Shown here in pieces: positions 1 to 64,000 of a stretch of DNA of 64,000 nucleotides. This stretch comes from Alphaproteobacteria bacterium (GTDB lineage Bacteria > Pseudomonadota > Alphaproteobacteria > MPNO01): the NCBI GenBank assembly GCA_965248835.1, contig CBDFLJ010000001.1, positions 160,001-224,000 on the forward strand, read 5' to 3'. Under the pieces are notes generated by a model. It had not been told where the DNA came from and did not search any database. It saw nothing but the letters and a program-made list of their open reading frames with translations. The translations under genes and the position numbers were made by a program. Each line of letters opens with the position of its first letter. The first letter of the stretch is position 1.

Positions 1-1412
1 CGGCAACGGGCGTCGAGCGCCTCGGCGTCCAGCGCCGCATCGCCGCGCACCACGCAGGCCAGCACGATCTGGCCCCAATGCGGATCGGCCAGGCCGATGA
101 CCGAGCAGGCGGCCACACCGGCATGGGCGTCGAGCACCGACTCGATCTCCTCGGGATGGATGTTCTCGCCGCCCGAGCGGATCATGTCGTCGACCCGGCC
201 GCGCAGCGTAAGGTCGCCGTCGGCCTCCTGCAGGACGATGTCGCCGCTGTAGTACCAGCCGTCGCGGACCTTCTCTGCGGTGACCTCGGGCAGGTCGAGA
301 TAACCCGAGAATGTGGCGTCGGCGCCGGCATCGATGATCAGCTCGCCCTCCTCGCCGGGCGCTACGGTCTCATCGGGCGCGCCGCCGAACCGTATCGCCC
401 GGGTCCGGGAATAGAATCCGGGCCGGAGCGTCGCCGGGCGCGCGACCGGCTCCGGGTTGTAGAGCGAGCACATCGTCTCGGTGGTGCCGTAGATATGCCG
501 GATGGCGGCCGTCCAGTTCCGGTCCATGTGCGCGATCAGCGCGGGATCGATCATCGCCCCGCCATAGAGCACGAGATCGAGCGAGGCGAGCCGTTCCGGC
601 GCGTAGCCGGGTGCGGAGACCATCGCGTGGTACAAGGTCGGGATCGCGAACAGGTAGGTGATCCGGTGGCGCTCGATCGCCTCGACCGCCTTGACGGGAT
701 CGAAACCCGACATGACGTAGTAGGTGCCGCCGTAGGCGAGCGTGACCAGGAACACGCCGTAGAAGCCGATGGCGTGGCTGAGCGGCATGAACCCCAGGGT
801 CCGGTTGTGGGCGCCGTGCCGCAGCCCGGCCTGGGTCGAAAGCCAGATCACCCGATGCTCGGTGGTCCGATGCGCCAGCACCACGCCCTTGGGCAGACCG
901 GTTGTCCCCGAGGTGTAGAAGATGAACGCCGGGTCCTCGCGGTTCGGGCGCGGACGCGGCCCGAGGGCCGCTGGGTCTGCTCGGCAGCGGGCGAAGTCCT
1001 CCGCCCGCCCCGCAGCGCCGCCGCAGGCGAGGATCGGCGCGCGATCGGGCAGCGCGGCCGCGGCCGCGGCGGCCAGGGTCTCCTCGGCCGGGATGATCGC
1101 CGCTTCCATCCTGCCGCTGGACAGAAGCGCACGAATGTCCGCCGGGTTGAGCCGCAGATTGATCAGAGCGGGCACGGCGGCCAGCCGCTGCAGCGCGAGC
1201 AGCGCGATCGCGTGGTCGAACGTCGACGGCAGCACCGTTGCGACCCGCGCGCCGGCGCCGATGCCGCGCTCCGCCAGCCCGGCGGCGACCGATTCGATCT
1301 CGTCGATCAACGCGCCATAGCTCAGCTTGCGTTCGGTCCGGTCGTCGACGATCGCCGTCTGAGCAGGCGTGCGCTCGGCCGAAAGCCACACCAGGTCGAA
1401 TGCGGTTTGCAC
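1..1412 (-). CDS. AMP-dependent aryl-CoA ligase, 4-chlorobenzoate-CoA ligase (FcbA)-like; 3' end runs off the window
   Basis: Read manually (not in the ORF track). GTG start at 1412 gives VQTAFDLVWLSAERTP, with motifs FIFYTSGTTGLPKG, STQAGLRHGAHN, IYGTTE and GRVDDMIRSGGENIHPEEIE. Confidence 0.85.
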   Translation of the reverse strand, partial: MQTAFDLVWLSAERTPAQTAIVDDRTERKLSYGALIDEIESVAAGLAERGIGAGARVATVLPSTFDHAIALLALQRLAAVPALINLRLNPADIRALLSSGRMEAAIIPAEETLAAAAAAALPDRAPILACGGAAGRAEDFARCRADPAALGPRPRPNREDPAFIFYTSGTTGLPKGVVLAHRTTEHRVIWLSTQAGLRHGAHNRTLGFMPLSHAIGFYGVFLVTLAYGGTYYVMSGFDPVKAVEAIERHRITYLFAIPTLYHAMVSAPGYAPERLASLDLVLYGGAMIDPALIAHMDRNWTAAIRHIYGTTETMCSLYNPEPVARPATLRPGFYSRTRAIRFGGAPDETVAPGEEGELIIDAGADATFSGYLDLPEVTAEKVRDGWYYSGDIVLQEADGDLTLRGRVDDMIRSGGENIHPEEIESVLDAHAGVAACSVIGLADPHWGQIVLACVVRGDAALDAEALDARC

Positions 1413-1431
1413 GGCTTATCTTGCGTTTGGC

Positions 1432-2658
1432 TCAGCCGGCGATCAAGTGGCCGAGCCGGGCGAGGCAGGCATCGCGGTCGGGTGCGAAGCCCTCGTCGAG
1501 CCACCAGTCCTCGACCGCGCGCAGGAGCGCGCCGATGCGGGGGCCAGCGGCCACGCCGGCAGCCAGCACGTCTGCACCGACGAGCGGGAAAACCGGCGGG
1601 GTCCAGTCCGCGAGCGCTGCGGCCTGCCGGTCCCAGCGCGACGCGGTGCCGGGATCCGACGCGGCGGCGACCACCAGCGCATCGGCGAAGCCCGCAGCGC
1701 CCCAGCGGTAGAGCGCGCGAGGGGTCGACCACGCGCCCGAAGCGAGCGCCGCACCGCGCCCGACCGCTGCCGCCAGACGATCGGACTCCGCGCGCGACAT
1801 TCTGAGCCTGGCACAAAGCCCTGGAACCTCGGCGGGCGCGCAATCGAGCGCTGCGGCAAGCCGCCGGACGGAAGAGGGCGCAAGACCCAGCCGATCCTCG
1901 AAATCCGCCGCGCCGGCAAGACGATGCGGCCGGCGCGCCTCGCCGAGTACCCGGGCGAGCACGCCGGCCTCGCTCATCAAGACGAATATTGCGGCCGGAT
2001 CCGGTGCCAGCAGGGTTGTCGAAATCTCCGACCAGACCCGCTCGGCCGATAGTCCCGAAAGCATCGGCGCCATCTCTCGGCACGCCGCCATCGCGTCCGG
2101 GTCCGGAACGCCCTTGCCGTACCAGGCATGGAACCTGAAGAACCGCAACAGCCTGAGAACGTCCTCGGCGATGCGCGCCCGCGCCTGCCCGACGAAGCGG
2201 ACCCGGCCGGCGCACAGGTCGGCAAGCCCGCCCGTCGGGTCGTAGATCGTCCCGTCCGGATCGCAGTAGAGCGCGTTCATGGTGAAATCGCGGCGGGCGG
2301 CGTCGGCGGCCCAATCGTCGGTAAAAGCGACCACCGCGTGGCGCCCGTCGGTCTCGACGTCGCGCCTTAGCGTGGTGACCTCAAACCCCGCGTGATCGAT
2401 CACCGCCGTCACGGTGCCGTGGGCAAGCCCGGTGGGCACGCAGCGGATGCCCGCGGCGGCAAGCAGGCCCATGACGTCTTCCGGGGGCCGCGGCGTTGCG
2501 ATGTCGATGTCCTTGACGGCACGGCCCAGATAGCCGTCGCGCACACAGCCGCCCACGAAGCGCGCCGGCGTGCCCTCGGCGGCGAGCGCGGCGATCAGCG
2601 CGCGCGCGGCAGGCGAGGTCATCCACGGCTGGGGGCTGATCCTGCCGGCCGCGATCAC
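1432..2658 (-). CDS. cca: CCA tRNA nucleotidyltransferase / poly(A) polymerase family
   Basis: VGGCVRD, DIDIAT, DAARRDFTMNA and EDVLRLLRFFRF motifs. Confidence 0.9.
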   Translation of the reverse strand: MIAAGRISPQPWMTSPAARALIAALAAEGTPARFVGGCVRDGYLGRAVKDIDIATPRPPEDVMGLLAAAGIRCVPTGLAHGTVTAVIDHAGFEVTTLRRDVETDGRHAVVAFTDDWAADAARRDFTMNALYCDPDGTIYDPTGGLADLCAGRVRFVGQARARIAEDVLRLLRFFRFHAWYGKGVPDPDAMAACREMAPMLSGLSAERVWSEISTTLLAPDPAAIFVLMSEAGVLARVLGEARRPHRLAGAADFEDRLGLAPSSVRRLAAALDCAPAEVPGLCARLRMSRAESDRLAAAVGRGAALASGAWSTPRALYRWGAAGFADALVVAAASDPGTASRWDRQAAALADWTPPVFPLVGADVLAAGVAAGPRIGALLRAVEDWWLDEGFAPDRDACLARLGHLIAG

Positions 2659-2673
2659 GGTTCCGGCCGTTGT

Positions 2674-2982
2674 TCAGTCGCCTGGCTCGGCCCTGTCCCG
2701 GGCAGGTTCGACCACCTGCTCACCGGGCACGACCTTGCCGTCGACGACGCGCGCGGGCGTGTAGACGTTGCCGGGCTCCGCCCCGGTGAACAGCGCCAGC
2801 GAGCCCAAGGTCAGCGACAGCGCGACGACTCCGGCGATGCCGAGCTTGTCCCACGGCGCGGCCGCCCAGCCGGTCTTGCGGTCCGGTGCCCCGGTTTTGC
2901 CGGGCGACAGGTGGTTCCACAGATACCAGACGATCGCCGGCAGCACCAAGGGCACCAGATAGGTGATCAGGATCCGGGTCAT
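2674..2982 (-). CDS. small membrane protein (DUF6111-like)
   Basis: Two hydrophobic segments and a C-terminal YTPARVVDGKVVPG; overlaps the Nudix gene stop. Confidence 0.7.
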   Translation of the reverse strand: MTRILITYLVPLVLPAIVWYLWNHLSPGKTGAPDRKTGWAAAPWDKLGIAGVVALSLTLGSLALFTGAEPGNVYTPARVVDGKVVPGEQVVEPARDRAEPGD

Positions 2983-3713
2983 CGCCGCCGCAAGACTCTC
3001 GACAGATCGACCACGAAGCGCGCCGTCAGCCCCCAGATGAAATACTGGCGATAGGGGATGGCATAGAACTGGCGTTCGATGTTGCCGCGCACTCTGGTCT
3101 CGAAGCGATGATTGGCCGGCTCGATGAGAAAGTCGAGCGGAACCTCGAAGATTTCCGCGACCTCGTTCTCGTCGGGGACCAGGGACAACGGCGGCTCGAT
3201 CACGCCGACGACAGGGACGACCCGGTAGCCCGATCCGGTCTCGCGGACGTTGAGCCGGCCGGCGATACGGACGCGCTCCGCCGGCAGTCCGATCTCCTCG
3301 GCGGTTTCGCGCAGCGCAGTTGCCTCCGGCGAGCCGTCATCCGGCTCCATCCGCCCGCCGGGGAAGGAGATCTGTCCCGAGTGAGATTTCAGGTGATCGG
3401 TCCGCCGGGTGAACAGCAGCGTCAGCCCGTCGGACCGTTCGACCACCGGGACCAGCACGGCGGCGGCGCGGAACGTCTGGCCGTTGCTGCCGCGCGGCCA
3501 CGCGGTGATCCAGTCCGGCCCGTCCCGACTGGGATCGGCCCCGACGCCGGGATCGGCGAAGGATGCAAAGATGTGCTCGCCTGCAAGGCCCGTCACGTCC
3601 GGCGTCTCAATCCTCTCCGGTGCGCCCGAGCGCGAAGAACCGTCCACAACTCCATACTCCCAGCACCGGGCCGTCGGTGTCGGCCTTCTCCTCGCCGAGT
3701 TCGACCAGATCAT
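2979..3713 (-). CDS. Nudix CoA pyrophosphatase (true start probably downstream of 3713)
   Basis: AAVLVP, HSGQISFPGG, ALRETAEEIG Nudix box and IWGLTA. Confidence 0.9.
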   Translation of the reverse strand: MIWSNSARRRPTPTARCWEYGVVDGSSRSGAPERIETPDVTGLAGEHIFASFADPGVGADPSRDGPDWITAWPRGSNGQTFRAAAVLVPVVERSDGLTLLFTRRTDHLKSHSGQISFPGGRMEPDDGSPEATALRETAEEIGLPAERVRIAGRLNVRETGSGYRVVPVVGVIEPPLSLVPDENEVAEIFEVPLDFLIEPANHRFETRVRGNIERQFYAIPYRQYFIWGLTARFVVDLSRVLRRR

Positions 3714-4173
3714 AGAACACCGAGCGGACGATCAGGGCTTCCAGACCGTCCCTGACCGTCAGATAGGGCGCCGGCTGTCCGGTTTCCACGTCGACCGCAA
3801 CCCGCAGGGGATGCGTTTCATCCAGGGTGACGATGTCATCGACGTTGGTGCGGAACCGCAACCGGCGCTCGGATCCGGTACCCTCGACAAACATCTCCAC
3901 CGCCGTGAACGGCGCGTCATCGACCTGGATGCGGGCCTTCTCCACCGGGGTTTCAAGCCAGAACTCGCCGTCGGAGTCGCGCCGCAGAACGCCCGCGAAC
4001 AGCTTGACCAGAGGTTTGCGGCCGATCGGGGAGCCGTGGTAGAACCATGTGCCGTCGCGCGCGATGCGCATGTCGATGTCGCCGCAGAATTGCTGGGCCG
4101 GCGGCGTCGGTCCTTCGGCCGGCGGCGGCTTTCGAAGGCCTTGCGTCAATCGGGCGAGATCAGACTCCGACAT
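3607..4173 (-). CDS. DUF1285 family protein
   Basis: MSESDL start at 4173; CGDIDMRIARDGTWFYHGSPIGR, LETPVEK, VDDAPF and FRTNVDD. Confidence 0.85.
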   Translation of the reverse strand: MSESDLARLTQGLRKPPPAEGPTPPAQQFCGDIDMRIARDGTWFYHGSPIGRKPLVKLFAGVLRRDSDGEFWLETPVEKARIQVDDAPFTAVEMFVEGTGSERRLRFRTNVDDIVTLDETHPLRVAVDVETGQPAPYLTVRDGLEALIVRSVFYDLVELGEEKADTDGPVLGVWSCGRFFALGRTGED

Positions 4174-4200
4174 ATCGGCCCGTGCCAATCCGAGGTTGCC

Positions 4201-5223
4201 GTGTCCGACGCCCCGATCGAACCCGCAAATCGCCCGCCGGACGAGACGCCGCGCGCCACCGCGGAAATCGAGGCCTTGGGCCACCGCATGGCCATGGCAC
4301 GCGACCGGATCGGCCGCGTGATCTTCGGCCAGGAAGAGGTGATCGAGCAGACTCTTACCACGCTGCTCGCGGGCGGTCACGCGTTGCTGATCGGCTATCC
4401 CGGGCTCGGCAAGACGCGGCTGGTCGAAACGCTCGGCACGGTGCTCGGGCTCGATGACAAGCGGGTCCAGTTCACCCCCGATCTGATGCCGGCCGACATC
4501 CTGGGCTCCGAAGTGATGGAGGAGAGCGAGACCGGCCGCCGCGCGTTCCGCTTCATCTCGGGCCCGGTCTTCTGTCAGCTCCTGATGGCGGACGAGATCA
4601 ACCGCGCGAGCCCCCGGACCCAGTCCGCGCTGCTCCAGGCGATGCAGGAGCACCGCGTCTCGGTCGCCGGCCAGTACCACCCCCTGCCCCAGCCGTTCCA
4701 CGTGCTGGCCACCCAGAATCCACTGGAGCAGGAAGGGACATACCCGTTGCCGGAGGCCCAGCTCGACCGGTTTCTGTTGCAGATCGATGTCGGCTACCCC
4801 GACGAGCTCGCCGAGCGCAGGATGCTGATCGCAACGACCGGCATCGAGGAGGTGCCTGCCGAGCGGGTGATGTCCGGCGAGGATCTCCGCGCCGGCCAGC
4901 GCCTGGTTCGCGGCATTCCGGTCGGCGAGGAGGTGGTCAAGGCGATCCTCGCGCTCGTCAGGCGCGGCCGCCCGGAGAGCTCGGACCTTCCCGAAGTGAT
5001 TGAGCAGGTCGCCTGGGGCCCGGGCCCGCGGGCGAGCCAGGCGCTGATGCTGGCAAGCCGCGCCCGCGCGCTGCTGGACGGCCGCCTCGCGCCGTCGATG
5101 GATGACGTGCTCGCGCTCGCGCCGCCGGTGCTGCGCCACCGGATGGCCGTCAACTTCGCCGCACGGGCGGACGGGGTGACGGTTGACGACATCGTTGCAC
5201 GATTGTGCGCGCGCCTCGGCTAG
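4201..5223 (+). CDS. MoxR family AAA+ ATPase
   Basis: GYPGLGKT, QFTPDLMPADILG, DEINRASPRTQSALL and ATQNPLEQEGTYPLPEAQLDRF; GTG start at 4201 inferred. Confidence 0.92.
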   Translation: MSDAPIEPANRPPDETPRATAEIEALGHRMAMARDRIGRVIFGQEEVIEQTLTTLLAGGHALLIGYPGLGKTRLVETLGTVLGLDDKRVQFTPDLMPADILGSEVMEESETGRRAFRFISGPVFCQLLMADEINRASPRTQSALLQAMQEHRVSVAGQYHPLPQPFHVLATQNPLEQEGTYPLPEAQLDRFLLQIDVGYPDELAERRMLIATTGIEEVPAERVMSGEDLRAGQRLVRGIPVGEEVVKAILALVRRGRPESSDLPEVIEQVAWGPGPRASQALMLASRARALLDGRLAPSMDDVLALAPPVLRHRMAVNFAARADGVTVDDIVARLCARLG

Positions 5224-6125
5224 GCCGGCTGCCGCGGCTCGGATCGTCGACACCCGGCGCACCGGCGCTGCGCCGCGCCGCCGAGGAAGCGGCTGCACGC
5301 ATCCCCGACCTGATGGTGGCCGCCGAGCGGATCGCCGCGACCGTCATTCAAGGCGTGCACGGCCGCCGCCGGGTCGGCCAAGGCGATACCTTCTGGCAGT
5401 TCCGCCAGTACCAGCAGGGAGACCCGGCCCAGGCCATCGACTGGCGCCAAACCGCCAAGTCGCGCGCCGCCTTCGTGCGCGAGAACGAGTGGGAGGCGGC
5501 CCAGAGCGTGTGGATATGGTGCGACCGTTCGCCGTCGATGCGGTTCGCCTCGGCGGCGGCCCGGCCCGACAAGCAGGCGTGCGCCTCGGTGCTCTCGCTT
5601 GCGCTGTCGCTTCTGCTGATCCGCGGCGGCGAGCAGGTCTCGCTTCTGGGCTCGGGCATGGCGCCCGATAACGGCCGGGCGGCAGGCCTGCGCATTGCCG
5701 AGATGCTCGCCCGTGAAGACGAGCCCGGCCCGAGCCTGCCTCCGATCGAGCCGCTGCCGCGCTATGCGCGCCTTGTGATGTTGTCCGACATGCTCCAGCC
5801 GATCCCCGAGATCGAGAGCTGCGTGCGGGAATTTGCCGCGATGGGGGTCGATGGCCATATCCTGCATATCCTCGACCCTGCCGAGGCGAACCTGCCCTAT
5901 GATGGCCGTGTTCGGTTCGAAGGGCTTGAAGGCGAAGGCGCCATCCTGATCGGGCGCGTCGAGGGCATACGCGAGGACTATGTCAGCGTCATGCGGCGCC
6001 ATCGCGACGGGCTAAGCGATCTGGCCCGGTCGGTCGGCTGGACCTGCGCCAGCCACCTGACGGATACCCCGCCGCAGACCGCGCTGTTGGCGCTTTATGC
6101 GGCGCTTGCCGGGGATCGAGTCTGA
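5205..6125 (+). CDS. DUF58 domain protein
   Basis: GVHGRRRVGQGDTFWQFRQY..GD and IDWRQTAK; follows the moxR-like gene. Confidence 0.9.
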   Translation: MRAPRLGRLPRLGSSTPGAPALRRAAEEAAARIPDLMVAAERIAATVIQGVHGRRRVGQGDTFWQFRQYQQGDPAQAIDWRQTAKSRAAFVRENEWEAAQSVWIWCDRSPSMRFASAAARPDKQACASVLSLALSLLLIRGGEQVSLLGSGMAPDNGRAAGLRIAEMLAREDEPGPSLPPIEPLPRYARLVMLSDMLQPIPEIESCVREFAAMGVDGHILHILDPAEANLPYDGRVRFEGLEGEGAILIGRVEGIREDYVSVMRRHRDGLSDLARSVGWTCASHLTDTPPQTALLALYAALAGDRV

Positions 6126-6128
6126 GAG

Positions 6129-8885
6129 ATGCTGACGCTGGGCACGCTCGGCTTTGCTTCACCCTGGATCCTGCTGGCCGGGCTGAGCCTGCCGGTGATC
6201 TGGTGGCTGCTTCGGGTCACGCCGCCCGCGCCGAGATTGGTGAATTTCCCCGCCGCCCGGCTGCTTCTCGCTCTGCGCTCGGCGGAGGAACAGCCGGCGC
6301 GCACGCCGCTGTGGCTGGTGATCCTGCGCATCCTGCTCGCGGCCTTGATCATCCTCGCCCTGGCCGAGCCGATCTTCAACCCGCCGGCGGCGCTGCGCGG
6401 CTCGGGTCCGCTGGTGCTGGTGATCGACAACGGCTGGGCGGCGGCGCAGAACTGGCAGGAACGCCGGCAGGCATGGGAAGCGCTGGTCGACCAGGCCGAT
6501 CGCGAGAACCGCCCCGTCCATCTGATCGCTACCGCCCGCACCGAGCGCGACATGCCCATCGCGTTCTCCGATCCGCTGCGCCCCGACGAGGCTCGCGAGG
6601 TCCTGCGGGCGATCCATCCGGTCCCGTGGAAATCCGACTACGCGGCCGTGCTGGCCGCCGCCGAGGCGCTCGGCGTGGAAGGCTCGGCCCATGTCACGTG
6701 GCTGTCCGACGGCATCGACGGCGAGGGGGCGGTCCGCCTTGCCGAGCGGCTGCAGCGTCTGGGAAGCCTCGAATTGATGACCGGGAACGCGGACGGCACC
6801 GCGCGGCTCATCGATCCGCCCGAGGGCGATTCCCAAGGTCTCGACATATCGGTCCGGCGCGCTTACGGCGCCGGCAAGACGTCGTCCTGGGTGCGCGCGG
6901 TCGCGCCGGACGGGCGCGTGCTGGCGCGCGGCGAGGCGGTCTTCGAGGACAGCGCGCGGCGCGCGAAGGTCCGCTTGGCACTGCCCGGCGCACTGCGCAA
7001 CGCAGCGGCCAGGCTCCAGATCGAGAACCAGACGACGGCCGGCGGGACCTTCCTGCTCGACGAGCGCTGGCGCCGCCGGCCCGTCGGCACGGTCTCCGGC
7101 GGATCGATCGAGGCCGATCAGCCGCTGTTGAGCGCGCTCTACTACCTCGAGCGTGCGTTGCGGCCGTTCAGCGACGTCACCCGCGGTACCATTGCCGACC
7201 TCCTGGCCCGGAACTTCGCGGTGATCGTCCTCGCCGATATCGGCAAGCTCGGCACCGGCGAAGCCGGCCGGCTTGGTGCCTGGGTCGAGCGCGGTGGAGT
7301 CGCCGTGCGGTTCGCCGGGCCAAGGCTCGCGCGCGGCGCGGACGCCTTGCTGCCGGTCAAGCTGCGCCGCGGCGGGCGGGCGCTCGGCGGCGCCCTGTCC
7401 TGGACCAAGCCGGCGCTGCTGTCCCCGTTCGCCGAATCCTCGCCGTTCTTCGGTCTGCCCGTTCCGGGGGACGTCAGGGTGCGGCGCCAGGTTCTGGCCG
7501 AGCCGTCGCTGGCGCTGAACGACAGGACCTGGGCGCGGCTGACCGACGGCACGCCCTTGGTCACCGCCGAGCGGCGCGGCAAGGGCTGGCTGATCCTGGT
7601 GCACACCACCGCCAACACCGACTGGTCGAACCTGCCGATTTCGGGGCTGTTCGTGGAAATGCTTCGCCGGGTGGTCAATCTCTCCCAGGGCGTGGTCGGC
7701 CATGACCCGAACGCGGTGCTGCCGCCGCTGCTCACGCTGGACGGGTTCGGCCTGCTGGGCGAGCCGCCCGCCGCGGCTGCGGCGGTCTCGACCGAGGCCC
7801 TGGCCGGATCGCGGATCGGGCCGCGCTCTCCGCCGGGCTATTATGGCAGCGATACCGCCAGGCACGCGCTCAACCTGGCGCCGGCGGTCGAGGCTTTCGA
7901 GCCGCTTGGCAGCTTGCCGGCGGGCGTCTCGCGAACCGGCTACGGCCGCGATTCGGCGATCACCATGAAGCACTGGCTGCTGGTCGCGGCTTTGGCGCTG
8001 GCGATCGCCGATACGGTGATCGGGCTGGTGATGCGCGGCCTGGTGCGGCTGCGCCCGGCCCGGGTCGTGGCGGCGAGCGCGATCGTCCTGTTGTCGCTGA
8101 TGCCGGGCGGCCCGTCGGAGGCGCAAACCCGTGTCGGCGGGCAGGTGCCGGCCGGTCTGGATGCCAAGGCCTTGCTGGCGACCCTGGAGACCCGGCTGGG
8201 CTACGTCCTGACCGGGGATTCGCCGGTGGACTCGGTCTCCAGGGCCGGGCTGTCCAGCCTGAGTGCGGTTCTGCGGCAGCGCACCGCCGTCGAGCCCGGC
8301 GAGCCGCTCGGGGTCAATATAGAATCCGATGAGCTGGCTTTCTTTCCGCTGCTCTACTGGGCGGTCTCCACCCGCCAGAGGCCGCCGTCGGACCGGGCGC
8401 TGGAGAAGCTCAACCAGTATCTGCGCAGCGGCGGCACGATCCTGTTCGACACCCGCGAGCGCGGCGATTTCACAACCGGCGCGTTCGCCGGCTCCGGGGC
8501 GGCGAGCCGGCATCTGCGCAGCCTGCTTCGCGGGCTCGACATTCCGATGCTGATCCCCGTCCCGCGCGATCACGTGCTGACCAAGGCGTTCTATCTGATA
8601 TCGGATTTTCCCGGGCGTTGGACCGGCGGCCGGGTCTGGGTCGAGCGCCGCGGCGGGCAGCACAACGACGGTGTGTCCTCGGTCGCCATCGGCTCGAACG
8701 ATTGGGCCTCGGCCTGGGCGGTCGACCGGTTCGGCAATCCCATGTTCCCCACCGTCCCGGGCGGCGAGCGCCAGCGCGAGATGGCCTTCCGGTTCGGCGT
8801 CAACTGGGTGATGTACGCGCTGACCGGCAATTACAAGACCGATCAGGTCCACGTGCCCGCGATCATCGAGCGGTTGGGCCAATGA
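6129..8885 (+). CDS. BatA N-terminal / DUF4159 domain membrane protein
   Basis: N-terminal double TM (LPVIWWLLRVTPP..FP) and C-terminal YALTGNYKTDQVHVPAIIERLG. Confidence 0.85.
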   Translation: MLTLGTLGFASPWILLAGLSLPVIWWLLRVTPPAPRLVNFPAARLLLALRSAEEQPARTPLWLVILRILLAALIILALAEPIFNPPAALRGSGPLVLVIDNGWAAAQNWQERRQAWEALVDQADRENRPVHLIATARTERDMPIAFSDPLRPDEAREVLRAIHPVPWKSDYAAVLAAAEALGVEGSAHVTWLSDGIDGEGAVRLAERLQRLGSLELMTGNADGTARLIDPPEGDSQGLDISVRRAYGAGKTSSWVRAVAPDGRVLARGEAVFEDSARRAKVRLALPGALRNAAARLQIENQTTAGGTFLLDERWRRRPVGTVSGGSIEADQPLLSALYYLERALRPFSDVTRGTIADLLARNFAVIVLADIGKLGTGEAGRLGAWVERGGVAVRFAGPRLARGADALLPVKLRRGGRALGGALSWTKPALLSPFAESSPFFGLPVPGDVRVRRQVLAEPSLALNDRTWARLTDGTPLVTAERRGKGWLILVHTTANTDWSNLPISGLFVEMLRRVVNLSQGVVGHDPNAVLPPLLTLDGFGLLGEPPAAAAAVSTEALAGSRIGPRSPPGYYGSDTARHALNLAPAVEAFEPLGSLPAGVSRTGYGRDSAITMKHWLLVAALALAIADTVIGLVMRGLVRLRPARVVAASAIVLLSLMPGGPSEAQTRVGGQVPAGLDAKALLATLETRLGYVLTGDSPVDSVSRAGLSSLSAVLRQRTAVEPGEPLGVNIESDELAFFPLLYWAVSTRQRPPSDRALEKLNQYLRSGGTILFDTRERGDFTTGAFAGSGAASRHLRSLLRGLDIPMLIPVPRDHVLTKAFYLISDFPGRWTGGRVWVERRGGQHNDGVSSVAIGSNDWASAWAVDRFGNPMFPTVPGGERQREMAFRFGVNWVMYALTGNYKTDQVHVPAIIERLGQ

Positions 8886-10945
8886 CCAGCGTCGCCTTCG
8901 CCCCGCTGGTCGATTGGACGGTGCTGTCGGCGCTCGGCGGGCTCGCGCTCCTCGTGCTGGCGCTCGGCGCGTTCAGGCGCGCGCGCGGGACGGCGTGGCG
9001 GGCCGCGGCCATCGCGCTGTTGTGGCTTGCGCTTGCCAACCCCGCTCTGGTCGAGGAGGAGCGCGAGCCGATCCCCGACCTGGTTACGGTGGTCGTCGAC
9101 GATTCGCTCAGCCAGGGAATCGACGGACGCGAGGCGCGTACGGCCGAGGCGCTGGAGCGGATCACCGACCGGCTGGGCAAGTACGACGGTCTCGATGTCC
9201 GTGTCGTGCGCGCCGGCGCGAAGGCCGGCGAGTCGGCGGCATCGGCCGAGGACACGCGGCTGTTCGAGGCCATCGGGCGGAGCCTTTCCAACGTTCCGCG
9301 CCGCCGCATGGCGGCGACGATCCTGCTGACCGACGGGCAGGTCCACGACGTGCCCGAACAAGGCGACGCGCTGTCCTTCGGGGGGCCGTTGCACGTCGTG
9401 CTGACCGGCAAGCGCGTGGAACATGACCGGATCCTGTTCATCGACAGCGCGCCGGGCTTCGCCCTGGTCGGCAAGAAGGCGACTATCCGGGTGCGCATCG
9501 AGGACGACAGCGCCGATGGCGGGCTCGCCCGGCTGACGGTCTCCCGCGGCGGCCGGATTCATCAACGGCTTACCGTGCCGATCGGCGTGGTCCACGACCT
9601 TGAGGTCGAGATCGACCGTGCCGGCGCCAACATCGTCGAGCTCGAAGTCGCCGGCCGCGCCGACGAGCTGACGATGCTCAACAACCGCAACCTGGTCGAG
9701 ATCAGCGGCGTGCGCGAGCGCCTGAGGGTGTTGCTGGTCTCCGGCGAGCCGCACCCGGGCGAGCGGGTCTGGCGCAACTTCCTGAAGGCCGATCCGTCGG
9801 TCGATCTGGTCCATTTCACCATCTTGCGGCCGCCCGAAAAGCATGACGCGACCCCGGTGCGCGAGCTGTCGCTGATCGCCTTTCCGATCCGCGAGCTGTT
9901 CGAGGTCAAGTTGGAAGACTTCGATCTGATCATCTTCGACCGCTATCGCCGGCGCGGCGTGCTGCCGGGGGTCTATCTGGAAAACATCGTCAAATTCGTA
10001 GAGAACGGCGGTGCGGTGCTGGAGGCAGCCGGGCCGTCCTATGCTTCCGCGCTCAGCCTGCACCGGACGCCCCTCGGCGCGATCCTGCCGGGCGCGCCGA
10101 CCGGCCGGGTCTTCGAGCGCGGGCTCAAGCCGATCGTCTCCGATATCGGGCAGCGCCATCCGGTGACTGCCGAACTGCTCGGCGCGGCCGGCGACCGGTC
10201 GCGCTGGGGCCGCTGGTTCCGCCAGATCGAGGTCGAGGCGACGCGCGGCCTGACCCTGATGAGCGGCGCCGAGGCCAAGCCGCTCCTGATCGTCGACCGG
10301 GTCGGCAAGGGCCGGGTTGCCCAGCTTCTGAGCGATCATATCTGGCTGTGGGCGCGCGGCTTCGAGACCGGCGGGCCGCATTCGCAGATCCTGCGTCGGC
10401 TGTCTCATTGGCTGATGAAGGAGCCGGAACTGGAGGAGTACGACCTCCGCGCGGTCTCCGACCATCGCGGGCTGACGATCCTCCGGCGCAGCATCGAGCC
10501 CGATCATCCGCCGGTCCAGGTGACGGCGCCCTCGGGCAAGACCACGACCGTTGCGCTGGACCCGGGGCCGGGCGGCCGGGCGCGCGCGCGGACTCCGGTC
10601 GATGAGGTCGGGCTGTATCGCGTCAGCGACGGACAGCGTACAGCCCTGGTCGCGGTCGGCAGCGTCAACCCGGTCGAGTTCTCCGACATGCGCACCTCGC
10701 CGCGGCGCCTGGAACGGTTGGTCCGCGCGACCGGCGGGGGGATCGGCTGGCTCGAGGACGGCCTGCCGTCGTTCAGGCGCGTGCGGGCCGGGCGCGACGC
10801 GGCCGGCAGCGGCTGGTTCGGGCTGGTCGCCAACCGCGACTACCGCGTGCTCAGCATCGTCGAGGTGCCGTTCCTGCCCGGGTTGGTGGTGCTGATCCTG
10901 GGCCTGGGCGCGCTGATGCTCGCGTGGCGGCGCGAGGGGTCCTGA
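8882..10945 (+). CDS. membrane protein with vWA-like and glutamine-amidotransferase-like domains (MoxR operon partner)
   Basis: ATG at 8882 overlaps the upstream stop; VDDSLSQ, TDGQVHD and VSGEPHPGERVWRNFLKADPSVDLVHFTILRPP. Confidence 0.82.
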   Translation: MTSVAFAPLVDWTVLSALGGLALLVLALGAFRRARGTAWRAAAIALLWLALANPALVEEEREPIPDLVTVVVDDSLSQGIDGREARTAEALERITDRLGKYDGLDVRVVRAGAKAGESAASAEDTRLFEAIGRSLSNVPRRRMAATILLTDGQVHDVPEQGDALSFGGPLHVVLTGKRVEHDRILFIDSAPGFALVGKKATIRVRIEDDSADGGLARLTVSRGGRIHQRLTVPIGVVHDLEVEIDRAGANIVELEVAGRADELTMLNNRNLVEISGVRERLRVLLVSGEPHPGERVWRNFLKADPSVDLVHFTILRPPEKHDATPVRELSLIAFPIRELFEVKLEDFDLIIFDRYRRRGVLPGVYLENIVKFVENGGAVLEAAGPSYASALSLHRTPLGAILPGAPTGRVFERGLKPIVSDIGQRHPVTAELLGAAGDRSRWGRWFRQIEVEATRGLTLMSGAEAKPLLIVDRVGKGRVAQLLSDHIWLWARGFETGGPHSQILRRLSHWLMKEPELEEYDLRAVSDHRGLTILRRSIEPDHPPVQVTAPSGKTTTVALDPGPGGRARARTPVDEVGLYRVSDGQRTALVAVGSVNPVEFSDMRTSPRRLERLVRATGGGIGWLEDGLPSFRRVRAGRDAAGSGWFGLVANRDYRVLSIVEVPFLPGLVVLILGLGALMLAWRREGS

Positions 10946-11247
10946 ACCGCGCCGCGCCCGCGGCCGCGATGGGGAACGCAGCCGGCTATTGGAAGCCGAG
11001 GCCGCTGCAGACCGCGAGCACGATGTTCTGGATCAGATAGACGTCCTTGACCAGCGGCAGCGACACCGCGCCGAGGAGCAGAAGGCCGCCGACCAGAATG
11101 TATTCGCTCTTGCCCAAGACCCGACCCGGAAAGGTACGGCCGTTCGCGCCGGCCGGACAGCGCAATCAATCTGAGAGATGAATGTAGACCCTGCGCAATG
11201 CGAAGGCCAGCCTGCGAATCGGCTTGAAACCGGGCCTTTGAAATAGG

Positions 11248-11265
11248 ATACTGACCGCTTAGTAT
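11248..11265. promoter_or_regulatory. candidate TetR operator overlapping the promoter
   Basis: Imperfect palindrome ATACTGA-CCGC-TTAGTAT just downstream of TTGAAA (11238) and directly upstream of the tetR-like gene. Confidence 0.5.
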
Positions 11266-11277
11266 GTAAATATACCC

Positions 11278-12012
11278 GTGCGCAGGGAAACCACGGCCAC
11301 CATGGCGACGATCGCACCGCTGCAAGCCGAGCCCCGCCCGGCCGCACCCGCGGCAAGGCGCGGTCCGCGGACCAAGAAGGAACAGCGCCGGGTGTCGACC
11401 GAGCGGCTGCTGGCGGCGGCGCTCAGGCTGTTCATCACGCAGGGCTACCTCGCCACCTCGGTCGAGGAGATCGGCCGCGCCGCGGACCTGACCAAGGGCG
11501 CGGTCTATTTCTATTTCGGCGCCAAGGCGCGGCTGTTGCTGGCCTTGCTGGACCGGGCCGAGGCGCTGACGGTGGAGCCGACGATCGCCGCGGTCCGGCA
11601 ACGCGACGGCTCGGCGCGGGACAGGCTGGTCGCCTTCATGCACTCGCAGTCGAGCGTGGGCGCCGAGCACGGCGCGCTGATGATGCTGGCGATCCTGATG
11701 GCGACCGAGTTCCACGGCTCGGGCGATCCGATCGAGCACCGGCTGGACGGATTGATGGGCCGGCTCGCCGCGCTCCTGGAAGAGATCGTCGAGCAGGGAA
11801 GGCGCGAGGGGGTGCTGCGTGCGGACCTCGGGGCGCGCGAGACCGCGAGCATGCTGATGGCGGTCAATCAGGGATGTTTCGTCGAGTGGTACCGCCGCGG
11901 CCGCGACCTCGACGGTCCGGGCTTCGTGCGCGCCATGCGCACGATCGTGCTCGACGGGGTGGGTGCGGGCGGGCACGGCGCGTTAAGCGAATCGGAAGCG
12001 GGAGAAAGCTGA
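11278..12012 (+). CDS. TetR/AcrR family regulator
   Basis: LLAAALRLFITQGYLATSVEEIGRAADLTKGAVYFYF HTH. Confidence 0.92.
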   Translation: MRRETTATMATIAPLQAEPRPAAPAARRGPRTKKEQRRVSTERLLAAALRLFITQGYLATSVEEIGRAADLTKGAVYFYFGAKARLLLALLDRAEALTVEPTIAAVRQRDGSARDRLVAFMHSQSSVGAEHGALMMLAILMATEFHGSGDPIEHRLDGLMGRLAALLEEIVEQGRREGVLRADLGARETASMLMAVNQGCFVEWYRRGRDLDGPGFVRAMRTIVLDGVGAGGHGALSESEAGES

Positions 12013-12013
12013 C

Positions 12014-12970
12014 ATGGCAACGTCGATCAAGTCCGATCCGGCCGGAGACGCGCGCGAGCGCGCGCTGCAGGAGCGCATCAAGGCCGGCTTCGTGCTGGAG
12101 GATGAAGACGAGATGACGCCGCGCTATCGCGACGTGCTGGTCAACACGATCCACATCGCCGCCGATCTGGAGGTGGTGACGCTGCCGACCTATTCGCCGG
12201 CGATCAGGACTTCGCCGACGTTGGAGGACAAGATCGCCATCGCCGCAGCCTGCCAGGACGAGCTCGGCCACGCCCAGGTGATGTACCGGATCCTCGAGGA
12301 TTTCGGCTACGACACCCACGACTTCCTGTTCGAGCGCGACCCTGAGAAGTGGCGCACCTTCCAGATGCTGGAGTTCCCGCACGAGGACTATATCGAGTCC
12401 GTGGTCTCGATGTGCTACGGCGACCGTGCCGGCTACATCACCACGACCGATCTGGAGGAAAGCTGCTCTTATGCGCCGTTCGCCCGCTCGCTGCGCAAGG
12501 TGAACTTCGAGGAGACCTTCCACGTCGGTCACGGCGAGCGCTGGGTCCGGTTCTTTTTCAACTATACCGCCGAAACCCGCCGGCGGGTGCAGGAGGCGGT
12601 CGATTTCTACTTCCCGCTCTGCGCGTCCTGGTTCGGCATGCCCGACCATCTGAAGACCCGGACCGATCAGATCTCCTACAAGATCCGCGGCGCCTCCAAC
12701 GACGAGATGCGCCAGAAATGGATGTCCGAGATCGTGCCCTATTCGGAAAGCGTCGGCATCAAGGTGCCGGCCCATTTCGACGAGGAGACCGGCAAGTACG
12801 TGCTCGACTACGAGCCCCCGATCCATCTCGACGAGGAGACCCGGACCTGGCACTACGACCGGCAGATCACCTGGGAAGAGCAGCTCAAGGTCTGGAAGAC
12901 GGGCTCCAGGCACAAGGTCCCCTCGATCACCCGGGTGCAGCAGGAGGTCTGGGGCAAGGACCTCTGGTAA
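12014..12970 (+). CDS. PaaA-like diiron aryl-CoA epoxidase catalytic subunit
   Basis: DELGHAQ and EETFH ExxH motifs; GDRAG; CSYAPFARSLRKV. Confidence 0.82.
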   Translation: MATSIKSDPAGDARERALQERIKAGFVLEDEDEMTPRYRDVLVNTIHIAADLEVVTLPTYSPAIRTSPTLEDKIAIAAACQDELGHAQVMYRILEDFGYDTHDFLFERDPEKWRTFQMLEFPHEDYIESVVSMCYGDRAGYITTTDLEESCSYAPFARSLRKVNFEETFHVGHGERWVRFFFNYTAETRRRVQEAVDFYFPLCASWFGMPDHLKTRTDQISYKIRGASNDEMRQKWMSEIVPYSESVGIKVPAHFDEETGKYVLDYEPPIHLDEETRTWHYDRQITWEEQLKVWKTGSRHKVPSITRVQQEVWGKDLW

Positions 12971-12975
12971 GGACC

Positions 12976-13293
12976 GTGACGGCGACCCGCGATCAGGTGA
13001 TCGACGCGCTGGAGCGCGTCCACGACCCCCATGTGCCGGTGAGCCTGCGCCGCATGGGCATGCTGCGCGATATCGAAGTCGGGCCGGGCGGCGTGGTCAG
13101 CATCGCCGTCTGCATCCCGTGCATGGCCTGCCCCGGGACGGCGATGATCCGCGCCGGCATCGAGGAGGCGGTCGGTGCGCTCGACGGGGTCAGCGAAGTC
13201 CGCGTGCTCGAAGGATGGCACCTGCCGTGGTCGCGCGAGATGATCGAGCCCGAGGTGCGTGAGCTGATGCGCGCCAACGGCATCCAAGTCTGA
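12976..13293 (+). CDS. DUF59/PaaD-like metal-sulfur cluster assembly domain protein
   Basis: GTG at 12976; ALERVHDPHVPVSLRRMGM, CMACP and PWSREMI. Confidence 0.8.
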   Translation: MTATRDQVIDALERVHDPHVPVSLRRMGMLRDIEVGPGGVVSIAVCIPCMACPGTAMIRAGIEEAVGALDGVSEVRVLEGWHLPWSREMIEPEVRELMRANGIQV

Positions 13294-13308
13294 ACGAGCG
13301 AGCAAACG

Positions 13309-13572
13309 ATGACGGCAAGGCACAAGAAGATCGACCGGCCGCGCGAGCGCGGCGGAGTCGCGCCGAAATACTACGAGGTGTTCGCGCGCAGGACGTCGGC
13401 GGACGCGCTGGCGCATGTCGGCTCGGTCGAGGCGCCCAACGACGACCTCGCCCAGATCCGCGCCTGGTACATCTACGATCAGCACCGCTGGAAGGAGATG
13501 TGCGTGGTGCCGCTGGAGGCGATCATCACGGTCACCGAGCACGGCCGGTCCACCAAGATAAAGATGAACTGA
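13309..13572 (+). CDS. PaaB-like subunit
   Basis: YEVFAR..HVGSVEAPNDDLA..A..Y. Confidence 0.82.
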   Translation: MTARHKKIDRPRERGGVAPKYYEVFARRTSADALAHVGSVEAPNDDLAQIRAWYIYDQHRWKEMCVVPLEAIITVTEHGRSTKIKMN

Positions 13573-13573
13573 G

Positions 13574-14356
13574 ATGACCTACAAAGTCGCGGAGCTCGAA
13601 ACCAGCCTCGATCCCGGGCTCGAGACGGACCTGCTGGCCATCGCCGACACCAAGCTGGTGCTGGGCAACTGGTATGCCGAATGCGTCATGAATGGCCGCT
13701 CGCTGCCCGATTTCGCCGGCATCCTCGGCATGTGCACGGTCAATTACGGCCACACCAGGGCGATCTACCAGCACCTCGACCGGCACGGCCACGACTACAA
13801 GCGACTCGAGCGCGGCCGCGGGGCGGACGAGATCCACGCGATGAACCTGCTGGACGCCGCGCCGACCGGCTGGGAGGATTTCATCCTCACCGTCTGGCTC
13901 GCCGAGCTTGCGACCTGGCAGCTCATCTCGGGCTATCTCGGCCATTCCGACCGGGCGGTCGCGGGCATCGCGCGGAAAATCGGCGAAGAGGCCTATTTCC
14001 ATCTCAAATACGCCCATGGCTGGATGCATATCATCGGCGAGGACGCCGATGAGCGCGCACGGTTCGCAGACGCGTTCGTGGCGCGCTACAAGCTGGCGCT
14101 GCAATGGCTCGGACCGGACTCCGCAACCGATCCGGTCTTCGATGCCGGCGAGCGCGACATGCCGCTTGCAGAAATCCGGGCGGCGTTCGTCGCCGAGGCC
14201 GGCAAGGCGGCCGAGCATCTGGGCGGCCCCGCGCTGGCGGTACCCGACCGGGCGGACCTGCCCGCCGATTGGCGCGACGACGCCCGCAGGCTCGGCCCGC
14301 TGCCGGCCGGGCTGTTCGAGGTCGTGCGCTTCAAGGACCCGGAGCTCGCCCATTGA
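13574..14356 (+). CDS. PaaC-like structural subunit
   Basis: LLAIADTKLVLG, GHTRAIY and IARKIGEEAYFHL; iron ligands degenerate. Confidence 0.8.
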   Translation: MTYKVAELETSLDPGLETDLLAIADTKLVLGNWYAECVMNGRSLPDFAGILGMCTVNYGHTRAIYQHLDRHGHDYKRLERGRGADEIHAMNLLDAAPTGWEDFILTVWLAELATWQLISGYLGHSDRAVAGIARKIGEEAYFHLKYAHGWMHIIGEDADERARFADAFVARYKLALQWLGPDSATDPVFDAGERDMPLAEIRAAFVAEAGKAAEHLGGPALAVPDRADLPADWRDDARRLGPLPAGLFEVVRFKDPELAH

Positions 14357-14577
14357 GCGCCGCGCGAGCCAACGCCGAGCACCGAGCCGTTCATTCCGGC
14401 GATCCCGACTTTGCGGGCGTGTGCTGCCCCGACTGCGAGGCAACCGATCTCGAAGTCGTTTCGCTGTTCGGCGGCGCGGCATCGGAGGTCCTGTTCCGCT
14501 GCAACCGCTGCACGAGCTGCTTCAACTGGATCAAATGGCAGGGCGCCCTGCCGCCCAGCGCCCACGGCCGCGATTAA
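14353..14577 (+). CDS. stand-alone PaaD-type zinc-ribbon protein
   Basis: TTG overlapping the paaC-like stop; CPDC...SLFG...FRCNRCTSCFNWIK. Confidence 0.7.
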   Translation: MSAARANAEHRAVHSGDPDFAGVCCPDCEATDLEVVSLFGGAASEVLFRCNRCTSCFNWIKWQGALPPSAHGRD

Positions 14578-14606
14578 AATTCCTCAACCCGGGACCGCGG
14601 GCCGCC

Positions 14607-15773
14607 TCACCCCAGGGCGTCGGCGACGATGTCCCGAAAATCCGCCTCGTCGGGGCGCAGCGGTGCCGTGGCGTTGAAATGGGCCTTCGCGGCGTAGGCC
14701 GCGAGCGCGTCGAGATCGTTGCGGGGATAGCCCAGCGCACGCACGGAGTTCGACAGGCCGAGCCGCATGTTCAGACCGGTGATGCCGTCGGCGACGTCGG
14801 TTCCGGTCTCGAGGCCCATCGCATCGGCGACGGCATCGAGACGCTCACCAAGCGCGGCGTCGCCCTTGGCGCGGTAATAGCGCATCACCGCGGGCCCCGA
14901 GGCGGTGATCAGCGCGCCGTGGTGGAGCGGGCCGTCGGCGAAGGTGTGCCCCAGAGCGTGCACCGGGCCGAGCCCCATATAGATCGCCATGCCGCCTTCG
15001 AGCGCGGCCATCATCATGTGCCAGCGCGCCTCACGGTCGCCGCCGTCCGCATACGCGCGCTCGATATAGGCCGCCACGCGCCGAATGCCGTCGAGGGCGA
15101 CGGCCTCGAGCGGCGGGTTGGAGACGTTGGACAGAAAGCCCTCGATGCAGTGCCCCAGCGCATCCATCCCGGTCGCGGCGGTGAGCCCGGGCGGCAGGCT
15201 CAGGGTCAGATCCGGATCGCAGACCGCGACATCGGGTTTGACATGCGGGCTGCGGATGCCGAGCTGATGGGCGCCCGGGCTCGGGTGGATGCCGCCGCCG
15301 AAGGTGATCTCAGCGCCGGTGCCCGAAGTGGTCGGGACGCTCACATAGGGCGCGACGCCGGCGGTGATCTTCGACGGGTCCTCGAGATAGGCGATCACCG
15401 GCTCGGGATGCGTAGCGACCACGCGCAGAGCCTTGCCCGAATCGAGCACCGAGCCGCCGCCCAGCCCGACGATCCCGTCGCAGCCCCGTTCGCGGTAGAC
15501 CGCCAGCGCGCCTTCGATTCCGGCGATCGTCGGATTCGGCGGTATGCCGTCGAACACCGCCGCTTCGATACCGGCCGGCAGCGCCGCGCGTACCCTGTCG
15601 GCGATGCCGTGTGCGGCCAGCCCCTTGTCGGTGATGATCAGAGGTCGCGCGACGCCGCGGGCGGCGAGCACGCCGCCAAGATCCGCGATCGCACCGAACG
15701 CGAAATGCACCGGCGGCAGGCTGGGCAGAACCGTCACGTGTCTCGCTCCCCTGAAGTGTTCGAAACGGCGCAT
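14607..15773 (-). CDS. iron-containing alcohol dehydrogenase
   Basis: GLGGGSVLD, PTTSGTGAE, TGMDALGHCIE and HHG. Confidence 0.92.
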   Translation of the reverse strand: MRRFEHFRGARHVTVLPSLPPVHFAFGAIADLGGVLAARGVARPLIITDKGLAAHGIADRVRAALPAGIEAAVFDGIPPNPTIAGIEGALAVYRERGCDGIVGLGGGSVLDSGKALRVVATHPEPVIAYLEDPSKITAGVAPYVSVPTTSGTGAEITFGGGIHPSPGAHQLGIRSPHVKPDVAVCDPDLTLSLPPGLTAATGMDALGHCIEGFLSNVSNPPLEAVALDGIRRVAAYIERAYADGGDREARWHMMMAALEGGMAIYMGLGPVHALGHTFADGPLHHGALITASGPAVMRYYRAKGDAALGERLDAVADAMGLETGTDVADGITGLNMRLGLSNSVRALGYPRNDLDALAAYAAKAHFNATAPLRPDEADFRDIVADALG

Positions 15774-15879
15774 TGCCCCGGCGATGCCACCGCGTGGACC
15801 CCGGGATTGCCCATCGCTTGCGCCGTGTGTTCGGCGGCGATGGTCACCGTAAGGCGGCCGGCGAGGCCCGGCTGCAGCA

Positions 15880-16971
15880 TCAGCCGACCCGCCGGTACCG
15901 GGTCTTGCCGTCGGCCTCGTCGGTGATCTTTTCCAGCGCGCCCTCGGTCACCAGGTAGTTCAGGTGCGACAGCGCCTCGCCCATCGCGAAGCCGATCTGG
16001 TGGCTGTCCAGCTCGCGGTGAAACAGCACCGGGATCAGCTCGATCGCCGTGCGGGGCTCGGAGCAGAAGTCCAGCGCGGCATCGAGCCGCTCCCGGTGGT
16101 GCTCGGTGAGATAGTCGAGCCGGTCGTGCAGGCCGTAGAACGGCCGGTTATGCGAGGGCAGCACGAACGTGTCGGCGGCCAGCGGGCGCATCGGCTCGAA
16201 GCTCTCCAGGAACTGACGCAGCGGATCGCCGTTGGGCTCGGAGAACCAGACGCTGATGTTGGTGGTGATCCTGGGCAGCACCTGATCGCCGGAGATCAGC
16301 ACCGCGATCTCCGGGCAGTAGAGCGCGGCGTGCTCGGGCGAATGGCCGCCCCCGATGATCACCTGCCATTTGCGGCCGCCGATATCGATCTCCATGCCGT
16401 TCCAGATCCGCTTGACCCGGCGCGGCACCGGTGCGGTCCAGCGTCCGAAATTCTTCACCCCGGCGCGATAGGCATCCACGCTCGGCCGGTCGAGCCCGTT
16501 GGCGATGAAAAACGCCATCCAGTCGTCGACGTCGTGCGTGACATCCTGGGTCCAGGCGAGATGCGATTGCAGCCATTCGCCGTAGGTCATCCAGAGCTCG
16601 GTGCCGAATTTGTCGGCGAGCCAGCCGGCGAGCCCCAGATGGTCGGGGTGGAAGTGGGTGACGATCGCGCGCTTGAGCGGCTTGCCGCCCATCGGCCCCT
16701 GCATGACACCGACCCAGTGCGACCTGACATCATCGCCGTTCCAGCCGGTGTCGACCACCGTCCAGCCGTCGCCGTCTTCCAACAGGTAGAGATTGATGTG
16801 ATCGAGCGCGAACGGCAGCGGCATCTTCAGCCACCAGATCCCGGGCGCGACCTGCAAGGTCTGGCCGTATTCCAGGTCTTCGTGGGGATAGCGCGGCTGG
16901 TTGGTCATCACTGTCACTCCGGGGCGCGTTGCGGAGCCGAAATCCGGGCTGCCAGCGCCCTTGATCGTCAT
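15880..16971 (-). CDS. MBL-fold metallohydrolase with C-terminal wHTH (start probably 16908)
   Basis: THFHPDHLG, GGHSPEH, SGDQVLPRIT and PSHNRPF. Confidence 0.9.
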   Translation of the reverse strand: MTIKGAGSPDFGSATRPGVTVMTNQPRYPHEDLEYGQTLQVAPGIWWLKMPLPFALDHINLYLLEDGDGWTVVDTGWNGDDVRSHWVGVMQGPMGGKPLKRAIVTHFHPDHLGLAGWLADKFGTELWMTYGEWLQSHLAWTQDVTHDVDDWMAFFIANGLDRPSVDAYRAGVKNFGRWTAPVPRRVKRIWNGMEIDIGGRKWQVIIGGGHSPEHAALYCPEIAVLISGDQVLPRITTNISVWFSEPNGDPLRQFLESFEPMRPLAADTFVLPSHNRPFYGLHDRLDYLTEHHRERLDAALDFCSEPRTAIELIPVLFHRELDSHQIGFAMGEALSHLNYLVTEGALEKITDEADGKTRYRRVG

Positions 16972-17114
16972 CGCGTCGGTCCCGGGGAGGCGCGCGGACC
17001 CTATCAGCGTGACCCGGTTGCAGCAACCGCCCGGACCGGTGTCTTGTGGTCGCCGACCGGCATCCCCTAGACTGTCTCCGCCGGCCCCGATCGGGGACCC
17101 AGGGAGGCCATCGC

Positions 17115-17507
17115 ATGCGCCAGGAGATCCATATCCCGAGCCTCGGTCCGGCGATCAGCCACTATACCGAGGCGGTCCGGTTCGGCGATCTGCTCTATGT
17201 CTCGGGCCTGGTGTCCTGCGACAGCGAGGGCAAGGTGGTCGCCCCCAACGATGCGGTCGGCCAGACACGGCAGATCTTCAAGATCATGAAGGTGATCCTG
17301 GACGAGGTCGGCGCCGGGTTCGAGGACGTGCTCAAGCTGAACCTGTTCCTGACCGATATCAACGACCGGCCGCGGATCAATCCGATCCGCCAGGAGGTCT
17401 TCGGCGATGCCAGGCCCGCCAGCACCCTGGTGCAGGTCGCCGCCCTGGTCTATCCCGAGCTCTGCATCGAGATCGAGTCCGTCGTCGGCATTCCCTCCAA
17501 AAGCTGA
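17115..17507 (+). CDS. RidA/YjgF family protein
   Basis: LYVSG, RPASTLVQVAAL and IEIE; GGGAGG RBS upstream. Confidence 0.9.
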   Translation: MRQEIHIPSLGPAISHYTEAVRFGDLLYVSGLVSCDSEGKVVAPNDAVGQTRQIFKIMKVILDEVGAGFEDVLKLNLFLTDINDRPRINPIRQEVFGDARPASTLVQVAALVYPELCIEIESVVGIPSKS

Positions 17508-17520
17508 GAAAGGTGAGCTT

Positions 17521-18729
17521 ATGGATACGATCGAGCCCCGCCGCGAGACGCACACGCTCGAGGAGCTCGTGCGCAACTCCGGCACTCGCGACATCCTGGC
17601 CCATGCGGTCCGCCAGGCGCAAGCGCGCAACTTCGACGATTACCTGATCATCGATGTCGATGCGCACCACTTCGAGACCCAGTCCTGGCCGGAGATCGTC
17701 CAATACATCCCCGACCCGGTGGTCCGCGACATCGCGTCGAACTTCCGCACCGCCCAAGGCGATATCCAGCCCGGCATCATCCAATCGAGCGGCTGGCCGC
17801 TGCACCAGAACGTCGGCGGGCGCATCCCGCACGACCCGGGCATGCTGGAGCCGGGCGAGCCCGGCGAGCACCGCGACGTCAGCCTGATCCGCCGGGCGAT
17901 CGAGAGCTTCGGGATCGACTACCAGGTCACGTTTCCCACCCCGATGCTGGCGCTCGGGCTGCATCCCGAGCTCGATGTCGAGATCGCGCTGGCGCGCGGC
18001 TACAACCACTGGGTCACCGAACAGCTGCTCTCGGCCGATGAGCGCATCAAGACGCTCCTGTACCTGCCGTTCAACGACCCTCCGGCGTGCGAGGAGATGG
18101 TCGAGCGCTTCGGTGAGACCAAGGGCGTGGTCGGGTTCATGGTCACCTCGGTGCGCTACCGGCCGGTTCACCACAACGCCTACATGCGGCTCTACCGGAT
18201 GATCGAGGAGCGCGGGCTCGCGCTCGGCTTCCATGCCGGGCCTAACTGGGGCGGCGACGGCTATGTCCGCCAGCTCAACCGGTTCCTGACCATGCATGCG
18301 ATCTCGTTCTCGCTGTGCAACATGGTTCATCTGGCCAACTGGGTGATGAACGGGCTGTGCGAGCGCTTCCCCGACCTGCCGGTGGTCTGGATCGAAAGCG
18401 GCATCGCCTGGCTCGCCTTCATGATGCCCAGGCTGGACAACGAATATCTGATGCGGTCCTCCGAAGCGCCGGCGCTGAAACGGCTGCCGAGCGCGTATAT
18501 CGGCGAGATGTACTACACCTCCCAGCCGCTGGAGCGCACCAACATGAAGCTGCTCGAGGCGACGTTCGACGCGTTCAACGCGCCGACCCAGCTCATGTAC
18601 GCCTCGGACTGGCCGCACTGGGATTTCGATGCGCCGAGCGTGATCTACGACCTGCCCTTCCTCGACGAGCAGGCCAAGCGCAACATTCTCGGGCTCAACG
18701 CCAAGCGGGTCTTCGGGATCGATACCTGA
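17521..18729 (+). CDS. amidohydrolase_2 family protein
   Basis: IDVDAH, ERFPDL..VWIESG and YASDWPHWD. Confidence 0.88.
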   Translation: MDTIEPRRETHTLEELVRNSGTRDILAHAVRQAQARNFDDYLIIDVDAHHFETQSWPEIVQYIPDPVVRDIASNFRTAQGDIQPGIIQSSGWPLHQNVGGRIPHDPGMLEPGEPGEHRDVSLIRRAIESFGIDYQVTFPTPMLALGLHPELDVEIALARGYNHWVTEQLLSADERIKTLLYLPFNDPPACEEMVERFGETKGVVGFMVTSVRYRPVHHNAYMRLYRMIEERGLALGFHAGPNWGGDGYVRQLNRFLTMHAISFSLCNMVHLANWVMNGLCERFPDLPVVWIESGIAWLAFMMPRLDNEYLMRSSEAPALKRLPSAYIGEMYYTSQPLERTNMKLLEATFDAFNAPTQLMYASDWPHWDFDAPSVIYDLPFLDEQAKRNILGLNAKRVFGIDT

Positions 18730-18730
18730 A

Positions 18731-19951
18731 ATGACCGATGCCCGTGCGCGGGCCCGGGATTTCGACCTGGGCCGGCTCACGGCCGCGTTCCTGGAGGACC
18801 CCTACCCGACCTACCACGCGCTTCGCGCACACGACCCGGTGCACCGGATGGCGGACGGTTCGGTCTTCCTGACCCGCTATGCCGACATCGTGGATGTCTA
18901 CCACGACGCCGAGCGGTTCTCGTCCGACAAGCGGATCGACTTCAAGCCGACCATGGGCGATACCGCGCTCTACGAGCACCACACGACCAGCCTGGTGTTC
19001 AACGATGCGCCCTACCACACCCGCGTGCGCAAGCGGCTTTCGCCGGCGTTTACCCCGCGCGCGCTGCATGCGCTGCGCTCCCGGGTCGAGGCCCTGGTCG
19101 ATGCAATGCTCGACCGGATCGAGGACGCGGGTTCGTTCGACCTGATCGAGGACCTCGCCTCCGCCCTTCCCGTCGAGTTGATCGGCGACATGCTGGGAGT
19201 GCCCAGGGAGGAGCGGGGGCCGCTGCGCGGCTGGTCGGTCGCCATCCTGAGCGGGCTCGAGCCGGTGCTGAGCGACGACCAGCGCGCGCGCGGGGCGGCC
19301 GCGGTCGAGGATTTCAAGGACTACCTGCGGGACCTGATCGCGCGGCGCACCAAAGGCTCCCGGTCCGGGGACGAGGCCGAGGTGCTGTCCAAGCTCATCG
19401 GCCCGGACGAGGACGGCGCGGCGTTGTCCGAACTCGAGCTGCTGCACAACTGCATATTTCTGCTGAACGCCGGGCACGAGACGACGACCAACCTGATCGG
19501 CAACGGCATCGAGGCGCTGATGCGCTTCCCCGACGAATACCGGCGGCTGCGTGCGGACCCGGGCCTGATCGTGTCCGCGGTCGAGGAGTTACTGCGCTTC
19601 GAAAGCTCCAACCAGATCGGCAACCGTCGGCTCGCGGTCGCGGCCACGCTGGGAGGCGTGGCGTTGGAGGCCGGCACCTACATCCATATCGGCATCGGCG
19701 CCGCCAACCGCGATCCGGCCGCGTTCCCCGATCCCGACCGGCTCGACATCGGCCGCGAGCCCAACCGACACCTCGCCTTCGGCGCGGGCGTGCATGCCTG
19801 TGCCGGGCTTTCGCTGGCACGGATGGAGGGCCGGGTCGCTATCGGCAAGCTGGTCGCCCGCTTCCCGGGCCTGCGCCTGGATGGGACGCCGGTACGCGGT
19901 GGCCGCGCGCGATTCCGCGGCTTCACCGCCTTGCCGGTTGCGATACGATAG
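18731..19951 (+). CDS. cytochrome P450
   Basis: AGHETT, EELLR and heme motif HLAFGAGVHACAG. Confidence 0.95.
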   Translation: MTDARARARDFDLGRLTAAFLEDPYPTYHALRAHDPVHRMADGSVFLTRYADIVDVYHDAERFSSDKRIDFKPTMGDTALYEHHTTSLVFNDAPYHTRVRKRLSPAFTPRALHALRSRVEALVDAMLDRIEDAGSFDLIEDLASALPVELIGDMLGVPREERGPLRGWSVAILSGLEPVLSDDQRARGAAAVEDFKDYLRDLIARRTKGSRSGDEAEVLSKLIGPDEDGAALSELELLHNCIFLLNAGHETTTNLIGNGIEALMRFPDEYRRLRADPGLIVSAVEELLRFESSNQIGNRRLAVAATLGGVALEAGTYIHIGIGAANRDPAAFPDPDRLDIGREPNRHLAFGAGVHACAGLSLARMEGRVAIGKLVARFPGLRLDGTPVRGGRARFRGFTALPVAIR

Positions 19952-19976
19952 GCCGCAGATCAACGGGAGACCGCAC

Positions 19977-22286
19977 ATGCCGGACGGCAGCCGCAGGAGA
20001 TTGGGAACCAGCCATTGGGGCGCGTTTACCGCCGAGGTGAGCGAGGGCCGGCTGGTCGGCGTCACCCCGTTCGCGCATGACCCCCACCCGGCGCCGCTGC
20101 TGCAGACCTTGCCGAGCGCGGTCCACGCCGCGTGCCGGATCGAACAGCCGATGGTCCGCAAGGGCTGGCTCGACGCCGGGCCGGGCGGCAGCGGCGCGGC
20201 GCGCGGCACCGATCCGTTCGTCGCCGTCGGCTGGGACGAGGCGCTGGGACTGGTCGCCGATGAGTTGACCCGCGTGAAGGAGTCTTATGGCAACGAGGCG
20301 ATCTATGCCAGTTCCGGCTGGGGCAGCGCCGGCAGCTTCCACCATGCCCGCAGCCAGCTTTCGCGCTTTCTCAACCTGTTCGGCGGCTTCGTCGATCAGG
20401 TGACCAACTACAGCTTCGGCGCGGCGATGGTGATCGTGCCGCGCATCGTCGGCTCACTGTCCCCGGTCGTCGGCCCGGTCAATTCCTGGCCGACCATCGT
20501 CGAGAACACCGAGCTCATGGTGCTGTTCGGCGGCATGGCGCCAAAGAACAGCCAGGTCAACCAGAACGGGGTCGGCGTCCACGACCTTGCGGACTGGCAC
20601 GCCAAGGCGCATGCGGCCGGGACGCGCTATGTCTGCATCAGCCCGATGCGCGATGACACCGCCACCGCTCTGGACGCCGAGTGGATCCCGATCCGGCCCA
20701 ACACCGATGCCGCTCTGATGCTCGGACTGGCCCATACGCTGCTCGCCGAGGACCTGCACGACACGGCGTTTCTCGAACGCTGCTGCACCGGCTTCGAGCG
20801 GTTCGAGGCCTATCTGAGCGGGGCGGCCGATGGCCAGCCGAAGGATGCCGACTGGGCGGCCGCGATCACCGAGGTGCCGGCCGAGACCATCCGCGGCCTG
20901 GCCCGGCGCATGGCCGCTGCGCGCACCCTGATCGGGGTGGCCTGGTCGATCCAGCGTGCCGATCATGGCGAGCAGCCCTACTGGATGACCGTCACCCTGG
21001 CCGCGATGCTGGGCCAGATCGGCTTGCCCGGCGGCGGGTTCGGCTTCGGCTACGGTGCGATGCACGGCATCGGCGGCGCCCGCCACCCGGTCGCGCCGCC
21101 CAGCCTGCCCAAGGGTGCGAACGCGGTGGAAAGCTGGATCCCGGTCGCGCGGCATGCCGACATGCTGCTCGATCCCGGCGGGTCTTACAGCTTCAACGGC
21201 GCGCTGCGGACCTACCCCGACATCCGGCTGGTCTACTGGTGCGGCGGCAACCCGTTCCACAAGCAACAGGACCTCAACCGGCTGCTGCGCGGCTGGGCCA
21301 AGCCCGAGACCATCATCATCCACGAGCCATGGTGGACGCCCGCTGCGCGGCGCGCCGACATCGTGCTGCCCTGCACCACGACGCTCGAGCGCAACGACAT
21401 CGCGGCATCGGACTTCGACAGGTTCCTGTTCGCCAGCCAGCAGGCGATCGCGCCGCTGGGCGAGGCGCGCAACGAATACGAGATCTATTCCGACCTTGCC
21501 GGACGGCTGGGCTTCCGCGAGGCGTTCACCGAGGGCCGGAGCGAGATGGACTGGCTGCGCCACCTCTACGACATCTTTCGACAGCGCGCCTCGGGCGTCG
21601 GCGTCGAGATGCCGAGCTTCGAGGGGTTCTGGGAGACAGGCTTCGTCGAACTGCCGGCGCCGGAAGACCCGCCGATCCCGTTTGCCGGTTTCCGCGACGA
21701 CCCGGACGCGGCGCCGCTCAAGACCCCTTCGGGAAAAATCGAGATCTATTCCGAGACCATCGCCGGGTTCGGCTACGACGACTGCCCCGGCCACCCGGTC
21801 TGGCTCGAACCGGCCGAGTGGCTGGGCGGCGCGGCCGCCGAACGCCACCGGCTGCACATGATCTCCAACCAGCCGCGCGCGCGGCTGCACAGCCAGCTCG
21901 ATTGCGGCGATGTCAGCCGCGCGGCCAAGGTCGCCGGACGCGAGGCGCTGCGGATCAACCCCGACGATGCCGCCGCGCGCTGCATCGCCGACGGCGATGT
22001 CGTGCGCGTGTTCAACGACCGCGGCCAATGTCTGGCGGGCGCGGTCGTCACCGATGCGCTGCGCCCCGGAGTCATCGAGCTCGCCACCGGTGCCTGGTAC
22101 GACCCGCTGGACGCGTCCGAGCCCGGCAGCCTGGACAAGCACGGCAACCCCAACGTCTTGACGCTGGACAAGCCGACATCGCAGCTCTCCCAATGCAGCG
22201 CCGCTCAGACCGCGCTCGTCGAGGTCGAGCGTTACGACGGCACCGTGCCGGAGATCACCGCCTACGACCCGCCGGCGATCCTCTGA
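19977..22286 (+). CDS. molybdopterin oxidoreductase, BisC/TMAO/DMSO reductase family (no Tat signal seen)
   Basis: SHWGAF, PMVRKGWL, NYSFGAA, QRADHGEQ, RLHSQ and GNPNVLT. Confidence 0.9.
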   Translation: MPDGSRRRLGTSHWGAFTAEVSEGRLVGVTPFAHDPHPAPLLQTLPSAVHAACRIEQPMVRKGWLDAGPGGSGAARGTDPFVAVGWDEALGLVADELTRVKESYGNEAIYASSGWGSAGSFHHARSQLSRFLNLFGGFVDQVTNYSFGAAMVIVPRIVGSLSPVVGPVNSWPTIVENTELMVLFGGMAPKNSQVNQNGVGVHDLADWHAKAHAAGTRYVCISPMRDDTATALDAEWIPIRPNTDAALMLGLAHTLLAEDLHDTAFLERCCTGFERFEAYLSGAADGQPKDADWAAAITEVPAETIRGLARRMAAARTLIGVAWSIQRADHGEQPYWMTVTLAAMLGQIGLPGGGFGFGYGAMHGIGGARHPVAPPSLPKGANAVESWIPVARHADMLLDPGGSYSFNGALRTYPDIRLVYWCGGNPFHKQQDLNRLLRGWAKPETIIIHEPWWTPAARRADIVLPCTTTLERNDIAASDFDRFLFASQQAIAPLGEARNEYEIYSDLAGRLGFREAFTEGRSEMDWLRHLYDIFRQRASGVGVEMPSFEGFWETGFVELPAPEDPPIPFAGFRDDPDAAPLKTPSGKIEIYSETIAGFGYDDCPGHPVWLEPAEWLGGAAAERHRLHMISNQPRARLHSQLDCGDVSRAAKVAGREALRINPDDAAARCIADGDVVRVFNDRGQCLAGAVVTDALRPGVIELATGAWYDPLDASEPGSLDKHGNPNVLTLDKPTSQLSQCSAAQTALVEVERYDGTVPEITAYDPPAIL

Positions 22287-22292
22287 GATCGC

Positions 22293-22877
22293 GTGCGCGT
22301 CCTGCTGGTCTTCGCCCACCCGCTGGGCGACAGCCTGAACGGGGCGATTCGCGACCGGGCGGTCGCCGCGCTCGAGCGGAACGGGCACGAGGTCGATCTG
22401 TTCGATCTCTATGCCGAGGGGTTCGAGGCCGTGCTGAGCGCGGCCGAGCGCCGGGCCTATTTTGATGTGGCGGCGAACCGCGCGCGCAACGCGGCTTCCA
22501 TCGAGCGCCTGTTCGCCGCCCAGGGGCTGGTCTTCGTGTTCCCGACCTGGACGCTCGGCCCGCCGGCGATCCTGAAGGGCTTCTTCGACCGGGTGATGGT
22601 GCCGGGCGTGTCGTTCCGGCTGGACGAGCACGGCGCGCTGCACCCCAATCTCGGCCATATCACACGGCTTGCCGCGATCGTCACCTACGGCCGGGCGCGG
22701 CCGGTCCTGTGGTGGTTCGGCGACCCGCCGCGCAAGATGTTCACCCGCTATATGCGCTGGTTCCTCGCCCGCGGCGCGCGGGTGCGCTATCTCGGCCTCT
22801 ACGGCCTGCACCGTCCACGCGGCGACAGGATCGAGCGCTTTTTCCATCGCATCGAGCGCGAGATGGCGCGGTTCTGA
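22293..22877 (+). CDS. NAD(P)H-dependent oxidoreductase (flavodoxin_2)
   Basis: AHP..SLN, DLY and PAILKGFFDRV. Confidence 0.88.
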   Translation: MRVLLVFAHPLGDSLNGAIRDRAVAALERNGHEVDLFDLYAEGFEAVLSAAERRAYFDVAANRARNAASIERLFAAQGLVFVFPTWTLGPPAILKGFFDRVMVPGVSFRLDEHGALHPNLGHITRLAAIVTYGRARPVLWWFGDPPRKMFTRYMRWFLARGARVRYLGLYGLHRPRGDRIERFFHRIEREMARF

Positions 22878-22946
22878 GCGCCTGCGGCCGGCAGTGGTTC
22901 ACGCGCGCGGCGACAACCGGCTCCGGCGGCGCTCCAAGCCGGGCGT

Positions 22947-23525
22947 TCAGATCCGGGTCGAAAGCCAGATCGCCAGCCGGGAGCCCGCCTTGATGCCTCC
23001 GGTCAGGAGTTCGTAGGCCGGGGCGTGACGGGCCTCGTGCTCCAGTGCCGCCTCGCGGTGGGCGATCTCGTCGGCGCGGAAGGACTCGATGGTCGCGCGC
23101 AGTTCGGACTCGTCCTCGCCGAGCTGCGCGGCCTGTTCGGCGTAGTGCTCCTCGATCACGTCCTCGACGGCGAGCGTGCAGGCCATGGCCGCACGCTCGC
23201 CCATCAACCCGGTCACCGCGCCCAGCGCGTAGCCGGCCAGGTGCCACAGCGGCATCAGCGCCGTCGGGCGCACGCCGCGCTCGCTGACAAGCCGGTCGAA
23301 GGTCGCCAGATGCTCGGCCTCCTTGGCGGCCATCTCGGCCACCGCATCGGCCGCCGGGCCGTCGCCCAGGACCGCGCGCTGGCCGGCATAGATCCGGACC
23401 GCGCCGTACTCGCCGGCATGGTCGACCCGGATCATCCGCGCCAGGATTTCCTGCCGCGACGGATCGCCGGGCAGCCGGTCTTCGGCCGTCTCCTTCGGAC
23501 CCGCCCGGTCGCGATCGGTCATCAA
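22947..23525 (-). CDS. coq7: demethoxyubiquinone hydroxylase
   Basis: RVDHAGEYGA, AVEDVIEEHY and DEIAH diiron motifs. Confidence 0.92.
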   Translation of the reverse strand: MMTDRDRAGPKETAEDRLPGDPSRQEILARMIRVDHAGEYGAVRIYAGQRAVLGDGPAADAVAEMAAKEAEHLATFDRLVSERGVRPTALMPLWHLAGYALGAVTGLMGERAAMACTLAVEDVIEEHYAEQAAQLGEDESELRATIESFRADEIAHREAALEHEARHAPAYELLTGGIKAGSRLAIWLSTRI

Positions 23526-24028
23526 GCCGTCCGCCCCCTTCTCGATGCCGCTATCGCGCTGGCGACGGCGAGCGCGGCCGAAACGATGAAATTGTAGCCG
23601 GCGAGAGAGATCCCGAACATCGACCAGGGGATCTCATCGCAGCGCACGACCGGGGCGGCCTCCAGGAGCCGCTTCAGCTCCTCGATCGACCGGGCATCGA
23701 TGCCGACGCCCGAGCACGTCGCGGGGCCGGCGAACCAGCCCTGCTCGACGCCGGCGTGGTAGAAGGCGATCCCCGCGCCTACCGCGAAGGCGGCCGCGCA
23801 GAGGCCGGTGAGCCGCCGCCGCGCCGACCGGCCGCGCAGCGCCACCAGCCCGGCCAGCGACAAGGCGATTGCGACCGCATAGGGCCAACGCTGGTAGAGG
23901 CAGAGCTCGCACGGCGCGAGCCCGCCCCAGTACTGCGCGGCAAGCGCGGTGCCGAGGACGGCGATGCTGGCCGCCAGGATGGCGGCCGGCGCGTTTGCGG
24001 CATCAAGCAACGGCGTTCGGGCTCTCAC
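23522..24028 (-). CDS. dsbB: disulfide bond formation protein B
   Basis: PCELCLYQRWPY, YHAGVE, VRCD and GISLAGYN. Confidence 0.88.
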   Translation of the reverse strand: MRARTPLLDAANAPAAILAASIAVLGTALAAQYWGGLAPCELCLYQRWPYAVAIALSLAGLVALRGRSARRRLTGLCAAAFAVGAGIAFYHAGVEQGWFAGPATCSGVGIDARSIEELKRLLEAAPVVRCDEIPWSMFGISLAGYNFIVSAALAVASAIAASRRGRTA

Positions 24029-24606
24029 ATCCCATATTTGGCAACCGCGAAGCCGCCGAGCAAGAGCGCGCAGAAGGCGATCGCCACCATGCCGAGGCGC
24101 TTTTCGATGAACCTGCGGATCGGCGGGCCGATCCAATAGAGCAGCCCCGCGACCAGGAAGAAGCGCAAGCCGCGGGCGGCGATCGAGGCGAAGGTGAAGA
24201 CCACCGGGTCGAGCCCGGTGGTCCCGCTCAGGATGGTGATCACCTTGTAGGGGAAGGGGGTGAGGCCGGCGATGAACACCGCCCAGGCGCCCCATTCGTT
24301 ATAGCTGGCGCGGAACTGGGCGAACTTCGCGGCATGGCCGTAGAATTCCAGCACCGGCCGGCCCGCGGTCTCGAACAGGAAGGAGCCGATGGCATAGCCG
24401 AGGAGCCCGCCCAGCACCGAGGCGATGGTGCAGATGGCCGCGAACCGCCAGGCGCGGTCGCGCGCGGCCAGTACCATCGGGATCAGGAGCACGTCCGGCG
24501 GGACCGGAAAGACCGAGCTCTCGATGAAGGCGACCGCCGCCAGCACCCAGACCGCATCGCGGCGCGCGGACAGGTCGATGACCCGGTCGTAAAGGCGCTT
24601 CAGCAC
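24025..24606 (-). CDS. YqaA/DedA (VTT domain) membrane protein
   Basis: AFIESSVFPVPPD and GLTPFPYKV. Confidence 0.88.
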   Translation of the reverse strand: MLKRLYDRVIDLSARRDAVWVLAAVAFIESSVFPVPPDVLLIPMVLAARDRAWRFAAICTIASVLGGLLGYAIGSFLFETAGRPVLEFYGHAAKFAQFRASYNEWGAWAVFIAGLTPFPYKVITILSGTTGLDPVVFTFASIAARGLRFFLVAGLLYWIGPPIRRFIEKRLGMVAIAFCALLLGGFAVAKYGM

Positions 24607-24667
24607 GTCTGCAGGCTCCCGGCGCGTGGCTGACAGTCCTACGCCGCAGCCAACGGCGCCAAAAGCC

Positions 24668-25600
24668 TTAATTTTTCGATGACAGCGGTCTTGTCTGGCC
24701 GATCGCCCGGTCGAGCGTCTCGCGGAACCGCGCCAGGCTCGCCGGGGCGTGGAGGCGGCCGATGTCGATCGGCCGGCCGGCGGGGTGTGTCCTCGGCATC
24801 GAGTTGGCGCAGCGGTCGACCCACAGGACCGTGCGGTAGCCCCGCAGGCCGAGCACATGGTCGAGGCGGCCGGCGAGCGTGCTGTCGAACTCGCCGAACG
24901 GGACGGCAAAATCCCTCGGGACCACGCCGAGCTCGGCCGCGAAAGCAGCCTCGGCGGCATCGATCTCGGCGGTGATCGCCGCAATGTCCATCAGATCCAT
25001 CCGGCGATGGGTGGCGCCGTGATTGACCAGCCCGATGCCGGGCTTGCCGGTGTACTCGGCGCGCAACGCCTCCCAGGACAGATAGGCCTTGCCGGCGCGC
25101 AGCTCCGCCGCCGCAGCGCCGGTTTGCGCGAACAGCGGGTCGATCAGCCTGGTCTCGATTTCCTCGGGGATACGGTCCCGGGCCTTGGTGAACCGGTAGA
25201 AGCTCTCCTGCTGGGGACCGAAGGCGGCCTCGACCGCCGCGGCGATCGAATCGGGCGCCAGCCGGTCGATGATCCAGTTGACCTTGTCGCGGACCCCGAA
25301 CCCCTGCGTGGTGATCCCGGTGGCGGGGCAGACGTGGAACGGGATCCGCTGGTCCAGGAGCCACCGGCGGACGGCGGCGACGCTTGCGGAGACGTCATCG
25401 AAGGTGAGCAGGAACGACACGCCGTCCGGCAATCGTCCAGCGGACACGTCGTCCAGGCTGACGAACGGCCCGCGGGCAAGGGCATGGGCGATCTGCGCCT
25501 CGAACACGCCGCGTCCGACGGTATGGGCGCGATGGAGGGGATTCGCCGGGTCGCGCCCGCCGATCCGGTGATAGTTGAGCCCGACGAGGATCGACGCCAT
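24668..25600 (-). CDS. polysaccharide deacetylase family protein
   Basis: YHRI, LTFDD, NHGATH and FAVPFG. Confidence 0.8.
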   Translation of the reverse strand: MASILVGLNYHRIGGRDPANPLHRAHTVGRGVFEAQIAHALARGPFVSLDDVSAGRLPDGVSFLLTFDDVSASVAAVRRWLLDQRIPFHVCPATGITTQGFGVRDKVNWIIDRLAPDSIAAAVEAAFGPQQESFYRFTKARDRIPEEIETRLIDPLFAQTGAAAAELRAGKAYLSWEALRAEYTGKPGIGLVNHGATHRRMDLMDIAAITAEIDAAEAAFAAELGVVPRDFAVPFGEFDSTLAGRLDHVLGLRGYRTVLWVDRCANSMPRTHPAGRPIDIGRLHAPASLARFRETLDRAIGQTRPLSSKN

Positions 25601-25636
25601 TGCCGGACTATACCAAACCCGCCGGCATTGTTGAGC

Positions 25637-25654
25637 ATCCTGCCGCCGCAACCA
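25637..25654 (+). repeat. degenerate tRNA-fMet 3'-end copy (att-like), left island boundary
   Basis: ATCCTGCCGCCGCAACCA. The flank 25655-25747 is an inverted homologue of 52190-52295, and composition changes here. Confidence 0.6.
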
Positions 25655-25749
25655 ATCAAACTCCTGAAAACAAATGCGTCTTCGGGGGTTTCTTATGTCC
25701 TGTCCAAACCCCGTCCGTAAGACGCAAGCATTCCGTAAGCGGCTTCAAT

Positions 25750-26085
25750 ACGGCTCCTGCGCCGCCTGATGGAGGCCCGCACGGTCAAGGCGGGGCGCGG
25801 CGTACGTACGCGCAGGTCCTGCGGCTGCCGGCGGCCTCAGGGACGAAGGACCTGCATGCCGCGCGGTGAAGACCGCTCTGCGCATGGGCGTGGTGGGCGT
25901 CAATGCGGTGAAGCACCTGGCGCTGTGCCGGGTCGAGAAGCGCCCGCCGAAGCGCGGACTCGATTTCTACCCGTTCCTGCCGAAGGCCGCTGTCGGCAAG
26001 ATCTCCGCCGCCGGCTACAGTGCCTGCTGTCGGAGGGTGCGGCATGACGGACACGCCCACATCCTGCCTGCGCATCGCCCACGCC
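25750..26085 (+). pseudogene. IS21-family remnant (istA 3' end and istB start), frameshifted
   Basis: RRLMEAR..., YAQVLRL and AVKHLALCRVEKRPP..DFYPFLP, followed by MTDTP. Confidence 0.65.
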
Positions 26086-26119
26086 CGCTTCGCGCCGGTG
26101 GGTGTAGACCAGCACATTG

Positions 26120-26256
26120 GTGTCGAGGTGGTGCCCGATTCCGATCCACCCCGGCTCAGGCTAATTTTCGCCAATCCGGCCTATGCCAACTACACGTGCG
26201 ATCCCGAGGACGCCCATATTGTCGGCAAGGTGCTGTGGACCTTGAGACGTGTGTGA
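26120..26256 (+). pseudogene. C-terminal fragment of an S24-family repressor
   Basis: DPPRLRLIFANPAYANYTCDPEDAHIVGKVLWTLRRV, paralogous to the end of 35395-36017. Confidence 0.75.
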
Positions 26257-26643
26257 CCGCCGATCCCGTGCTCAGAAGCGCAACTGCCCCAATCATGATG
26301 CCGTTCTCCGCGGTGGCGCTGTTGACCGCCTCGCGGCATTCACCCTCATGGCTCAGATTGAGTGACAACCAGAGCTCGCCACCGAGAACGGACGAGCTTT
26401 TGCCGAAAGCTACAGCTTGCCAGGCACAGCTGCGCCTTCGGGCGCCTCAAGCGGTCGGGTCGTCGATTTCTGCGGATTCCCACGCGATTCCACGGGGACT
26501 GTGACGCTTCCCCTTCTTTTAGCGAAGATCCCTGGCAAGTGAAGGGAATCCGCCAGACCCTACCGAAGACCGCCGATGACCAACCCGCCGACCAGCACAC
26601 CACCTCATATTGAGGCCACGATATGATCTCGAAGCCGCCTTAG

Positions 26644-26745
26644 AAAAATGTCGCCGCTTCCGTCCGGGCACGGCTCACCCGACGTGCTAGCGAGCGCAAG
26701 GAAAACGTTCAGCTCGCGCTCACGCGCTACGCCATCGAACGGCTC
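26644..26745 (+). pseudogene. N-terminal fragment of an AbiEii-type nucleotidyltransferase toxin
   Basis: Manual translation KNVAASVRARLTRRASERKENVQLALTRYAIERL. Confidence 0.6.
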
Positions 26746-26937
26746 CCGCTGCTCGACATGCCGGCGCCGCGGCTGCGAGCCTAAGGCACCCAATCGCGGC
26801 GGCAATGATGCGAGCTGTGATGGCAAGGCCGTGCAGGACGAAACACAGAAAAAGGACTGGAAGCCGCGGCGCAGGCGCGACCTTAAGCCGAAAATGTAGA
26901 GCTGGTAGAAAGACGAAGGCCGACTACCTCTTAAAGC

Positions 26938-26951
26938 TACACAATTGTGTA
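26938..26951. promoter_or_regulatory. perfect palindrome, candidate RHH operator
   Basis: TACACAATTGTGTA, with GCTACAC repeated nearby, upstream of the RHH gene. Confidence 0.5.
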
Positions 26952-26973
26952 TCCAACGGCTACACTCCGGCCG

Positions 26974-27171
26974 ATGAAGGACGTGGGGCTACGTATAAGG
27001 GTTCAGCGCGATCTGCGGGATCGTTTTGTCGCTGCATGCCGGGCGCAGGACAAACCTGCTGCTCAGGTGCTGCGCGAGTTCATGCACGCCTACATTGCTG
27101 AGCATGCGGAGCGGCCGGACAGCGAACCAGGACAGAGAGCGGGGTCCGCTGTCCGGAGGAAGCCCCGATGA
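26974..27171 (+). CDS. ribbon-helix-helix (CopG-like) DNA-binding protein
   Basis: MKDVGLRIRV..DLRDRFVAAC..AAQVLREFM. Confidence 0.65.
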   Translation: MKDVGLRIRVQRDLRDRFVAACRAQDKPAAQVLREFMHAYIAEHAERPDSEPGQRAGSAVRRKPR

Positions 27172-27374
27172 CAAAGGCCAGCAAAAATCAGAATCCGGAG
27201 CAGATCGCAGACGACAATACCAACCTGGACGTATTCTGGCTCAAGGACAAAAGCCTGACCGACCTCGACAACCTGCCCGAGCCCGACGATATGGCCGAAG
27301 AGATCATCGAGAATCTGGAAGCCGGGCTGAATAGTTTCCGTGAGGTTTTGGCAGGGCTTGAGAAGGCCTCGTAA
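27168..27374 (+). pseudogene. C-terminal fragment of a type I R-M methyltransferase (HsdM)
   Basis: NLDVFWLKDKSLTDLDNLPEPDDMAEEIIENLE. Confidence 0.7.
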
Positions 27375-27403
27375 CGATCTGACTTTGCGGGAACGGGGGT
27401 CTT

Positions 27404-30400
27404 GTGAACCTAAACGAATTAATCGCAGATACCAGGACGTCGCTGGACAAGACTATCAAGCAGCATATTGAGGCGGCGGGCTTCAGGCGCGATCAGAGAC
27501 AGCTTGCACGTTTTAAGTTCTGGACTGGAGCCGGCAATCAGCCACATCTGTGGGAGCATCAAAAGGCGGCTATCGCGACCGTCACCGCTTACCTCAACGG
27601 CGACAAGTCCATTCCGGAGCGGCCGGATCACACCGAGGCGGCGCTGCTAAAGCTTCCCACCGGCACCGGCAAGTCCGGCATCATCGCCGTCCTTGCCCGG
27701 TGCCTCCCGGCGATTCGCAAAGTCCTTATCCTTACCCCTCGTACAGCGTTGACCGAACAGCTCCTGCACGACATCAGATACCGTTTCTGGGGACATCTCG
27801 GCTACGAGATTCAGGACGGGGAGCTCTTCACTGCGGAGGCGGCCGCGTTCGGTGCAGCGCTTGAAAATGTCTATACCGAAACGTTTCTGCCGAGCCGCTG
27901 CCAGAGCATGTCCTTGCATCTGGAGACCTCTAACAACCGGGAGATTTGACGAAGATTTCGGTGTGCTGTCCGACTTTCGCTGAGATCGGCGGTGTTGACG
28001 TCCGCAATCCTCCGCCGTTTCGTTCTCGGCGGAGGGTTTTGGCGCTATTCGGGCGGACTCATGCCATGGCGGCGCTGCGCTCATGGAAGATCAGACGCTG
28101 GAAATTATAAGCCAGGTTGGCGAGGCCGATCTTGGCCGCCGCCCGCTCGAGCCCGATGGTACGGACGAACAGGCCCATGCGATCCTTCTGCTGGGCGAAG
28201 ACGTGCTCGACATGCGCACGGACCGCTGACTTGCGGGCATTGGCCCGGGCGGTCGCCTTGGGCATGGCCCGGCCCGGCGGCTTCTTGCGGTGGATGTGGG
28301 AGACCCGACCCTTGCCGGCCAGCCACGCCTCGTTGGCCTTCGAGCGATAGGCGCTGTCGGCCCACACGCCGGCGGCCAGATTGTCGCCGGTGACGAGATG
28401 ACGCAACATCTTGCCGTCATGGCGGGCGGCATCGGTCACTGCCGAGCTGCGGATGAAGCCGTAGGCCCGGTCGATGACGATGTGGGCTGCGCGGGCTTAC
28501 GCCGCGCCACTGGCGCGACGGTCCTGCTCGCTGTAGCCGAACACCGGGATCGCGATGTCGGGCATGCGCCGTTGCGCCCCGGCGGGGTTCTTGCGCCGCC
28601 CGGTCTTCACCGTCCACCGCGCATCCGTGTCCTTCTGCGCCGCCTTGGCCGGCTGATCGGGCCAGATCTCGGATGCTCTCTTGCCTGCCTTGATCGCCGC
28701 CTTCTCGTCGTCGCTGTTGCGCTGCTTGGGCGCCGATACCAACGTCGCATCGACGATCTGCCCGCCCATCGCCAGATAGCCGCACCGGCGCAGTTCGCCA
28801 TCGAAGGCGGCAAACAGCTTATCCATCGCCCCGGCCCGGACCAGACGCTCGCGAAAGATCCATATGGTGTTGCGGTCCGGCGTCGGCGCTCCGAGATCGA
28901 AGCCCAGGAAGCGAAGCCAGCTCAAGCGGTCGCGGATCAGAAACTCCATCCGCTCGTCGCTCACCGTGTGCCGCGCGGCCAGGATCAGTACCTTGAACAT
29001 CGCCACCGCATCGTAGGCCGGGCGGCCGCCTTTCGATCCGTCCGAATAGCCCAGCGCCGCCTCAAGCGGCGCGCGGAAAATCTCGAAGTCGACGACCTGC
29101 GCCAGCACCTCCAACGGATCACCCGTCGCCGATAGCTTCCGAAGATGATCCGGTAAGCCGAACAGACCAGCCTGCCTCATCAATACCCCCACTCGAATCG
29201 AACCACCGTAGAGAATCACAACCAGGCAAAATTCGCGAGGTAAATGGAGGCGTCCATCTTGACGACGTGGACCGTGCCATTCTGGTCGGCACGCATCAGG
29301 CGCTTGGCAACATCCGCAAGTCCGCTTGCGATCTGGATGAGCCTGATGAAGCTAGCCGTCGACTGCTCGATCAGATCAAGAACAGCTTTCATCTCGTTAT
29401 CGTTGATGAAGGACACTACGAACCGGCGGTATCGTGGTCACGCGGGGTCAGGGGCTTCAACCTGCCGACCCTGCTGCTGAGCGCCACGCCGTACCGCAAT
29501 GATTATAAGTCCTTCCGGGTGCGCGGCCGGTACGTCTTTAACTACCCTTACGCTGATGCCGTCCGCGATCGGATCATCCGCCCGGCCGAGATCGTGATTC
29601 CTAATATTGCTCCGGAAGGCGAGCGGCCGGCAGCGGTGAAACAGTTTGTGCGGATGCTCAGTGCGGAGTTGCCGCCACGGCTGGCGCAGACCGCGCGGTG
29701 GTTCAATGACGAAGACGCCATGCCCAAAGTGATGGTGCGCGCGGACGATCTCGATACTCTGGAACTTCTTCAGGCCGAGATCGACCGCGTCTTCGATACC
29801 CGGTCGGTGCTGGTACATGATCGCGCCAAAAAGACGGATCAGAATCCGAACAGATTCACGTCCGTATCGTCGGCCATCCGGGCGCGCGAAGATGCGCAAT
29901 TCTGGGTGCACCAGAGCAAACTGATGGAGGGCATCGATGATCCGTCCTTCGTCGCGGTGGCGATATTCGATCTGATGGGTAACGCCCGCCAGCTTGTGCA
30001 GCAGATCGGCCGCGCGACGCGCTATTCCAAAGGCGACAGGCGGCTGCGGCAAACCGGCTGGGTGTTCGGATCACCCGCCAATGCAAATCGTATTCAAACA
30101 TCCTGGAATCGCTACATCTCCTATGAAGAGTATGTGGCCCGCAACACCGCCTTCGTAGTGACCAATGAAGTCACCCTGCCGGATCGCCTTCTCGACTATA
30201 TGGCCGACTATCAGTACATCAGCGGCGAGTTCCGGGGACGATTCGAAGTTGAAGCGCCGCTTGCGGCACATGACATTCAGCTGCCGCGCTCCGCGGCTGT
30301 TCTGAGCCTGCGGGCACCGTTGGCCGACATTGCCGCGATAGCGGACACGGTTGAAGAGGCGATCATGGACAAGGATCGCTTCAAGATCACACCGATCGAG

Positions 30401-32104
30401 GGAATGCCCGAAAACGCAATCGGCTTTTCCTACTATGCGTGGCGCAATTCCTCTTACCCGGTGGATCGCTTTTTCTCGGAATGGAAGCTCGGCATCTTTA
30501 TCGCGGTGAAGCAGGGTCAGTTTGTCTTCATGCACGATACGGAAGGGCTGGTCGTCGATATGGACCGCCTCGGTTTGAAAAGGGCCGGCCGCTCCCTGAT
30601 GGAGAAGGCTTTCCCTGCGCAGGATGACGACACGACGACGAGGCTCTCGCGCATGTCGTTCTCATCGCTCGAGATGTCGCAGCAGACGATCCGCAGCATG
30701 GCGCTACGGACCCGTTCTTTCGAGGATGTCTTCACGGACCTGCTTGAACCCTCGCTTGTGCCTGCGACAGCCTTCGGCTTTGTGAACGGCATCGGCCGTT
30801 ATGTCGGATTTGCCCGCGCGCGCCTCCGCGAGGCGGTAGAGCGTTACGTCCCGACACAGGCGTATTTCGACTGGACAGCGCAGGTTGCGCGGGAGCTTGC
30901 CGACGCAGAGCGGAAAAGAAGCAACGTCTTTGGACGTTACGCGTCGGTGGTCGATGGTCTGTCGGAGGACGATGCCCAGCCCGTGTCCATTCTTCTCGAC
31001 CCGTCCCAGGATATGTTTCTCGATATGCGCGAGGACGAGGCTGTCGCGGCGGCCGCGATGGCCCAAGAGGATGTCGATTACGACGATCTTTGCGCAGATG
31101 TCGATCCGGAGACCGGTGGGTTTCTTGCCAGGATCAAAGCCGAGGATGTCCCGTGCACGATCGAGTACCAGGAGAAGACCGGTAAATACCGGCTTTACAG
31201 CGAGCGGCTCAACGAGCTGTTCCCGGTCAAGGAGGTCGATGGCCGGCGTCAGGGACAACCGCTCGTTCAGCGCCTGAATCAGGCCCAGGCGTTTCGGGTG
31301 CTGGTGCAGCGTAACGGCGTCGTCTATTCCGAAGGCAGCTTCTATGAGCCGCGCCTGCACTGGGTAACAGATAACGGCGCCCAGCCGGTGCTCGATTACA
31401 TCTTCGCGGCGGGCAGCCTGGTTGCTGTCGAGTCCGAAAAGGGCGAAGGCTATTTTGCGGCTGATCGCGCAGAGTGGCACAGGCGGTCGATATTCGGGCT
31501 GTTCGAAGCCGTCGCTGAAGGTCGGCTCGAAGCGCTGGGCATCGAAGCCGACGATCTCACAAACGCGATTTCCGGCTATCCAATATGGCTGTGCGACGAC
31601 GATTCCCAGGAAATCACCGATTTCATCGGCGCTGACGAGGAAGGTAAGCGGCTTGTGTTCGTTCACGCCAAGACGGGTGACATGGCTCCCGGCGGTCAGG
31701 GCTTCAACGTGCCAAGCCTTCAAGTGGTTGGCCGTCAGGCCCTTGCCAGTCTGGGATTTATCTCACGAGGAGATGCCTCGCCCAAATGGTCTGCAGAGCG
31801 CTGGGCCGATGACGTTCAGGCCAATGCCGTCAGGCTGGCAGGGCGCAACCGCATCTTTCGCAGTCCTCAAGGGTTGACCGCTGCCGCCCTGAATGAGCGG
31901 CTGTGCCAAGCCTGCCGTAACCCGTCCTTCGACAAAGAAATCTGGATTGTCGGCGCAAACATGACCCGGCGCGCGGCGTTGGCCGCAGGCCTCGCGGCGG
32001 GTGAACCCTTCAACAACCGCCTCCGTCAGTTCCTGATGCACTGGGACGCGCTGCAGACCGCATGCGCCCGCGCCAGCGTACGGCTTAGATATTATTGCTC
32101 CTGA
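27404..32104 (+). pseudogene. SF2 (ResIII-like) helicase with C-terminal PD-(D/E)xK-like nuclease, about 1120 aa, interrupted by an IS5
   Basis: LWEHQ, PTGTGKS | VDEGH, SATP, EGID, QQIGRATR; C-terminal EITDFI...FVHAK. Removing the IS restores the frame (SLHL-DDVDRA). Confidence 0.85.
27922..29255 (-). mobile_element. IS5-family element; transposase inactivated by an in-frame stop
   Basis: Imperfect IRs GGAGACCTCTA / GGACGCCTCCA; 4-bp TSD ATCT (27918-21 and 29256-59); ORFs 28497-29219 and 28059-28439 (IVDAT, RAHVEHVF). Confidence 0.88.
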
Positions 32105-32355
32105 ACCCGCCGACTAATCCCCGCTTCGCAGTGGGCTTCTGTCGAGCCCGGATTGAAGGGCACCGGATTTTCCGCCGGGACCACCGTGCGGTGATTCAGG
32201 TCCTTCAAGTGACCGTCAATCAGGTCATAGCCGTGCACGCCGTTCACCAGGCGGAGCAGTTCGGCAATGACGGCAGCGCCGGCGATTGTGCCGACGAAAG
32301 GCGCTCCGACCGCCCGCCCGGCGAGCTGCGTCAGCCCGCAGCGATCAGCGCCCAA
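32092..32355 (-). pseudogene. C-terminal fragment of a ThiF/E1-like protein
   Basis: DRCGLTQLAGRAVGAPFVG..A..VIAELLR. Confidence 0.5.
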
Positions 32356-32538
32356 TGATCAAAATCGCCACAATCCGTATCTGGTTGCGAGCTTATGAGG
32401 CCACGGCCTAATCCGCCAAGGCTGCCCACCCCGGAGGATTACGAATCATATGCTCACAGCTGCGCCCCACTTTGAATCCGCGTGATTCCCAATAGATTCC
32501 CAATCACAAACTCTTTGCCACACTCTAAACATGAAAAA

Positions 32539-32565
32539 CCCCTGAAAATATTGTATTTTCAGGGG
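32539..32565 (-). terminator. intrinsic terminator-like hairpin after the tRNA fragment
   Basis: CCCCTGAAAATA-TTG-TATTTTCAGGGG, 12-bp stem, followed by a T-run on the minus strand. Confidence 0.7.
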
Positions 32566-32571
32566 CTTAAT

Positions 32572-32617
<46 letters not shown>

Positions 32618-32654
32618 TTCTGATAATGCCGATCGACCTGAAAGTATCAGGCTT

Positions 32655-33239
32655 TCATTCACAGCCATTGTGCCTTCGCCACATCACTGGATCGTGCCCC
32701 TGGGGCACATCGGCGCAAGGATCGGAGACATACCCCCGTAGCTCTTTGTATCGTGCAATTTGATTCTCGGTCAGCAGAGCCGGGGTGCTCAGATGCGTGG
32801 CGAGATGAATATGTCGGAGCTTCGACCGGCTTTTCTCGATGCCCGCCAACATCGCGCGCAGATTTTGATTTGTGACTGTGCGGGACCGAAATGCCTCTTC
32901 AAGTGCCTGCTCTCGGGCAATGAAGTGCTCACCCTCGGCGATGGCGTCCGCGCGCATACGCTCAAAGATCGCAGTGATCGCCGACACCTGGTCATTAGAC
33001 AGCGGAATCTCGTTCTTCAACTCGAGTAGATGGGCAGGGCCGGGCATGCCGTTCAGCTCCGCCACCTTGGCAAGACCCCAGCCACCACCTTGCCTGAGCT
33101 CAGCGATGTCTTCATGCGAGAGGCTCTTGATGGGTCGTGCCTCCTGGCCGGCATAAGGCGATGACGGAGTGTTGCCACCTTGAGCAACCACCACGCCGGA
33201 AAAGGACAGGAATAGAGAGACGAGCATGAGGCGCTTCAT
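32655..33239 (-). CDS. secreted Spy/CpxP-like helical protein
   Basis: Signal peptide; SPYAGQE.R.IKSLS, AELNG.PGP.H.LEL and LTENQIARY. Confidence 0.7.
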   Translation of the reverse strand: MKRLMLVSLFLSFSGVVVAQGGNTPSSPYAGQEARPIKSLSHEDIAELRQGGGWGLAKVAELNGMPGPAHLLELKNEIPLSNDQVSAITAIFERMRADAIAEGEHFIAREQALEEAFRSRTVTNQNLRAMLAGIEKSRSKLRHIHLATHLSTPALLTENQIARYKELRGYVSDPCADVPQGHDPVMWRRHNGCE

Positions 33240-33917
33240 CTGACAGCTCCTGGTTCGTGAATGTATGCCTGCGCGCCCCGGTCAACCAGTACCGGGTCCG
33301 TGAAGTCCGACCCCTGAGGCTCCCTGTTCTCGGTTGATTTCCAGAGGAACACGTTATGACTCTATGCCATTTTTGCGCACATGTGCCGGTTGGAACGTTC
33401 GCACGGGCAATGGCTTCTTGTTGTCCCTCCCGGAACTATTCGACAGGGACGCGCTCCGAAGCGCGTTAGCAATTGCCAACTCGCTTGCGGTACGCTTACC
33501 GCAGCAACCATCAACGGGAAAATGTCAGAAAAACAGATTTTATAACAATGAGTTACGTGTAAGTGAAAAACTCTATAACGTTTGTGTCGACAGCGATCAC
33601 TGCGTGCCCGGATCGCCATAGATCAACGCCCGCAGTTCGCGCCGGGAATACCGCTCAAGCGGGTCGTTCCCATCCGGATTGCCCATTCTGAGATCGGGAA
33701 GGACGTATCCGCGTCGGAACCCGTCCTCGACCACCGTGCGCAGGGGCCGCCCGGTCTCTCTGGCATGGCGTTTGGCGTGAGCGCCTCCAGTTCCGATGAC
33801 CGGCGGTCGAGGTGCTTCAGGAGGGTGTCGAGCACCTGCATGCGCTTGCCGAACGTCTCGAGATGCCCGGCGATCCCTTCCTCCTCGCTCTTCAGCTCCG
33901 CCGCCACGGCACGAAGG

Positions 33918-35179
33918 TCACGCTGCCCGTCCTTGTGGGGCTTGAACGCATGCGTTCAAGGGCAAGGCGCGAAGCGGCTTGTCCATCATATCCACGGGCG
34001 GGCCGTCTCGGTATGCCTCGGCCGGGGTTCTTCCGCCCAGCGCCGCGTGGGGCCTCTCGGCGTTGTAAAAGCGGACCCAATCGCGGATCAGGTGCCGGGC
34101 CGTGAGGCCGTCGGCGATCTCGTGCAGGTAGATCGCCTCGTATTTGAGCGAGCGCCACAGCCGTTCGATGAAGATGTTATCCATGAACCGGCCCCTGCCA
34201 TCCATCGAGATGCGCACGCCGGCCTCCTGCAGGCGGCCGGTGAAGGCGAAGCTGGTGAACTGGCTCCCCTGGTCGGTGTTGAAGATCTCCGGCGCCCCAT
34301 ATCGGGCCAGAGCCTCTTCGAGCGCCTCTGTACAGAAGCCCGCGTCCAGCGTGTTCGACAGCCGCCAGGCCAGCACATAGCGGCTCGCCCAGTCCATGAT
34401 CGCCACCAGGTAGAGGAAGCCACGCTGCACCGGGATGTAAGTGATGTCGGCGCACCAGACGTGGTTCGGCCGCTCGATCGCCAGGCCCCGCAGCAGATAC
34501 GGGTAAACCCGGTGCTCGGGGTGCGGCGCGCTGGTCCGCGGCGCCCGCCAGATCGCCTGAAGCCCCATCAGGCGCATCAGCCGTGCGGCCCGCCGGCGCC
34601 CGATACGCACGCCCTCGCGGCGCAGGTGAAGCACCATCCGGCGGGCGCCGTAAAACGGGTACTTCAGGAACAGCTCGTCGATCCGCCGCATCAACGCCAG
34701 CGTCTCGACGCTCTCCCCCTTCGGCTCGTAGTAGAGCGAGGAGCGCGCGATCGACAGCAGGCGGCATTGCCGGCTCAGGCTCAGCGCCGGGTGATCACGC
34801 ACCACCATCGCGCGCCGCTCCGTCCGGCTCATCGAACGGGCCCGCGCGACAAAAAATCCCGCTCCACGATCAGCTCGCCGATCTTGGCGTGAAGATCGCG
34901 CACCGCGCGCTCATGGTCCCGGGTCCGCCGCTCGGCGTCCTTCGAGAACACTTCAGCCAAGCCCTCGACCGCCTGGCGCTTCCATGCGCCGACCTGGTTC
35001 GGATGGACCTGGTACTGCGCAGCAATCTCCTGAAGCGTCCGCTCGCCCCGAAGCGCTTCCAGTGCCACCTTCGCCTTCAGCTCCCCCGAAAACCGGCGTC
35101 GCTTGCTGCTCATCTGCATTCCTCCGTCAGACGGGGGAATACACCTTATCGAACTGTCCGAATTTCCGGGGCCACCTCA
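33918..35179 (-). mobile_element. IS3-family element (orfA 34829-35113, orfB 33918-34832); right end not seen
   Basis: IRL TGAGGTGGCCCCGGAAATTCGGACAG; WCADITY, TDQGSQFTS and ERLWRSLKYE; T6 slippery site near 34855. Confidence 0.9.
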
Positions 35180-35394
35180 GTTCTTGGAAACCCTCAAATC
35201 CCGGGCGAGCTTCTTGATCGGAACGCCCTTCACCAGATGATCCCGACGGATCCGCGCAATCGTCTCCACAACCAGCATCTCCCCCCACCCCGTCCGTCCA
35301 ATGACGAGGTGTCTTCATGGACACAAACCAAGGGGGGTCAATTTTGGATGCCGATCACCCCCAATAGGGGGTCAATTTTCCACGCTTAACAACA
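35180..35394 (-). mobile_element. IS21-family left end with istA start, cut by the IS3
   Basis: Terminal TGTTGTTAAGCG, repeated AAAATTGACCCCC; MLVVETIARIRRDHLVKGVPIKKLARDLRVSKN from 35278. Confidence 0.78.
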
Positions 35395-36017
35395 TCTCGG
35401 TCCGGATGGGCCGCAACGTCGCCTATCTCCACCAGTTCCTCAGCCGCGGTCAGCCCAGGGTGCTGGGCTACAAGGACAGCGAGATGCTCGCCGAGATGCT
35501 CGGCTGCGACGCGGACGAGCTCCGCCACGACACAGTGCCCAGGCGAAAGCAATCGAAGAGAAAGCGCCGCCCGGCCCCGGCCGAGCTTCCCGGCGTGCCG
35601 CTCTCGAGCGTGCCCGAGATGGAGGTCGAGGCCTCCGCGGGGCCGGGCGCGCTCGCCGACGAGTTCGTCATCGAGAAGGCGCGCTGGTTCCTGCCCGAGG
35701 GGATGATCCGCTACGAGGGCGATGCGAGCCCGGACGATCTCCGCATACTCAGGGCGCGGGGAGATTCGATGGAGCCCGAGATGCGCGAGGGCGACCGGCT
35801 CAAGGTCGACGTCGCCCGGCGGCTACCGGCTACCGGGGAGATGTTCGTCTTATGGGACGGCGCCGGTCTCGTCGTCAAGCGCATCGATCATGTGCGCGAC
35901 GCCGACCCGCCCCGGCTCCGGCTGAAATCCACGAATCCGGACTATGACGACTATACCTGCGATCCGAGGGAAGCCCACATCGTCGGAAAGGTGCTGTGGA
36001 CCGTCAAACGAGTCTGA
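35395..36017 (+). pseudogene. phage-type HTH/S24 peptidase repressor, 5' end truncated by IS21
   Basis: GRNVAYLHQFL.RG.PRVL, RGDSMEP, VVKR and IVGKV. Confidence 0.8.
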
Positions 36018-36248
36018 TCCAAGCAACCCCTAAGCAGTTCTGCCTGCCGGACCTTGTGCGTGGTTGTCCGCCGAGTTGGCAGAACGCATCGCCTGTGAAT
36101 GTCTCCGTAACCCTCTATCTGGCTCGGCGTTGGCCCAAACCCAAGCAGGCATCACCACCAGAATTCGGGATAAGCGTTGGTCATCTTGCCAATCTTGTAG
36201 TAATTTCCACCCAAGTTCAGCAATCTCGACCTTGGGGCGAGGCAGTCG

Positions 36249-36455
36249 ATGTTCGACGCAGACGTCATGACCGTGCGCGAGGTGGCTGAGTACCTGAAGG
36301 TCAAGGACCGCACGATCTATCGCTTGGTTGCCGCCGGAGACATCCCGGCATTCAAGGTCGGCGGGTCTTGGCGGTTCAGGAAGGGAGAAATCGACCAGTG
36401 GACCGAAGCACACGCAATCGGGCTGGATGACGCGGTGGATAGGGCGGAGCGCTAG
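36249..36455 (+). CDS. excisionase-like HTH_17 DNA-binding protein
   Basis: MTVREVAEYLKV..RTIYRL...IPAFKVGGSWRF. Confidence 0.88.
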   Translation: MFDADVMTVREVAEYLKVKDRTIYRLVAAGDIPAFKVGGSWRFRKGEIDQWTEAHAIGLDDAVDRAER

Positions 36456-36839
36456 CAATAACAGTCCCAACGATTTTCGCGTCGGCAAGGAAAATGTCGA
36501 ATACCTCCACCCGGTACGTGTCAATTACGGTAACCGGACGTGCGCAGAACCTACCCTGTCGTCATCTGAGTCCACCGTTTCAACGACAATCGGACATCCC
36601 TTCGATCACCGCTACTGCCAGCAGGGCGGCGTCGGTGAGGCTCGCCTGGAGACATTTGACTCATAGGCATACGCATCACTGGCAGGCCAAGGCCAGATCG
36701 TGCTGCCCTCGACGGGTCGCCGGCGCCCGTAGTTTCATTGTGGAGGAGTTGGCTGGGGGGCGAATTTCGGAGACGAGTGGCCCGAAACCACCCAGCAGGG
36801 CAGAGCCATGGTGAATCCGCGAGTCGACGAGGTGCCCCG

Positions 36840-39800
36840 ATGAGTGTTCCGATCGACGAGATTAGCATCCACGTCAACCCCTTTGTGACGCGGCTAATCC
36901 GGCTCCAGCAAGACGGTAAGGAGGCAATCAGCGGCCCCGCGAACTGGCGTGAGCCGCCATTGCTCGACATCGCTACCGACTCCAACGATGCCATCGATAC
37001 GCTCCTAAAGGCGATGTGCCCATCGCCTGGGGACGCGCCTCATCGGGGTCGATGGCACTGGCTGATCGGTTCACCGGGAAACGGGAAGTCCGCCAAGCTC
37101 GGCCTGCTCGCTCGCCGCTTGCTAGAGCGCCGCTACGAGATTGTCTCCGAAGACGGCGTGGTGATCGGGGAAAGCGACGCGGACTGGCTACCGTACCTGC
37201 TCGAGGTCCGCGAAGAGGGAAAGCCCTACAGGTTTGCCTACCTCGTGCAGGATGCCTCCGTCGTCCGGAACCCCTTCGGTGCTGTCTGCAATCCTGCGGA
37301 AGATCTCGCGGCCGTTCTCAGGCTAGCTGCCGCGCGCGGTACGTCCCTTCTGGTGTGCACGAACTGGGGCGTACTACAGCGCCTCTTTGACCTGGGGCAC
37401 ACGGACCGAGGGGTGCGAGAGGAGCCCTGGTTTCGCGCCGTGAGCGGGGCAATTCAGAAGAGTGAGAGCGGCGTGACAGTCCGCGCGGGTGGCAGCACTT
37501 CCGGCGAGAAGACGGTCTTCGACGAGCTGGAGGTCACGTACGAATTCCTCGATAACCGTAGCCTGCTGGTCAACAGTGACGTCTTTGAACGCCTCTTCGA
37601 GAAGGCGACCGTTGAACAGAATTGGGATGCATGCTCCGGCTGCCCCTCCATGTCGTTGTGCCCCTTAAAGGCCAACCGAGACGATCTTGCGTCGGACGGT
37701 GTTCGCCGTAACGTCCTCGACATCCTGCGAAGAGCAGAGGTGCTGGACGGCCAGATCATCGTTTTCCGCGAGGCCGTGGCGCTCCTTTCCGTGCTACTGG
37801 CCGGATGCCCAGATGACCACGGGGGCGGTACGCCCTGCGAGTGGGTCCACGACCAGGTGCAAGGCAACAGGCTCTTCAACCTACTCGCTCGTCGAGTTCC
37901 TTCGATCCTGTTCGGGGCCACGAGATCACACGGCCTCGAAGGCCCTGAACGCCACAGCCCGGGTACGATAGCCAGTCGGCGTGACCAGATCTCCGCGCTG
38001 GAGGCAATCGATGGCTTACTCTGTGGCACGTCGCCCGTCCGTCAGGCACTCGCCGCCGTGACGCGGTCCGGAGAGCTGTCCACAGACGTCGGCGTCGAGC
38101 GGTTGCTGGGGCCGGATGGCGCGATTCCAGCTCTCGACCCGTCGATTGAGCCTCGACATGCCGTCGAACTGGACGAGTTCGTCGCGATCGCTACCTCTGC
38201 CCGATCCGCCGATGTGTCAGGAGACAAGTCTTCTTCCCCCGGGATGCGAGCGATCGAGGAACACTGTCTACGGGCTTGGGAGGAAATCTTCGACGCGATC
38301 GCCGCGAAAGGTGATCCAGTGACCGGTCAAGACCTTTACTTTTGGGCACGCCGCTGGCAGACGACTTGCCTCGCTTGGATCGCGGCTGTGACACGTGGCC
38401 TGACGGCGCTTCAGCCGGAGTTGGACAACTACCTTGCGTTCCTCAAGACACATGGAGAGTCGGCTGGGCGACTGGCCACGATAAAGAAGCTTGAGGACGT
38501 CTTAGAGCCCTTCCGGAAAGTTCTTGAATCGGAAGAATCGTTTGTGATTCTGTGCTGGGCATCCGGTTTACAGGAGGAAGCCCGATGTGGACTGCGGAAC
38601 ACCGCCGCGCGGCGGAGCGTCGCGGACTTCGCTATCCGAGTGATCTGACCGACGCCGAGTGGGCGCTGATCGCGCCAATGATCCCGCCTGCCAAGCGCGG
38701 CGGGCGCAAGCGCTCAGTCGACGTGCGCGAGGTTCTGAACGGCATCTTCACCGTGCTGTCCACGGGCTGCCAGTGGAATGCACTGCCCAAGGATCTGCCG
38801 CCGAAGTCGACGGTGTACGACTATTTCGATCTATGGGAGTGGGATGGCACGCTGGAGCGGATCCATCATGAACTCTACGTCGCGGTGCGCGATGAGGAAG
38901 GACGCGAAGCCAGCCCGTCGGCCGCGGTCATCGACAGCCAGAGCGCCAAGGCGGCGCAAAAAGGGGGGCGTCGATCGACGATCAAGGCTTCGATGCGGGC
39001 AAGAAGGTCACCGGTCGCAAGCGGCACATCATGGTCGACACGCTCGGCCTGATGCTGGGCATCGTGGTGCATTCCGGCGACGTTCAGGATCGCGACGGTG
39101 CCCACGAGCTCTTGCGCCGCACCCGGCGACGGTTCCCATTCATCGAGGTGATCTACGCCGACGGCGGCTATCAGGGACCGAAGATGGCCGCGACTGTCGC
39201 CAAGACCGGGGGGTGGCGGCTCGAGATCGTCAAGCGCAACGACGTGCCCCGCTTCGAGGTGCTGCCAAAGCGTTGGATTGTCGAACGCACCTTCGCCTGG
39301 ATCAGCCGCAACAGGCGCCTCGCTCGCGACTTCGAACGTCACGTTCGATCCGTCGTCGCCTTCATCCGACTCGCCATGATCCGCATCATGCTGCGCAGAC
39401 TCGCCGCAACCCACTCACCATAGATTCAAACTTTCCGGATCGGCTCTTAGAGAAGTTGCTCGCTCCTCGAGAACTCAACGGTGACAGTGACGTGCACGTC
39501 GAACTGGCGACGTCTCTCTGGCTAACGGGTCGATGGGCTGAGTTAGAGTTCAGACCCCGCCTCCAACACGACGGTGCCAGCGACAGTAACGCCTTGCTCG
39601 TCAAGATGAGCGAGTTCCATCCATTCGTCGTCACCGCAGAGACGTTTACATGGCTAAGTCGACAACACGAGCTGAATCTGAGCGACCTGTCGTTCAACCC
39701 GGACGTCTTGGAGTCGCTCCGCCGAACACAGGCCCAAGCGGCTGCCGCGAGCCAATATTCCGTACAAGATGATGACGTCGCAATAGTCATAGTCGACGAA

Positions 39801-39857
39801 CAGGGTACCGAGCACCGGTTCGAAAGAACGCGGGGATTCCTCCTCGAAGCGGAGTAG
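36840..39857 (+). pseudogene. DptF/DndF-like P-loop ATPase (about 690 aa reconstructed), interrupted by an IS5
   Basis: GSPGNGKS, VQDAS, CTNWGVL and CSGC....CPLKAN; excising the IS gives in-frame EDVL-EKLL. Confidence 0.7.
38505..39446 (+). mobile_element. IS5-family element (DUF4096 type, programmed frameshift)
   Basis: IRs GAGCCCTTCCGGAAAGTT / GAGCCGATCCGGAAAGTT; TSD TTA; YPSDLTDAEW, AAAAAAGGGGGG slippery site and RWIVERTFAW. Confidence 0.92.
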
Positions 39858-39863
39858 CTGTAG

Positions 39864-41387
39864 ATGGGCAGGATCGAGAACGAGCCGGCGCTTCCAGAGT
39901 GCCTCGGTAGCAAGTCTTTGGTGTTCGCTCCGACGGCGGGGATGAGACTCGCACCGGAAGTGCTTGTGTTCGAGTTATTCCGCGAACTGGGCTACGGAGA
40001 CTCGCGAAACGCCGTCGAAACGAAAGCCCAAGAATTCTCGGACGTAGTCGATACTCCGTCCTTGTCCAAGGCAGAGCGACTTCTACTCGCGACCTGTCGG
40101 GGACGGCAGAAGAAGACGAGGGCGCGGAGAAGCGAGTTCTTCTACGCCCCACCGTACCTTGGGCTCTCTCGCCATGCCTGGCTCCGAAAGCGGACTGATA
40201 GGACCATGCGCGACTACTTCCTCGGTGGTCCTTTGGCCCACCAGGAAGCGCTTGGGAATTTCGACAAGGACCTCGTAGTTCGGGCGCTCGTGGGTCATCG
40301 CAGCGCACGTGTCGTGAAGGAGTCGCCGGGTAAGGAGATCCTGTCGTTGCTGGCTCTCGAGGAGCGTGCTGATCCGCTTCCAGACGCTGTCCTTGACTAC
40401 CTCACGAATGCGGTTTCTGACGCTCGTAGCGCGCCGCTGGCCTTCGGTCGGCACACCGATCTCTTGGCATCCATCCTGACCGAGGACTTTCTCGAACTCT
40501 GCTGCTTGGAAGCGAGGATCGCACGCCGTGAGTGGCTCTTTTTGCTAATCGCGTTCCTTAGGGTTGCAACAACTGTGTGGATGCTCGCCCACCTGCGTAT
40601 CACGATAATGGTGCGGGACTGGGTGCTCTCCGCTGCTCTGAAGCAAGCAGCACCAGCGGTAGACGAGATGCTCAGTGCGATCTGCAAGCGCCACGAAGGA
40701 GTGCTTCACCCGTCATCGTCGCCGACTCGCGAGGTGTTCGAGCACGTTGAGACGTACATGCGCGCCCGCGTGGAGCTCCGACTCCTGGTGCGGAAAATCA
40801 AGATGATGAACGCCGAATGCTTCACAGCCGCGACTGGAGAGGTCAAGACGCTGTCTCTTGATCGGCGGGGCGCGGGCTTCATTACGCTTGGCGATCTGCT
40901 AGTTCTCGCCCAGAACTCCGATTGGTCGACGGTCGTGGACGGGCAAACGCTGCGTCAGTGGCTCACTCGGGAGGCCGAGAAATACCCAGCATGGCGTTCG
41001 CCGCGAACGCGAGGTCAGGGCAAGAACATCGACGAGTTCATCCGGGTCCTCTATCGATCCGCAGACGACGATTCGGGCAGTGGCCTGCTCATCAGGTGTC
41101 CAGAAACGACTACGAAGATCGTTCCCGGCCATCGCCTGCTCCAGCTGTTTACGTTCCTCGCCGCGCGAGCCAAGTGCCGGTCACGGGGAAAGGAAGGAGG
41201 CAAGCTGGTACTGCGGGACATCGAGCAGCACCTCTATGACTACGGGATTGACTTCCGCTCCAGTTCCTTTGGACGTCCCCTGCTCATAGAGAAGCTGATG
41301 GAAGGAGGGTTTCTCGTGGGGAGCCCTGATGCCGGGGAGAGCGCGGAGGTGCTCGACACGGTTGGAGCGGCGAGGTCAGCCGCATGA
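39864..41387 (+). CDS. DptG/DndG-like protein
   Basis: 507 aa; C-terminal wHTH-like HLYDYGIDF...L...G.LVGSPDAGE resembles the DptG SDSGDA end; lies between the F-like and H-like genes. Confidence 0.6.
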   Translation: MGRIENEPALPECLGSKSLVFAPTAGMRLAPEVLVFELFRELGYGDSRNAVETKAQEFSDVVDTPSLSKAERLLLATCRGRQKKTRARRSEFFYAPPYLGLSRHAWLRKRTDRTMRDYFLGGPLAHQEALGNFDKDLVVRALVGHRSARVVKESPGKEILSLLALEERADPLPDAVLDYLTNAVSDARSAPLAFGRHTDLLASILTEDFLELCCLEARIARREWLFLLIAFLRVATTVWMLAHLRITIMVRDWVLSAALKQAAPAVDEMLSAICKRHEGVLHPSSSPTREVFEHVETYMRARVELRLLVRKIKMMNAECFTAATGEVKTLSLDRRGAGFITLGDLLVLAQNSDWSTVVDGQTLRQWLTREAEKYPAWRSPRTRGQGKNIDEFIRVLYRSADDDSGSGLLIRCPETTTKIVPGHRLLQLFTFLAARAKCRSRGKEGGKLVLRDIEQHLYDYGIDFRSSSFGRPLLIEKLMEGGFLVGSPDAGESAEVLDTVGAARSAA

Positions 41388-44300
41388 GGATCCTGTCACG
41401 AGTACTGAGCGATCTCGCCGCGAAGCACGTCGCGGCGGTTCGGTCCGAGGAGCGCGATTGCAGATTGATCTTCCCTGGGCTCACGGAATCGCTTGCAGTT
41501 GAGCTGCACGAGGAGTTGCGGCGCCGAGTAGCCGCAGGTGCCGACGGAAGCGCCTCTGGCATCCCAGTCTACCTGGCACTTGATTACCCGGGATCGCGTT
41601 TCGGTCCTGACAAGTCGAAGGGCTGGCTGCACTACGAGGCCGTGACGAGTGTTCGGCAGGGCAGTTTCGTCACCGTCTGCATGCCGAAGGTCCTTCCGAA
41701 GCTCCATGACTCGATCCGTGGGACTGGGAGCCCTATTCGCGGATTGACGTTTGCCGACGAGTGGCCGTGGAAGGACGGCGGCGTGGAAGCCTTTCGCTTC
41801 AGCGGGCCGGTCCTTGAGGCCATCCTGGACATGTGGACGGCCGACACAGCGTCCCGCCGATGGATCAGGGAAATAATCCTTGAGGGGCTGCTCCCAGCTA
41901 CAGCCCCGCTACGAGACGCGATCCGTGTTTCCCTGCTGTTGGAGGGGATCCTGGGGTCCTTCGAACCCGCGCTCTATCCGGAGCTCGATGACGTAGTCGA
42001 CAAGTTCTGCTTCCACTGCGGCATTCCGCGAGTGGTGTCTCGCGAGACAGTCAACCCGAAGGACTACGTCGATTCGGTCGTGAGCACCGCCAAGGCGCTG
42101 GAAGAGCAGAGAACGACAAACCCCGAGTTCCGCGACTACCTTGTGAACGAGGTAGCGGTGAGCACATTCGCGGCGCTCGACCCTGGTTCGCTTCAGCAGC
42201 TCAGGAGTTCACTCGACCTGCTATTGGACGGAGCACTCGAACTTGGAGCAGACAGCGGCCTGCTCGCGTATCGCGGTGGGCTCGGAAATGAGTCGAGTTC
42301 CGCGAGCATCGAGGCGTGGTCCGCGTTGGACGTGGACCGGCTACGGAAGCTCTTCGGCGTGGGTGAGCCGGACACAGTGCAGTGCACCGCATCTTTGCCG
42401 GAAGGCAAAGGTGTGGTGTCGACCGACGGGAAGCAAGTGGCCATCTTCGAGGGAGCGCCGCTCGCACTGAATATCGCAGTAAAGATCGGGACTGATCGTT
42501 TCGAATCCGGAGATTTCCAGATTCTATGCAAGCGACGTCAGCGCCAGCTCTACGAGCAGGAGTGCGACGAGGCGGAGTTCCAGTCAACCTTCAACGTACC
42601 GCCGAACGAGTTGCCCGGAACTCGGAACCGACACAGCTTGGTGGTTCAGCTCGTTCGATTTCAACAGATCGTGAGAGAAGCCCGCGTAGACGTCCACGTT
42701 TGCGGAACCGCGAGACCTGCTCTGTGCGTATTTGAGCCCGACTTCAATATCGTCGATCTCTTGGAGTCCGAACCGGACTCCACCGATTCAGAGTCGGTCA
42801 TGCTGACCTGTCGAGAGCCCGTACGGGCGCACGTGCTCGACTGGCGAGCAACGGACCCGTGCCGCGTGACCGCGGATGATGAGATCCTACCGCTGAATGT
42901 TGCCGAACATCCTGCCAACGGGGAGCCTGGTCCAACCCGGTACAATCTCCGAGAGGCGATTGACGTGGAGAGCTTCTCCGGCGCGCGAATAGACCTGCGG
43001 ATCGAAGCTTCAGACCTTGAGCGGGATGTGACGCTCTTTGGTGAGGACATCGAGCCTGGTGAGTTCACCCTCGAGGACGAGCTCCGAGTTGCCACTGCTG
43101 CAGCCAGCGCATCACGTCTACGCCGGGTTCTGCCGTTCTTCCGAGGCGACGGAGATTTCGTACTCCCGAAGCTTGGCGAGCTTGACGCCGCCTCCCGACG
43201 CCGCGTGGATCTCGGTCGGGTTTTCGAGGAGCCGGACGGGTGGAAGCCTGTGCTGGTCGATTTCGTTGAGGCTGCGGGGTGCGAAATCGACGCACTGGTC
43301 TCTCGGCCATTCTGGAGAACGACTGGGACGAGCCTGTCCTTCCTTGAGGACATGGAGCCGACCGACTCCTTCGACGCGGCTCTCGCGCAGTATGCCCGGT
43401 GCCGAGACACCGTCATCCAGATAGCGAGGAGCTACGTCCAGGAGTACGCCACGCCGTCAGAGCGACCCCTCTACATCGTCGCGCCGATCTATGTGGCGCG
43501 CGACGACGTGTCTATCGAGACCGCGATCTCGCAGTACCTCGACGCATACTCGGCCGTCTTGAACCTGCTCCTGGACGGTAGCTTGTCGCCGGGTGAGGTC
43601 TTTACGTTCGTCCACTTGGATTCGGTCGTGCTTGAGCGTTCTCGCGCTGATGAAAACCAGCTCGACCTACGAATTTCGCTGCTTGGCCCATGGCATCCGC
43701 TCGTCGTCGCGAAGCGCTTCATGGTCCAGCACTGGATCTACGCTGCGGCAGAGGAGAGCGGCCGCCTGGCGAAGCAGCACAGGCGGCTCGCGTCCCTGTT
43801 CGAGGGGGTGGATGGGTTCAGGGTGGTGCCGGGATTCGATGCTGACAGCCTCGGTCTGGACGTGTCGTTCGCCTTTCCCACATCCGATCCCGGGTGGCAC
43901 TTGGCGGTCGCCAGCAGTGCGTTCTCGGCCTTGGCGGGCAGCAGCCTCGGCAGCCTGCGTGGGTTTGGGGGAAAGCTTCGGCGTTCGCAGGGCCTCAGAT
44001 CGTCGCTCTACCTTGCGGGCACCGACCTTTGGAGCGAGAGCTTCGTTCGCAGTTTCCAACGCTCGCATCCCTCAAGGCGGCAGCTCGGGCTTCGCGTTAG
44101 TCGAGGGCTTGACGCCAGACCGGTGGTCGACTCTTGTGCGCGGCTGCTCGGTGACCAGCGGGCGCGGTCCGGTCGCCTTGGGGCGCTGCTGCCCGGTGGA
44201 ATCCACCTCTTCCTAGAAGAACGCCTCGACGAGCGCCAGCGGCTGCCGTGGCAACAACCGGCGGTGTTCGTCTACGAGGCGCTGCAGGACGCCCACTGCT

Positions 44301-46885
44301 ACGAGAACTTTCACCCCGACATTCTCTTGCTCCCGCAACGCGAAGAGGTGCGTCCGGCGTGGCTTCCGGGCAGGACCGACGAAGGCCTCGCGGTGCCCAG
44401 GGGACGCGATCGAGGCGCGGTGTTCTCCATGCCGCTCGTTGACCTAAGCACTGATCGCCATGGCCTCCCGGTGTCACGCATCCAGGAAAGTGGCGAGGCT
44501 GGCGTTGCTGAGCGTCACGTGGCCGAAGGTGCTCGCGAAGGTGACTTGCCTCCCGTGGGCGAGGGCTACCGCAGGGCGCTGGCGTCGATTGACGAGCTGG
44601 CAAGTCAGGTCCGCCCGCAACGACCCGCGCTCGTCCAGGAACTCGGCCTTCCACCGTCGCTTCGATGTGATTGGACCGTGCTTCCCGGGGCGCATGTCGA
44701 TGCCGGCGCGCTGGCAACCTACATCGCTGGTCGCGGTGCGGCAGAGGGAGAGGAACGGGCGTTGTGGGACTACCGGCTTGATGTCGGTCGGTCCGTGAGA
44801 AGCTACTTCATAGTTTGCAAAGTCCCGAAGTCCGTTCTGTCTTCGCTGACTGCGAAATCGCTGGCTCTCGGGCCCGAGGACGCGTCTTCGGCACTTCGAG
44901 AACTCGCCGAGGTGGGGTTCGCGGTCGGCGAGACGATGCGGTCTGGTAAGGCGGCGGTGGGTGTGCTCGGGGTCGTAGGAGCGCTCCGCCTTGCGCGAGC
45001 AGCATGGGCCGCTGGCGAGGCCAACGGGCGACGCTGGTGTACTGTCCTCCTACCAGTTGATTGTATCACGGACCTCCTGGTGGCTCCGCCCGACGTGGAA
45101 ACCCCGAGCAAGCGCACGGACTTACTCGCCATCAATCTTGCATGGAGGATCGAGGGGCCGCCAACATTGACGATTTCGCCATGTGCGGTCGAGTGCAAGT
45201 ACGTCTCGGAGACGTATGCCGCCAGCACAGTCCAAGACGCCCTTGGGCAAGCCGAGGCGACCTACCAGGTCGTGTGGCAGCTCCTCTCGCTGGCGCAATC
45301 GGAAGCCGGTATGCACGCGCGACTTGCGCTCTGCCACATACTGCGGTTCGGCCTCCGGCTCCTCGCCGCGCGGGGAGACGCGACGATGGCCGACGAGCAA
45401 GCCATCCTTGACGCGACACTCTCGGGATCGTTCGACCTCTCGCCACCTGTCGCCCCCAGCCTTCTGGTGACCACGAGTTGCGGCACGACCGGTGATGGCG
45501 CCGTCGATGTGCGTGCGGGTGGCTGGTGGGTGGGGCTAACGGCTGATTGCTGGCCCAGGGAGATCCCGTCACTCTCGAACCCGCTAGTTCGGCAGCTGTC
45601 AAAAGTGTTCCCCGCGATCGAGCCGCACACAGGCGACGGTAGCACTAGGAAGGGCGGGGAGGCGACGAGAACGAGTTCGCCAAACAGTGCCGCGGGTACC
45701 CGTGGTCTTCGTGAATCGGCAGGGCAGGAAGACGGTGCACCGTCGGCCGCTGAACTCCATGGCGAAGACGATGCAGAACGGTCTTCCCGCGCCGAAGCAC
45801 CCGAGACGCCGTCCAAGTCGGACGAACGGGAAGTGGAGGCAGGGGCCGCGGCGGCCTCCGACAACCTCATCCACCCGGTCTTCAAAGGTTTCGTAGGTAA
45901 CAGGGCTGCGGCCGAAGCACTGAGTATCCAGCTCCGGTACGTGGAACAAACGGGAACCACGGCGATCAGATCCGTCGGCTTGTTCGGTCCCAAGAGTACC
46001 GGGAAGACTGAACTCTCCCGACGATTGGCGGGCGCATTGGGGGTGCCCTATCTCCCGCTTAGCGAGACGGGCCTGCGCGATATCGACCAGCTTGCTGACC
46101 GAATGCAGGAGCGTGCCCGCGAAGCCGGGAAACCAATGACTGTGGTCGATCACCAAGGCGGGCAGGCGGTCCTCCGCTCGCCACCGATTCTCGTATTCAT
46201 TGACGAGGTGCACCAACTCAGCGCAAGGGTTCAGGATACGCTCCTGCCTGTCTTGGAAGCCGATGACCGGATGTTACGCGGCTCCCGAGTGATCATCGAC
46301 GCGCGAGATGTCAGCTTCGTCATTGCGACAACCGATTGGGGCAAGCTCCGCGAGGCGTTTCGCAGCCGAGTGCGCGCCGTCATGCTCGAGCCGTACAACA
46401 CTGATGAGGTTGTCCGGATGTTGCGGTATCGCATCGAGTCTGCCTCTCGAGATCACGACGCGGGCGCCGACGTCGACCCATCAGTTGGGCAGCTCAGCGA
46501 AGATGCGCTAGTCGCGATTTCCACTGCCGCGAGGGCGGTGCCCCGGGTGGCGCTAGACCTCCTTCGCGAGATCGGCATGGCACTTCGGATCCGCATCTGC
46601 GGACCAAGTGTGGACGCAGTCTGGGGGCACCTCCAGAAGATGGTGCCGTGCGACCGGCAAGGGCTGACGAGCCGCGACCGCAAATACCTGCGCATCGTGG
46701 CGAACCGCGGCCCGATCGGGCTGGACAACATCGCCACGGAACTGGGCACAGACCGGTCTAATGTGGAGGGAGCAATCGAGCCGTTTCTCGCCCAAATGGG
46801 CTGGGTTCAGTGGGGTTCAACCGGGCGGACGCTGACCACCAGCGGGAGACGACTCGTGGCGCAGCTCCCGCACCCAGACGGGTGA
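41384..46885 (+). CDS. 1833-aa DptH-like protein with PD-(D/E)xK nuclease and C-terminal RuvB-type AAA+ domain
   Basis: GPWHPL; RTDLLAI...AVECK; low-complexity linker; GPKSTGKT, FIDEVHQL, ATT, FRSR, VPRVA and GLT..DR.YL...GPIGL...IEPFL. Confidence 0.8.
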   Translation: MRILSRVLSDLAAKHVAAVRSEERDCRLIFPGLTESLAVELHEELRRRVAAGADGSASGIPVYLALDYPGSRFGPDKSKGWLHYEAVTSVRQGSFVTVCMPKVLPKLHDSIRGTGSPIRGLTFADEWPWKDGGVEAFRFSGPVLEAILDMWTADTASRRWIREIILEGLLPATAPLRDAIRVSLLLEGILGSFEPALYPELDDVVDKFCFHCGIPRVVSRETVNPKDYVDSVVSTAKALEEQRTTNPEFRDYLVNEVAVSTFAALDPGSLQQLRSSLDLLLDGALELGADSGLLAYRGGLGNESSSASIEAWSALDVDRLRKLFGVGEPDTVQCTASLPEGKGVVSTDGKQVAIFEGAPLALNIAVKIGTDRFESGDFQILCKRRQRQLYEQECDEAEFQSTFNVPPNELPGTRNRHSLVVQLVRFQQIVREARVDVHVCGTARPALCVFEPDFNIVDLLESEPDSTDSESVMLTCREPVRAHVLDWRATDPCRVTADDEILPLNVAEHPANGEPGPTRYNLREAIDVESFSGARIDLRIEASDLERDVTLFGEDIEPGEFTLEDELRVATAAASASRLRRVLPFFRGDGDFVLPKLGELDAASRRRVDLGRVFEEPDGWKPVLVDFVEAAGCEIDALVSRPFWRTTGTSLSFLEDMEPTDSFDAALAQYARCRDTVIQIARSYVQEYATPSERPLYIVAPIYVARDDVSIETAISQYLDAYSAVLNLLLDGSLSPGEVFTFVHLDSVVLERSRADENQLDLRISLLGPWHPLVVAKRFMVQHWIYAAAEESGRLAKQHRRLASLFEGVDGFRVVPGFDADSLGLDVSFAFPTSDPGWHLAVASSAFSALAGSSLGSLRGFGGKLRRSQGLRSSLYLAGTDLWSESFVRSFQRSHPSRRQLGLRVSRGLDARPVVDSCARLLGDQRARSGRLGALLPGGIHLFLEERLDERQRLPWQQPAVFVYEALQDAHCYENFHPDILLLPQREEVRPAWLPGRTDEGLAVPRGRDRGAVFSMPLVDLSTDRHGLPVSRIQESGEAGVAERHVAEGAREGDLPPVGEGYRRALASIDELASQVRPQRPALVQELGLPPSLRCDWTVLPGAHVDAGALATYIAGRGAAEGEERALWDYRLDVGRSVRSYFIVCKVPKSVLSSLTAKSLALGPEDASSALRELAEVGFAVGETMRSGKAAVGVLGVVGALRLARAAWAAGEANGRRWCTVLLPVDCITDLLVAPPDVETPSKRTDLLAINLAWRIEGPPTLTISPCAVECKYVSETYAASTVQDALGQAEATYQVVWQLLSLAQSEAGMHARLALCHILRFGLRLLAARGDATMADEQAILDATLSGSFDLSPPVAPSLLVTTSCGTTGDGAVDVRAGGWWVGLTADCWPREIPSLSNPLVRQLSKVFPAIEPHTGDGSTRKGGEATRTSSPNSAAGTRGLRESAGQEDGAPSAAELHGEDDAERSSRAEAPETPSKSDEREVEAGAAAASDNLIHPVFKGFVGNRAAAEALSIQLRYVEQTGTTAIRSVGLFGPKSTGKTELSRRLAGALGVPYLPLSETGLRDIDQLADRMQERAREAGKPMTVVDHQGGQAVLRSPPILVFIDEVHQLSARVQDTLLPVLEADDRMLRGSRVIIDARDVSFVIATTDWGKLREAFRSRVRAVMLEPYNTDEVVRMLRYRIESASRDHDAGADVDPSVGQLSEDALVAISTAARAVPRVALDLLREIGMALRIRICGPSVDAVWGHLQKMVPCDRQGLTSRDRKYLRIVANRGPIGLDNIATELGTDRSNVEGAIEPFLAQMGWVQWGSTGRTLTTSGRRLVAQLPHPDG

Positions 46886-47592
46886 TGGGCGCCGGAGCGG
46901 TCGGCGTGGGATTTTCGAAATCGCGGCGACGGGAGTATCGGGATCGGGAGATCGTCAGGCGTTTGCTGTCGTGGTTTGACGACTACGGCCGTCAACTTCC
47001 GTGGCGGCACAGCACCATGGAGCCGTGGCAGGTGCTCGTGGTCGAGATACTGCTGCAGCAGACGCGCGCGGAGAGGATTGGCGCCTTTGTGCCAGCGTTC
47101 CTGGACGACTTCCCGTCGTTGCGTGCGCTGGCCGAAACCGACGAGCCAACGTTAGCTGAAAGGCTGGCGACACTAGGGCTGCAAAATCGGCGTGCGGGCC
47201 GGCTCGTTGCCCTAGCCGGTGTGCTACTGGCAAGGGACGGTCAGATCCCCAACTCCAAGCCGGAACTCGAATCGCTCCCAGGAGTCGGGCCCTACGTCGC
47301 TGCCGCGTACATGTCCACCGTCCTCGAACAGCCAGAGCCGATGGTTGACGTGAACATGGCACGGCTGATTGAGCGGCTCTACGGACCAAGGACGCTGGCA
47401 GATATCCGGTACGATCCGCACATTAACGGCATCGCCCACCGGTTGATCCACCTTGCAGCCCGACCCAAGGAGTTCAACTGGGCAGTGCTGGACCTCGGCG
47501 CCGCGCATTGCACGGCGCGGTCTCCATCGTGTGTCGGCTGCCCTCTACTAGAGGTTTGCCCTTTCGGTCGACCACGCGTCACGAGTGCTTGA
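46885..47592 (+). CDS. short HhH-GPD [4Fe-4S] DNA glycosylase (MutY/Mig-like)
   Basis: TGATG coupling; RQLPWR, EILLQQT, LPGVGPY, VDVN and C-x6-C-x2-C-x5-C; no MutY C-terminal domain. Confidence 0.88.
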   Translation: MGAGAVGVGFSKSRRREYRDREIVRRLLSWFDDYGRQLPWRHSTMEPWQVLVVEILLQQTRAERIGAFVPAFLDDFPSLRALAETDEPTLAERLATLGLQNRRAGRLVALAGVLLARDGQIPNSKPELESLPGVGPYVAAAYMSTVLEQPEPMVDVNMARLIERLYGPRTLADIRYDPHINGIAHRLIHLAARPKEFNWAVLDLGAAHCTARSPSCVGCPLLEVCPFGRPRVTSA

Positions 47593-49242
47593 GCCTGGTC
47601 TGGTGCGTCGAGCAGACGTAATGGCGGCTCGGAAAGCAGTGTCGATTTCGTCGAGTTGTGACCGTGCTGTACCCTTCACATTGGGCGTCGTGTAGAACCC
47701 ACCGTCAGGCTCGAAACGGCAAGCTGGGTCCTCCTCGACGAGGAGCAGGAACTGCCTAATCCGTGCTGCCACCGCGTGGGCAAACCGTGGGGGAACCGCG
47801 TTCGCGACTTGCGTATATTGCGGGACGTAGACTCCCGCACGCCTCCGCTCCGCCCCCGTCGTTCGGACGCCCTTGAACTCGAACCAGTCGGGGAAGGTCT
47901 GGAGACGAGCAACCTCTCGAACCGTGGGAATCCTATCCTCAGCGTGGTGGACGATATCGTCGGGAAGTGACGTGACCGTGAGCATCGGCCACTCGTCCGC
48001 GAGAAGCACGCGTTGCGATGCTTTCTTGGTGACGAGCTCGGGAAACTGCTCGCTGAACTGGCGGCGAAGCCACCCGCTGCTACACCGATGCTTTCGTGCT
48101 TCTGGCGAGCTCGTTGCAGCCGTACGAAGAAGCTGGAGTTTCCGAGCCACGTCGGGGCGATGCGAAGACGCCTCGTGGTTGAAGTACTCTTCCAATGTAG
48201 CCTCGCCTGCCGAGTCCATGATCCCGCCGTCGAGGTATTGCGACTGCAGAGCCCTCACTTCGCGGAGGAACCCGCTCGGACCATGCCTCCCATTTCGACG
48301 GTACGGCTGGCTCCAGCTCTTTCCGGTCCCGTAGGGCGGCGGTGTGCCCGCCAGATCGCTGAGGATCTCCTTGGCGGCAAGAGAAGACCCTGCCGGTACC
48401 GCCGCTCCCAGGAGCCGACCGTCGGTTGGTCGGCTGTGTGGACAGGCGACCGGGAATAGCAGCCGTGGCAAACTCTCGCATGCGCTGGGATGAACGAGGT
48501 CTCGACGGACTGCTACGAGCAACAGGCGTCGTCGGGTCTGCGGGACGCCGAGAGGTTCGCCGTGGACGATCTCAGCGTACACGTAGTACCCGGGGCGGTT
48601 CTTGCCCCGGCGAGAGAGTCCCAGGCCGATCTTGCGGATCAGGTCAGCGTGACGCTCCAACATGCCCAGGACGTTCTCCAAGATGGCAATGCGCGGTTGG
48701 ACGACACCGATGACTCGAATAGCTTCGTGGACGAGTAAGTTCCGCTCGTCGTCTGGGCACGCTTTGCCGGCGGACGAGAAGCCCTGGCACGGTGGGCCCG
48801 CCACGAGCAAGTCGATGCCGGCGGGGCGGCGCTTAAGCCACGTCCGCAGCCACCGGTCTGGCAGCACCTCGCGGATGTCGCCACCACGCATGTGACGCTC
48901 GAAGTCCTGAGGGAGCGCTTCCCGGTCCTTGAGCATTTGCTGTCGAGCCTCGGCCCGGTACGCCTTGCGCGCGCGCGTGGATGGGTCATCAGGTCGTTCT
49001 GGAAACACGCCTTCCAGCGTGTCGCTAAGGATGTTGTGCCGATACGTCCACTCCGCGTCGACTGAATACTCGTTGGCGAGCACGACGTCGAAGCCTGCTC
49101 GGCGTAGCCCCAGCGAGAACCCGCCCGCTCCCGCGAAGAGGTCAATGGCTGTCGGTACTCGGTGAAGGACAGCGGCGTCGCGTCCCGTGCGTCCACGCCC
49201 ACCGGTGCTGCTCTTCGCAGTGATCCTCTCTCGTCCTCCCAC
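47548..49242 (-). CDS. C5 DNA cytosine methyltransferase
   Basis: DLFAGAGG, GPPCQGFS, ENV, QTRRR, TVREVARLQTFPD and NAVPP. Confidence 0.95.
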   Translation of the reverse strand: MGGRERITAKSSTGGRGRTGRDAAVLHRVPTAIDLFAGAGGFSLGLRRAGFDVVLANEYSVDAEWTYRHNILSDTLEGVFPERPDDPSTRARKAYRAEARQQMLKDREALPQDFERHMRGGDIREVLPDRWLRTWLKRRPAGIDLLVAGPPCQGFSSAGKACPDDERNLLVHEAIRVIGVVQPRIAILENVLGMLERHADLIRKIGLGLSRRGKNRPGYYVYAEIVHGEPLGVPQTRRRLLLVAVRRDLVHPSACESLPRLLFPVACPHSRPTDGRLLGAAVPAGSSLAAKEILSDLAGTPPPYGTGKSWSQPYRRNGRHGPSGFLREVRALQSQYLDGGIMDSAGEATLEEYFNHEASSHRPDVARKLQLLRTAATSSPEARKHRCSSGWLRRQFSEQFPELVTKKASQRVLLADEWPMLTVTSLPDDIVHHAEDRIPTVREVARLQTFPDWFEFKGVRTTGAERRRAGVYVPQYTQVANAVPPRFAHAVAARIRQFLLLVEEDPACRFEPDGGFYTTPNVKGTARSQLDEIDTAFRAAITSARRTRPGSSTRDAWSTERANL

Positions 49243-49436
49243 TATTTCTTCTCTAATTTCCTGTTGTTCAGTGAGAAGGATCGCTGCAGCCGGTAACCCT
49301 CGTTGTCGAGGTGGTCCCTGATCAAGCGCGCCACCAGGGTGCTCTTCTTGAAGCCGCGTTCATCGCAGTACGCCTTGAACCGAACGTGCTCCTCCTGGTC
49401 CAGGAGCACCGTGATTTGGTACCTCTTCTCAGCCAC
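49242..49436 (-). CDS. small RHH/CopG-like regulator coupled to the MTase
   Basis: ITVLLD.EE..RFKAYC...GFKKSTLVARLIRDHL; its stop overlaps the MTase start. Confidence 0.7.
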   Translation of the reverse strand: MAEKRYQITVLLDQEEHVRFKAYCDERGFKKSTLVARLIRDHLDNEGYRLQRSFSLNNRKLEKK

Positions 49437-49821
49437 GCGGCACCTCGCCTGCTGTTTGTGAGCTGCTTCGTCTGCTACCGCGAAAGTGTATAGAAGTCAA
49501 TAGAAATGAATGTGAATGCATATTGGTGCTCACTTTACAGCATTTCTAGCTAGGCGTCCCGGATGTGCCCGGGGCCGCACCGGGAAGAAGGTTCGGGAAA
49601 CATATTGAGCCGGGAGGTCGTTGCCGCGCATGCAACGAAGCCCTTCGATGATTAAGATGGGGCACGCACCTCGCGCGCATCGAACGCGCGCATCGTGAGT
49701 CCGCCTTGGCCGTCATTGAAGACGATGATCTGGACTTCGAACACCCGACAGCGGCCGCGGAGCGGGCGCGGCAGTTCCATGTCGTCAAGGAATTTTTGAC
49801 CGCCACCGCGCTCGGCACGTC

Positions 49822-52050
49822 ATGAGCGGCGTAGTCAAACAGCAACCGGAATCGTCAACCCAGGAGGTTCTGGCAGGCCTCGTCGAGCGCGTGACGTTTC
49901 ACAATGCCGATAACGGGTTCTGCGTTCTGAGAACCAAGGCCCGCGGCCATCGCGATCTCGTGACGGTCGTCGGCCATGCCGCCATGGTCTCGGCCGGAGA
50001 GTGGATTACGGCATCGGGGGAATGGATCAACGACCGCACCCATGGTCAGCAATTCAAGGCGCGCTTCATGCGCACCTCGGAGCCGTCCTCGATCGAGGGC
50101 ATCGAGAAATACCTCGGCTCCGGCATGATCCGCGGCATCGGCCCGGTCTACGCCGGGAAGATGGTCAGGGCGTTCGGCGAGCAGGTGTTCGATATCATCG
50201 AGGCGGAGCCGGAACGGCTCCGCGAGGTGACCGGTATTGGCCGGGTGCGCGCCAAGCGCATCACCGACGCCTGGGCGGAACAGAAGATCATCCGCGAGAT
50301 CATGGTTTTCCTGCACAGCCATGGCGTCGGCACGGCGCGCGCGGTGCGGATCTACAAGACCTACGAAGTGGATGCTGTTCAGGTCATGACCGAGAACCCG
50401 TACCGCCTCGCACGCGACATTCGCGGCATCGGGTTCAAGACCGCCGACGCGATCGCCATGAAGCTCGGCATCGAGAAGACGGCCATGATCCGGGTGCGCG
50501 CGGGGATTTCCCATGCGCTGACCGAGGCAATGGACGACGGCCATTGCGGCCTTCCCGCCGAAGAGCTTGCGCCGCTCGCCGTCGAATTGCTGGAAGTCCC
50601 AAACGAGTTGGTTCAGACCGCTCTGGACTTCGAACTGGCCGAGGGAACGGTGGTCGCGGACACGGTTGGCGACACCCCCTGTATATTCCTTGGCGGCCTG
50701 TACCGGGCCGAACGGGCGATTGGCGAACGGTTTCTGAAGCTCGCGGACGGCAAGCTCCCCTGGCCGGATATCGATGCCGGCAAGGCACTGCCCTGGGTCG
50801 AGGGGAAGACCGGCCTGTCGCTTGCAGCGAGCCAGGCCAATGCTGTTCGCCTGGCCCTGACTTCCAAGGCCATGGTGATCACCGGCGGGCCGGGCGTGGG
50901 CAAGACGACCATCGTCAACGCCATCCTGCGCATCCTGGCCGCCAAGGGCGTGGACCTGCTGCTGTGCGCGCCGACCGGCCGCGCCGCCAAGCGAATGACA
51001 GAGGCGACCGGGTTCGAAGCAAAAACGATCCACCGGCTGCTCGAAGTCGATCCCAGGGGCGGTGGGTTCAAGCGCGATGCAGACAGCCCTCTCGACTGCG
51101 GCCTGCTGGTCGTCGATGAGACCTCGATGGTCGATGTCATGCTGATGCAGGCGCTGCTGAAGGCGGTCCCCGACACGGCTGGGCTGCTGATCGTGGGCGA
51201 CATCGACCAGTTGCCCTCGGTCGGTCCGGGCCAGGTGCTGGCCGGCATCATCGACTCCGGCGCGGTCCCGGTCGTACGGCTGACCGAGGTATTCCGCCAA
51301 GCGGCGCGAAGCCGGATCGTCACCAGCGCGCACGGGATCAACCGGGGCGTCATTCCCGATCTTTCCAAGCCCCAGGGTGACAGCGACTTCTACTTCGTAC
51401 AGGCGGACGATCCGGAAACCGCGGTGCCGATGATCATCGAGTTGGTGAAGACGCGCATCCCGAAGCGCTTCGGGTTCGATCCGGTGCGCGACATCCAGGT
51501 GCTGTGTCCGATGAACCGCGGCGGTGCCGGCGCCCGCTCGCTCAACATCGAACTGCAGGCCGCCCTCAATCCGGCCGGCGAGCGCAAGGTCGAACGCTTC
51601 GGCTGGACCTTCGCGCCCGGCGACAAGGTGATGCAGATCGAAAACGATTACGACAAGGAAATCTATAACGGCGACATCGGCTATGTCGACGATGTCGATC
51701 CCGATGAAGGCGAGCTGACCGCGCGTTTCGACGGGCGCGCCGTCGCCTATGGCTTCGGCGAGCTCGACACGCTGGTTCCGGCATACGCCGCGACGATTCA
51801 CAAGAGCCAGGGCTCGGAGTATCCCGCCGTCGTTATCCCCCTCTTGACGCAACACTACACGATGCTCCAGCGGAACCTGCTCTACACCGGCGTAACGCGC
51901 GGCAAACGGCTGGTCGTGCTGGTCGGACAGAAGAAGGCGGTGGCCATCGCCGTGCGCAACGTCTCGGGGCGGCGGCGCTGGTCGAAGCTCAACGAGTGGC
52001 TGGTAACCGTTCCGCCAGGCCGTGATAGTCCAGACGGGCGGAGGCAATGA
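49822..52050 (+). CDS. RecD2-like SF1 helicase
   Basis: HhH repeats, TGGPGVGKT, VDETSM, GDIDQLPSVGPG, TIHKSQGSEY and YTGVTR. Confidence 0.93.
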   Translation: MSGVVKQQPESSTQEVLAGLVERVTFHNADNGFCVLRTKARGHRDLVTVVGHAAMVSAGEWITASGEWINDRTHGQQFKARFMRTSEPSSIEGIEKYLGSGMIRGIGPVYAGKMVRAFGEQVFDIIEAEPERLREVTGIGRVRAKRITDAWAEQKIIREIMVFLHSHGVGTARAVRIYKTYEVDAVQVMTENPYRLARDIRGIGFKTADAIAMKLGIEKTAMIRVRAGISHALTEAMDDGHCGLPAEELAPLAVELLEVPNELVQTALDFELAEGTVVADTVGDTPCIFLGGLYRAERAIGERFLKLADGKLPWPDIDAGKALPWVEGKTGLSLAASQANAVRLALTSKAMVITGGPGVGKTTIVNAILRILAAKGVDLLLCAPTGRAAKRMTEATGFEAKTIHRLLEVDPRGGGFKRDADSPLDCGLLVVDETSMVDVMLMQALLKAVPDTAGLLIVGDIDQLPSVGPGQVLAGIIDSGAVPVVRLTEVFRQAARSRIVTSAHGINRGVIPDLSKPQGDSDFYFVQADDPETAVPMIIELVKTRIPKRFGFDPVRDIQVLCPMNRGGAGARSLNIELQAALNPAGERKVERFGWTFAPGDKVMQIENDYDKEIYNGDIGYVDDVDPDEGELTARFDGRAVAYGFGELDTLVPAYAATIHKSQGSEYPAVVIPLLTQHYTMLQRNLLYTGVTRGKRLVVLVGQKKAVAIAVRNVSGRRRWSKLNEWLVTVPPGRDSPDGRRQ

Positions 52051-52295
52051 ACCGTTGCTGTGGGAGGAGATCGGTCGTGTGCGCGCATCGAACTCAGGGA
52101 ACGGCGGACGATTCCACGGCCTAACGGAACGGATACACTCGGGAAGGCCAACTCCGCCAGACCTGCACCATATTGCGCAGAACTTATAATGAATCCGCTT
52201 ACGGTATGCTTACGTCTTGCCATTAGCCGGCGCTCGCCGGCGAAGTTGGATATAAGAAAGCCCCTGAAAACTCCCTTGTTTTCATGGGCTTGATT

Positions 52296-52318
52296 TGGTT
52301 GCGGGGGTAGGATTTGAA
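52296..52318 (-). repeat. tRNA-fMet 3'-end copy (att-like), cut by the group II intron
   Basis: TGGTTGCGGGGGTAGGATTTGAA, one mismatch to 32573-32595; preceded by a related hairpin. Confidence 0.8.
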
Positions 52319-52570
52319 GTGCGTCAGGCTAACTGACAAAGGACAGGAGATGAAAGTTCTCCGGAACGAAGGATGAGCCGATCCACGTTTCTCCGCGAGC
52401 CGTGCGCCGGCAGCCGTGAGGTTGTCGGTGAAGCGTCGGTAGCGGCGCGTGTGGGCGGGGCTATTGAGCGCCGAAACCTACGCATTCGAAGTGCCGAGAC
52501 TCTTTCAAAGGTTGAAGGCAACACCGGTTGTGCTGCGATGGTCAGGGTCAGCGTCCGGCCGTCGACGGCC
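52319..52570 (+). ncRNA. group II intron 5' (domain I) remnant
   Basis: Starts GTGCG; GAGCCGTGCG..GTGAGG..GAAGCGTCG and CTATTGAGC..GAAA; EBS1 TTCAAA and EBS2 CCTAC are complementary to the upstream exon. No RT ORF; the 3' end is approximate. Confidence 0.78.
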
Positions 52571-52612
52571 GTAACCTCGCCGCCCTGTCCCGGGTGGGTA
52601 AAGTCGGGTGCT

Positions 52613-53560
52613 TCAGTAAAACATCCAGCAGCGGCCACGCTCTTCCCTGATGAATTCACGCCAGTCCGTCCTGCGGGAGAAAGCCTTGGCCAACGTGTTG
52701 ACGCTGTCGCTATATCCGGCAGCTTCCAGCACTTCCGCTGTCAGGCATTCCGGACTGCCTGCTAGCCAAGCCTCGTACAGCTGCCGAATGACTTCGCGCT
52801 GCTTCGACCCCGAAAACGTGTAACGCTTTCCGCGGACGGTGACCGAGGCGCCGTCGGCCGCCATGGTGATCAGATCGTTGCTCTGTTGGGAGCCCGATGC
52901 GACACGCGCCGCCAGAAGGTCGGAATCGACGACAAGCCCGGTGTGGTTGGCAACATCACGGACCGCGATAATCGAATGACCAAGGTGGACTTGCGCGAGC
53001 AGACGATCCGTTGGGGTCAGGCTGAGGACGATCCGCAACCCGGGTGCCGGGCGCGTGCCAACGGTTTCTACAAAACGGCGCCAGACCGTTGGGTCCGCAA
53101 GTCGGCGACCGACCCAGATCGGCACGCGTTTGCTGCGACCAGGTAGCCGAACCTCCCCCACTTCCCACAGCAGGCCGGGCACGAGCACCCTGGGCGAGGA
53201 CCTACTCGATAGATCCAGCCGATCAAGGAGTTGGTCGATTAGCTTGTCGAAGTCGACGCAAAACGAGGCCATCCGATCGCCCGGCACGGTCACCCAACCG
53301 GCTGACGGGCTGAAGTAGCCGTAGGACCGATGCTCGGGTGACCAGTCCAGATTGACCGGCTCGTCTTCGTGGTCCGCAAGCGAAACGGCTGCCCGCTGAT
53401 GGTCATTCGGCTGGAGGATGCCGTTCGCCTTGAGCGCCGGCGCCACCGCCCCGAAGTAGTCGTCGAGTGTCGAGCTGGTGACAATTGCGTCCGGCGTCTC
53501 GACGACCGACAGAAGGAAATCAACCGCCTGTTGGTCGAGACGTCTGTCGCGGTCAGACAT
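52613..53560 (-). CDS. hypothetical protein of an integrative element, with C-terminal wHTH-like region
   Basis: 315-aa ORF with protein-like composition, overlapping the upstream ORF. Confidence 0.65.
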   Translation of the reverse strand: MSDRDRRLDQQAVDFLLSVVETPDAIVTSSTLDDYFGAVAPALKANGILQPNDHQRAAVSLADHEDEPVNLDWSPEHRSYGYFSPSAGWVTVPGDRMASFCVDFDKLIDQLLDRLDLSSRSSPRVLVPGLLWEVGEVRLPGRSKRVPIWVGRRLADPTVWRRFVETVGTRPAPGLRIVLSLTPTDRLLAQVHLGHSIIAVRDVANHTGLVVDSDLLAARVASGSQQSNDLITMAADGASVTVRGKRYTFSGSKQREVIRQLYEAWLAGSPECLTAEVLEAAGYSDSVNTLAKAFSRRTDWREFIREERGRCWMFY

Positions 53561-54421
53561 CGCGGAGAATGCCCCAGCGGCGAAGGTACTTCTCGCCGAT
53601 CAGCTGCTCTTCCTCGGTCTGGTCTTTGAGATTGCAGCCATGGGGCATGGTGTTCGTTAGCGGGAGCGTCCGTCCCCGCTTGGCATCGCCTTTGGGCTGG
53701 AACTTGATGGTGAGCTTCGCCTGCGTCGCGATCCATCCGCCGGCCAGCGGATCGCCGGGCCCGAACCGTTCCGCCGACATACTCCAGATGGTGCGATCGG
53801 CCTTGCGCAGGCATTCGAGGGTGACGCGTTCGCCGACATTATCGATCGGCATGAGGCGGAGCTGCTTGACCTCGACGGATTCGATCCCGTCTTCCGGCTC
53901 GGTCGGGAAGTCATAGGGCCGCAGCAGGACTCCGAGATCGTAGTTGCGGAACGGCACCTTGTCGCTCTGGAACTCGATGCCGAGCAAGTCACGCGCCATG
54001 AAGCGCACCATTTCCCCCCGGCTCTCGCGGTCGTTGGCCACGACCTCGATGACGCCGGTCACAGGCTCGTAGGTCATCGCTGCCTCGAACACCGGGTGGC
54101 GGGCGCGCCGAACGAGGGCACCCCATCGTCGAACGCCAGGAAATCGTCCGGCAACCCTTCCCGATAGATCGCGATTTGCACCAGCTCGCAGTCCTCGCCG
54201 TCGAAGGTGGGCCGGTAGCGCCCGAAGATATCGATATGAATATTATTGGACGCGAATCGCTCGAGGAGCGCGGCCTTGAAGGCGTCGAGGGATGCCTCGT
54301 CACGGCGAAGGTCGAGGTTCGGGGCCCCGATGAAGCCGTCCCAACTCCGCCCGCGCCGACGCTCGTCGGTATAGCGGACCTCCTCGGCATGACGGAAGCG
54401 AACCGGTTCGTTGAGGAACAT
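53553..54421 (-). pseudogene. frameshifted, 5'-truncated hypothetical gene
   Basis: ORFs 54074-54421 and 53553-54092 read as one protein with a frameshift. Confidence 0.6.
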
Positions 54422-54429
54422 CCAGAGTG

Positions 54430-54885
54430 CGCGAGCGTATGGCGCAGGTCGTGAAGGCGAACATCCTCGATGCCGGCTTCCCGCCGGACCGGATACCAGA
54501 GCGGGAGGTTGGGACCACGTGGCCGGGCCAGGTCACGCGGCGATGGAAACACGAAAGAGCTTGGGCCTCGCGGCTGGCGCTCGAGGATGCGCCGGGCCTG
54601 TGTATTGAGAGGAACCGTTCTCGGCCCGGTTTTGCTGTCCGCCAACACAAGGATGTCGTCTTGGACCGCGGACCAGCGCAGGCGGAGGATTTCGCCCTTG
54701 CGGCACCCGGTCAGAAGCAGGAGACGGATGACGTCGGCCTGCTGCCGGCTGCTCTTTCGGGTTTGCCTGTCCAGCACCCGGTGCAGGCGGGCGATTTCCT
54801 CCCGCGACAGGAACCGCGTGTCGTAGGCGGCCTTGCGGCGCGTGAGCGCCCTGACGCGGGCCTCGGTGAGGGTAAGGTTGGGCAT
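54430..54885 (-). pseudogene. internally deleted tyrosine integrase
   Basis: N-terminal LTEARVRAL fused directly to RFLS..E, LLLTGCRKGEI, DSKTG and RLHDLRHT; the catalytic Tyr region is missing. Confidence 0.8.
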
Positions 54886-55041
54886 CTATGTCTCCCGGTT
54901 TCGGTTGCAGCCGGGGAACAGACAGTTGCAGAATCCGTTCCTGGCCGGCTTCGACGGGAGAGAAAAACGACCCTTCCTCAATGGGTTAGCACCGAAGGTG
55001 CGCCGTTGTGGTGTAAGAGCATCGAGCACCGCGCGGTGCGA

Positions 55042-55257
55042 TCAACCGGCGCGGGGGTCCTCATCCATATTCGAGAAATTCGTTATGACGACTTTGCCCT
55101 GCGGAAACTCGGCGACAATGTTCAACCACCCACCCATGGCCTCGATGTAGGCGCGGGGATTGGAGACATACATGTCCGCCCGTCGTTCTAGCTTGGCGAC
55201 GGCGGGTTGCTTGACGTTGAAGGCTTCGCCAAGCGCCCTCTGAGCCTTATGCCCCAT
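55042..55257 (-). pseudogene. XRE-family HTH (antitoxin-like) fragment
   Basis: KQPAVAKLERRADMYVS..RAYIEAMGG. Confidence 0.65.
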
Positions 55258-55411
55258 CCGGTGACACTCAGCTAGGCATGCCCCAAAAGCTTCTTTAATT
55301 CCAGGCGAGGACGCGCACGCGTTTGGCGAGGAGCGGAACCAAAAAATTACTCATTTACAGTTGATTACGATATCTATGACGGAAAAGGACATTGATAGAC
55401 TAGCATTGATT

Positions 55412-55462
55412 ATCAGACTGAAGGTCAGAAGGTCGTGGGTTCGAGTCCCGCCACTCCGACCA
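55412..55462 (+). repeat. tRNA-Pro-like 3' fragment (att-like)
   Basis: GTCAGAAGGTCGTGGGTTCGAGTCCCGCCACTCCGACCA with intact T-arm and CCA; anticodon arm degenerate, 5' half absent. Confidence 0.7.
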
Positions 55463-55742
55463 ATTAAACCTTTGGTCTTTGTATTTTGGAGTGGGCCTTC
55501 GGGGCGAACGGTTCAGCCCAAAGAAAGTGGCCGCATCGGTGGCCTTCCTCGCCGCCGCGGAATTGGGTTTCGCCACCGTGCAGGTCTATAATGTGGATGG
55601 CGGTCGTATGGCCAAGCTGAGATGGCCATAGGGTCGGATCCGGCAAGCCGGCCCGGACAGAGCCGCCTGAATTCGGTTGCGTTGGTGGGTAGTTAATCTA
55701 CACTCATCAATACTCACTTACTTCGAAATAAAGGAGATCTTA

Positions 55743-56159
55743 ATGAGCATTTCAAAAGAAACGGCAACCGGGTTCTATCATGCCTGCGAAAGCGGAAAAG
55801 GCTGGTCGGGTTGCGCTGAATTCTGTCATCCGGATGCGGGGTTTTCCGCGCAGGCTGGAGCCATTGCGGACATGAAATCTCTGGAAGCCTATTGCGACTG
55901 GATGGCGGGCGTTGTGACGATCATGCCCGACGCCAGCTATGACCTCAAAGCGGTCGGGACGGACGAAGAGAACGACAAGGTCACGATCTACGGGGTTTTT
56001 CACGGAACGCACACTGCCGATGGCGGTCCGGTTCCCCTTACTGGGAAGAAGACCGAATCCGACTATGTCTACGTGGCGGATATGCACGACGGCAAAATCG
56101 CACATGTTACCAAAATCTGGAACGACGGATGGACATTTTATCAGCTCGGGTGGGCGTAG
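55743..56159 (+). CDS. SnoaL-like / NTF2-fold protein
   Basis: AAGGAG RBS; FHGTHT..GGP.P.TGK...DYVY and KIWND. Confidence 0.82.
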   Translation: MSISKETATGFYHACESGKGWSGCAEFCHPDAGFSAQAGAIADMKSLEAYCDWMAGVVTIMPDASYDLKAVGTDEENDKVTIYGVFHGTHTADGGPVPLTGKKTESDYVYVADMHDGKIAHVTKIWNDGWTFYQLGWA

Positions 56160-56618
56160 CCTCTATTAGAGCATCTGAGGCGTCGGATTTTGGGTTGCGG
56201 TCCGCCACCGTTGACACATAGGCGCGCGGGTCGGCGCCTTGGTTCTACCGACGCCTTTGGGACTGTTCAGGCCATAACAACGCTTCGTTTGTAGCGATTC
56301 GGTGATGTAATCGCGTATCCGTATGGCGCTCCTTCCCGGTCGTCGGCACGGGGTGGCCACGAACGCATACCATCGCCAATAGCCGCCTCGACTTTGACCG
56401 CATCAACACCCCGATCGGTCCTCACCATGGCGGGCGGCGGTCCGGACGCATATCGTGCGAACGCCGGAACCGGGATGCCGGCAAGCAACCGGTTCGATTG
56501 CCGTTCGGAGCCTGCTGCGGAGCTTTCGGAAACATTTTAGTCCGTTTTGCAGCCCCCTTCGACTTCAGGCCGGACGGACTGCGGTGCGCACACTCGGATG
56601 TCCGCCACGATAATTTAC

Positions 56619-57695
56619 TTACCCTGCCGTGGCTCCGGATTCTTCTGCTTCCAGTGCGGCGAACAACTTGCGAATGCTCATCACCGCCTTGTCCGACTTG
56701 AGCGGGACTTCCGAATAGCCATCGTCGTCGTACTCGAACATCTTCTGTTGCTTCTCGAGCGCCCAACGATCCTCTTCGATTACCGTAGGGAAAGTCTCCG
56801 AGAATCTTGCCGCAACCGACTTCGAAGAATTGCCGGCGTGCTTGTAGTAAGCCGGTGAGTTGACGATCCAATGCCACTCAACATTCTCGCGATCGATAGG
56901 GAAATGTGTGTGATAGAGGACGTAACCGCGATCCTCTCCGGCACCCAGTTTCCCCGGCGGCGCCACACGAATTTCGACCCGCGTCAGTCCGGGGTTCATC
57001 ATATGGTGGGTGTGGTCGCGGTCGACGAGTTCATAGCCGAACCAGTCGACCATCATCGGCGGCTGCTTGTAGCCTTCCGCGTGCCTTATCGATTTGATCG
57101 TATGATTGCCGTCGATGATATCCTCTTCGAACCTAACGGGTATTCGGCTGTTTGCCTCGTCGCCGATATTACCGTCATGCAACGGATAGAAGTGCGTGAT
57201 ATCGAGAAGGTTCTCGATTACCAAGCGGTAATTCGCGTTCATCCGAATCGCTTCCGAGCTGACCGTATCCCAGTCGTCGCTGACGATTTCCGGCGTCCGT
57301 GGCGGGCGGCAGTTGCCGATCTTTACCGGGTCGCCGGGCCAGAGCCAAACGAGCCCCTCCTGCTCGATGACGGAATAAGGGCGCAGTCTTGCCCGTGCCG
57401 GGATCGGCCCATCGGGTTGGGACGGTATTTTAACGCAGGTCCCTTGGATATCGTAGCAAAGGCCGTGATACGCGCATTCCAGGAGGCCATTCTCCAGCAA
57501 ACGGCCGGCCGACAGCGGCATGCGCTTGTGCACACAGCGATCGTCGAAGGCGACAACCTCACCATCCGCAGCGCGCCACATGACGATCGGTTTTCCGCCG
57601 ATTACGCAACCCTGAAGGTCACCGACCGAGAACTCCGAAGTCAGTCCGGCCGCATACCAGGCGTTCACTATCAGACTGTTCGCGATCATGGTCAC
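56619..57695 (-). CDS. Rieske non-heme iron oxygenase alpha subunit (VanA-like)
   Basis: CVH...CAYHG, ENLLDITHFYPLH and EDRWALE. Confidence 0.92.
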   Translation of the reverse strand: MTMIANSLIVNAWYAAGLTSEFSVGDLQGCVIGGKPIVMWRAADGEVVAFDDRCVHKRMPLSAGRLLENGLLECAYHGLCYDIQGTCVKIPSQPDGPIPARARLRPYSVIEQEGLVWLWPGDPVKIGNCRPPRTPEIVSDDWDTVSSEAIRMNANYRLVIENLLDITHFYPLHDGNIGDEANSRIPVRFEEDIIDGNHTIKSIRHAEGYKQPPMMVDWFGYELVDRDHTHHMMNPGLTRVEIRVAPPGKLGAGEDRGYVLYHTHFPIDRENVEWHWIVNSPAYYKHAGNSSKSVAARFSETFPTVIEEDRWALEKQQKMFEYDDDGYSEVPLKSDKAVMSIRKLFAALEAEESGATAG

Positions 57696-57833
57696 CTCTC
57701 GATAGCTGGCGCACGCCGATGGACGAGCGATATGTTCTGCGATTGCGGCCCGATCCGCAACGCCGGTTGTGTCCCCGGAGATGGTGTAGGAGTTTTCGCT
57801 TCCCCGGTAGCTGTGGGTGACCGGCTCGCCGTC

Positions 57834-58393
57834 GGCACTGTCAGAGTAACTCGCCTTGAGCCGTGAAGAAAGCTCTCGTAACCTCCAGTGATGGTCAATC
57901 CCTTCCGTTATTTCAACAGCTCGCCCGAGGTAATCCGCCTCGCGGTGATGACGTATATCCGCTATCCGCTGTCGTTACGGCGGGGCCGCGAAGCCGCGCT
58001 CAGGTTTCTGAAGCGGGCTATGAAGCGCTATGGCCGGCCGGCCACGATCGTCACGGACAGGCTACAATCATACCAGGCAGCGATGAAGGTGATCGGCAAC
58101 GAGGGCAGCCGGGAAGACAGGCATTGGCTCAACAACCGGGCAGAAAACTCACATCGACCCTTCCGACGACGGGAACGCGCAATGGCCAAATTCAGGGACG
58201 TAAAAACTCTGCAGAAATTCGCCTCCGTCCATGCCTCGATCCACAACCATTTCGACCACCAACGCCATCTCAATCGCCGCGACATTTTCAAACAAGACCG
58301 AGCTGCTGCGCTGGCCGAGTGGAGGCAACTTGCAGCCTAAGGGGCCTTCAACTGAAGGTTCTGCAGCTCCAGGCCATTTAGTCTGACAATGCC
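57834..58393 (+). mobile_element. internally deleted IS6-family element
   Basis: IRs GGCACTGTCAGAGTAA / GGCATTGTCAGACTAA; YPLSLR fused to AALRFLK; IVTD and NNRAENSH. Confidence 0.85.
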
Positions 58394-58518
58394 AGCGCCG
58401 GGGGTTTTTCAGTAGCCTGTTGTGGGAGCGTTCAGAGACTCCGGCCGAAGTTTAACGTTTGCGGTCAGGCAATCCCCTCGACACAATCCGATAAGTCCCC
58501 TGCCGCAGGAGACGCCCA

Positions 58519-60864
58519 TTGGCCGACGCATTCAGCCGTCACCGATCAGCACAATTCACTGGCCGCCTGGAGGACAGCAGGCTGCTGCGGGGGCGTGGCC
58601 AGTTCATCGACGATCTTGGTTTCGCCGGCGAGCTTCACGGCGTCGTCGTTCGCTCAACCCAACCTTCGGCAGGTTTGCACCGGCTGGACATGACGGCGGC
58701 GCTGCGCGTTGAAAGCGTAGTGGGGATTGTTACCGGGGATGACTTAGCCAACGACGGTGTCGGCGATCTGCCGTTCATGAGCACTATTGACGCGCCTGAG
58801 GGCGGGCCGGTCCGCACCCTGGCCATGCCCCTCCTGGCCTGCGGGGTCGTGCGATATGTCGGCGAGCCGGTCGCTTTCGTGGTGGCCGAGAGTTTGTCGG
58901 CGGCGCAAGAGGCCGCCGATCGCGTCGTCATCGACTATGCGCCGCAGGATTACGTGACTGACGTACTGGCGGCCGCTGAGGCCGGTGCGCCACTTGTGCA
59001 GAAAGGCGGCGGCAATGTCGTGGGCGAGCTGCGCTTGGGCGATCCGGCAGCGTGCCGCGCTGCCCTTGCCGGGACAAGGCATCACTTCGGCCTCCGGCTT
59101 CGGAATAACAGGCTCGTTCCCCACGCTATGGAGCCGCGCGCCGCGATCGGGCTTTACGATGCGACCAGCGCGACCTGGACATTGCATTGCGCCAACCAGG
59201 CGCCGCACCATGGTCGGGCACTCCTTGCCGATGCCGTCTTCGGTGTTCCCAGAGAGCGGATCAGGGTCAAGGTCGGCGATATCGGCGGTGCGTTCGGCGG
59301 CAGGGTGACCCCCTATCCGGAGGATGGTCTGGTACTCTACGCGGCGCGGCGTTTTGGGCGGCCGGTCCGCTGGCGCGCCGAGCGCTCCGAGAGCTTCCTG
59401 GCGGATTATCACGCACGCGATCACGCCACCGAAATTGAGATTGGTTTCGACGATGAGCTCAGAATTGTGGCCTTGCGCATTGTCGATCACGCCAACCTTG
59501 GGGCTTATGCCACGCCGTTCGGCATTCCGATCGCGACGACGACCGGCAACCGGATCGCCACCGGCGCCTACCGCGTGCCCGTCGCCGACATCACGGTGAA
59601 AACCGTGCTGACCAACACGACGCCCACCGGGCCATATCGCGGCGCGGGCCGGCCGGAAGCGATTCACCGGATTGAGCGGATCCTGGACTTCGCCGCCTCG
59701 CGGCTTGGCGTCGACCCGGTCGAGCTGCGCAGGCGCAACCTGGTGCGAAGGTGTGAGCTGCCTTATCGTGTCCTCTCCGGTCTTGCCTATGACAGCGGCG
59801 ACTTTCCGCGCCTGCTCAAGCGGGCCTTGGCCGTTGCAGAGTGGGATGGTTTTGAGGCGCGCCGTGACGGCTCGCGGAAGAGGCACCGACTGCGCGGCCG
59901 GGGCCTTGCCTACCATATCGATTCGACAAGCGGGCTGTCGCCGAAGGAAACCGTGGAAGCGGTAGCGATGCCCGACGGCCGTGTGCGCCTGTATTCCGCC
60001 ACCCAAGACATGGGCCAGGGCCTGAAAAGCAGCTATGCGCAGATTGCCCGCATAATCTTCGGGTTATCCCTTGAAGCTATCGACATCGTGCAGGGCGATA
60101 CCGCGGTGACTCCTGAAGGGACGGGGAGTTACGGATCCCGCTCGCTCTACACCGGTGGAGCCGCGGTGGCCGTGGCATGCGAGGCTCTCGTTGAATGCCT
60201 GAAGACACTGGCCGGCAAGCGGCTCGAGGCCTCCCCGGAGGACATTGTGTTCGCCGATGCGAAGCTGACGATCGTCGGCACCGACCGGCACATCACAATG
60301 CGTGCGCTGGTCGCGGCGGAGCCCAACCGGGAGGTGCGGGCAATGGGAGAGGCTGAGGCGCCGTTCTGCTTTCCCAACGGGTGTTATGTCTGCGAGGTCG
60401 AGATCGACCCGGAGACCGGCAAGATTCGGATCGACCGCTTTCACGGCGTAGACGATGTGGGCCGGGTCATCAATGCGCCAATCGTGCACGGACAAACCCA
60501 CGGCGGCTTGGCCCAAGGCATAGGTCAGGCCATGTTCGAGGAAATCCGCTACGACCCGCGGAGCGGCCAGCTCTTGACCGGCTCGTTAATGGACTACGCT
60601 TTGCCCCGCGCGAGCGACCTCCTGGAATTCGAGACCCTGTTGGACGAGGAGGAAGCAACCGCGACCAACATTCTAGGGGTCAAGGGCGCAGGGGAAAGCG
60701 GCGCGGTTGGCGCGCCGCCGGCGGTGGCCTCGGCGATCCTGGATGCGCTGTGCCCGTATGGAATCGAGCATCTCGACATGCCGATCACGCCGGAGCGTGT
60801 CTGGCGAGCTCTACGCGACGAAAAATGGGCGGGAAGACGAGAGAAAGCGGCCGACCGCAGATAG
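58519..60864 (+). CDS. xanthine dehydrogenase / CoxL-family molybdopterin-binding large subunit
   Basis: IGGAFG, PYRGAGRPE, GQG, GSRS, GQTHGG.AQG.G and KGAGE. Confidence 0.9.
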   Translation: MADAFSRHRSAQFTGRLEDSRLLRGRGQFIDDLGFAGELHGVVVRSTQPSAGLHRLDMTAALRVESVVGIVTGDDLANDGVGDLPFMSTIDAPEGGPVRTLAMPLLACGVVRYVGEPVAFVVAESLSAAQEAADRVVIDYAPQDYVTDVLAAAEAGAPLVQKGGGNVVGELRLGDPAACRAALAGTRHHFGLRLRNNRLVPHAMEPRAAIGLYDATSATWTLHCANQAPHHGRALLADAVFGVPRERIRVKVGDIGGAFGGRVTPYPEDGLVLYAARRFGRPVRWRAERSESFLADYHARDHATEIEIGFDDELRIVALRIVDHANLGAYATPFGIPIATTTGNRIATGAYRVPVADITVKTVLTNTTPTGPYRGAGRPEAIHRIERILDFAASRLGVDPVELRRRNLVRRCELPYRVLSGLAYDSGDFPRLLKRALAVAEWDGFEARRDGSRKRHRLRGRGLAYHIDSTSGLSPKETVEAVAMPDGRVRLYSATQDMGQGLKSSYAQIARIIFGLSLEAIDIVQGDTAVTPEGTGSYGSRSLYTGGAAVAVACEALVECLKTLAGKRLEASPEDIVFADAKLTIVGTDRHITMRALVAAEPNREVRAMGEAEAPFCFPNGCYVCEVEIDPETGKIRIDRFHGVDDVGRVINAPIVHGQTHGGLAQGIGQAMFEEIRYDPRSGQLLTGSLMDYALPRASDLLEFETLLDEEEATATNILGVKGAGESGAVGAPPAVASAILDALCPYGIEHLDMPITPERVWRALRDEKWAGRREKAADRR

Positions 60865-60945
60865 GTCTCTTGCTGTCCCTCCCATTTATCTCCTCTGCCT
60901 TAGAAACCTTGGAATTTCGTATCACCACCGGATACCTTTTCCGGC

Positions 60946-61974
60946 ATGCACAAAATCATCAGTGTCCTCATCTCCGTCTTCCGCGAAATCGTCCTTGGCC
61001 GCGCAGCGCTTCATACAGAAATCCTTGCCCTCCGCCAGCAGGTGGCTGTCCTGAAACGGAAAAAGCCCCGGCCATCGCTTCGGAAGGCAGATAGGGTTGT
61101 CTGGGTCATCCTGTCTTACCTATGGCCTGGCTGGCGCCACTCCCTGGTAATCGTCAGGCCCGAGACCGTCATCGGTTGGCACCGCAAGGGGTTCAGGCTT
61201 TTCCGGACATGGAAGTCGCGGCGGGGAAAGCCAGGCCGGCCACCGGTGTCGAGGGAGATCCGCGATCTGGTCCGACGGATGTCGCGGGAGAACACACGGT
61301 GGGGCGCACCTCGGATCCATGGCGAGCTTTTGAAGCTTGGCTTTTCCATCTCCCAGGCCGCCGTCTCGAAATACATGGTCCGTTACCCCTCGCCGCCCTC
61401 GCAGGTGTGGCGGACATTCCTTACAAATCACGCCGATTGCCTGGCGTCGATCGACTTTTTCGTGGTCCCCACGGCCACGTTCCGCCTCCTGTTCGGGTTC
61501 ATCGTGCTCCACCACGAGCGCCGCCAGATCGTGCATTTCGGTGTAACGGCGAACCCGACGATGGCGTGGGTCGCACAGCAGATCCGAGAGGCATTCCCGT
61601 GGGAAACAACACCCCGATACCTGCTCCGCGATCGAGATCCCGTATACGGGGTCGAGTTCCGGGACCACGTATTGTCGATGGGCATCGAAGAGGTTGTCAC
61701 GGCGCCACGATCACCATGGCAAAACCCTTATGTTGAACCTGTGATCGGCACCCTTCGACGGGAATGCCTGGACCACGTAATCATCCTAAACGAGCGGCAT
61801 TTGCAGCGCATTCTTGGCTCATACCTCGACTATTATCACGGTTCGAGAACCCACTTGTCGCTCGGCAAGGACAACCCGTATGGACGATCCGTTCAGCCGG
61901 CCAGTCCCGGAAAGGTTGTTTCCCTGCCCAAGGTCGGTGGCCTGCATCATCGTTACGAGCGTCTCGCGGCCTGA
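60946..61974 (+). mobile_element. integrase-core (rve) transposase, IS481-like
   Basis: WGAPRIHGELLKLG, IDFF, RDRD, SPWQN and RRECLDH. Confidence 0.85.
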
Positions 61975-62117
61975 CTATCTCCGCTGGGCTTCGATCAATT
62001 TCTCTCTGCGGCAACATGGACGCTGCCAGAATCCGCATGCCCTTGCACAGTGTTCGCTGGCACGAACCGGAAAAATGAACATGGTGATGCTGGCTCGTGG
62101 TCGATTGCAAAATCCAC

Positions 62118-63258
62118 TAGTGGATAAAATCTAACAGACGATTCCCTTGTCCGAGCGTATGTGCGAGTCTGCGGGCATGCGCACAGGGATTACCTTCGAG
62201 GTTTGCGTCGCCGACCGTGCTCGTCTGGAAGCGGTCGTGGCGGACAGGAACAGCCCGCAGAAGCATGTCTGGCGGGCCGGGATCATTTTGGCCACGGCTG
62301 CCGGCGCGGGGACGGTCGAGATCATGCGCCGGACCGGGAAGTCGAAGCCTTGCGTCTGGCGGTGGCAGGAACGGTTCATGGCCGAGGGCGTCGATGGCCT
62401 GCTGCGGGACAAGACCCGGCCTTCGCGTATTCCGCCGCTCGAACCCGGTGTCGCCTTGCGCATCGTCGATCTGACCCTGACCGATCCGCCCGCCGAGGCG
62501 ACCCACTGGACGGCCGCCATGATGGCCGGGAAGCTCGGCGTTTCCGTCTCTTCCGTGCAACGCATTTGGCGCGCCCACGGGCTCCAGCCTCATCGGGTGC
62601 GCCAGTTCAAGCTCTCCAAAGACGCCAACTTCGCCGACAAGCTGCGCGACGTTGTCGGGCTCTATGTCGACCCGCCCGCCCATGCCATCGTGCTCAGTGT
62701 CGACGAAAAGAGCCAGATCCAGGCCCTCGATCGCACGCAGCCCGGCCTGCCGCTAAAGAAGGGCCGCGCCGGAACGATGACCCACGATTACAAGCGGCAT
62801 GGCACGACCACGCTGTTCGCCGCCCTGAACGTCCTCGACGGCACGGTCATCGGCCGCAACATGCAGCGTCATCGCCATCAAGAATTCATCCGCTTCCTCA
62901 ACACGGTCGAGGCCGGAACGCCCGCCGGCACGGTCATCCATGCCATTCTCGACAACTACGCCGTCCACAAGCACCCCAAGGTCCGACGCTGGCTCGACCG
63001 TCATCCGCGCTGGACCTTTCACTTCACACCGACTTCCTGTTCCTGGCTCAACGCCGTGGAAGGCTTCTTCGCAAAACTCGCCAAGCGCCGGCTCAAACGC
63101 GGCGTCTTCCACTCCGTCGTTGACCTTCAAGCCGCCATCAACCGTTTCGTCGCCGAGCATAACGCCAGCGAGGCCAAGCCATTTCGCTGGACCGCGGACC
63201 CGGACAAAATCATCTCCGCCGTCAAACGCGGGCATCAAGCGTTAGATTCCATCCACTA
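62118..63258 (+). mobile_element. IS630-family element (transposase 62177-63259)
   Basis: IRs TAGTGGATAAAATCTAAC / TAGTGGATGGAATCTAAC; VDEKSQIQALDR, DNY and SWLNAVE. Confidence 0.92.
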
Positions 63259-64000
63259 GTCACCCGAATCTAAAGTTGGTGGCATAAGTTTTGATCGACG
63301 CGGAGGCAGAAGCGTTTGACGGCGGCGAGGATGTCGTCGGCTGATTTGGTCCATTTGAAGGGCTTGGGGTCTTCGTTGTGTTTTTCGATGAAGGCGCGGA
63401 TGTCGGCTTCGAGCTGCTTCGTCGAGGTATGAACGCCGCGTCGCAGTTGCTTGCGCGTCAATTCGGCGAACCAGCGCTCGACCTGGTTGATCCAGGAGGC
63501 CGAGGTCGGCGTGAAGTGGACATGATAGTGCGGCCGCCGCGCCAGCCAGGCTCTGATCGCGGCGGTCTTGTGGGTGGCGTAGTTGTCCATGACGATGTGG
63601 ATGTCGAGATCCTCGGGGACGCGGGCGTCGATCTGCTTCAGAAAGTCGAGGAACTCCCTGGCCCGGTGGCGCCTGTAGCACTTGCCGATGACGAAGCCCG
63701 TGGCGACATCGAGGGCGGCGAACAGCGAGGTCGTCCCGTGCCGGACGTAATTGTACGTCCGCCGCTCGGCCATGCCCGGCATCATCGGCAACACCGGCTG
63801 TTCGCGGTCGAGGGCCTGGATCTGGCTCTTTTCATCGACACAGAGCACCAGCGCGCGGTCCGGCGGCGACAGATAGAGCCCGACGATGTCGCGGACCTTG
63901 TCGACGAACAGCGGATCGCTCGACAGTTTGAAGGTCTGCGAGCGGTGCGGCTGCAACCCGAAGGCCGTCCAGATGCGCCGGATCGTCGTGTGCGACAGCC
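63257..64000 (-). mobile_element. second IS630-family element (partial), abutting the first at a TA
   Basis: VDEKSQIQALDR, DNYATH and SWINQVERWF. Confidence 0.9.

What the first reader, a model, noticed from the sequence alone, without database searches (positions are those of the whole stretch)
36840..49436. Candidate new restriction-modification-like defence system: DndFGH-like effector plus 5mC methyltransferase plus Mig-like glycosylase
Seen: four tightly coupled plus-strand genes (6-bp gap, ATGA overlap, TGATG overlap). They encode a P-loop/Cys-cluster ATPase, a 507-aa protein, an 1833-aa nuclease-ATPase and a short HhH-GPD glycosylase. They converge on, and overlap by 45 bp, a C5 MTase that is coupled to an RHH regulator. 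Known: DndFGH normally reads phosphorothioate marks laid by DndABCDE, and the order, sizes and motifs here resemble F, G and H. No dnd modification genes occur in the window. Inference: a Dnd-like restriction machine that uses 5-methylcytosine as its self mark, carried in an att-bounded island.
Basis: partly seen in the sequence, partly recalled or inferred. Interest (0 to 1): 0.9.

Follow-up and report, generated by a model that had tools for sequence, protein, structure and literature searches.

The report
Methylcytosine-coupled DndFGH-like restriction cassette
A cytosine methylase sits beside three proteins resembling the DndFGH DNA-cutting machine, a pairing seen in many bacterial phyla; it is probably an undescribed restriction system marking self DNA by methylation, though this copy is broken by a jumping gene.

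Summary
F (split by a 942-bp IS), G (507 aa), H (1833 aa) and a 235-aa HhH-GPD glycosylase are tightly coupled. They converge, with a 45-bp overlap, on a C5 methyltransferase.

The cassette is conserved. In 23 of 23 public loci with complete F-G-H and enough flank, a C5 MTase is adjacent, across many phyla.
- F is homologous to SspF (hhalign 93-96%).
- The G model matches solved DndG alone (Z 13.9).
- H has a methylase-like fold without the catalytic motif and a McrC-like PD-(D/E)xK nuclease homologous to SspH's.
- H ends in a translocase ATPase, DptH/HerA-like in most relatives but RuvB-like in this clade.

The genome has no DndC or DndD. The glycosylase alternates with Vsr in relatives, so it is the T:G-repair companion of the methylase, not an effector.

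Best reading: a DndFGH/SspFGH-type restriction machine whose self mark is 5-methylcytosine. Function is inferred, not shown. This copy is inactivated by the IS; IS-free alleles exist in public runs.

G and H match no PADLOC v2 model, and nine literature searches found no description. Verdict: new variant of a known kind.

The parts
32533..32595 (.). Left copy of a 63-nt direct repeat; its conserved part looks like a tRNA 3' end (att-like).
   Evidence: family D2, 78% identity to the copy at 52256-52318. No whole tRNA in the window. The tRNA-end likeness is my reading of the letters, not a tool result.
36840..38504 (+). F, N-terminal 555 codons. P-loop protein (Walker A GSPGNGKS at residue 77) with an invariant Cys cluster (C265, C268, C274, C323, C333). 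Homologue of SspF.
   Evidence: PADLOC SspF hits E 3e-5. hhalign to SspF.
38505..39446 (+). IS5/IS427-type insertion sequence that splits F. TTA target duplication at 38502-38504 and 39447-39449.
   Evidence: (DUF4096, E 7.9e-29). Contig depth over this part is about 330-750 against about 2-23 on the flanks in X1/X2. IS-free joints are seen in runs X2 and X6.
39450..39857 (+). F, C-terminal 135 codons, in frame with the N-terminal part once the IS and one TTA are set aside.
   Evidence: (73% identity to the C-terminus of intact L004 F)
39864..41387 (+). G, 507 aa, structural homologue of DndG. No sequence-level match to any library.
   Evidence: no family. Model. DndG 7exx_A Z 13.9.
41384..46885 (+). 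H, 1833 aa multidomain protein. The first ~540 residues are unassigned.
   Evidence: ESM Atlas gave no usable hit for residues 1-540.
44018..44830 (+). H residues ~879-1149: Rossmann/SAM-methyltransferase-like fold, probably catalytically inactive.
   Evidence: VIA-align Z up to 10.0 (8uzd_A, 169 aligned) and 9.4. LlaBIII 4xqk_B Z 7.2. No (D/N/S)PP(Y/F/W) motif anywhere in H.
44852..45613 (+). H residues ~1157-1410: PD-(D/E)xK nuclease domain. D1226, D1246, E1270 and K1272 are invariant in 39 of 39 aligned relatives.
   Evidence: McrC 6hz4_M Z 8.1, 150 aligned. hhalign to the SspH nuclease region 86.4%, E 4.7e-6.
45881..46882 (+). H residues ~1500-1833: RuvB-like AAA+ ATPase (Walker A GPKSTGKT at 1535) with a RuvB C-terminal winged helix.
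   Evidence: Pfam RuvB_C 1.2e-13 and AAA 2.5e-10. NCBIfam RuvB 92.6 bits, below its cut-off of 282. PDB RuvB 1in4_A E 5.6e-16.
46885..47592 (+). MutY/Mig-type HhH-GPD glycosylase without the MutY C-terminal domain. Inferred T:G mismatch repair partner of the MTase.
   Evidence: PADLOC PDLC03398, E 1.4e-26; MutY catalytic domain E 9e-35; 1kea_A E 4e-27. Alternation with Vsr.
47548..49242 (-). C5 cytosine DNA methyltransferase. Motifs I (FAGAGG), IV (PPCQ), VI (ENV), VIII (QTRRR) and X (NAVP) are present.
   Evidence: Pfam PF00145 E 2.8e-42, TIGR00675 above its cut-off, motifs.
49242..49436 (-). 64-aa putative ribbon-helix-helix protein upstream of the MTase. Not found in relatives.
   Evidence: Pfam ParG E 2.5e-4, borderline. 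No tblastn hit in the loci at E 1e-5.
52256..52318 (.). Right copy of the 63-nt att-like direct repeat.

Best explanation
This is a restriction-modification-like defence cassette of the DndFGH/SspFGH type in which the self mark is 5-methylcytosine instead of a phosphorothioate.

Shown:
- The gene order and coupling.
- Homology of F to SspF.
- Structural likeness of G to DndG.
- The domain make-up of H.
- Invariable adjacency of a C5 MTase in relatives.
- Alternation of the glycosylase with Vsr.
- Disruption of F by an IS.

Inferred, by analogy with published DndFGH and SspFGH work:
- The MTase methylates a host motif.
- F (a P-loop protein with a Cys4-5 metal cluster), G (a DndG-like winged-helix DNA binder) and H assemble on DNA.
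- H's ring ATPase translocates the complex. This ATPase is DptH/HerA-like in most relatives and RuvB-like here.
- H's PD-(D/E)xK domain nicks or cuts DNA that lacks the mark.
- Marked DNA stalls or silences the machine, perhaps through G and the inactive methylase-like domain of H.

The MutY/Mig-type glycosylase, replaced by Vsr in other lineages, repairs the T:G mismatches left by 5mC deamination in the methylated host genome.

In this genome the restriction arm is most likely dead, because F is split by the IS. The MTase and the glycosylase look intact.
For: Linkage
- Of 68 related loci examined, 63 hold an H match and 45 also have F and G upstream of H.
- 23 have complete F-G-H with at least 1.4 kb upstream of F and 1.6 kb downstream of H. 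In 23 of 23 a C5 MTase lies next to the cassette.
- My tally of the rows gives three arrangements: 15 upstream co-directional, 3 upstream divergent, 5 downstream convergent. The named MAGs and isolates come from many phyla.
- MTase and G divergence track each other (r = 0.71 over 120 non-independent pairs).

Kinship with FGH systems
- PADLOC SspF hits in 12 of 13 F members; hhalign.
- G against DndG: Z 13.9, with the next best at 5.5.
- H nuclease region against SspH: 86.4% probability.
- McrC-like nuclease and methylase-like fold.
- The C-termini of HerA-type relatives hit PADLOC DndH (E 1e-21 to 3e-30). Solved DptH 7es4_A is their best PDB match (E 6.5e-18).

No phosphorothioate machinery
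- DndC and DndD are not found in the 100%-complete genome.

The host genome is probably itself methylated
- A T:G repair gene accompanies the cassette. Of 44 loci with at least 900 bp after H: glycosylase only 29, Vsr only 6, glycosylase fragment plus Vsr 1, neither 8.
- Vsr was confirmed by Pfam in 5 of 5 ORFs tested.

Catalytic residues are conserved.

Published behaviour of the analogues (passages read)
- SspFGH damages unmodified DNA and needs all three genes (PMC8092258).
- DndFGH is a 2:2:1 translocating nickase whose ATPase is repressed by the mark (PMC11662687).
Against: - Nothing here is experimental. There is no methylome, no restriction assay and no expression data.
- Rakesh et al. 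2024 (PMC10853773; abstract, passages and sections 19-22 read) argue that DndFGH is often decoupled from its modification genes and may act as a standalone system. Adjacency therefore need not mean that the MTase supplies the self mark.
- MTases have been exchanged. L004 has F, G and H 72-74% identical to the window's but an MTase only 31% identical. L011's MTase is about 31% identical to all others.
- No segment of F, G or H diverges in step with the L004 swap. Any reading of the mark is thus not visibly tied to one MTase lineage.
- G shows no sequence similarity to SspG or to any PADLOC model (0 of 15 members).
- The window's H matches no PADLOC DndH or SspH model.
- Structural Z scores of 7-10 for the methylase-like fold are in the range the tool calls middling.
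- 8 of 44 loci show neither glycosylase nor Vsr. Some of these end soon after the cassette.
Confidence: 0.65

Rival explanations
1. There are two independent modules that merely sit together. One is a standalone FGH-type counter-invader system that needs no modification partner. The other is an ordinary orphan or leftover Dcm-type methylase with its T:G repair gene (Dcm-Vsr or MTase-Mig).
For: Rakesh et al. 2024 (PMC10853773) describe DndFGH as commonly decoupled from DndABCDE and as lacking an inbuilt modification module. MTase lineages were swapped without matching change in F, G or H. MTase-Vsr pairs are common units on their own (recalled, not tested here).
Against: A C5 MTase is adjacent in 23 of 23 assessable loci, across distant phyla and in three different arrangements. 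After the swap in L004 the replacement is again a C5 MTase, now with Vsr. Start/stop overlaps tie the glycosylase to H in the window. In the fetched stretches of four bona fide SspFGH loci no C5 MTase was found; this is a weak control because the flanks are short.
Confidence: 0.15
2. The logic is inverted or Pgl-like. The MTase marks incoming or replicating foreign DNA, or the FGH machine attacks 5mC-bearing DNA, so methylation is the trigger rather than the protection.
For: H carries a methylase-like fold that could bind modified bases. Two relatives carry HNH genes beside the cassette (L019 4040-4888, L023 15931-16392). Their resemblance to modification-dependent HNH nucleases is my own conjecture; Pfam returned HNH only.
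Against: A resident MTase with intact motifs would methylate the host chromosome and make a 5mC-dependent nuclease suicidal. The regular presence of T:G repair (glycosylase or Vsr in 36 of 44 loci) fits a chronically methylated host genome. Both characterised analogues attack unmodified DNA (PMC8092258 and PMC11662687, passages read).
Confidence: 0.07
3. The cassette serves the mobile element itself (partition, transfer, or addiction/post-segregational killing) rather than defence against phages.
For: It lies in a lower-GC mosaic of IS elements, an integrase fragment and att-like repeats. G is not found in 40 relatives of the host. Ring translocases of the FtsK/HerA and RuvB kinds also serve DNA segregation and recombination.
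Against: An MTase plus a nuclease that is toxic without it is the classical restriction-modification logic, and addiction is a by-product of that logic, not an alternative. No hit to G was found in 72,556 plasmid records or 50,697 phage records. The nuclease residues are invariant in 39 of 39 sequences.
Confidence: 0.05

Closest known systems
DndFGH / DptFGH (phosphorothioate-based restriction module of Salmonella Cerro 87 and E. coli B7A)
   Same: - A three-gene F-G-H operon with similar sizes.
- The G model matches solved DndG (7exx_A, Z 13.9).
- H has the same C-terminal order as described for DndH in PMC10853773 section 21: inactive methylase-like fold, then REase, then ring ATPase.
- HerA-type relatives of H match PADLOC DndH and solved DptH in the ATPase.
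   Different: - The partner is a C5 MTase, not DndABCDE. DndC and DndD are not found in the genome.
- Sequence similarity is below the PADLOC models: F hits DndF in 1 of 13 members at E 0.0045, G in 0 of 15, and the window's H not at all.
- The window's H ends in a RuvB-like AAA+ module instead of HerA/FtsK.
- A T:G repair gene is attached.
SspFGH (single-strand phosphorothioate-based restriction module, Vibrio anguillarum FF-93)
   Same: - F is homologous to SspF over most of its length, including the P-loop and the Cys cluster.
- The H nuclease region aligns with that of SspH at the same position in a protein of the same size.
   Different: - No similarity of G to SspG.
- No sspBCD neighbours. 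DUF4007 (SspC) is not found in the genome, though that search rang in no control genome.
- A C5 MTase stands where sspBCD would be.
Dcm-Vsr, and M.MthTI with Mig.MthI (C5 methylase paired with a T:G mismatch repair enzyme)
   Same: A C5 MTase accompanied by either a MutY/Mig-type glycosylase or Vsr, which exclude each other among relatives. The glycosylase matches 1kea_A, titled 'Possible G-T mismatches repair enzyme' (E 4e-27). I recall this entry to be Mig.MthI.
   Different: Here the pair is embedded in, and translationally coupled to, a 9-kb FGH effector operon. By sequence the glycosylase is nearer to the MutY catalytic domain (E 9e-35) than to 1kea. Its substrate is untested.
MADS (methylation-associated defence system, mad1-mad8, Pseudomonas aeruginosa)
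   Same: A multigene, methylation-based system with an ATPase-nuclease module. The PADLOC mad8 model hits the HerA-type C-termini of H relatives (E 1e-13 to 6e-17). The ESM Atlas gave a MAD7 cluster as a lead for G (score 0.93).
   Different: MADS uses m6A and has eight genes (PMC13662399, passages read). The window's H gives only E 0.026 to mad8. No Pfam MAD7 hit in 15 G members or 6 distant relatives. I do not know whether this Pfam copy holds PF26611.
ATP-dependent restriction enzymes with a nuclease on a motor (McrBC, Type ISP such as LlaBIII)
   Same: The H nuclease domain resembles McrC (Z 8.1). The methylase-like fold also aligns with the LlaBIII MTase region (Z 7.2). Both couple an NTP-driven motor to a PD-(D/E)xK nuclease.
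   Different: There is no sequence similarity, and the motor classes differ (GTP-dependent AAA+ McrB; SF2 in Type ISP). McrBC attacks methylated DNA, and Type ISP enzymes methylate with the same polypeptide.

Membership tests
DndFGH (DptFGH) | Co-directional F-G-H operon with proteins of about 500-700, 450-500 and 1700 aa | tested here: met
   F 690 aa (read across the IS), G 507 aa, H 1833 aa, with a 6-bp gap and an ATGA overlap. The same holds in 45 related loci.
DndFGH (DptFGH) | G has the DndG fold (triple winged helix) | tested here: met
   Model pLDDT 87.5, pTM 0.91. Solved DndG 7exx_A: Z 13.9, rmsd 5.7, 343 of 440 residues aligned, and the next best is Z 5.5. There is no sequence-level match even at E 10.
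DndFGH (DptFGH) | F, G and H match the family's sequence profiles (PADLOC DndF, DndG, DndH) | tested here: not met
   The window's F, G and H have no Dnd hit at E up to 10. DndF is hit by 1 of 13 F members at E 0.0045. G members have no hit, 0 of 15. Only the HerA-type relatives P0055, P0057 and P0058 hit DndH, and mostly in the ATPase.
DndFGH (DptFGH) | H architecture: inactive methylase, then REase, then HerA/FtsK ATPase (PMC10853773, section 21) | tested here: inconclusive
   A methylase-like fold (Z 7-10) and a McrC-like nuclease (Z 8.1) stand in that order. The ATPase is RuvB-like in the window and HerA/DptH-like in relatives. H residues 1-540 were not modelled.
DndFGH (DptFGH) | Works with DndABCDE phosphorothioation | tested here: not met
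   TIGR03183 (DndC) and TIGR03185 (DndD) give no match in the genome, which is 100% complete with 9.5% contamination. None is seen beside the cassette in the related loci.
SspFGH | F homologous to SspF | tested here: met
   PADLOC SspF is hit by 12 of 13 members, best E 1.4e-9. hhalign gives 95.8% (285 columns) and 92.6% (493 columns).
SspFGH | G homologous to SspG | tested here: not met
   hhalign probability 0.4% and 0.6%. The SspG alignment has only 3 sequences.
SspFGH | H homologous to SspH | tested here: inconclusive
   Only the nuclease region aligns: 47.6% with 14 sequences and 86.4% (E 4.7e-6, 201 columns) with 39 sequences. One weak PADLOC SspH hit in P0058 (E 0.0064).
SspFGH | Linked to sspBCD | tested here: inconclusive
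   PF13182 (SspC) gives no match in the genome, but the search rang in no control genome. DndC-like PAPS reductase is absent.
C5 cytosine DNA methyltransferase (PF00145) | Conserved motifs I, IV (PCQ), VI (ENV), VIII (QxRxR), X | tested here: met
   PF00145 E 2.8e-42. TIGR00675 scores 124.8 bits against a cut-off of 100.65. Motifs are located.
MutY/Mig-type HhH-GPD glycosylase | HhH-GPD fold, catalytic Asp, 4Fe-4S Cys ligands; a short form without the MutY C-terminal domain | tested here: met
   PF00730, PF00633 and PF10576. MutY catalytic domain E 9e-35 and 1kea_A E 4e-27. LQQT, VDVN, LPGVG and the C-x7-C-x2-C-x5-C pattern are present in the 235-aa protein. T:G specificity was not tested.
RuvB (Holliday junction motor) | Scores above the equivalog cut-off; stand-alone protein of about 330 aa | tested here: not met
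   NF000868 scores 92.6 bits against a cut-off of 282, and TIGR00635 scores 83.9 against 299. The module is the C-terminus of an 1833-aa protein. A separate RuvB-like match lies elsewhere in the genome (L002, 36% identity). So it is RuvB-like, not RuvB.
IS5 family (IS427-like) insertion sequence | Transposase domains, terminal inverted repeats, short target duplication | tested here: met
   DUF4096 E 7.9e-29. The inverted ends match at 19 of 31 positions, best near the tips, with a TTA duplication. Empty-site joints that skip 945-954 bases are seen in other runs. The subgroup name is recalled, not tested.

The most novel reading that the evidence does not exclude
FGH-type machines are modular readers whose self mark and motor are both exchangeable. 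The same F-G-H chassis that reads phosphorothioate in Dnd and Ssp systems has been re-paired with base methylation (5mC). In one clade its HerA/FtsK pump has been replaced by a RuvB-type AAA+ ring.

The DndG-like subunit, together with the dead methylase-like domain of H, would be the sensor that stalls the motor on marked DNA. This sensor would not depend on the exact motif, because MTase lineages were swapped without matching changes in F, G or H.
Probability: 0.35. Interest if true: 0.85.

Novelty: new variant of a known kind. Interest (0 to 1): 0.72.

Why it matters
How DndFGH and SspFGH tell self from non-self is still disputed. Only a fraction of sites carry phosphorothioate, and a recent reappraisal holds that FGH is often decoupled from modification altogether.

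A sister family that is tied to a plain C5 methylase gives a much more tractable handle on that question.
- The tie is strong: 23 of 23 assessable loci, across many phyla.
- 5mC can be mapped genome-wide.
- 5mC can be installed or removed at will on test DNA.
- The MTase swaps seen in nature suggest experiments on whether the machine reads a motif or only the mark.

The family also extends the 'captured translocase' theme from HerA/FtsK to a RuvB-type AAA+ ring.

It offers a clean natural example of a Mig-type glycosylase and Vsr as interchangeable guards against 5mC deamination.

The family is rare. The G profile finds 277 clusters (at 50% identity) among 1.84 billion representative proteins. 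That rarity may explain why it has escaped the catalogues I could test.

Tried and rejected
Glycosylase as a restriction effector (base-excision restriction): rejected. It is missing from 14 of 44 assessable loci. In 6 of these, and also in L004 where only an 84-aa remnant is left, a Vsr gene stands by the cassette instead.

A specificity segment in F, G or H that changes with the MTase: looked for with sliding identity of the window against L004 (swapped MTase) and L005 (same MTase type). L004 is closer almost everywhere. A few windows where L005 is equal or slightly closer (G 331-507, F 31-180, H 1681-1740) are too weak to interpret with three sequences.

MAD7 lead for G from the ESM Atlas (score 0.93): no Pfam hit in 15 of 15 G members at E up to 10. 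There was none in 6 distant G relatives either, and no PADLOC hit in 8 distant relatives apart from one stray TniQ match. I could not check whether this Pfam copy holds PF26611, so the lead stays untested rather than refuted.

Foldseek against the PDB gave no match at E up to 0.001 for either model. The matches reported come from VIA-align.

Profile searches of the PDB by sequence found nothing for F (one hit at E 0.99) or for G. For H they found only RuvB/Clp.

ESM Atlas for H residues 1-540: no usable hit.

Complex prediction of F residues 1-450 with G: verdict 'no answer' (scores 0.41, 0.00, 0.00). This is evidence neither for nor against binding.

The look-up of sequencing runs: no RNA holder listed. 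Nothing can be said on expression.

tblastn of G against 72,556 plasmid and 50,697 phage records: no match.

L021, L022 and L101, which matched only H's C-terminus, are ordinary cellular ruvB genes. L024-L045 matched only the P-loop part. All were left out of the tallies. L016, L017, L020 and other short or broken loci were counted only where the stated flank rules allowed.

Literature: nine searches found no paper that pairs an FGH-type module with a C5 MTase, or that reports a RuvB-type DndH. The phrases 'DndFGH-like', 'SspFGH-like', 'DptFGH-like', 'DndH-like' and 'DptH-like' occur in no held paper. The supplementary datasets of PMC10853773 and Table S2 of PMC8092258 may list such neighbourhoods, and I could not see them. 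DefenseFinder and PADLOC's system rules could not be run; only PADLOC-DB v2.0.0 HMMs were used.

Full report
What is in the window

The host sequence up to about 25 kb has 65-72% G+C. From about 26 kb to the end of the window it has 56-65%. Within the lower-GC part, the plus strand carries four coupled genes:
- F: 36840-38504 and 39450-39857
- G: 39864-41387
- H: 41384-46885
- a glycosylase: 46885-47592

The glycosylase overlaps the 3' end of a minus-strand C5 methyltransferase (47548-49242) by 45 bp. A 64-aa ORF with a borderline ParG/RHH hit abuts the MTase start.

F is cut by a 942-bp IS5-type element (38505-39446). The element has a DUF4096 transposase (E 7.9e-29), inverted ends and a TTA duplication. 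The two F parts are in frame, and intact relatives are 694 aa.

Contigs of public runs show the IS part at depths of hundreds against single or double figures for the flanks. They also show joints that skip 945-954 bases exactly at the IS, in a second run of the same sample and in a run of another study. The insertion is therefore a recent, strain-level event, and empty-site alleles exist.

The proteins one by one

- MTase. It has all the C5 motifs (PF00145 E 2.8e-42; motifs I, IV, VI, VIII and X).
- Glycosylase. It is a 235-aa MutY/Mig-type HhH-GPD enzyme with the catalytic Asp, the HhH motif and four Cys ligands, but without the MutY C-terminal domain. It matches the MutY catalytic domain at E 9e-35, 1kea_A at E 4e-27, and PADLOC 'Type II nicking endonuclease' PDLC03398 at E 1.4e-26.
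- F. It has a Walker A loop, a QDASV stretch, a CTN(R/W)G stretch and five invariant cysteines.
- G. It matched nothing in Pfam, NCBIfam or PADLOC.
- H. It matched only in its last 330 residues, which form a RuvB-like AAA+ module with the RuvB C-terminal winged helix. That module scores well below the RuvB equivalog cut-offs.

Relatives and their neighbourhoods

A word-indexed search found only 58 relatives of H.
- 54 of them are 48-100% identical. Most carry AAA+ and RuvB_C domains; a minority have no precomputed Pfam hit.
- 4 of them (P0055-P0058) are about 30% identical over the first three quarters of H and carry TrwB/HerA-type domains instead.
- In three of these four that I scanned, the C-termini hit PADLOC DndH (E 1e-21 to 3e-30). 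For P0058, the one searched against the PDB, solved DptH 7es4_A is the best match (E 6.5e-18).

Scans of one genome per species and of JGI metagenome contigs gave 42 and 48 loci. I examined 68 of these 90 (L004-L023 and L056-L103). The rest matched only the P-loop of the ATPase.
- 63 of the 68 hold an H match.
- 45 also have F and G upstream of H.
- 23 have complete F, G and H with at least 1.4 kb before F and 1.6 kb after H.
- In 23 of those 23 a C5 MTase lies directly beside the cassette. My tally of the rows gives 15 upstream and co-directional, 3 upstream and divergent, and 5 downstream and convergent, as in the window.

The named records come from Acidobacteriota, Nitrospirota, Planctomycetota, Chloroflexota, Clostridia, Deltaproteobacteria, Burkholderia, Janthinobacterium and others. 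Only the window, L004 and L005 (both Bryobacterales MAGs) have the RuvB-type H. All other complete H proteins are HerA-type.

A profile of 45 G sequences finds 277 clusters at E up to 0.001, and 124 at 1e-30, among 1.84 billion representatives. The family is therefore real but rare. G is not found in 40 genomes of the host's genus, family and order, which fits horizontal acquisition.

Is it DndFGH/SspFGH-like?

- F. hhalign of the F family against SspF gives 95.8% (E 7e-9, 285 columns). With a deeper alignment it gives 92.6% (E 4.5e-7, 493 columns). PADLOC SspF is hit by 12 of 13 F members.
- G. It shows nothing against SspG. Its AlphaFold model is confident (pLDDT 87.5, pTM 0.91). That model has a single outstanding match among 48,161 PDB representatives: the solved structure of DndG (7exx_A), with Z 13.9, 343 residues aligned and coverage of model residues 8-500. 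The next best match is Z 5.5, and SspB appears at Z 4.1.
- H. The model of residues 540-1480 has pLDDT 80 and pTM 0.84.
  - Residues ~879-1149 adopt a Rossmann SAM-methyltransferase-like fold. The best Z scores are 10.0 and 9.4, and nearly all of the 50 rows listed in each search fall on this range. They include Type ISP and Type I R-M methylase modules.
  - Residues ~1157-1410 adopt a McrC-like PD-(D/E)xK fold (Z 8.1).
  - H has no (D/N/S)PP(Y/F/W) motif, so the methylase-like domain is probably inactive.
  - D1226, D1246, E1270 and K1272 are invariant in 39 of 39 sequences.
  - The nuclease region aligns with the corresponding region of SspH at 86.4% (E 4.7e-6).

This order (dead methylase, REase, ring ATPase) is what Rakesh, Aravind and Krishnan describe for DndH. 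Their description of DndF as a P-loop kinase with an optional Zn-chelating insert, and of DndG as a triple winged helix related to SspB, also fits (PMC10853773, sections 19-21).

The family is thus a third, divergent branch of FGH-type modules. It does not reach the PADLOC Dnd profiles. I therefore file it as FGH-like by architecture and structure, not as a member of either named system.

What the modification partner is

The host genome (100% complete by markers, 9.5% contamination) has no DndC or DndD. It also gave no DUF4007 match, but that last search rang in no control genome.

The constant neighbour is a C5 MTase. MTase and G identities rise and fall together (r = 0.71 over 120 pairs, which are not independent). 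There are clear exceptions:
- The window and L005 share an MTase type (68% identical) that is only about 30% identical to all others.
- L004 has F, G and H 72-74% identical to the window's, but its MTase is 31% identical to the window's and 41-45% identical to the HerA-type group.
- L011 has yet another MTase.

In L004 the glycosylase is reduced to 84 aa. An IS66 transposase follows it, and the new MTase comes with a Vsr gene. Sliding identity shows no segment of F, G or H that diverges in step with that swap.

What the glycosylase is for

I took the 44 loci with at least 900 bp after H.
- 29 have the glycosylase and no Vsr.
- 6 have Vsr and no glycosylase.
- 1 (L004) has the glycosylase fragment plus Vsr.
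- 8 have neither.

The Vsr ORFs were confirmed by Pfam in 5 of 5 tested (E 1e-28 to 1e-30). The two T:G repair enzymes are alternatives. The simplest reading is that either one protects a methylated host genome against 5mC deamination. This is the known Dcm-Vsr logic; the MTase-Mig pairing is recalled. It also argues that the MTase acts on the host chromosome, as a self mark should.

Mechanism proposed, and its limits

The proposal rests on analogy with published work, read as passages. SspFGH damages unmodified DNA, is toxic without SspBCD and needs all three genes (PMC8092258). DndFGH is a 2:2:1 complex with translocation-coupled nicking whose ATPase is repressed by the mark (PMC11662687).

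I propose that F, G and H form a DNA-tracking nuclease that spares 5mC-marked DNA. The ring ATPase (HerA/DptH-like or RuvB-like) would act as the motor. G and the dead methylase-like domain would be candidate readers.

All of this is inference. No methylome, activity or expression data exist here. In this genome F is split, so the restriction arm is probably inactive.

The main rival is that the FGH module is standalone, as Rakesh et al. argue for DndFGH, and that the MTase-repair pair is a separate unit. The 23 of 23 adjacency across phyla and arrangements, and the replacement of one C5 MTase by another in L004, speak against it. Only an experiment can settle it.

Setting

The cassette lies between two copies of a 63-nt repeat (32533-32595 and 52256-52318, 78% identical) whose conserved part looks like a tRNA 3' end. 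The same segment holds an IS3-family transposase, an S24 repressor-like gene and a RecD2-type helicase. An integrase fragment lies just outside it. No tRNA gene is in the window.

Novelty

G and H match none of the 5027 PADLOC v2.0.0 models, and F matches SspF only weakly. Nine full-text searches found no paper that describes an FGH-type module tied to a C5 MTase, or a RuvB-type DndH.

The closest statement in print that I saw concerns a different module: Rakesh et al. report cytosine methylases beside CxC-ABC-ATPase/DndE systems. Supplements, DefenseFinder and REBASE could not be consulted.

I rate it a new variant of a known kind.

Noticed in passing
window 27404-27949 and 29267-32104 (+), with 28497-29219 (-) between: A ResIII/DEAD-type helicase gene appears to be split by a second IS (DUF772 transposase). 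The 945-aa downstream part has no Pfam hit. It may be another broken defence gene in the same island.
   Followed up: partly
window 26131-26256 and 35892-36017: A 126-nt direct repeat (77% identical). The second copy is the 3' end of the S24-peptidase repressor-like gene (35301-36017), so a partial duplicate of that gene lies 9.8 kb upstream.
   Followed up: no
window 49822-52050 (+) and 53989-54885 (-): A full RecD2/YrrC-type helicase lies inside the att-like bounded segment. A truncated tyrosine-integrase gene lies just outside its right repeat.
   Followed up: partly
window 38505-39446; runs X1, X2, X5, X6: The IS that splits F has a contig depth of about 330-750 in the likely source sample, against about 2-23 for the flanks. 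It also occurs in runs of other studies, so it is a very abundant element in those communities.
   Followed up: partly
L019 4040-4888 (+); L023 15538-15822 and 15931-16392 (+): HNH-endonuclease genes with a shared, unassigned N-terminal region sit directly beside the cassette in two distant relatives. They could be an extra effector or a modification-dependent nuclease.
   Followed up: no
L096 104-1183 (+): A stand-alone 359-aa RuvB-like protein on a 1.3-kb metagenome contig is 40% identical to H residues 1496-1821. That is closer than cellular RuvB (25-36%). It may represent the source of the captured motor.
   Followed up: no
L004 15475-19651: The same stretch holds a remnant of the glycosylase (84 aa), an IS66-family transposase, and then a different C5 MTase with Vsr. 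This is a caught-in-the-act replacement of the modification and repair genes.
   Followed up: yes
L087 124-1371 and 10685-11851: This relative has two C5 MTase genes, one on each side of the F-G-H cassette.
   Followed up: no
L020 9959-13961; L092 9379-14335: These are decayed or rearranged copies. In L020, H is in three frames without F or G, but the glycosylase is kept. In L092 an MTase fragment directly abuts an N-terminally truncated H.
   Followed up: no
window 49242-49436 (-): The small RHH-like ORF upstream of the MTase has no counterpart in any related locus at E 1e-5. If it is a controller protein, it is specific to this lineage.
   Followed up: partly
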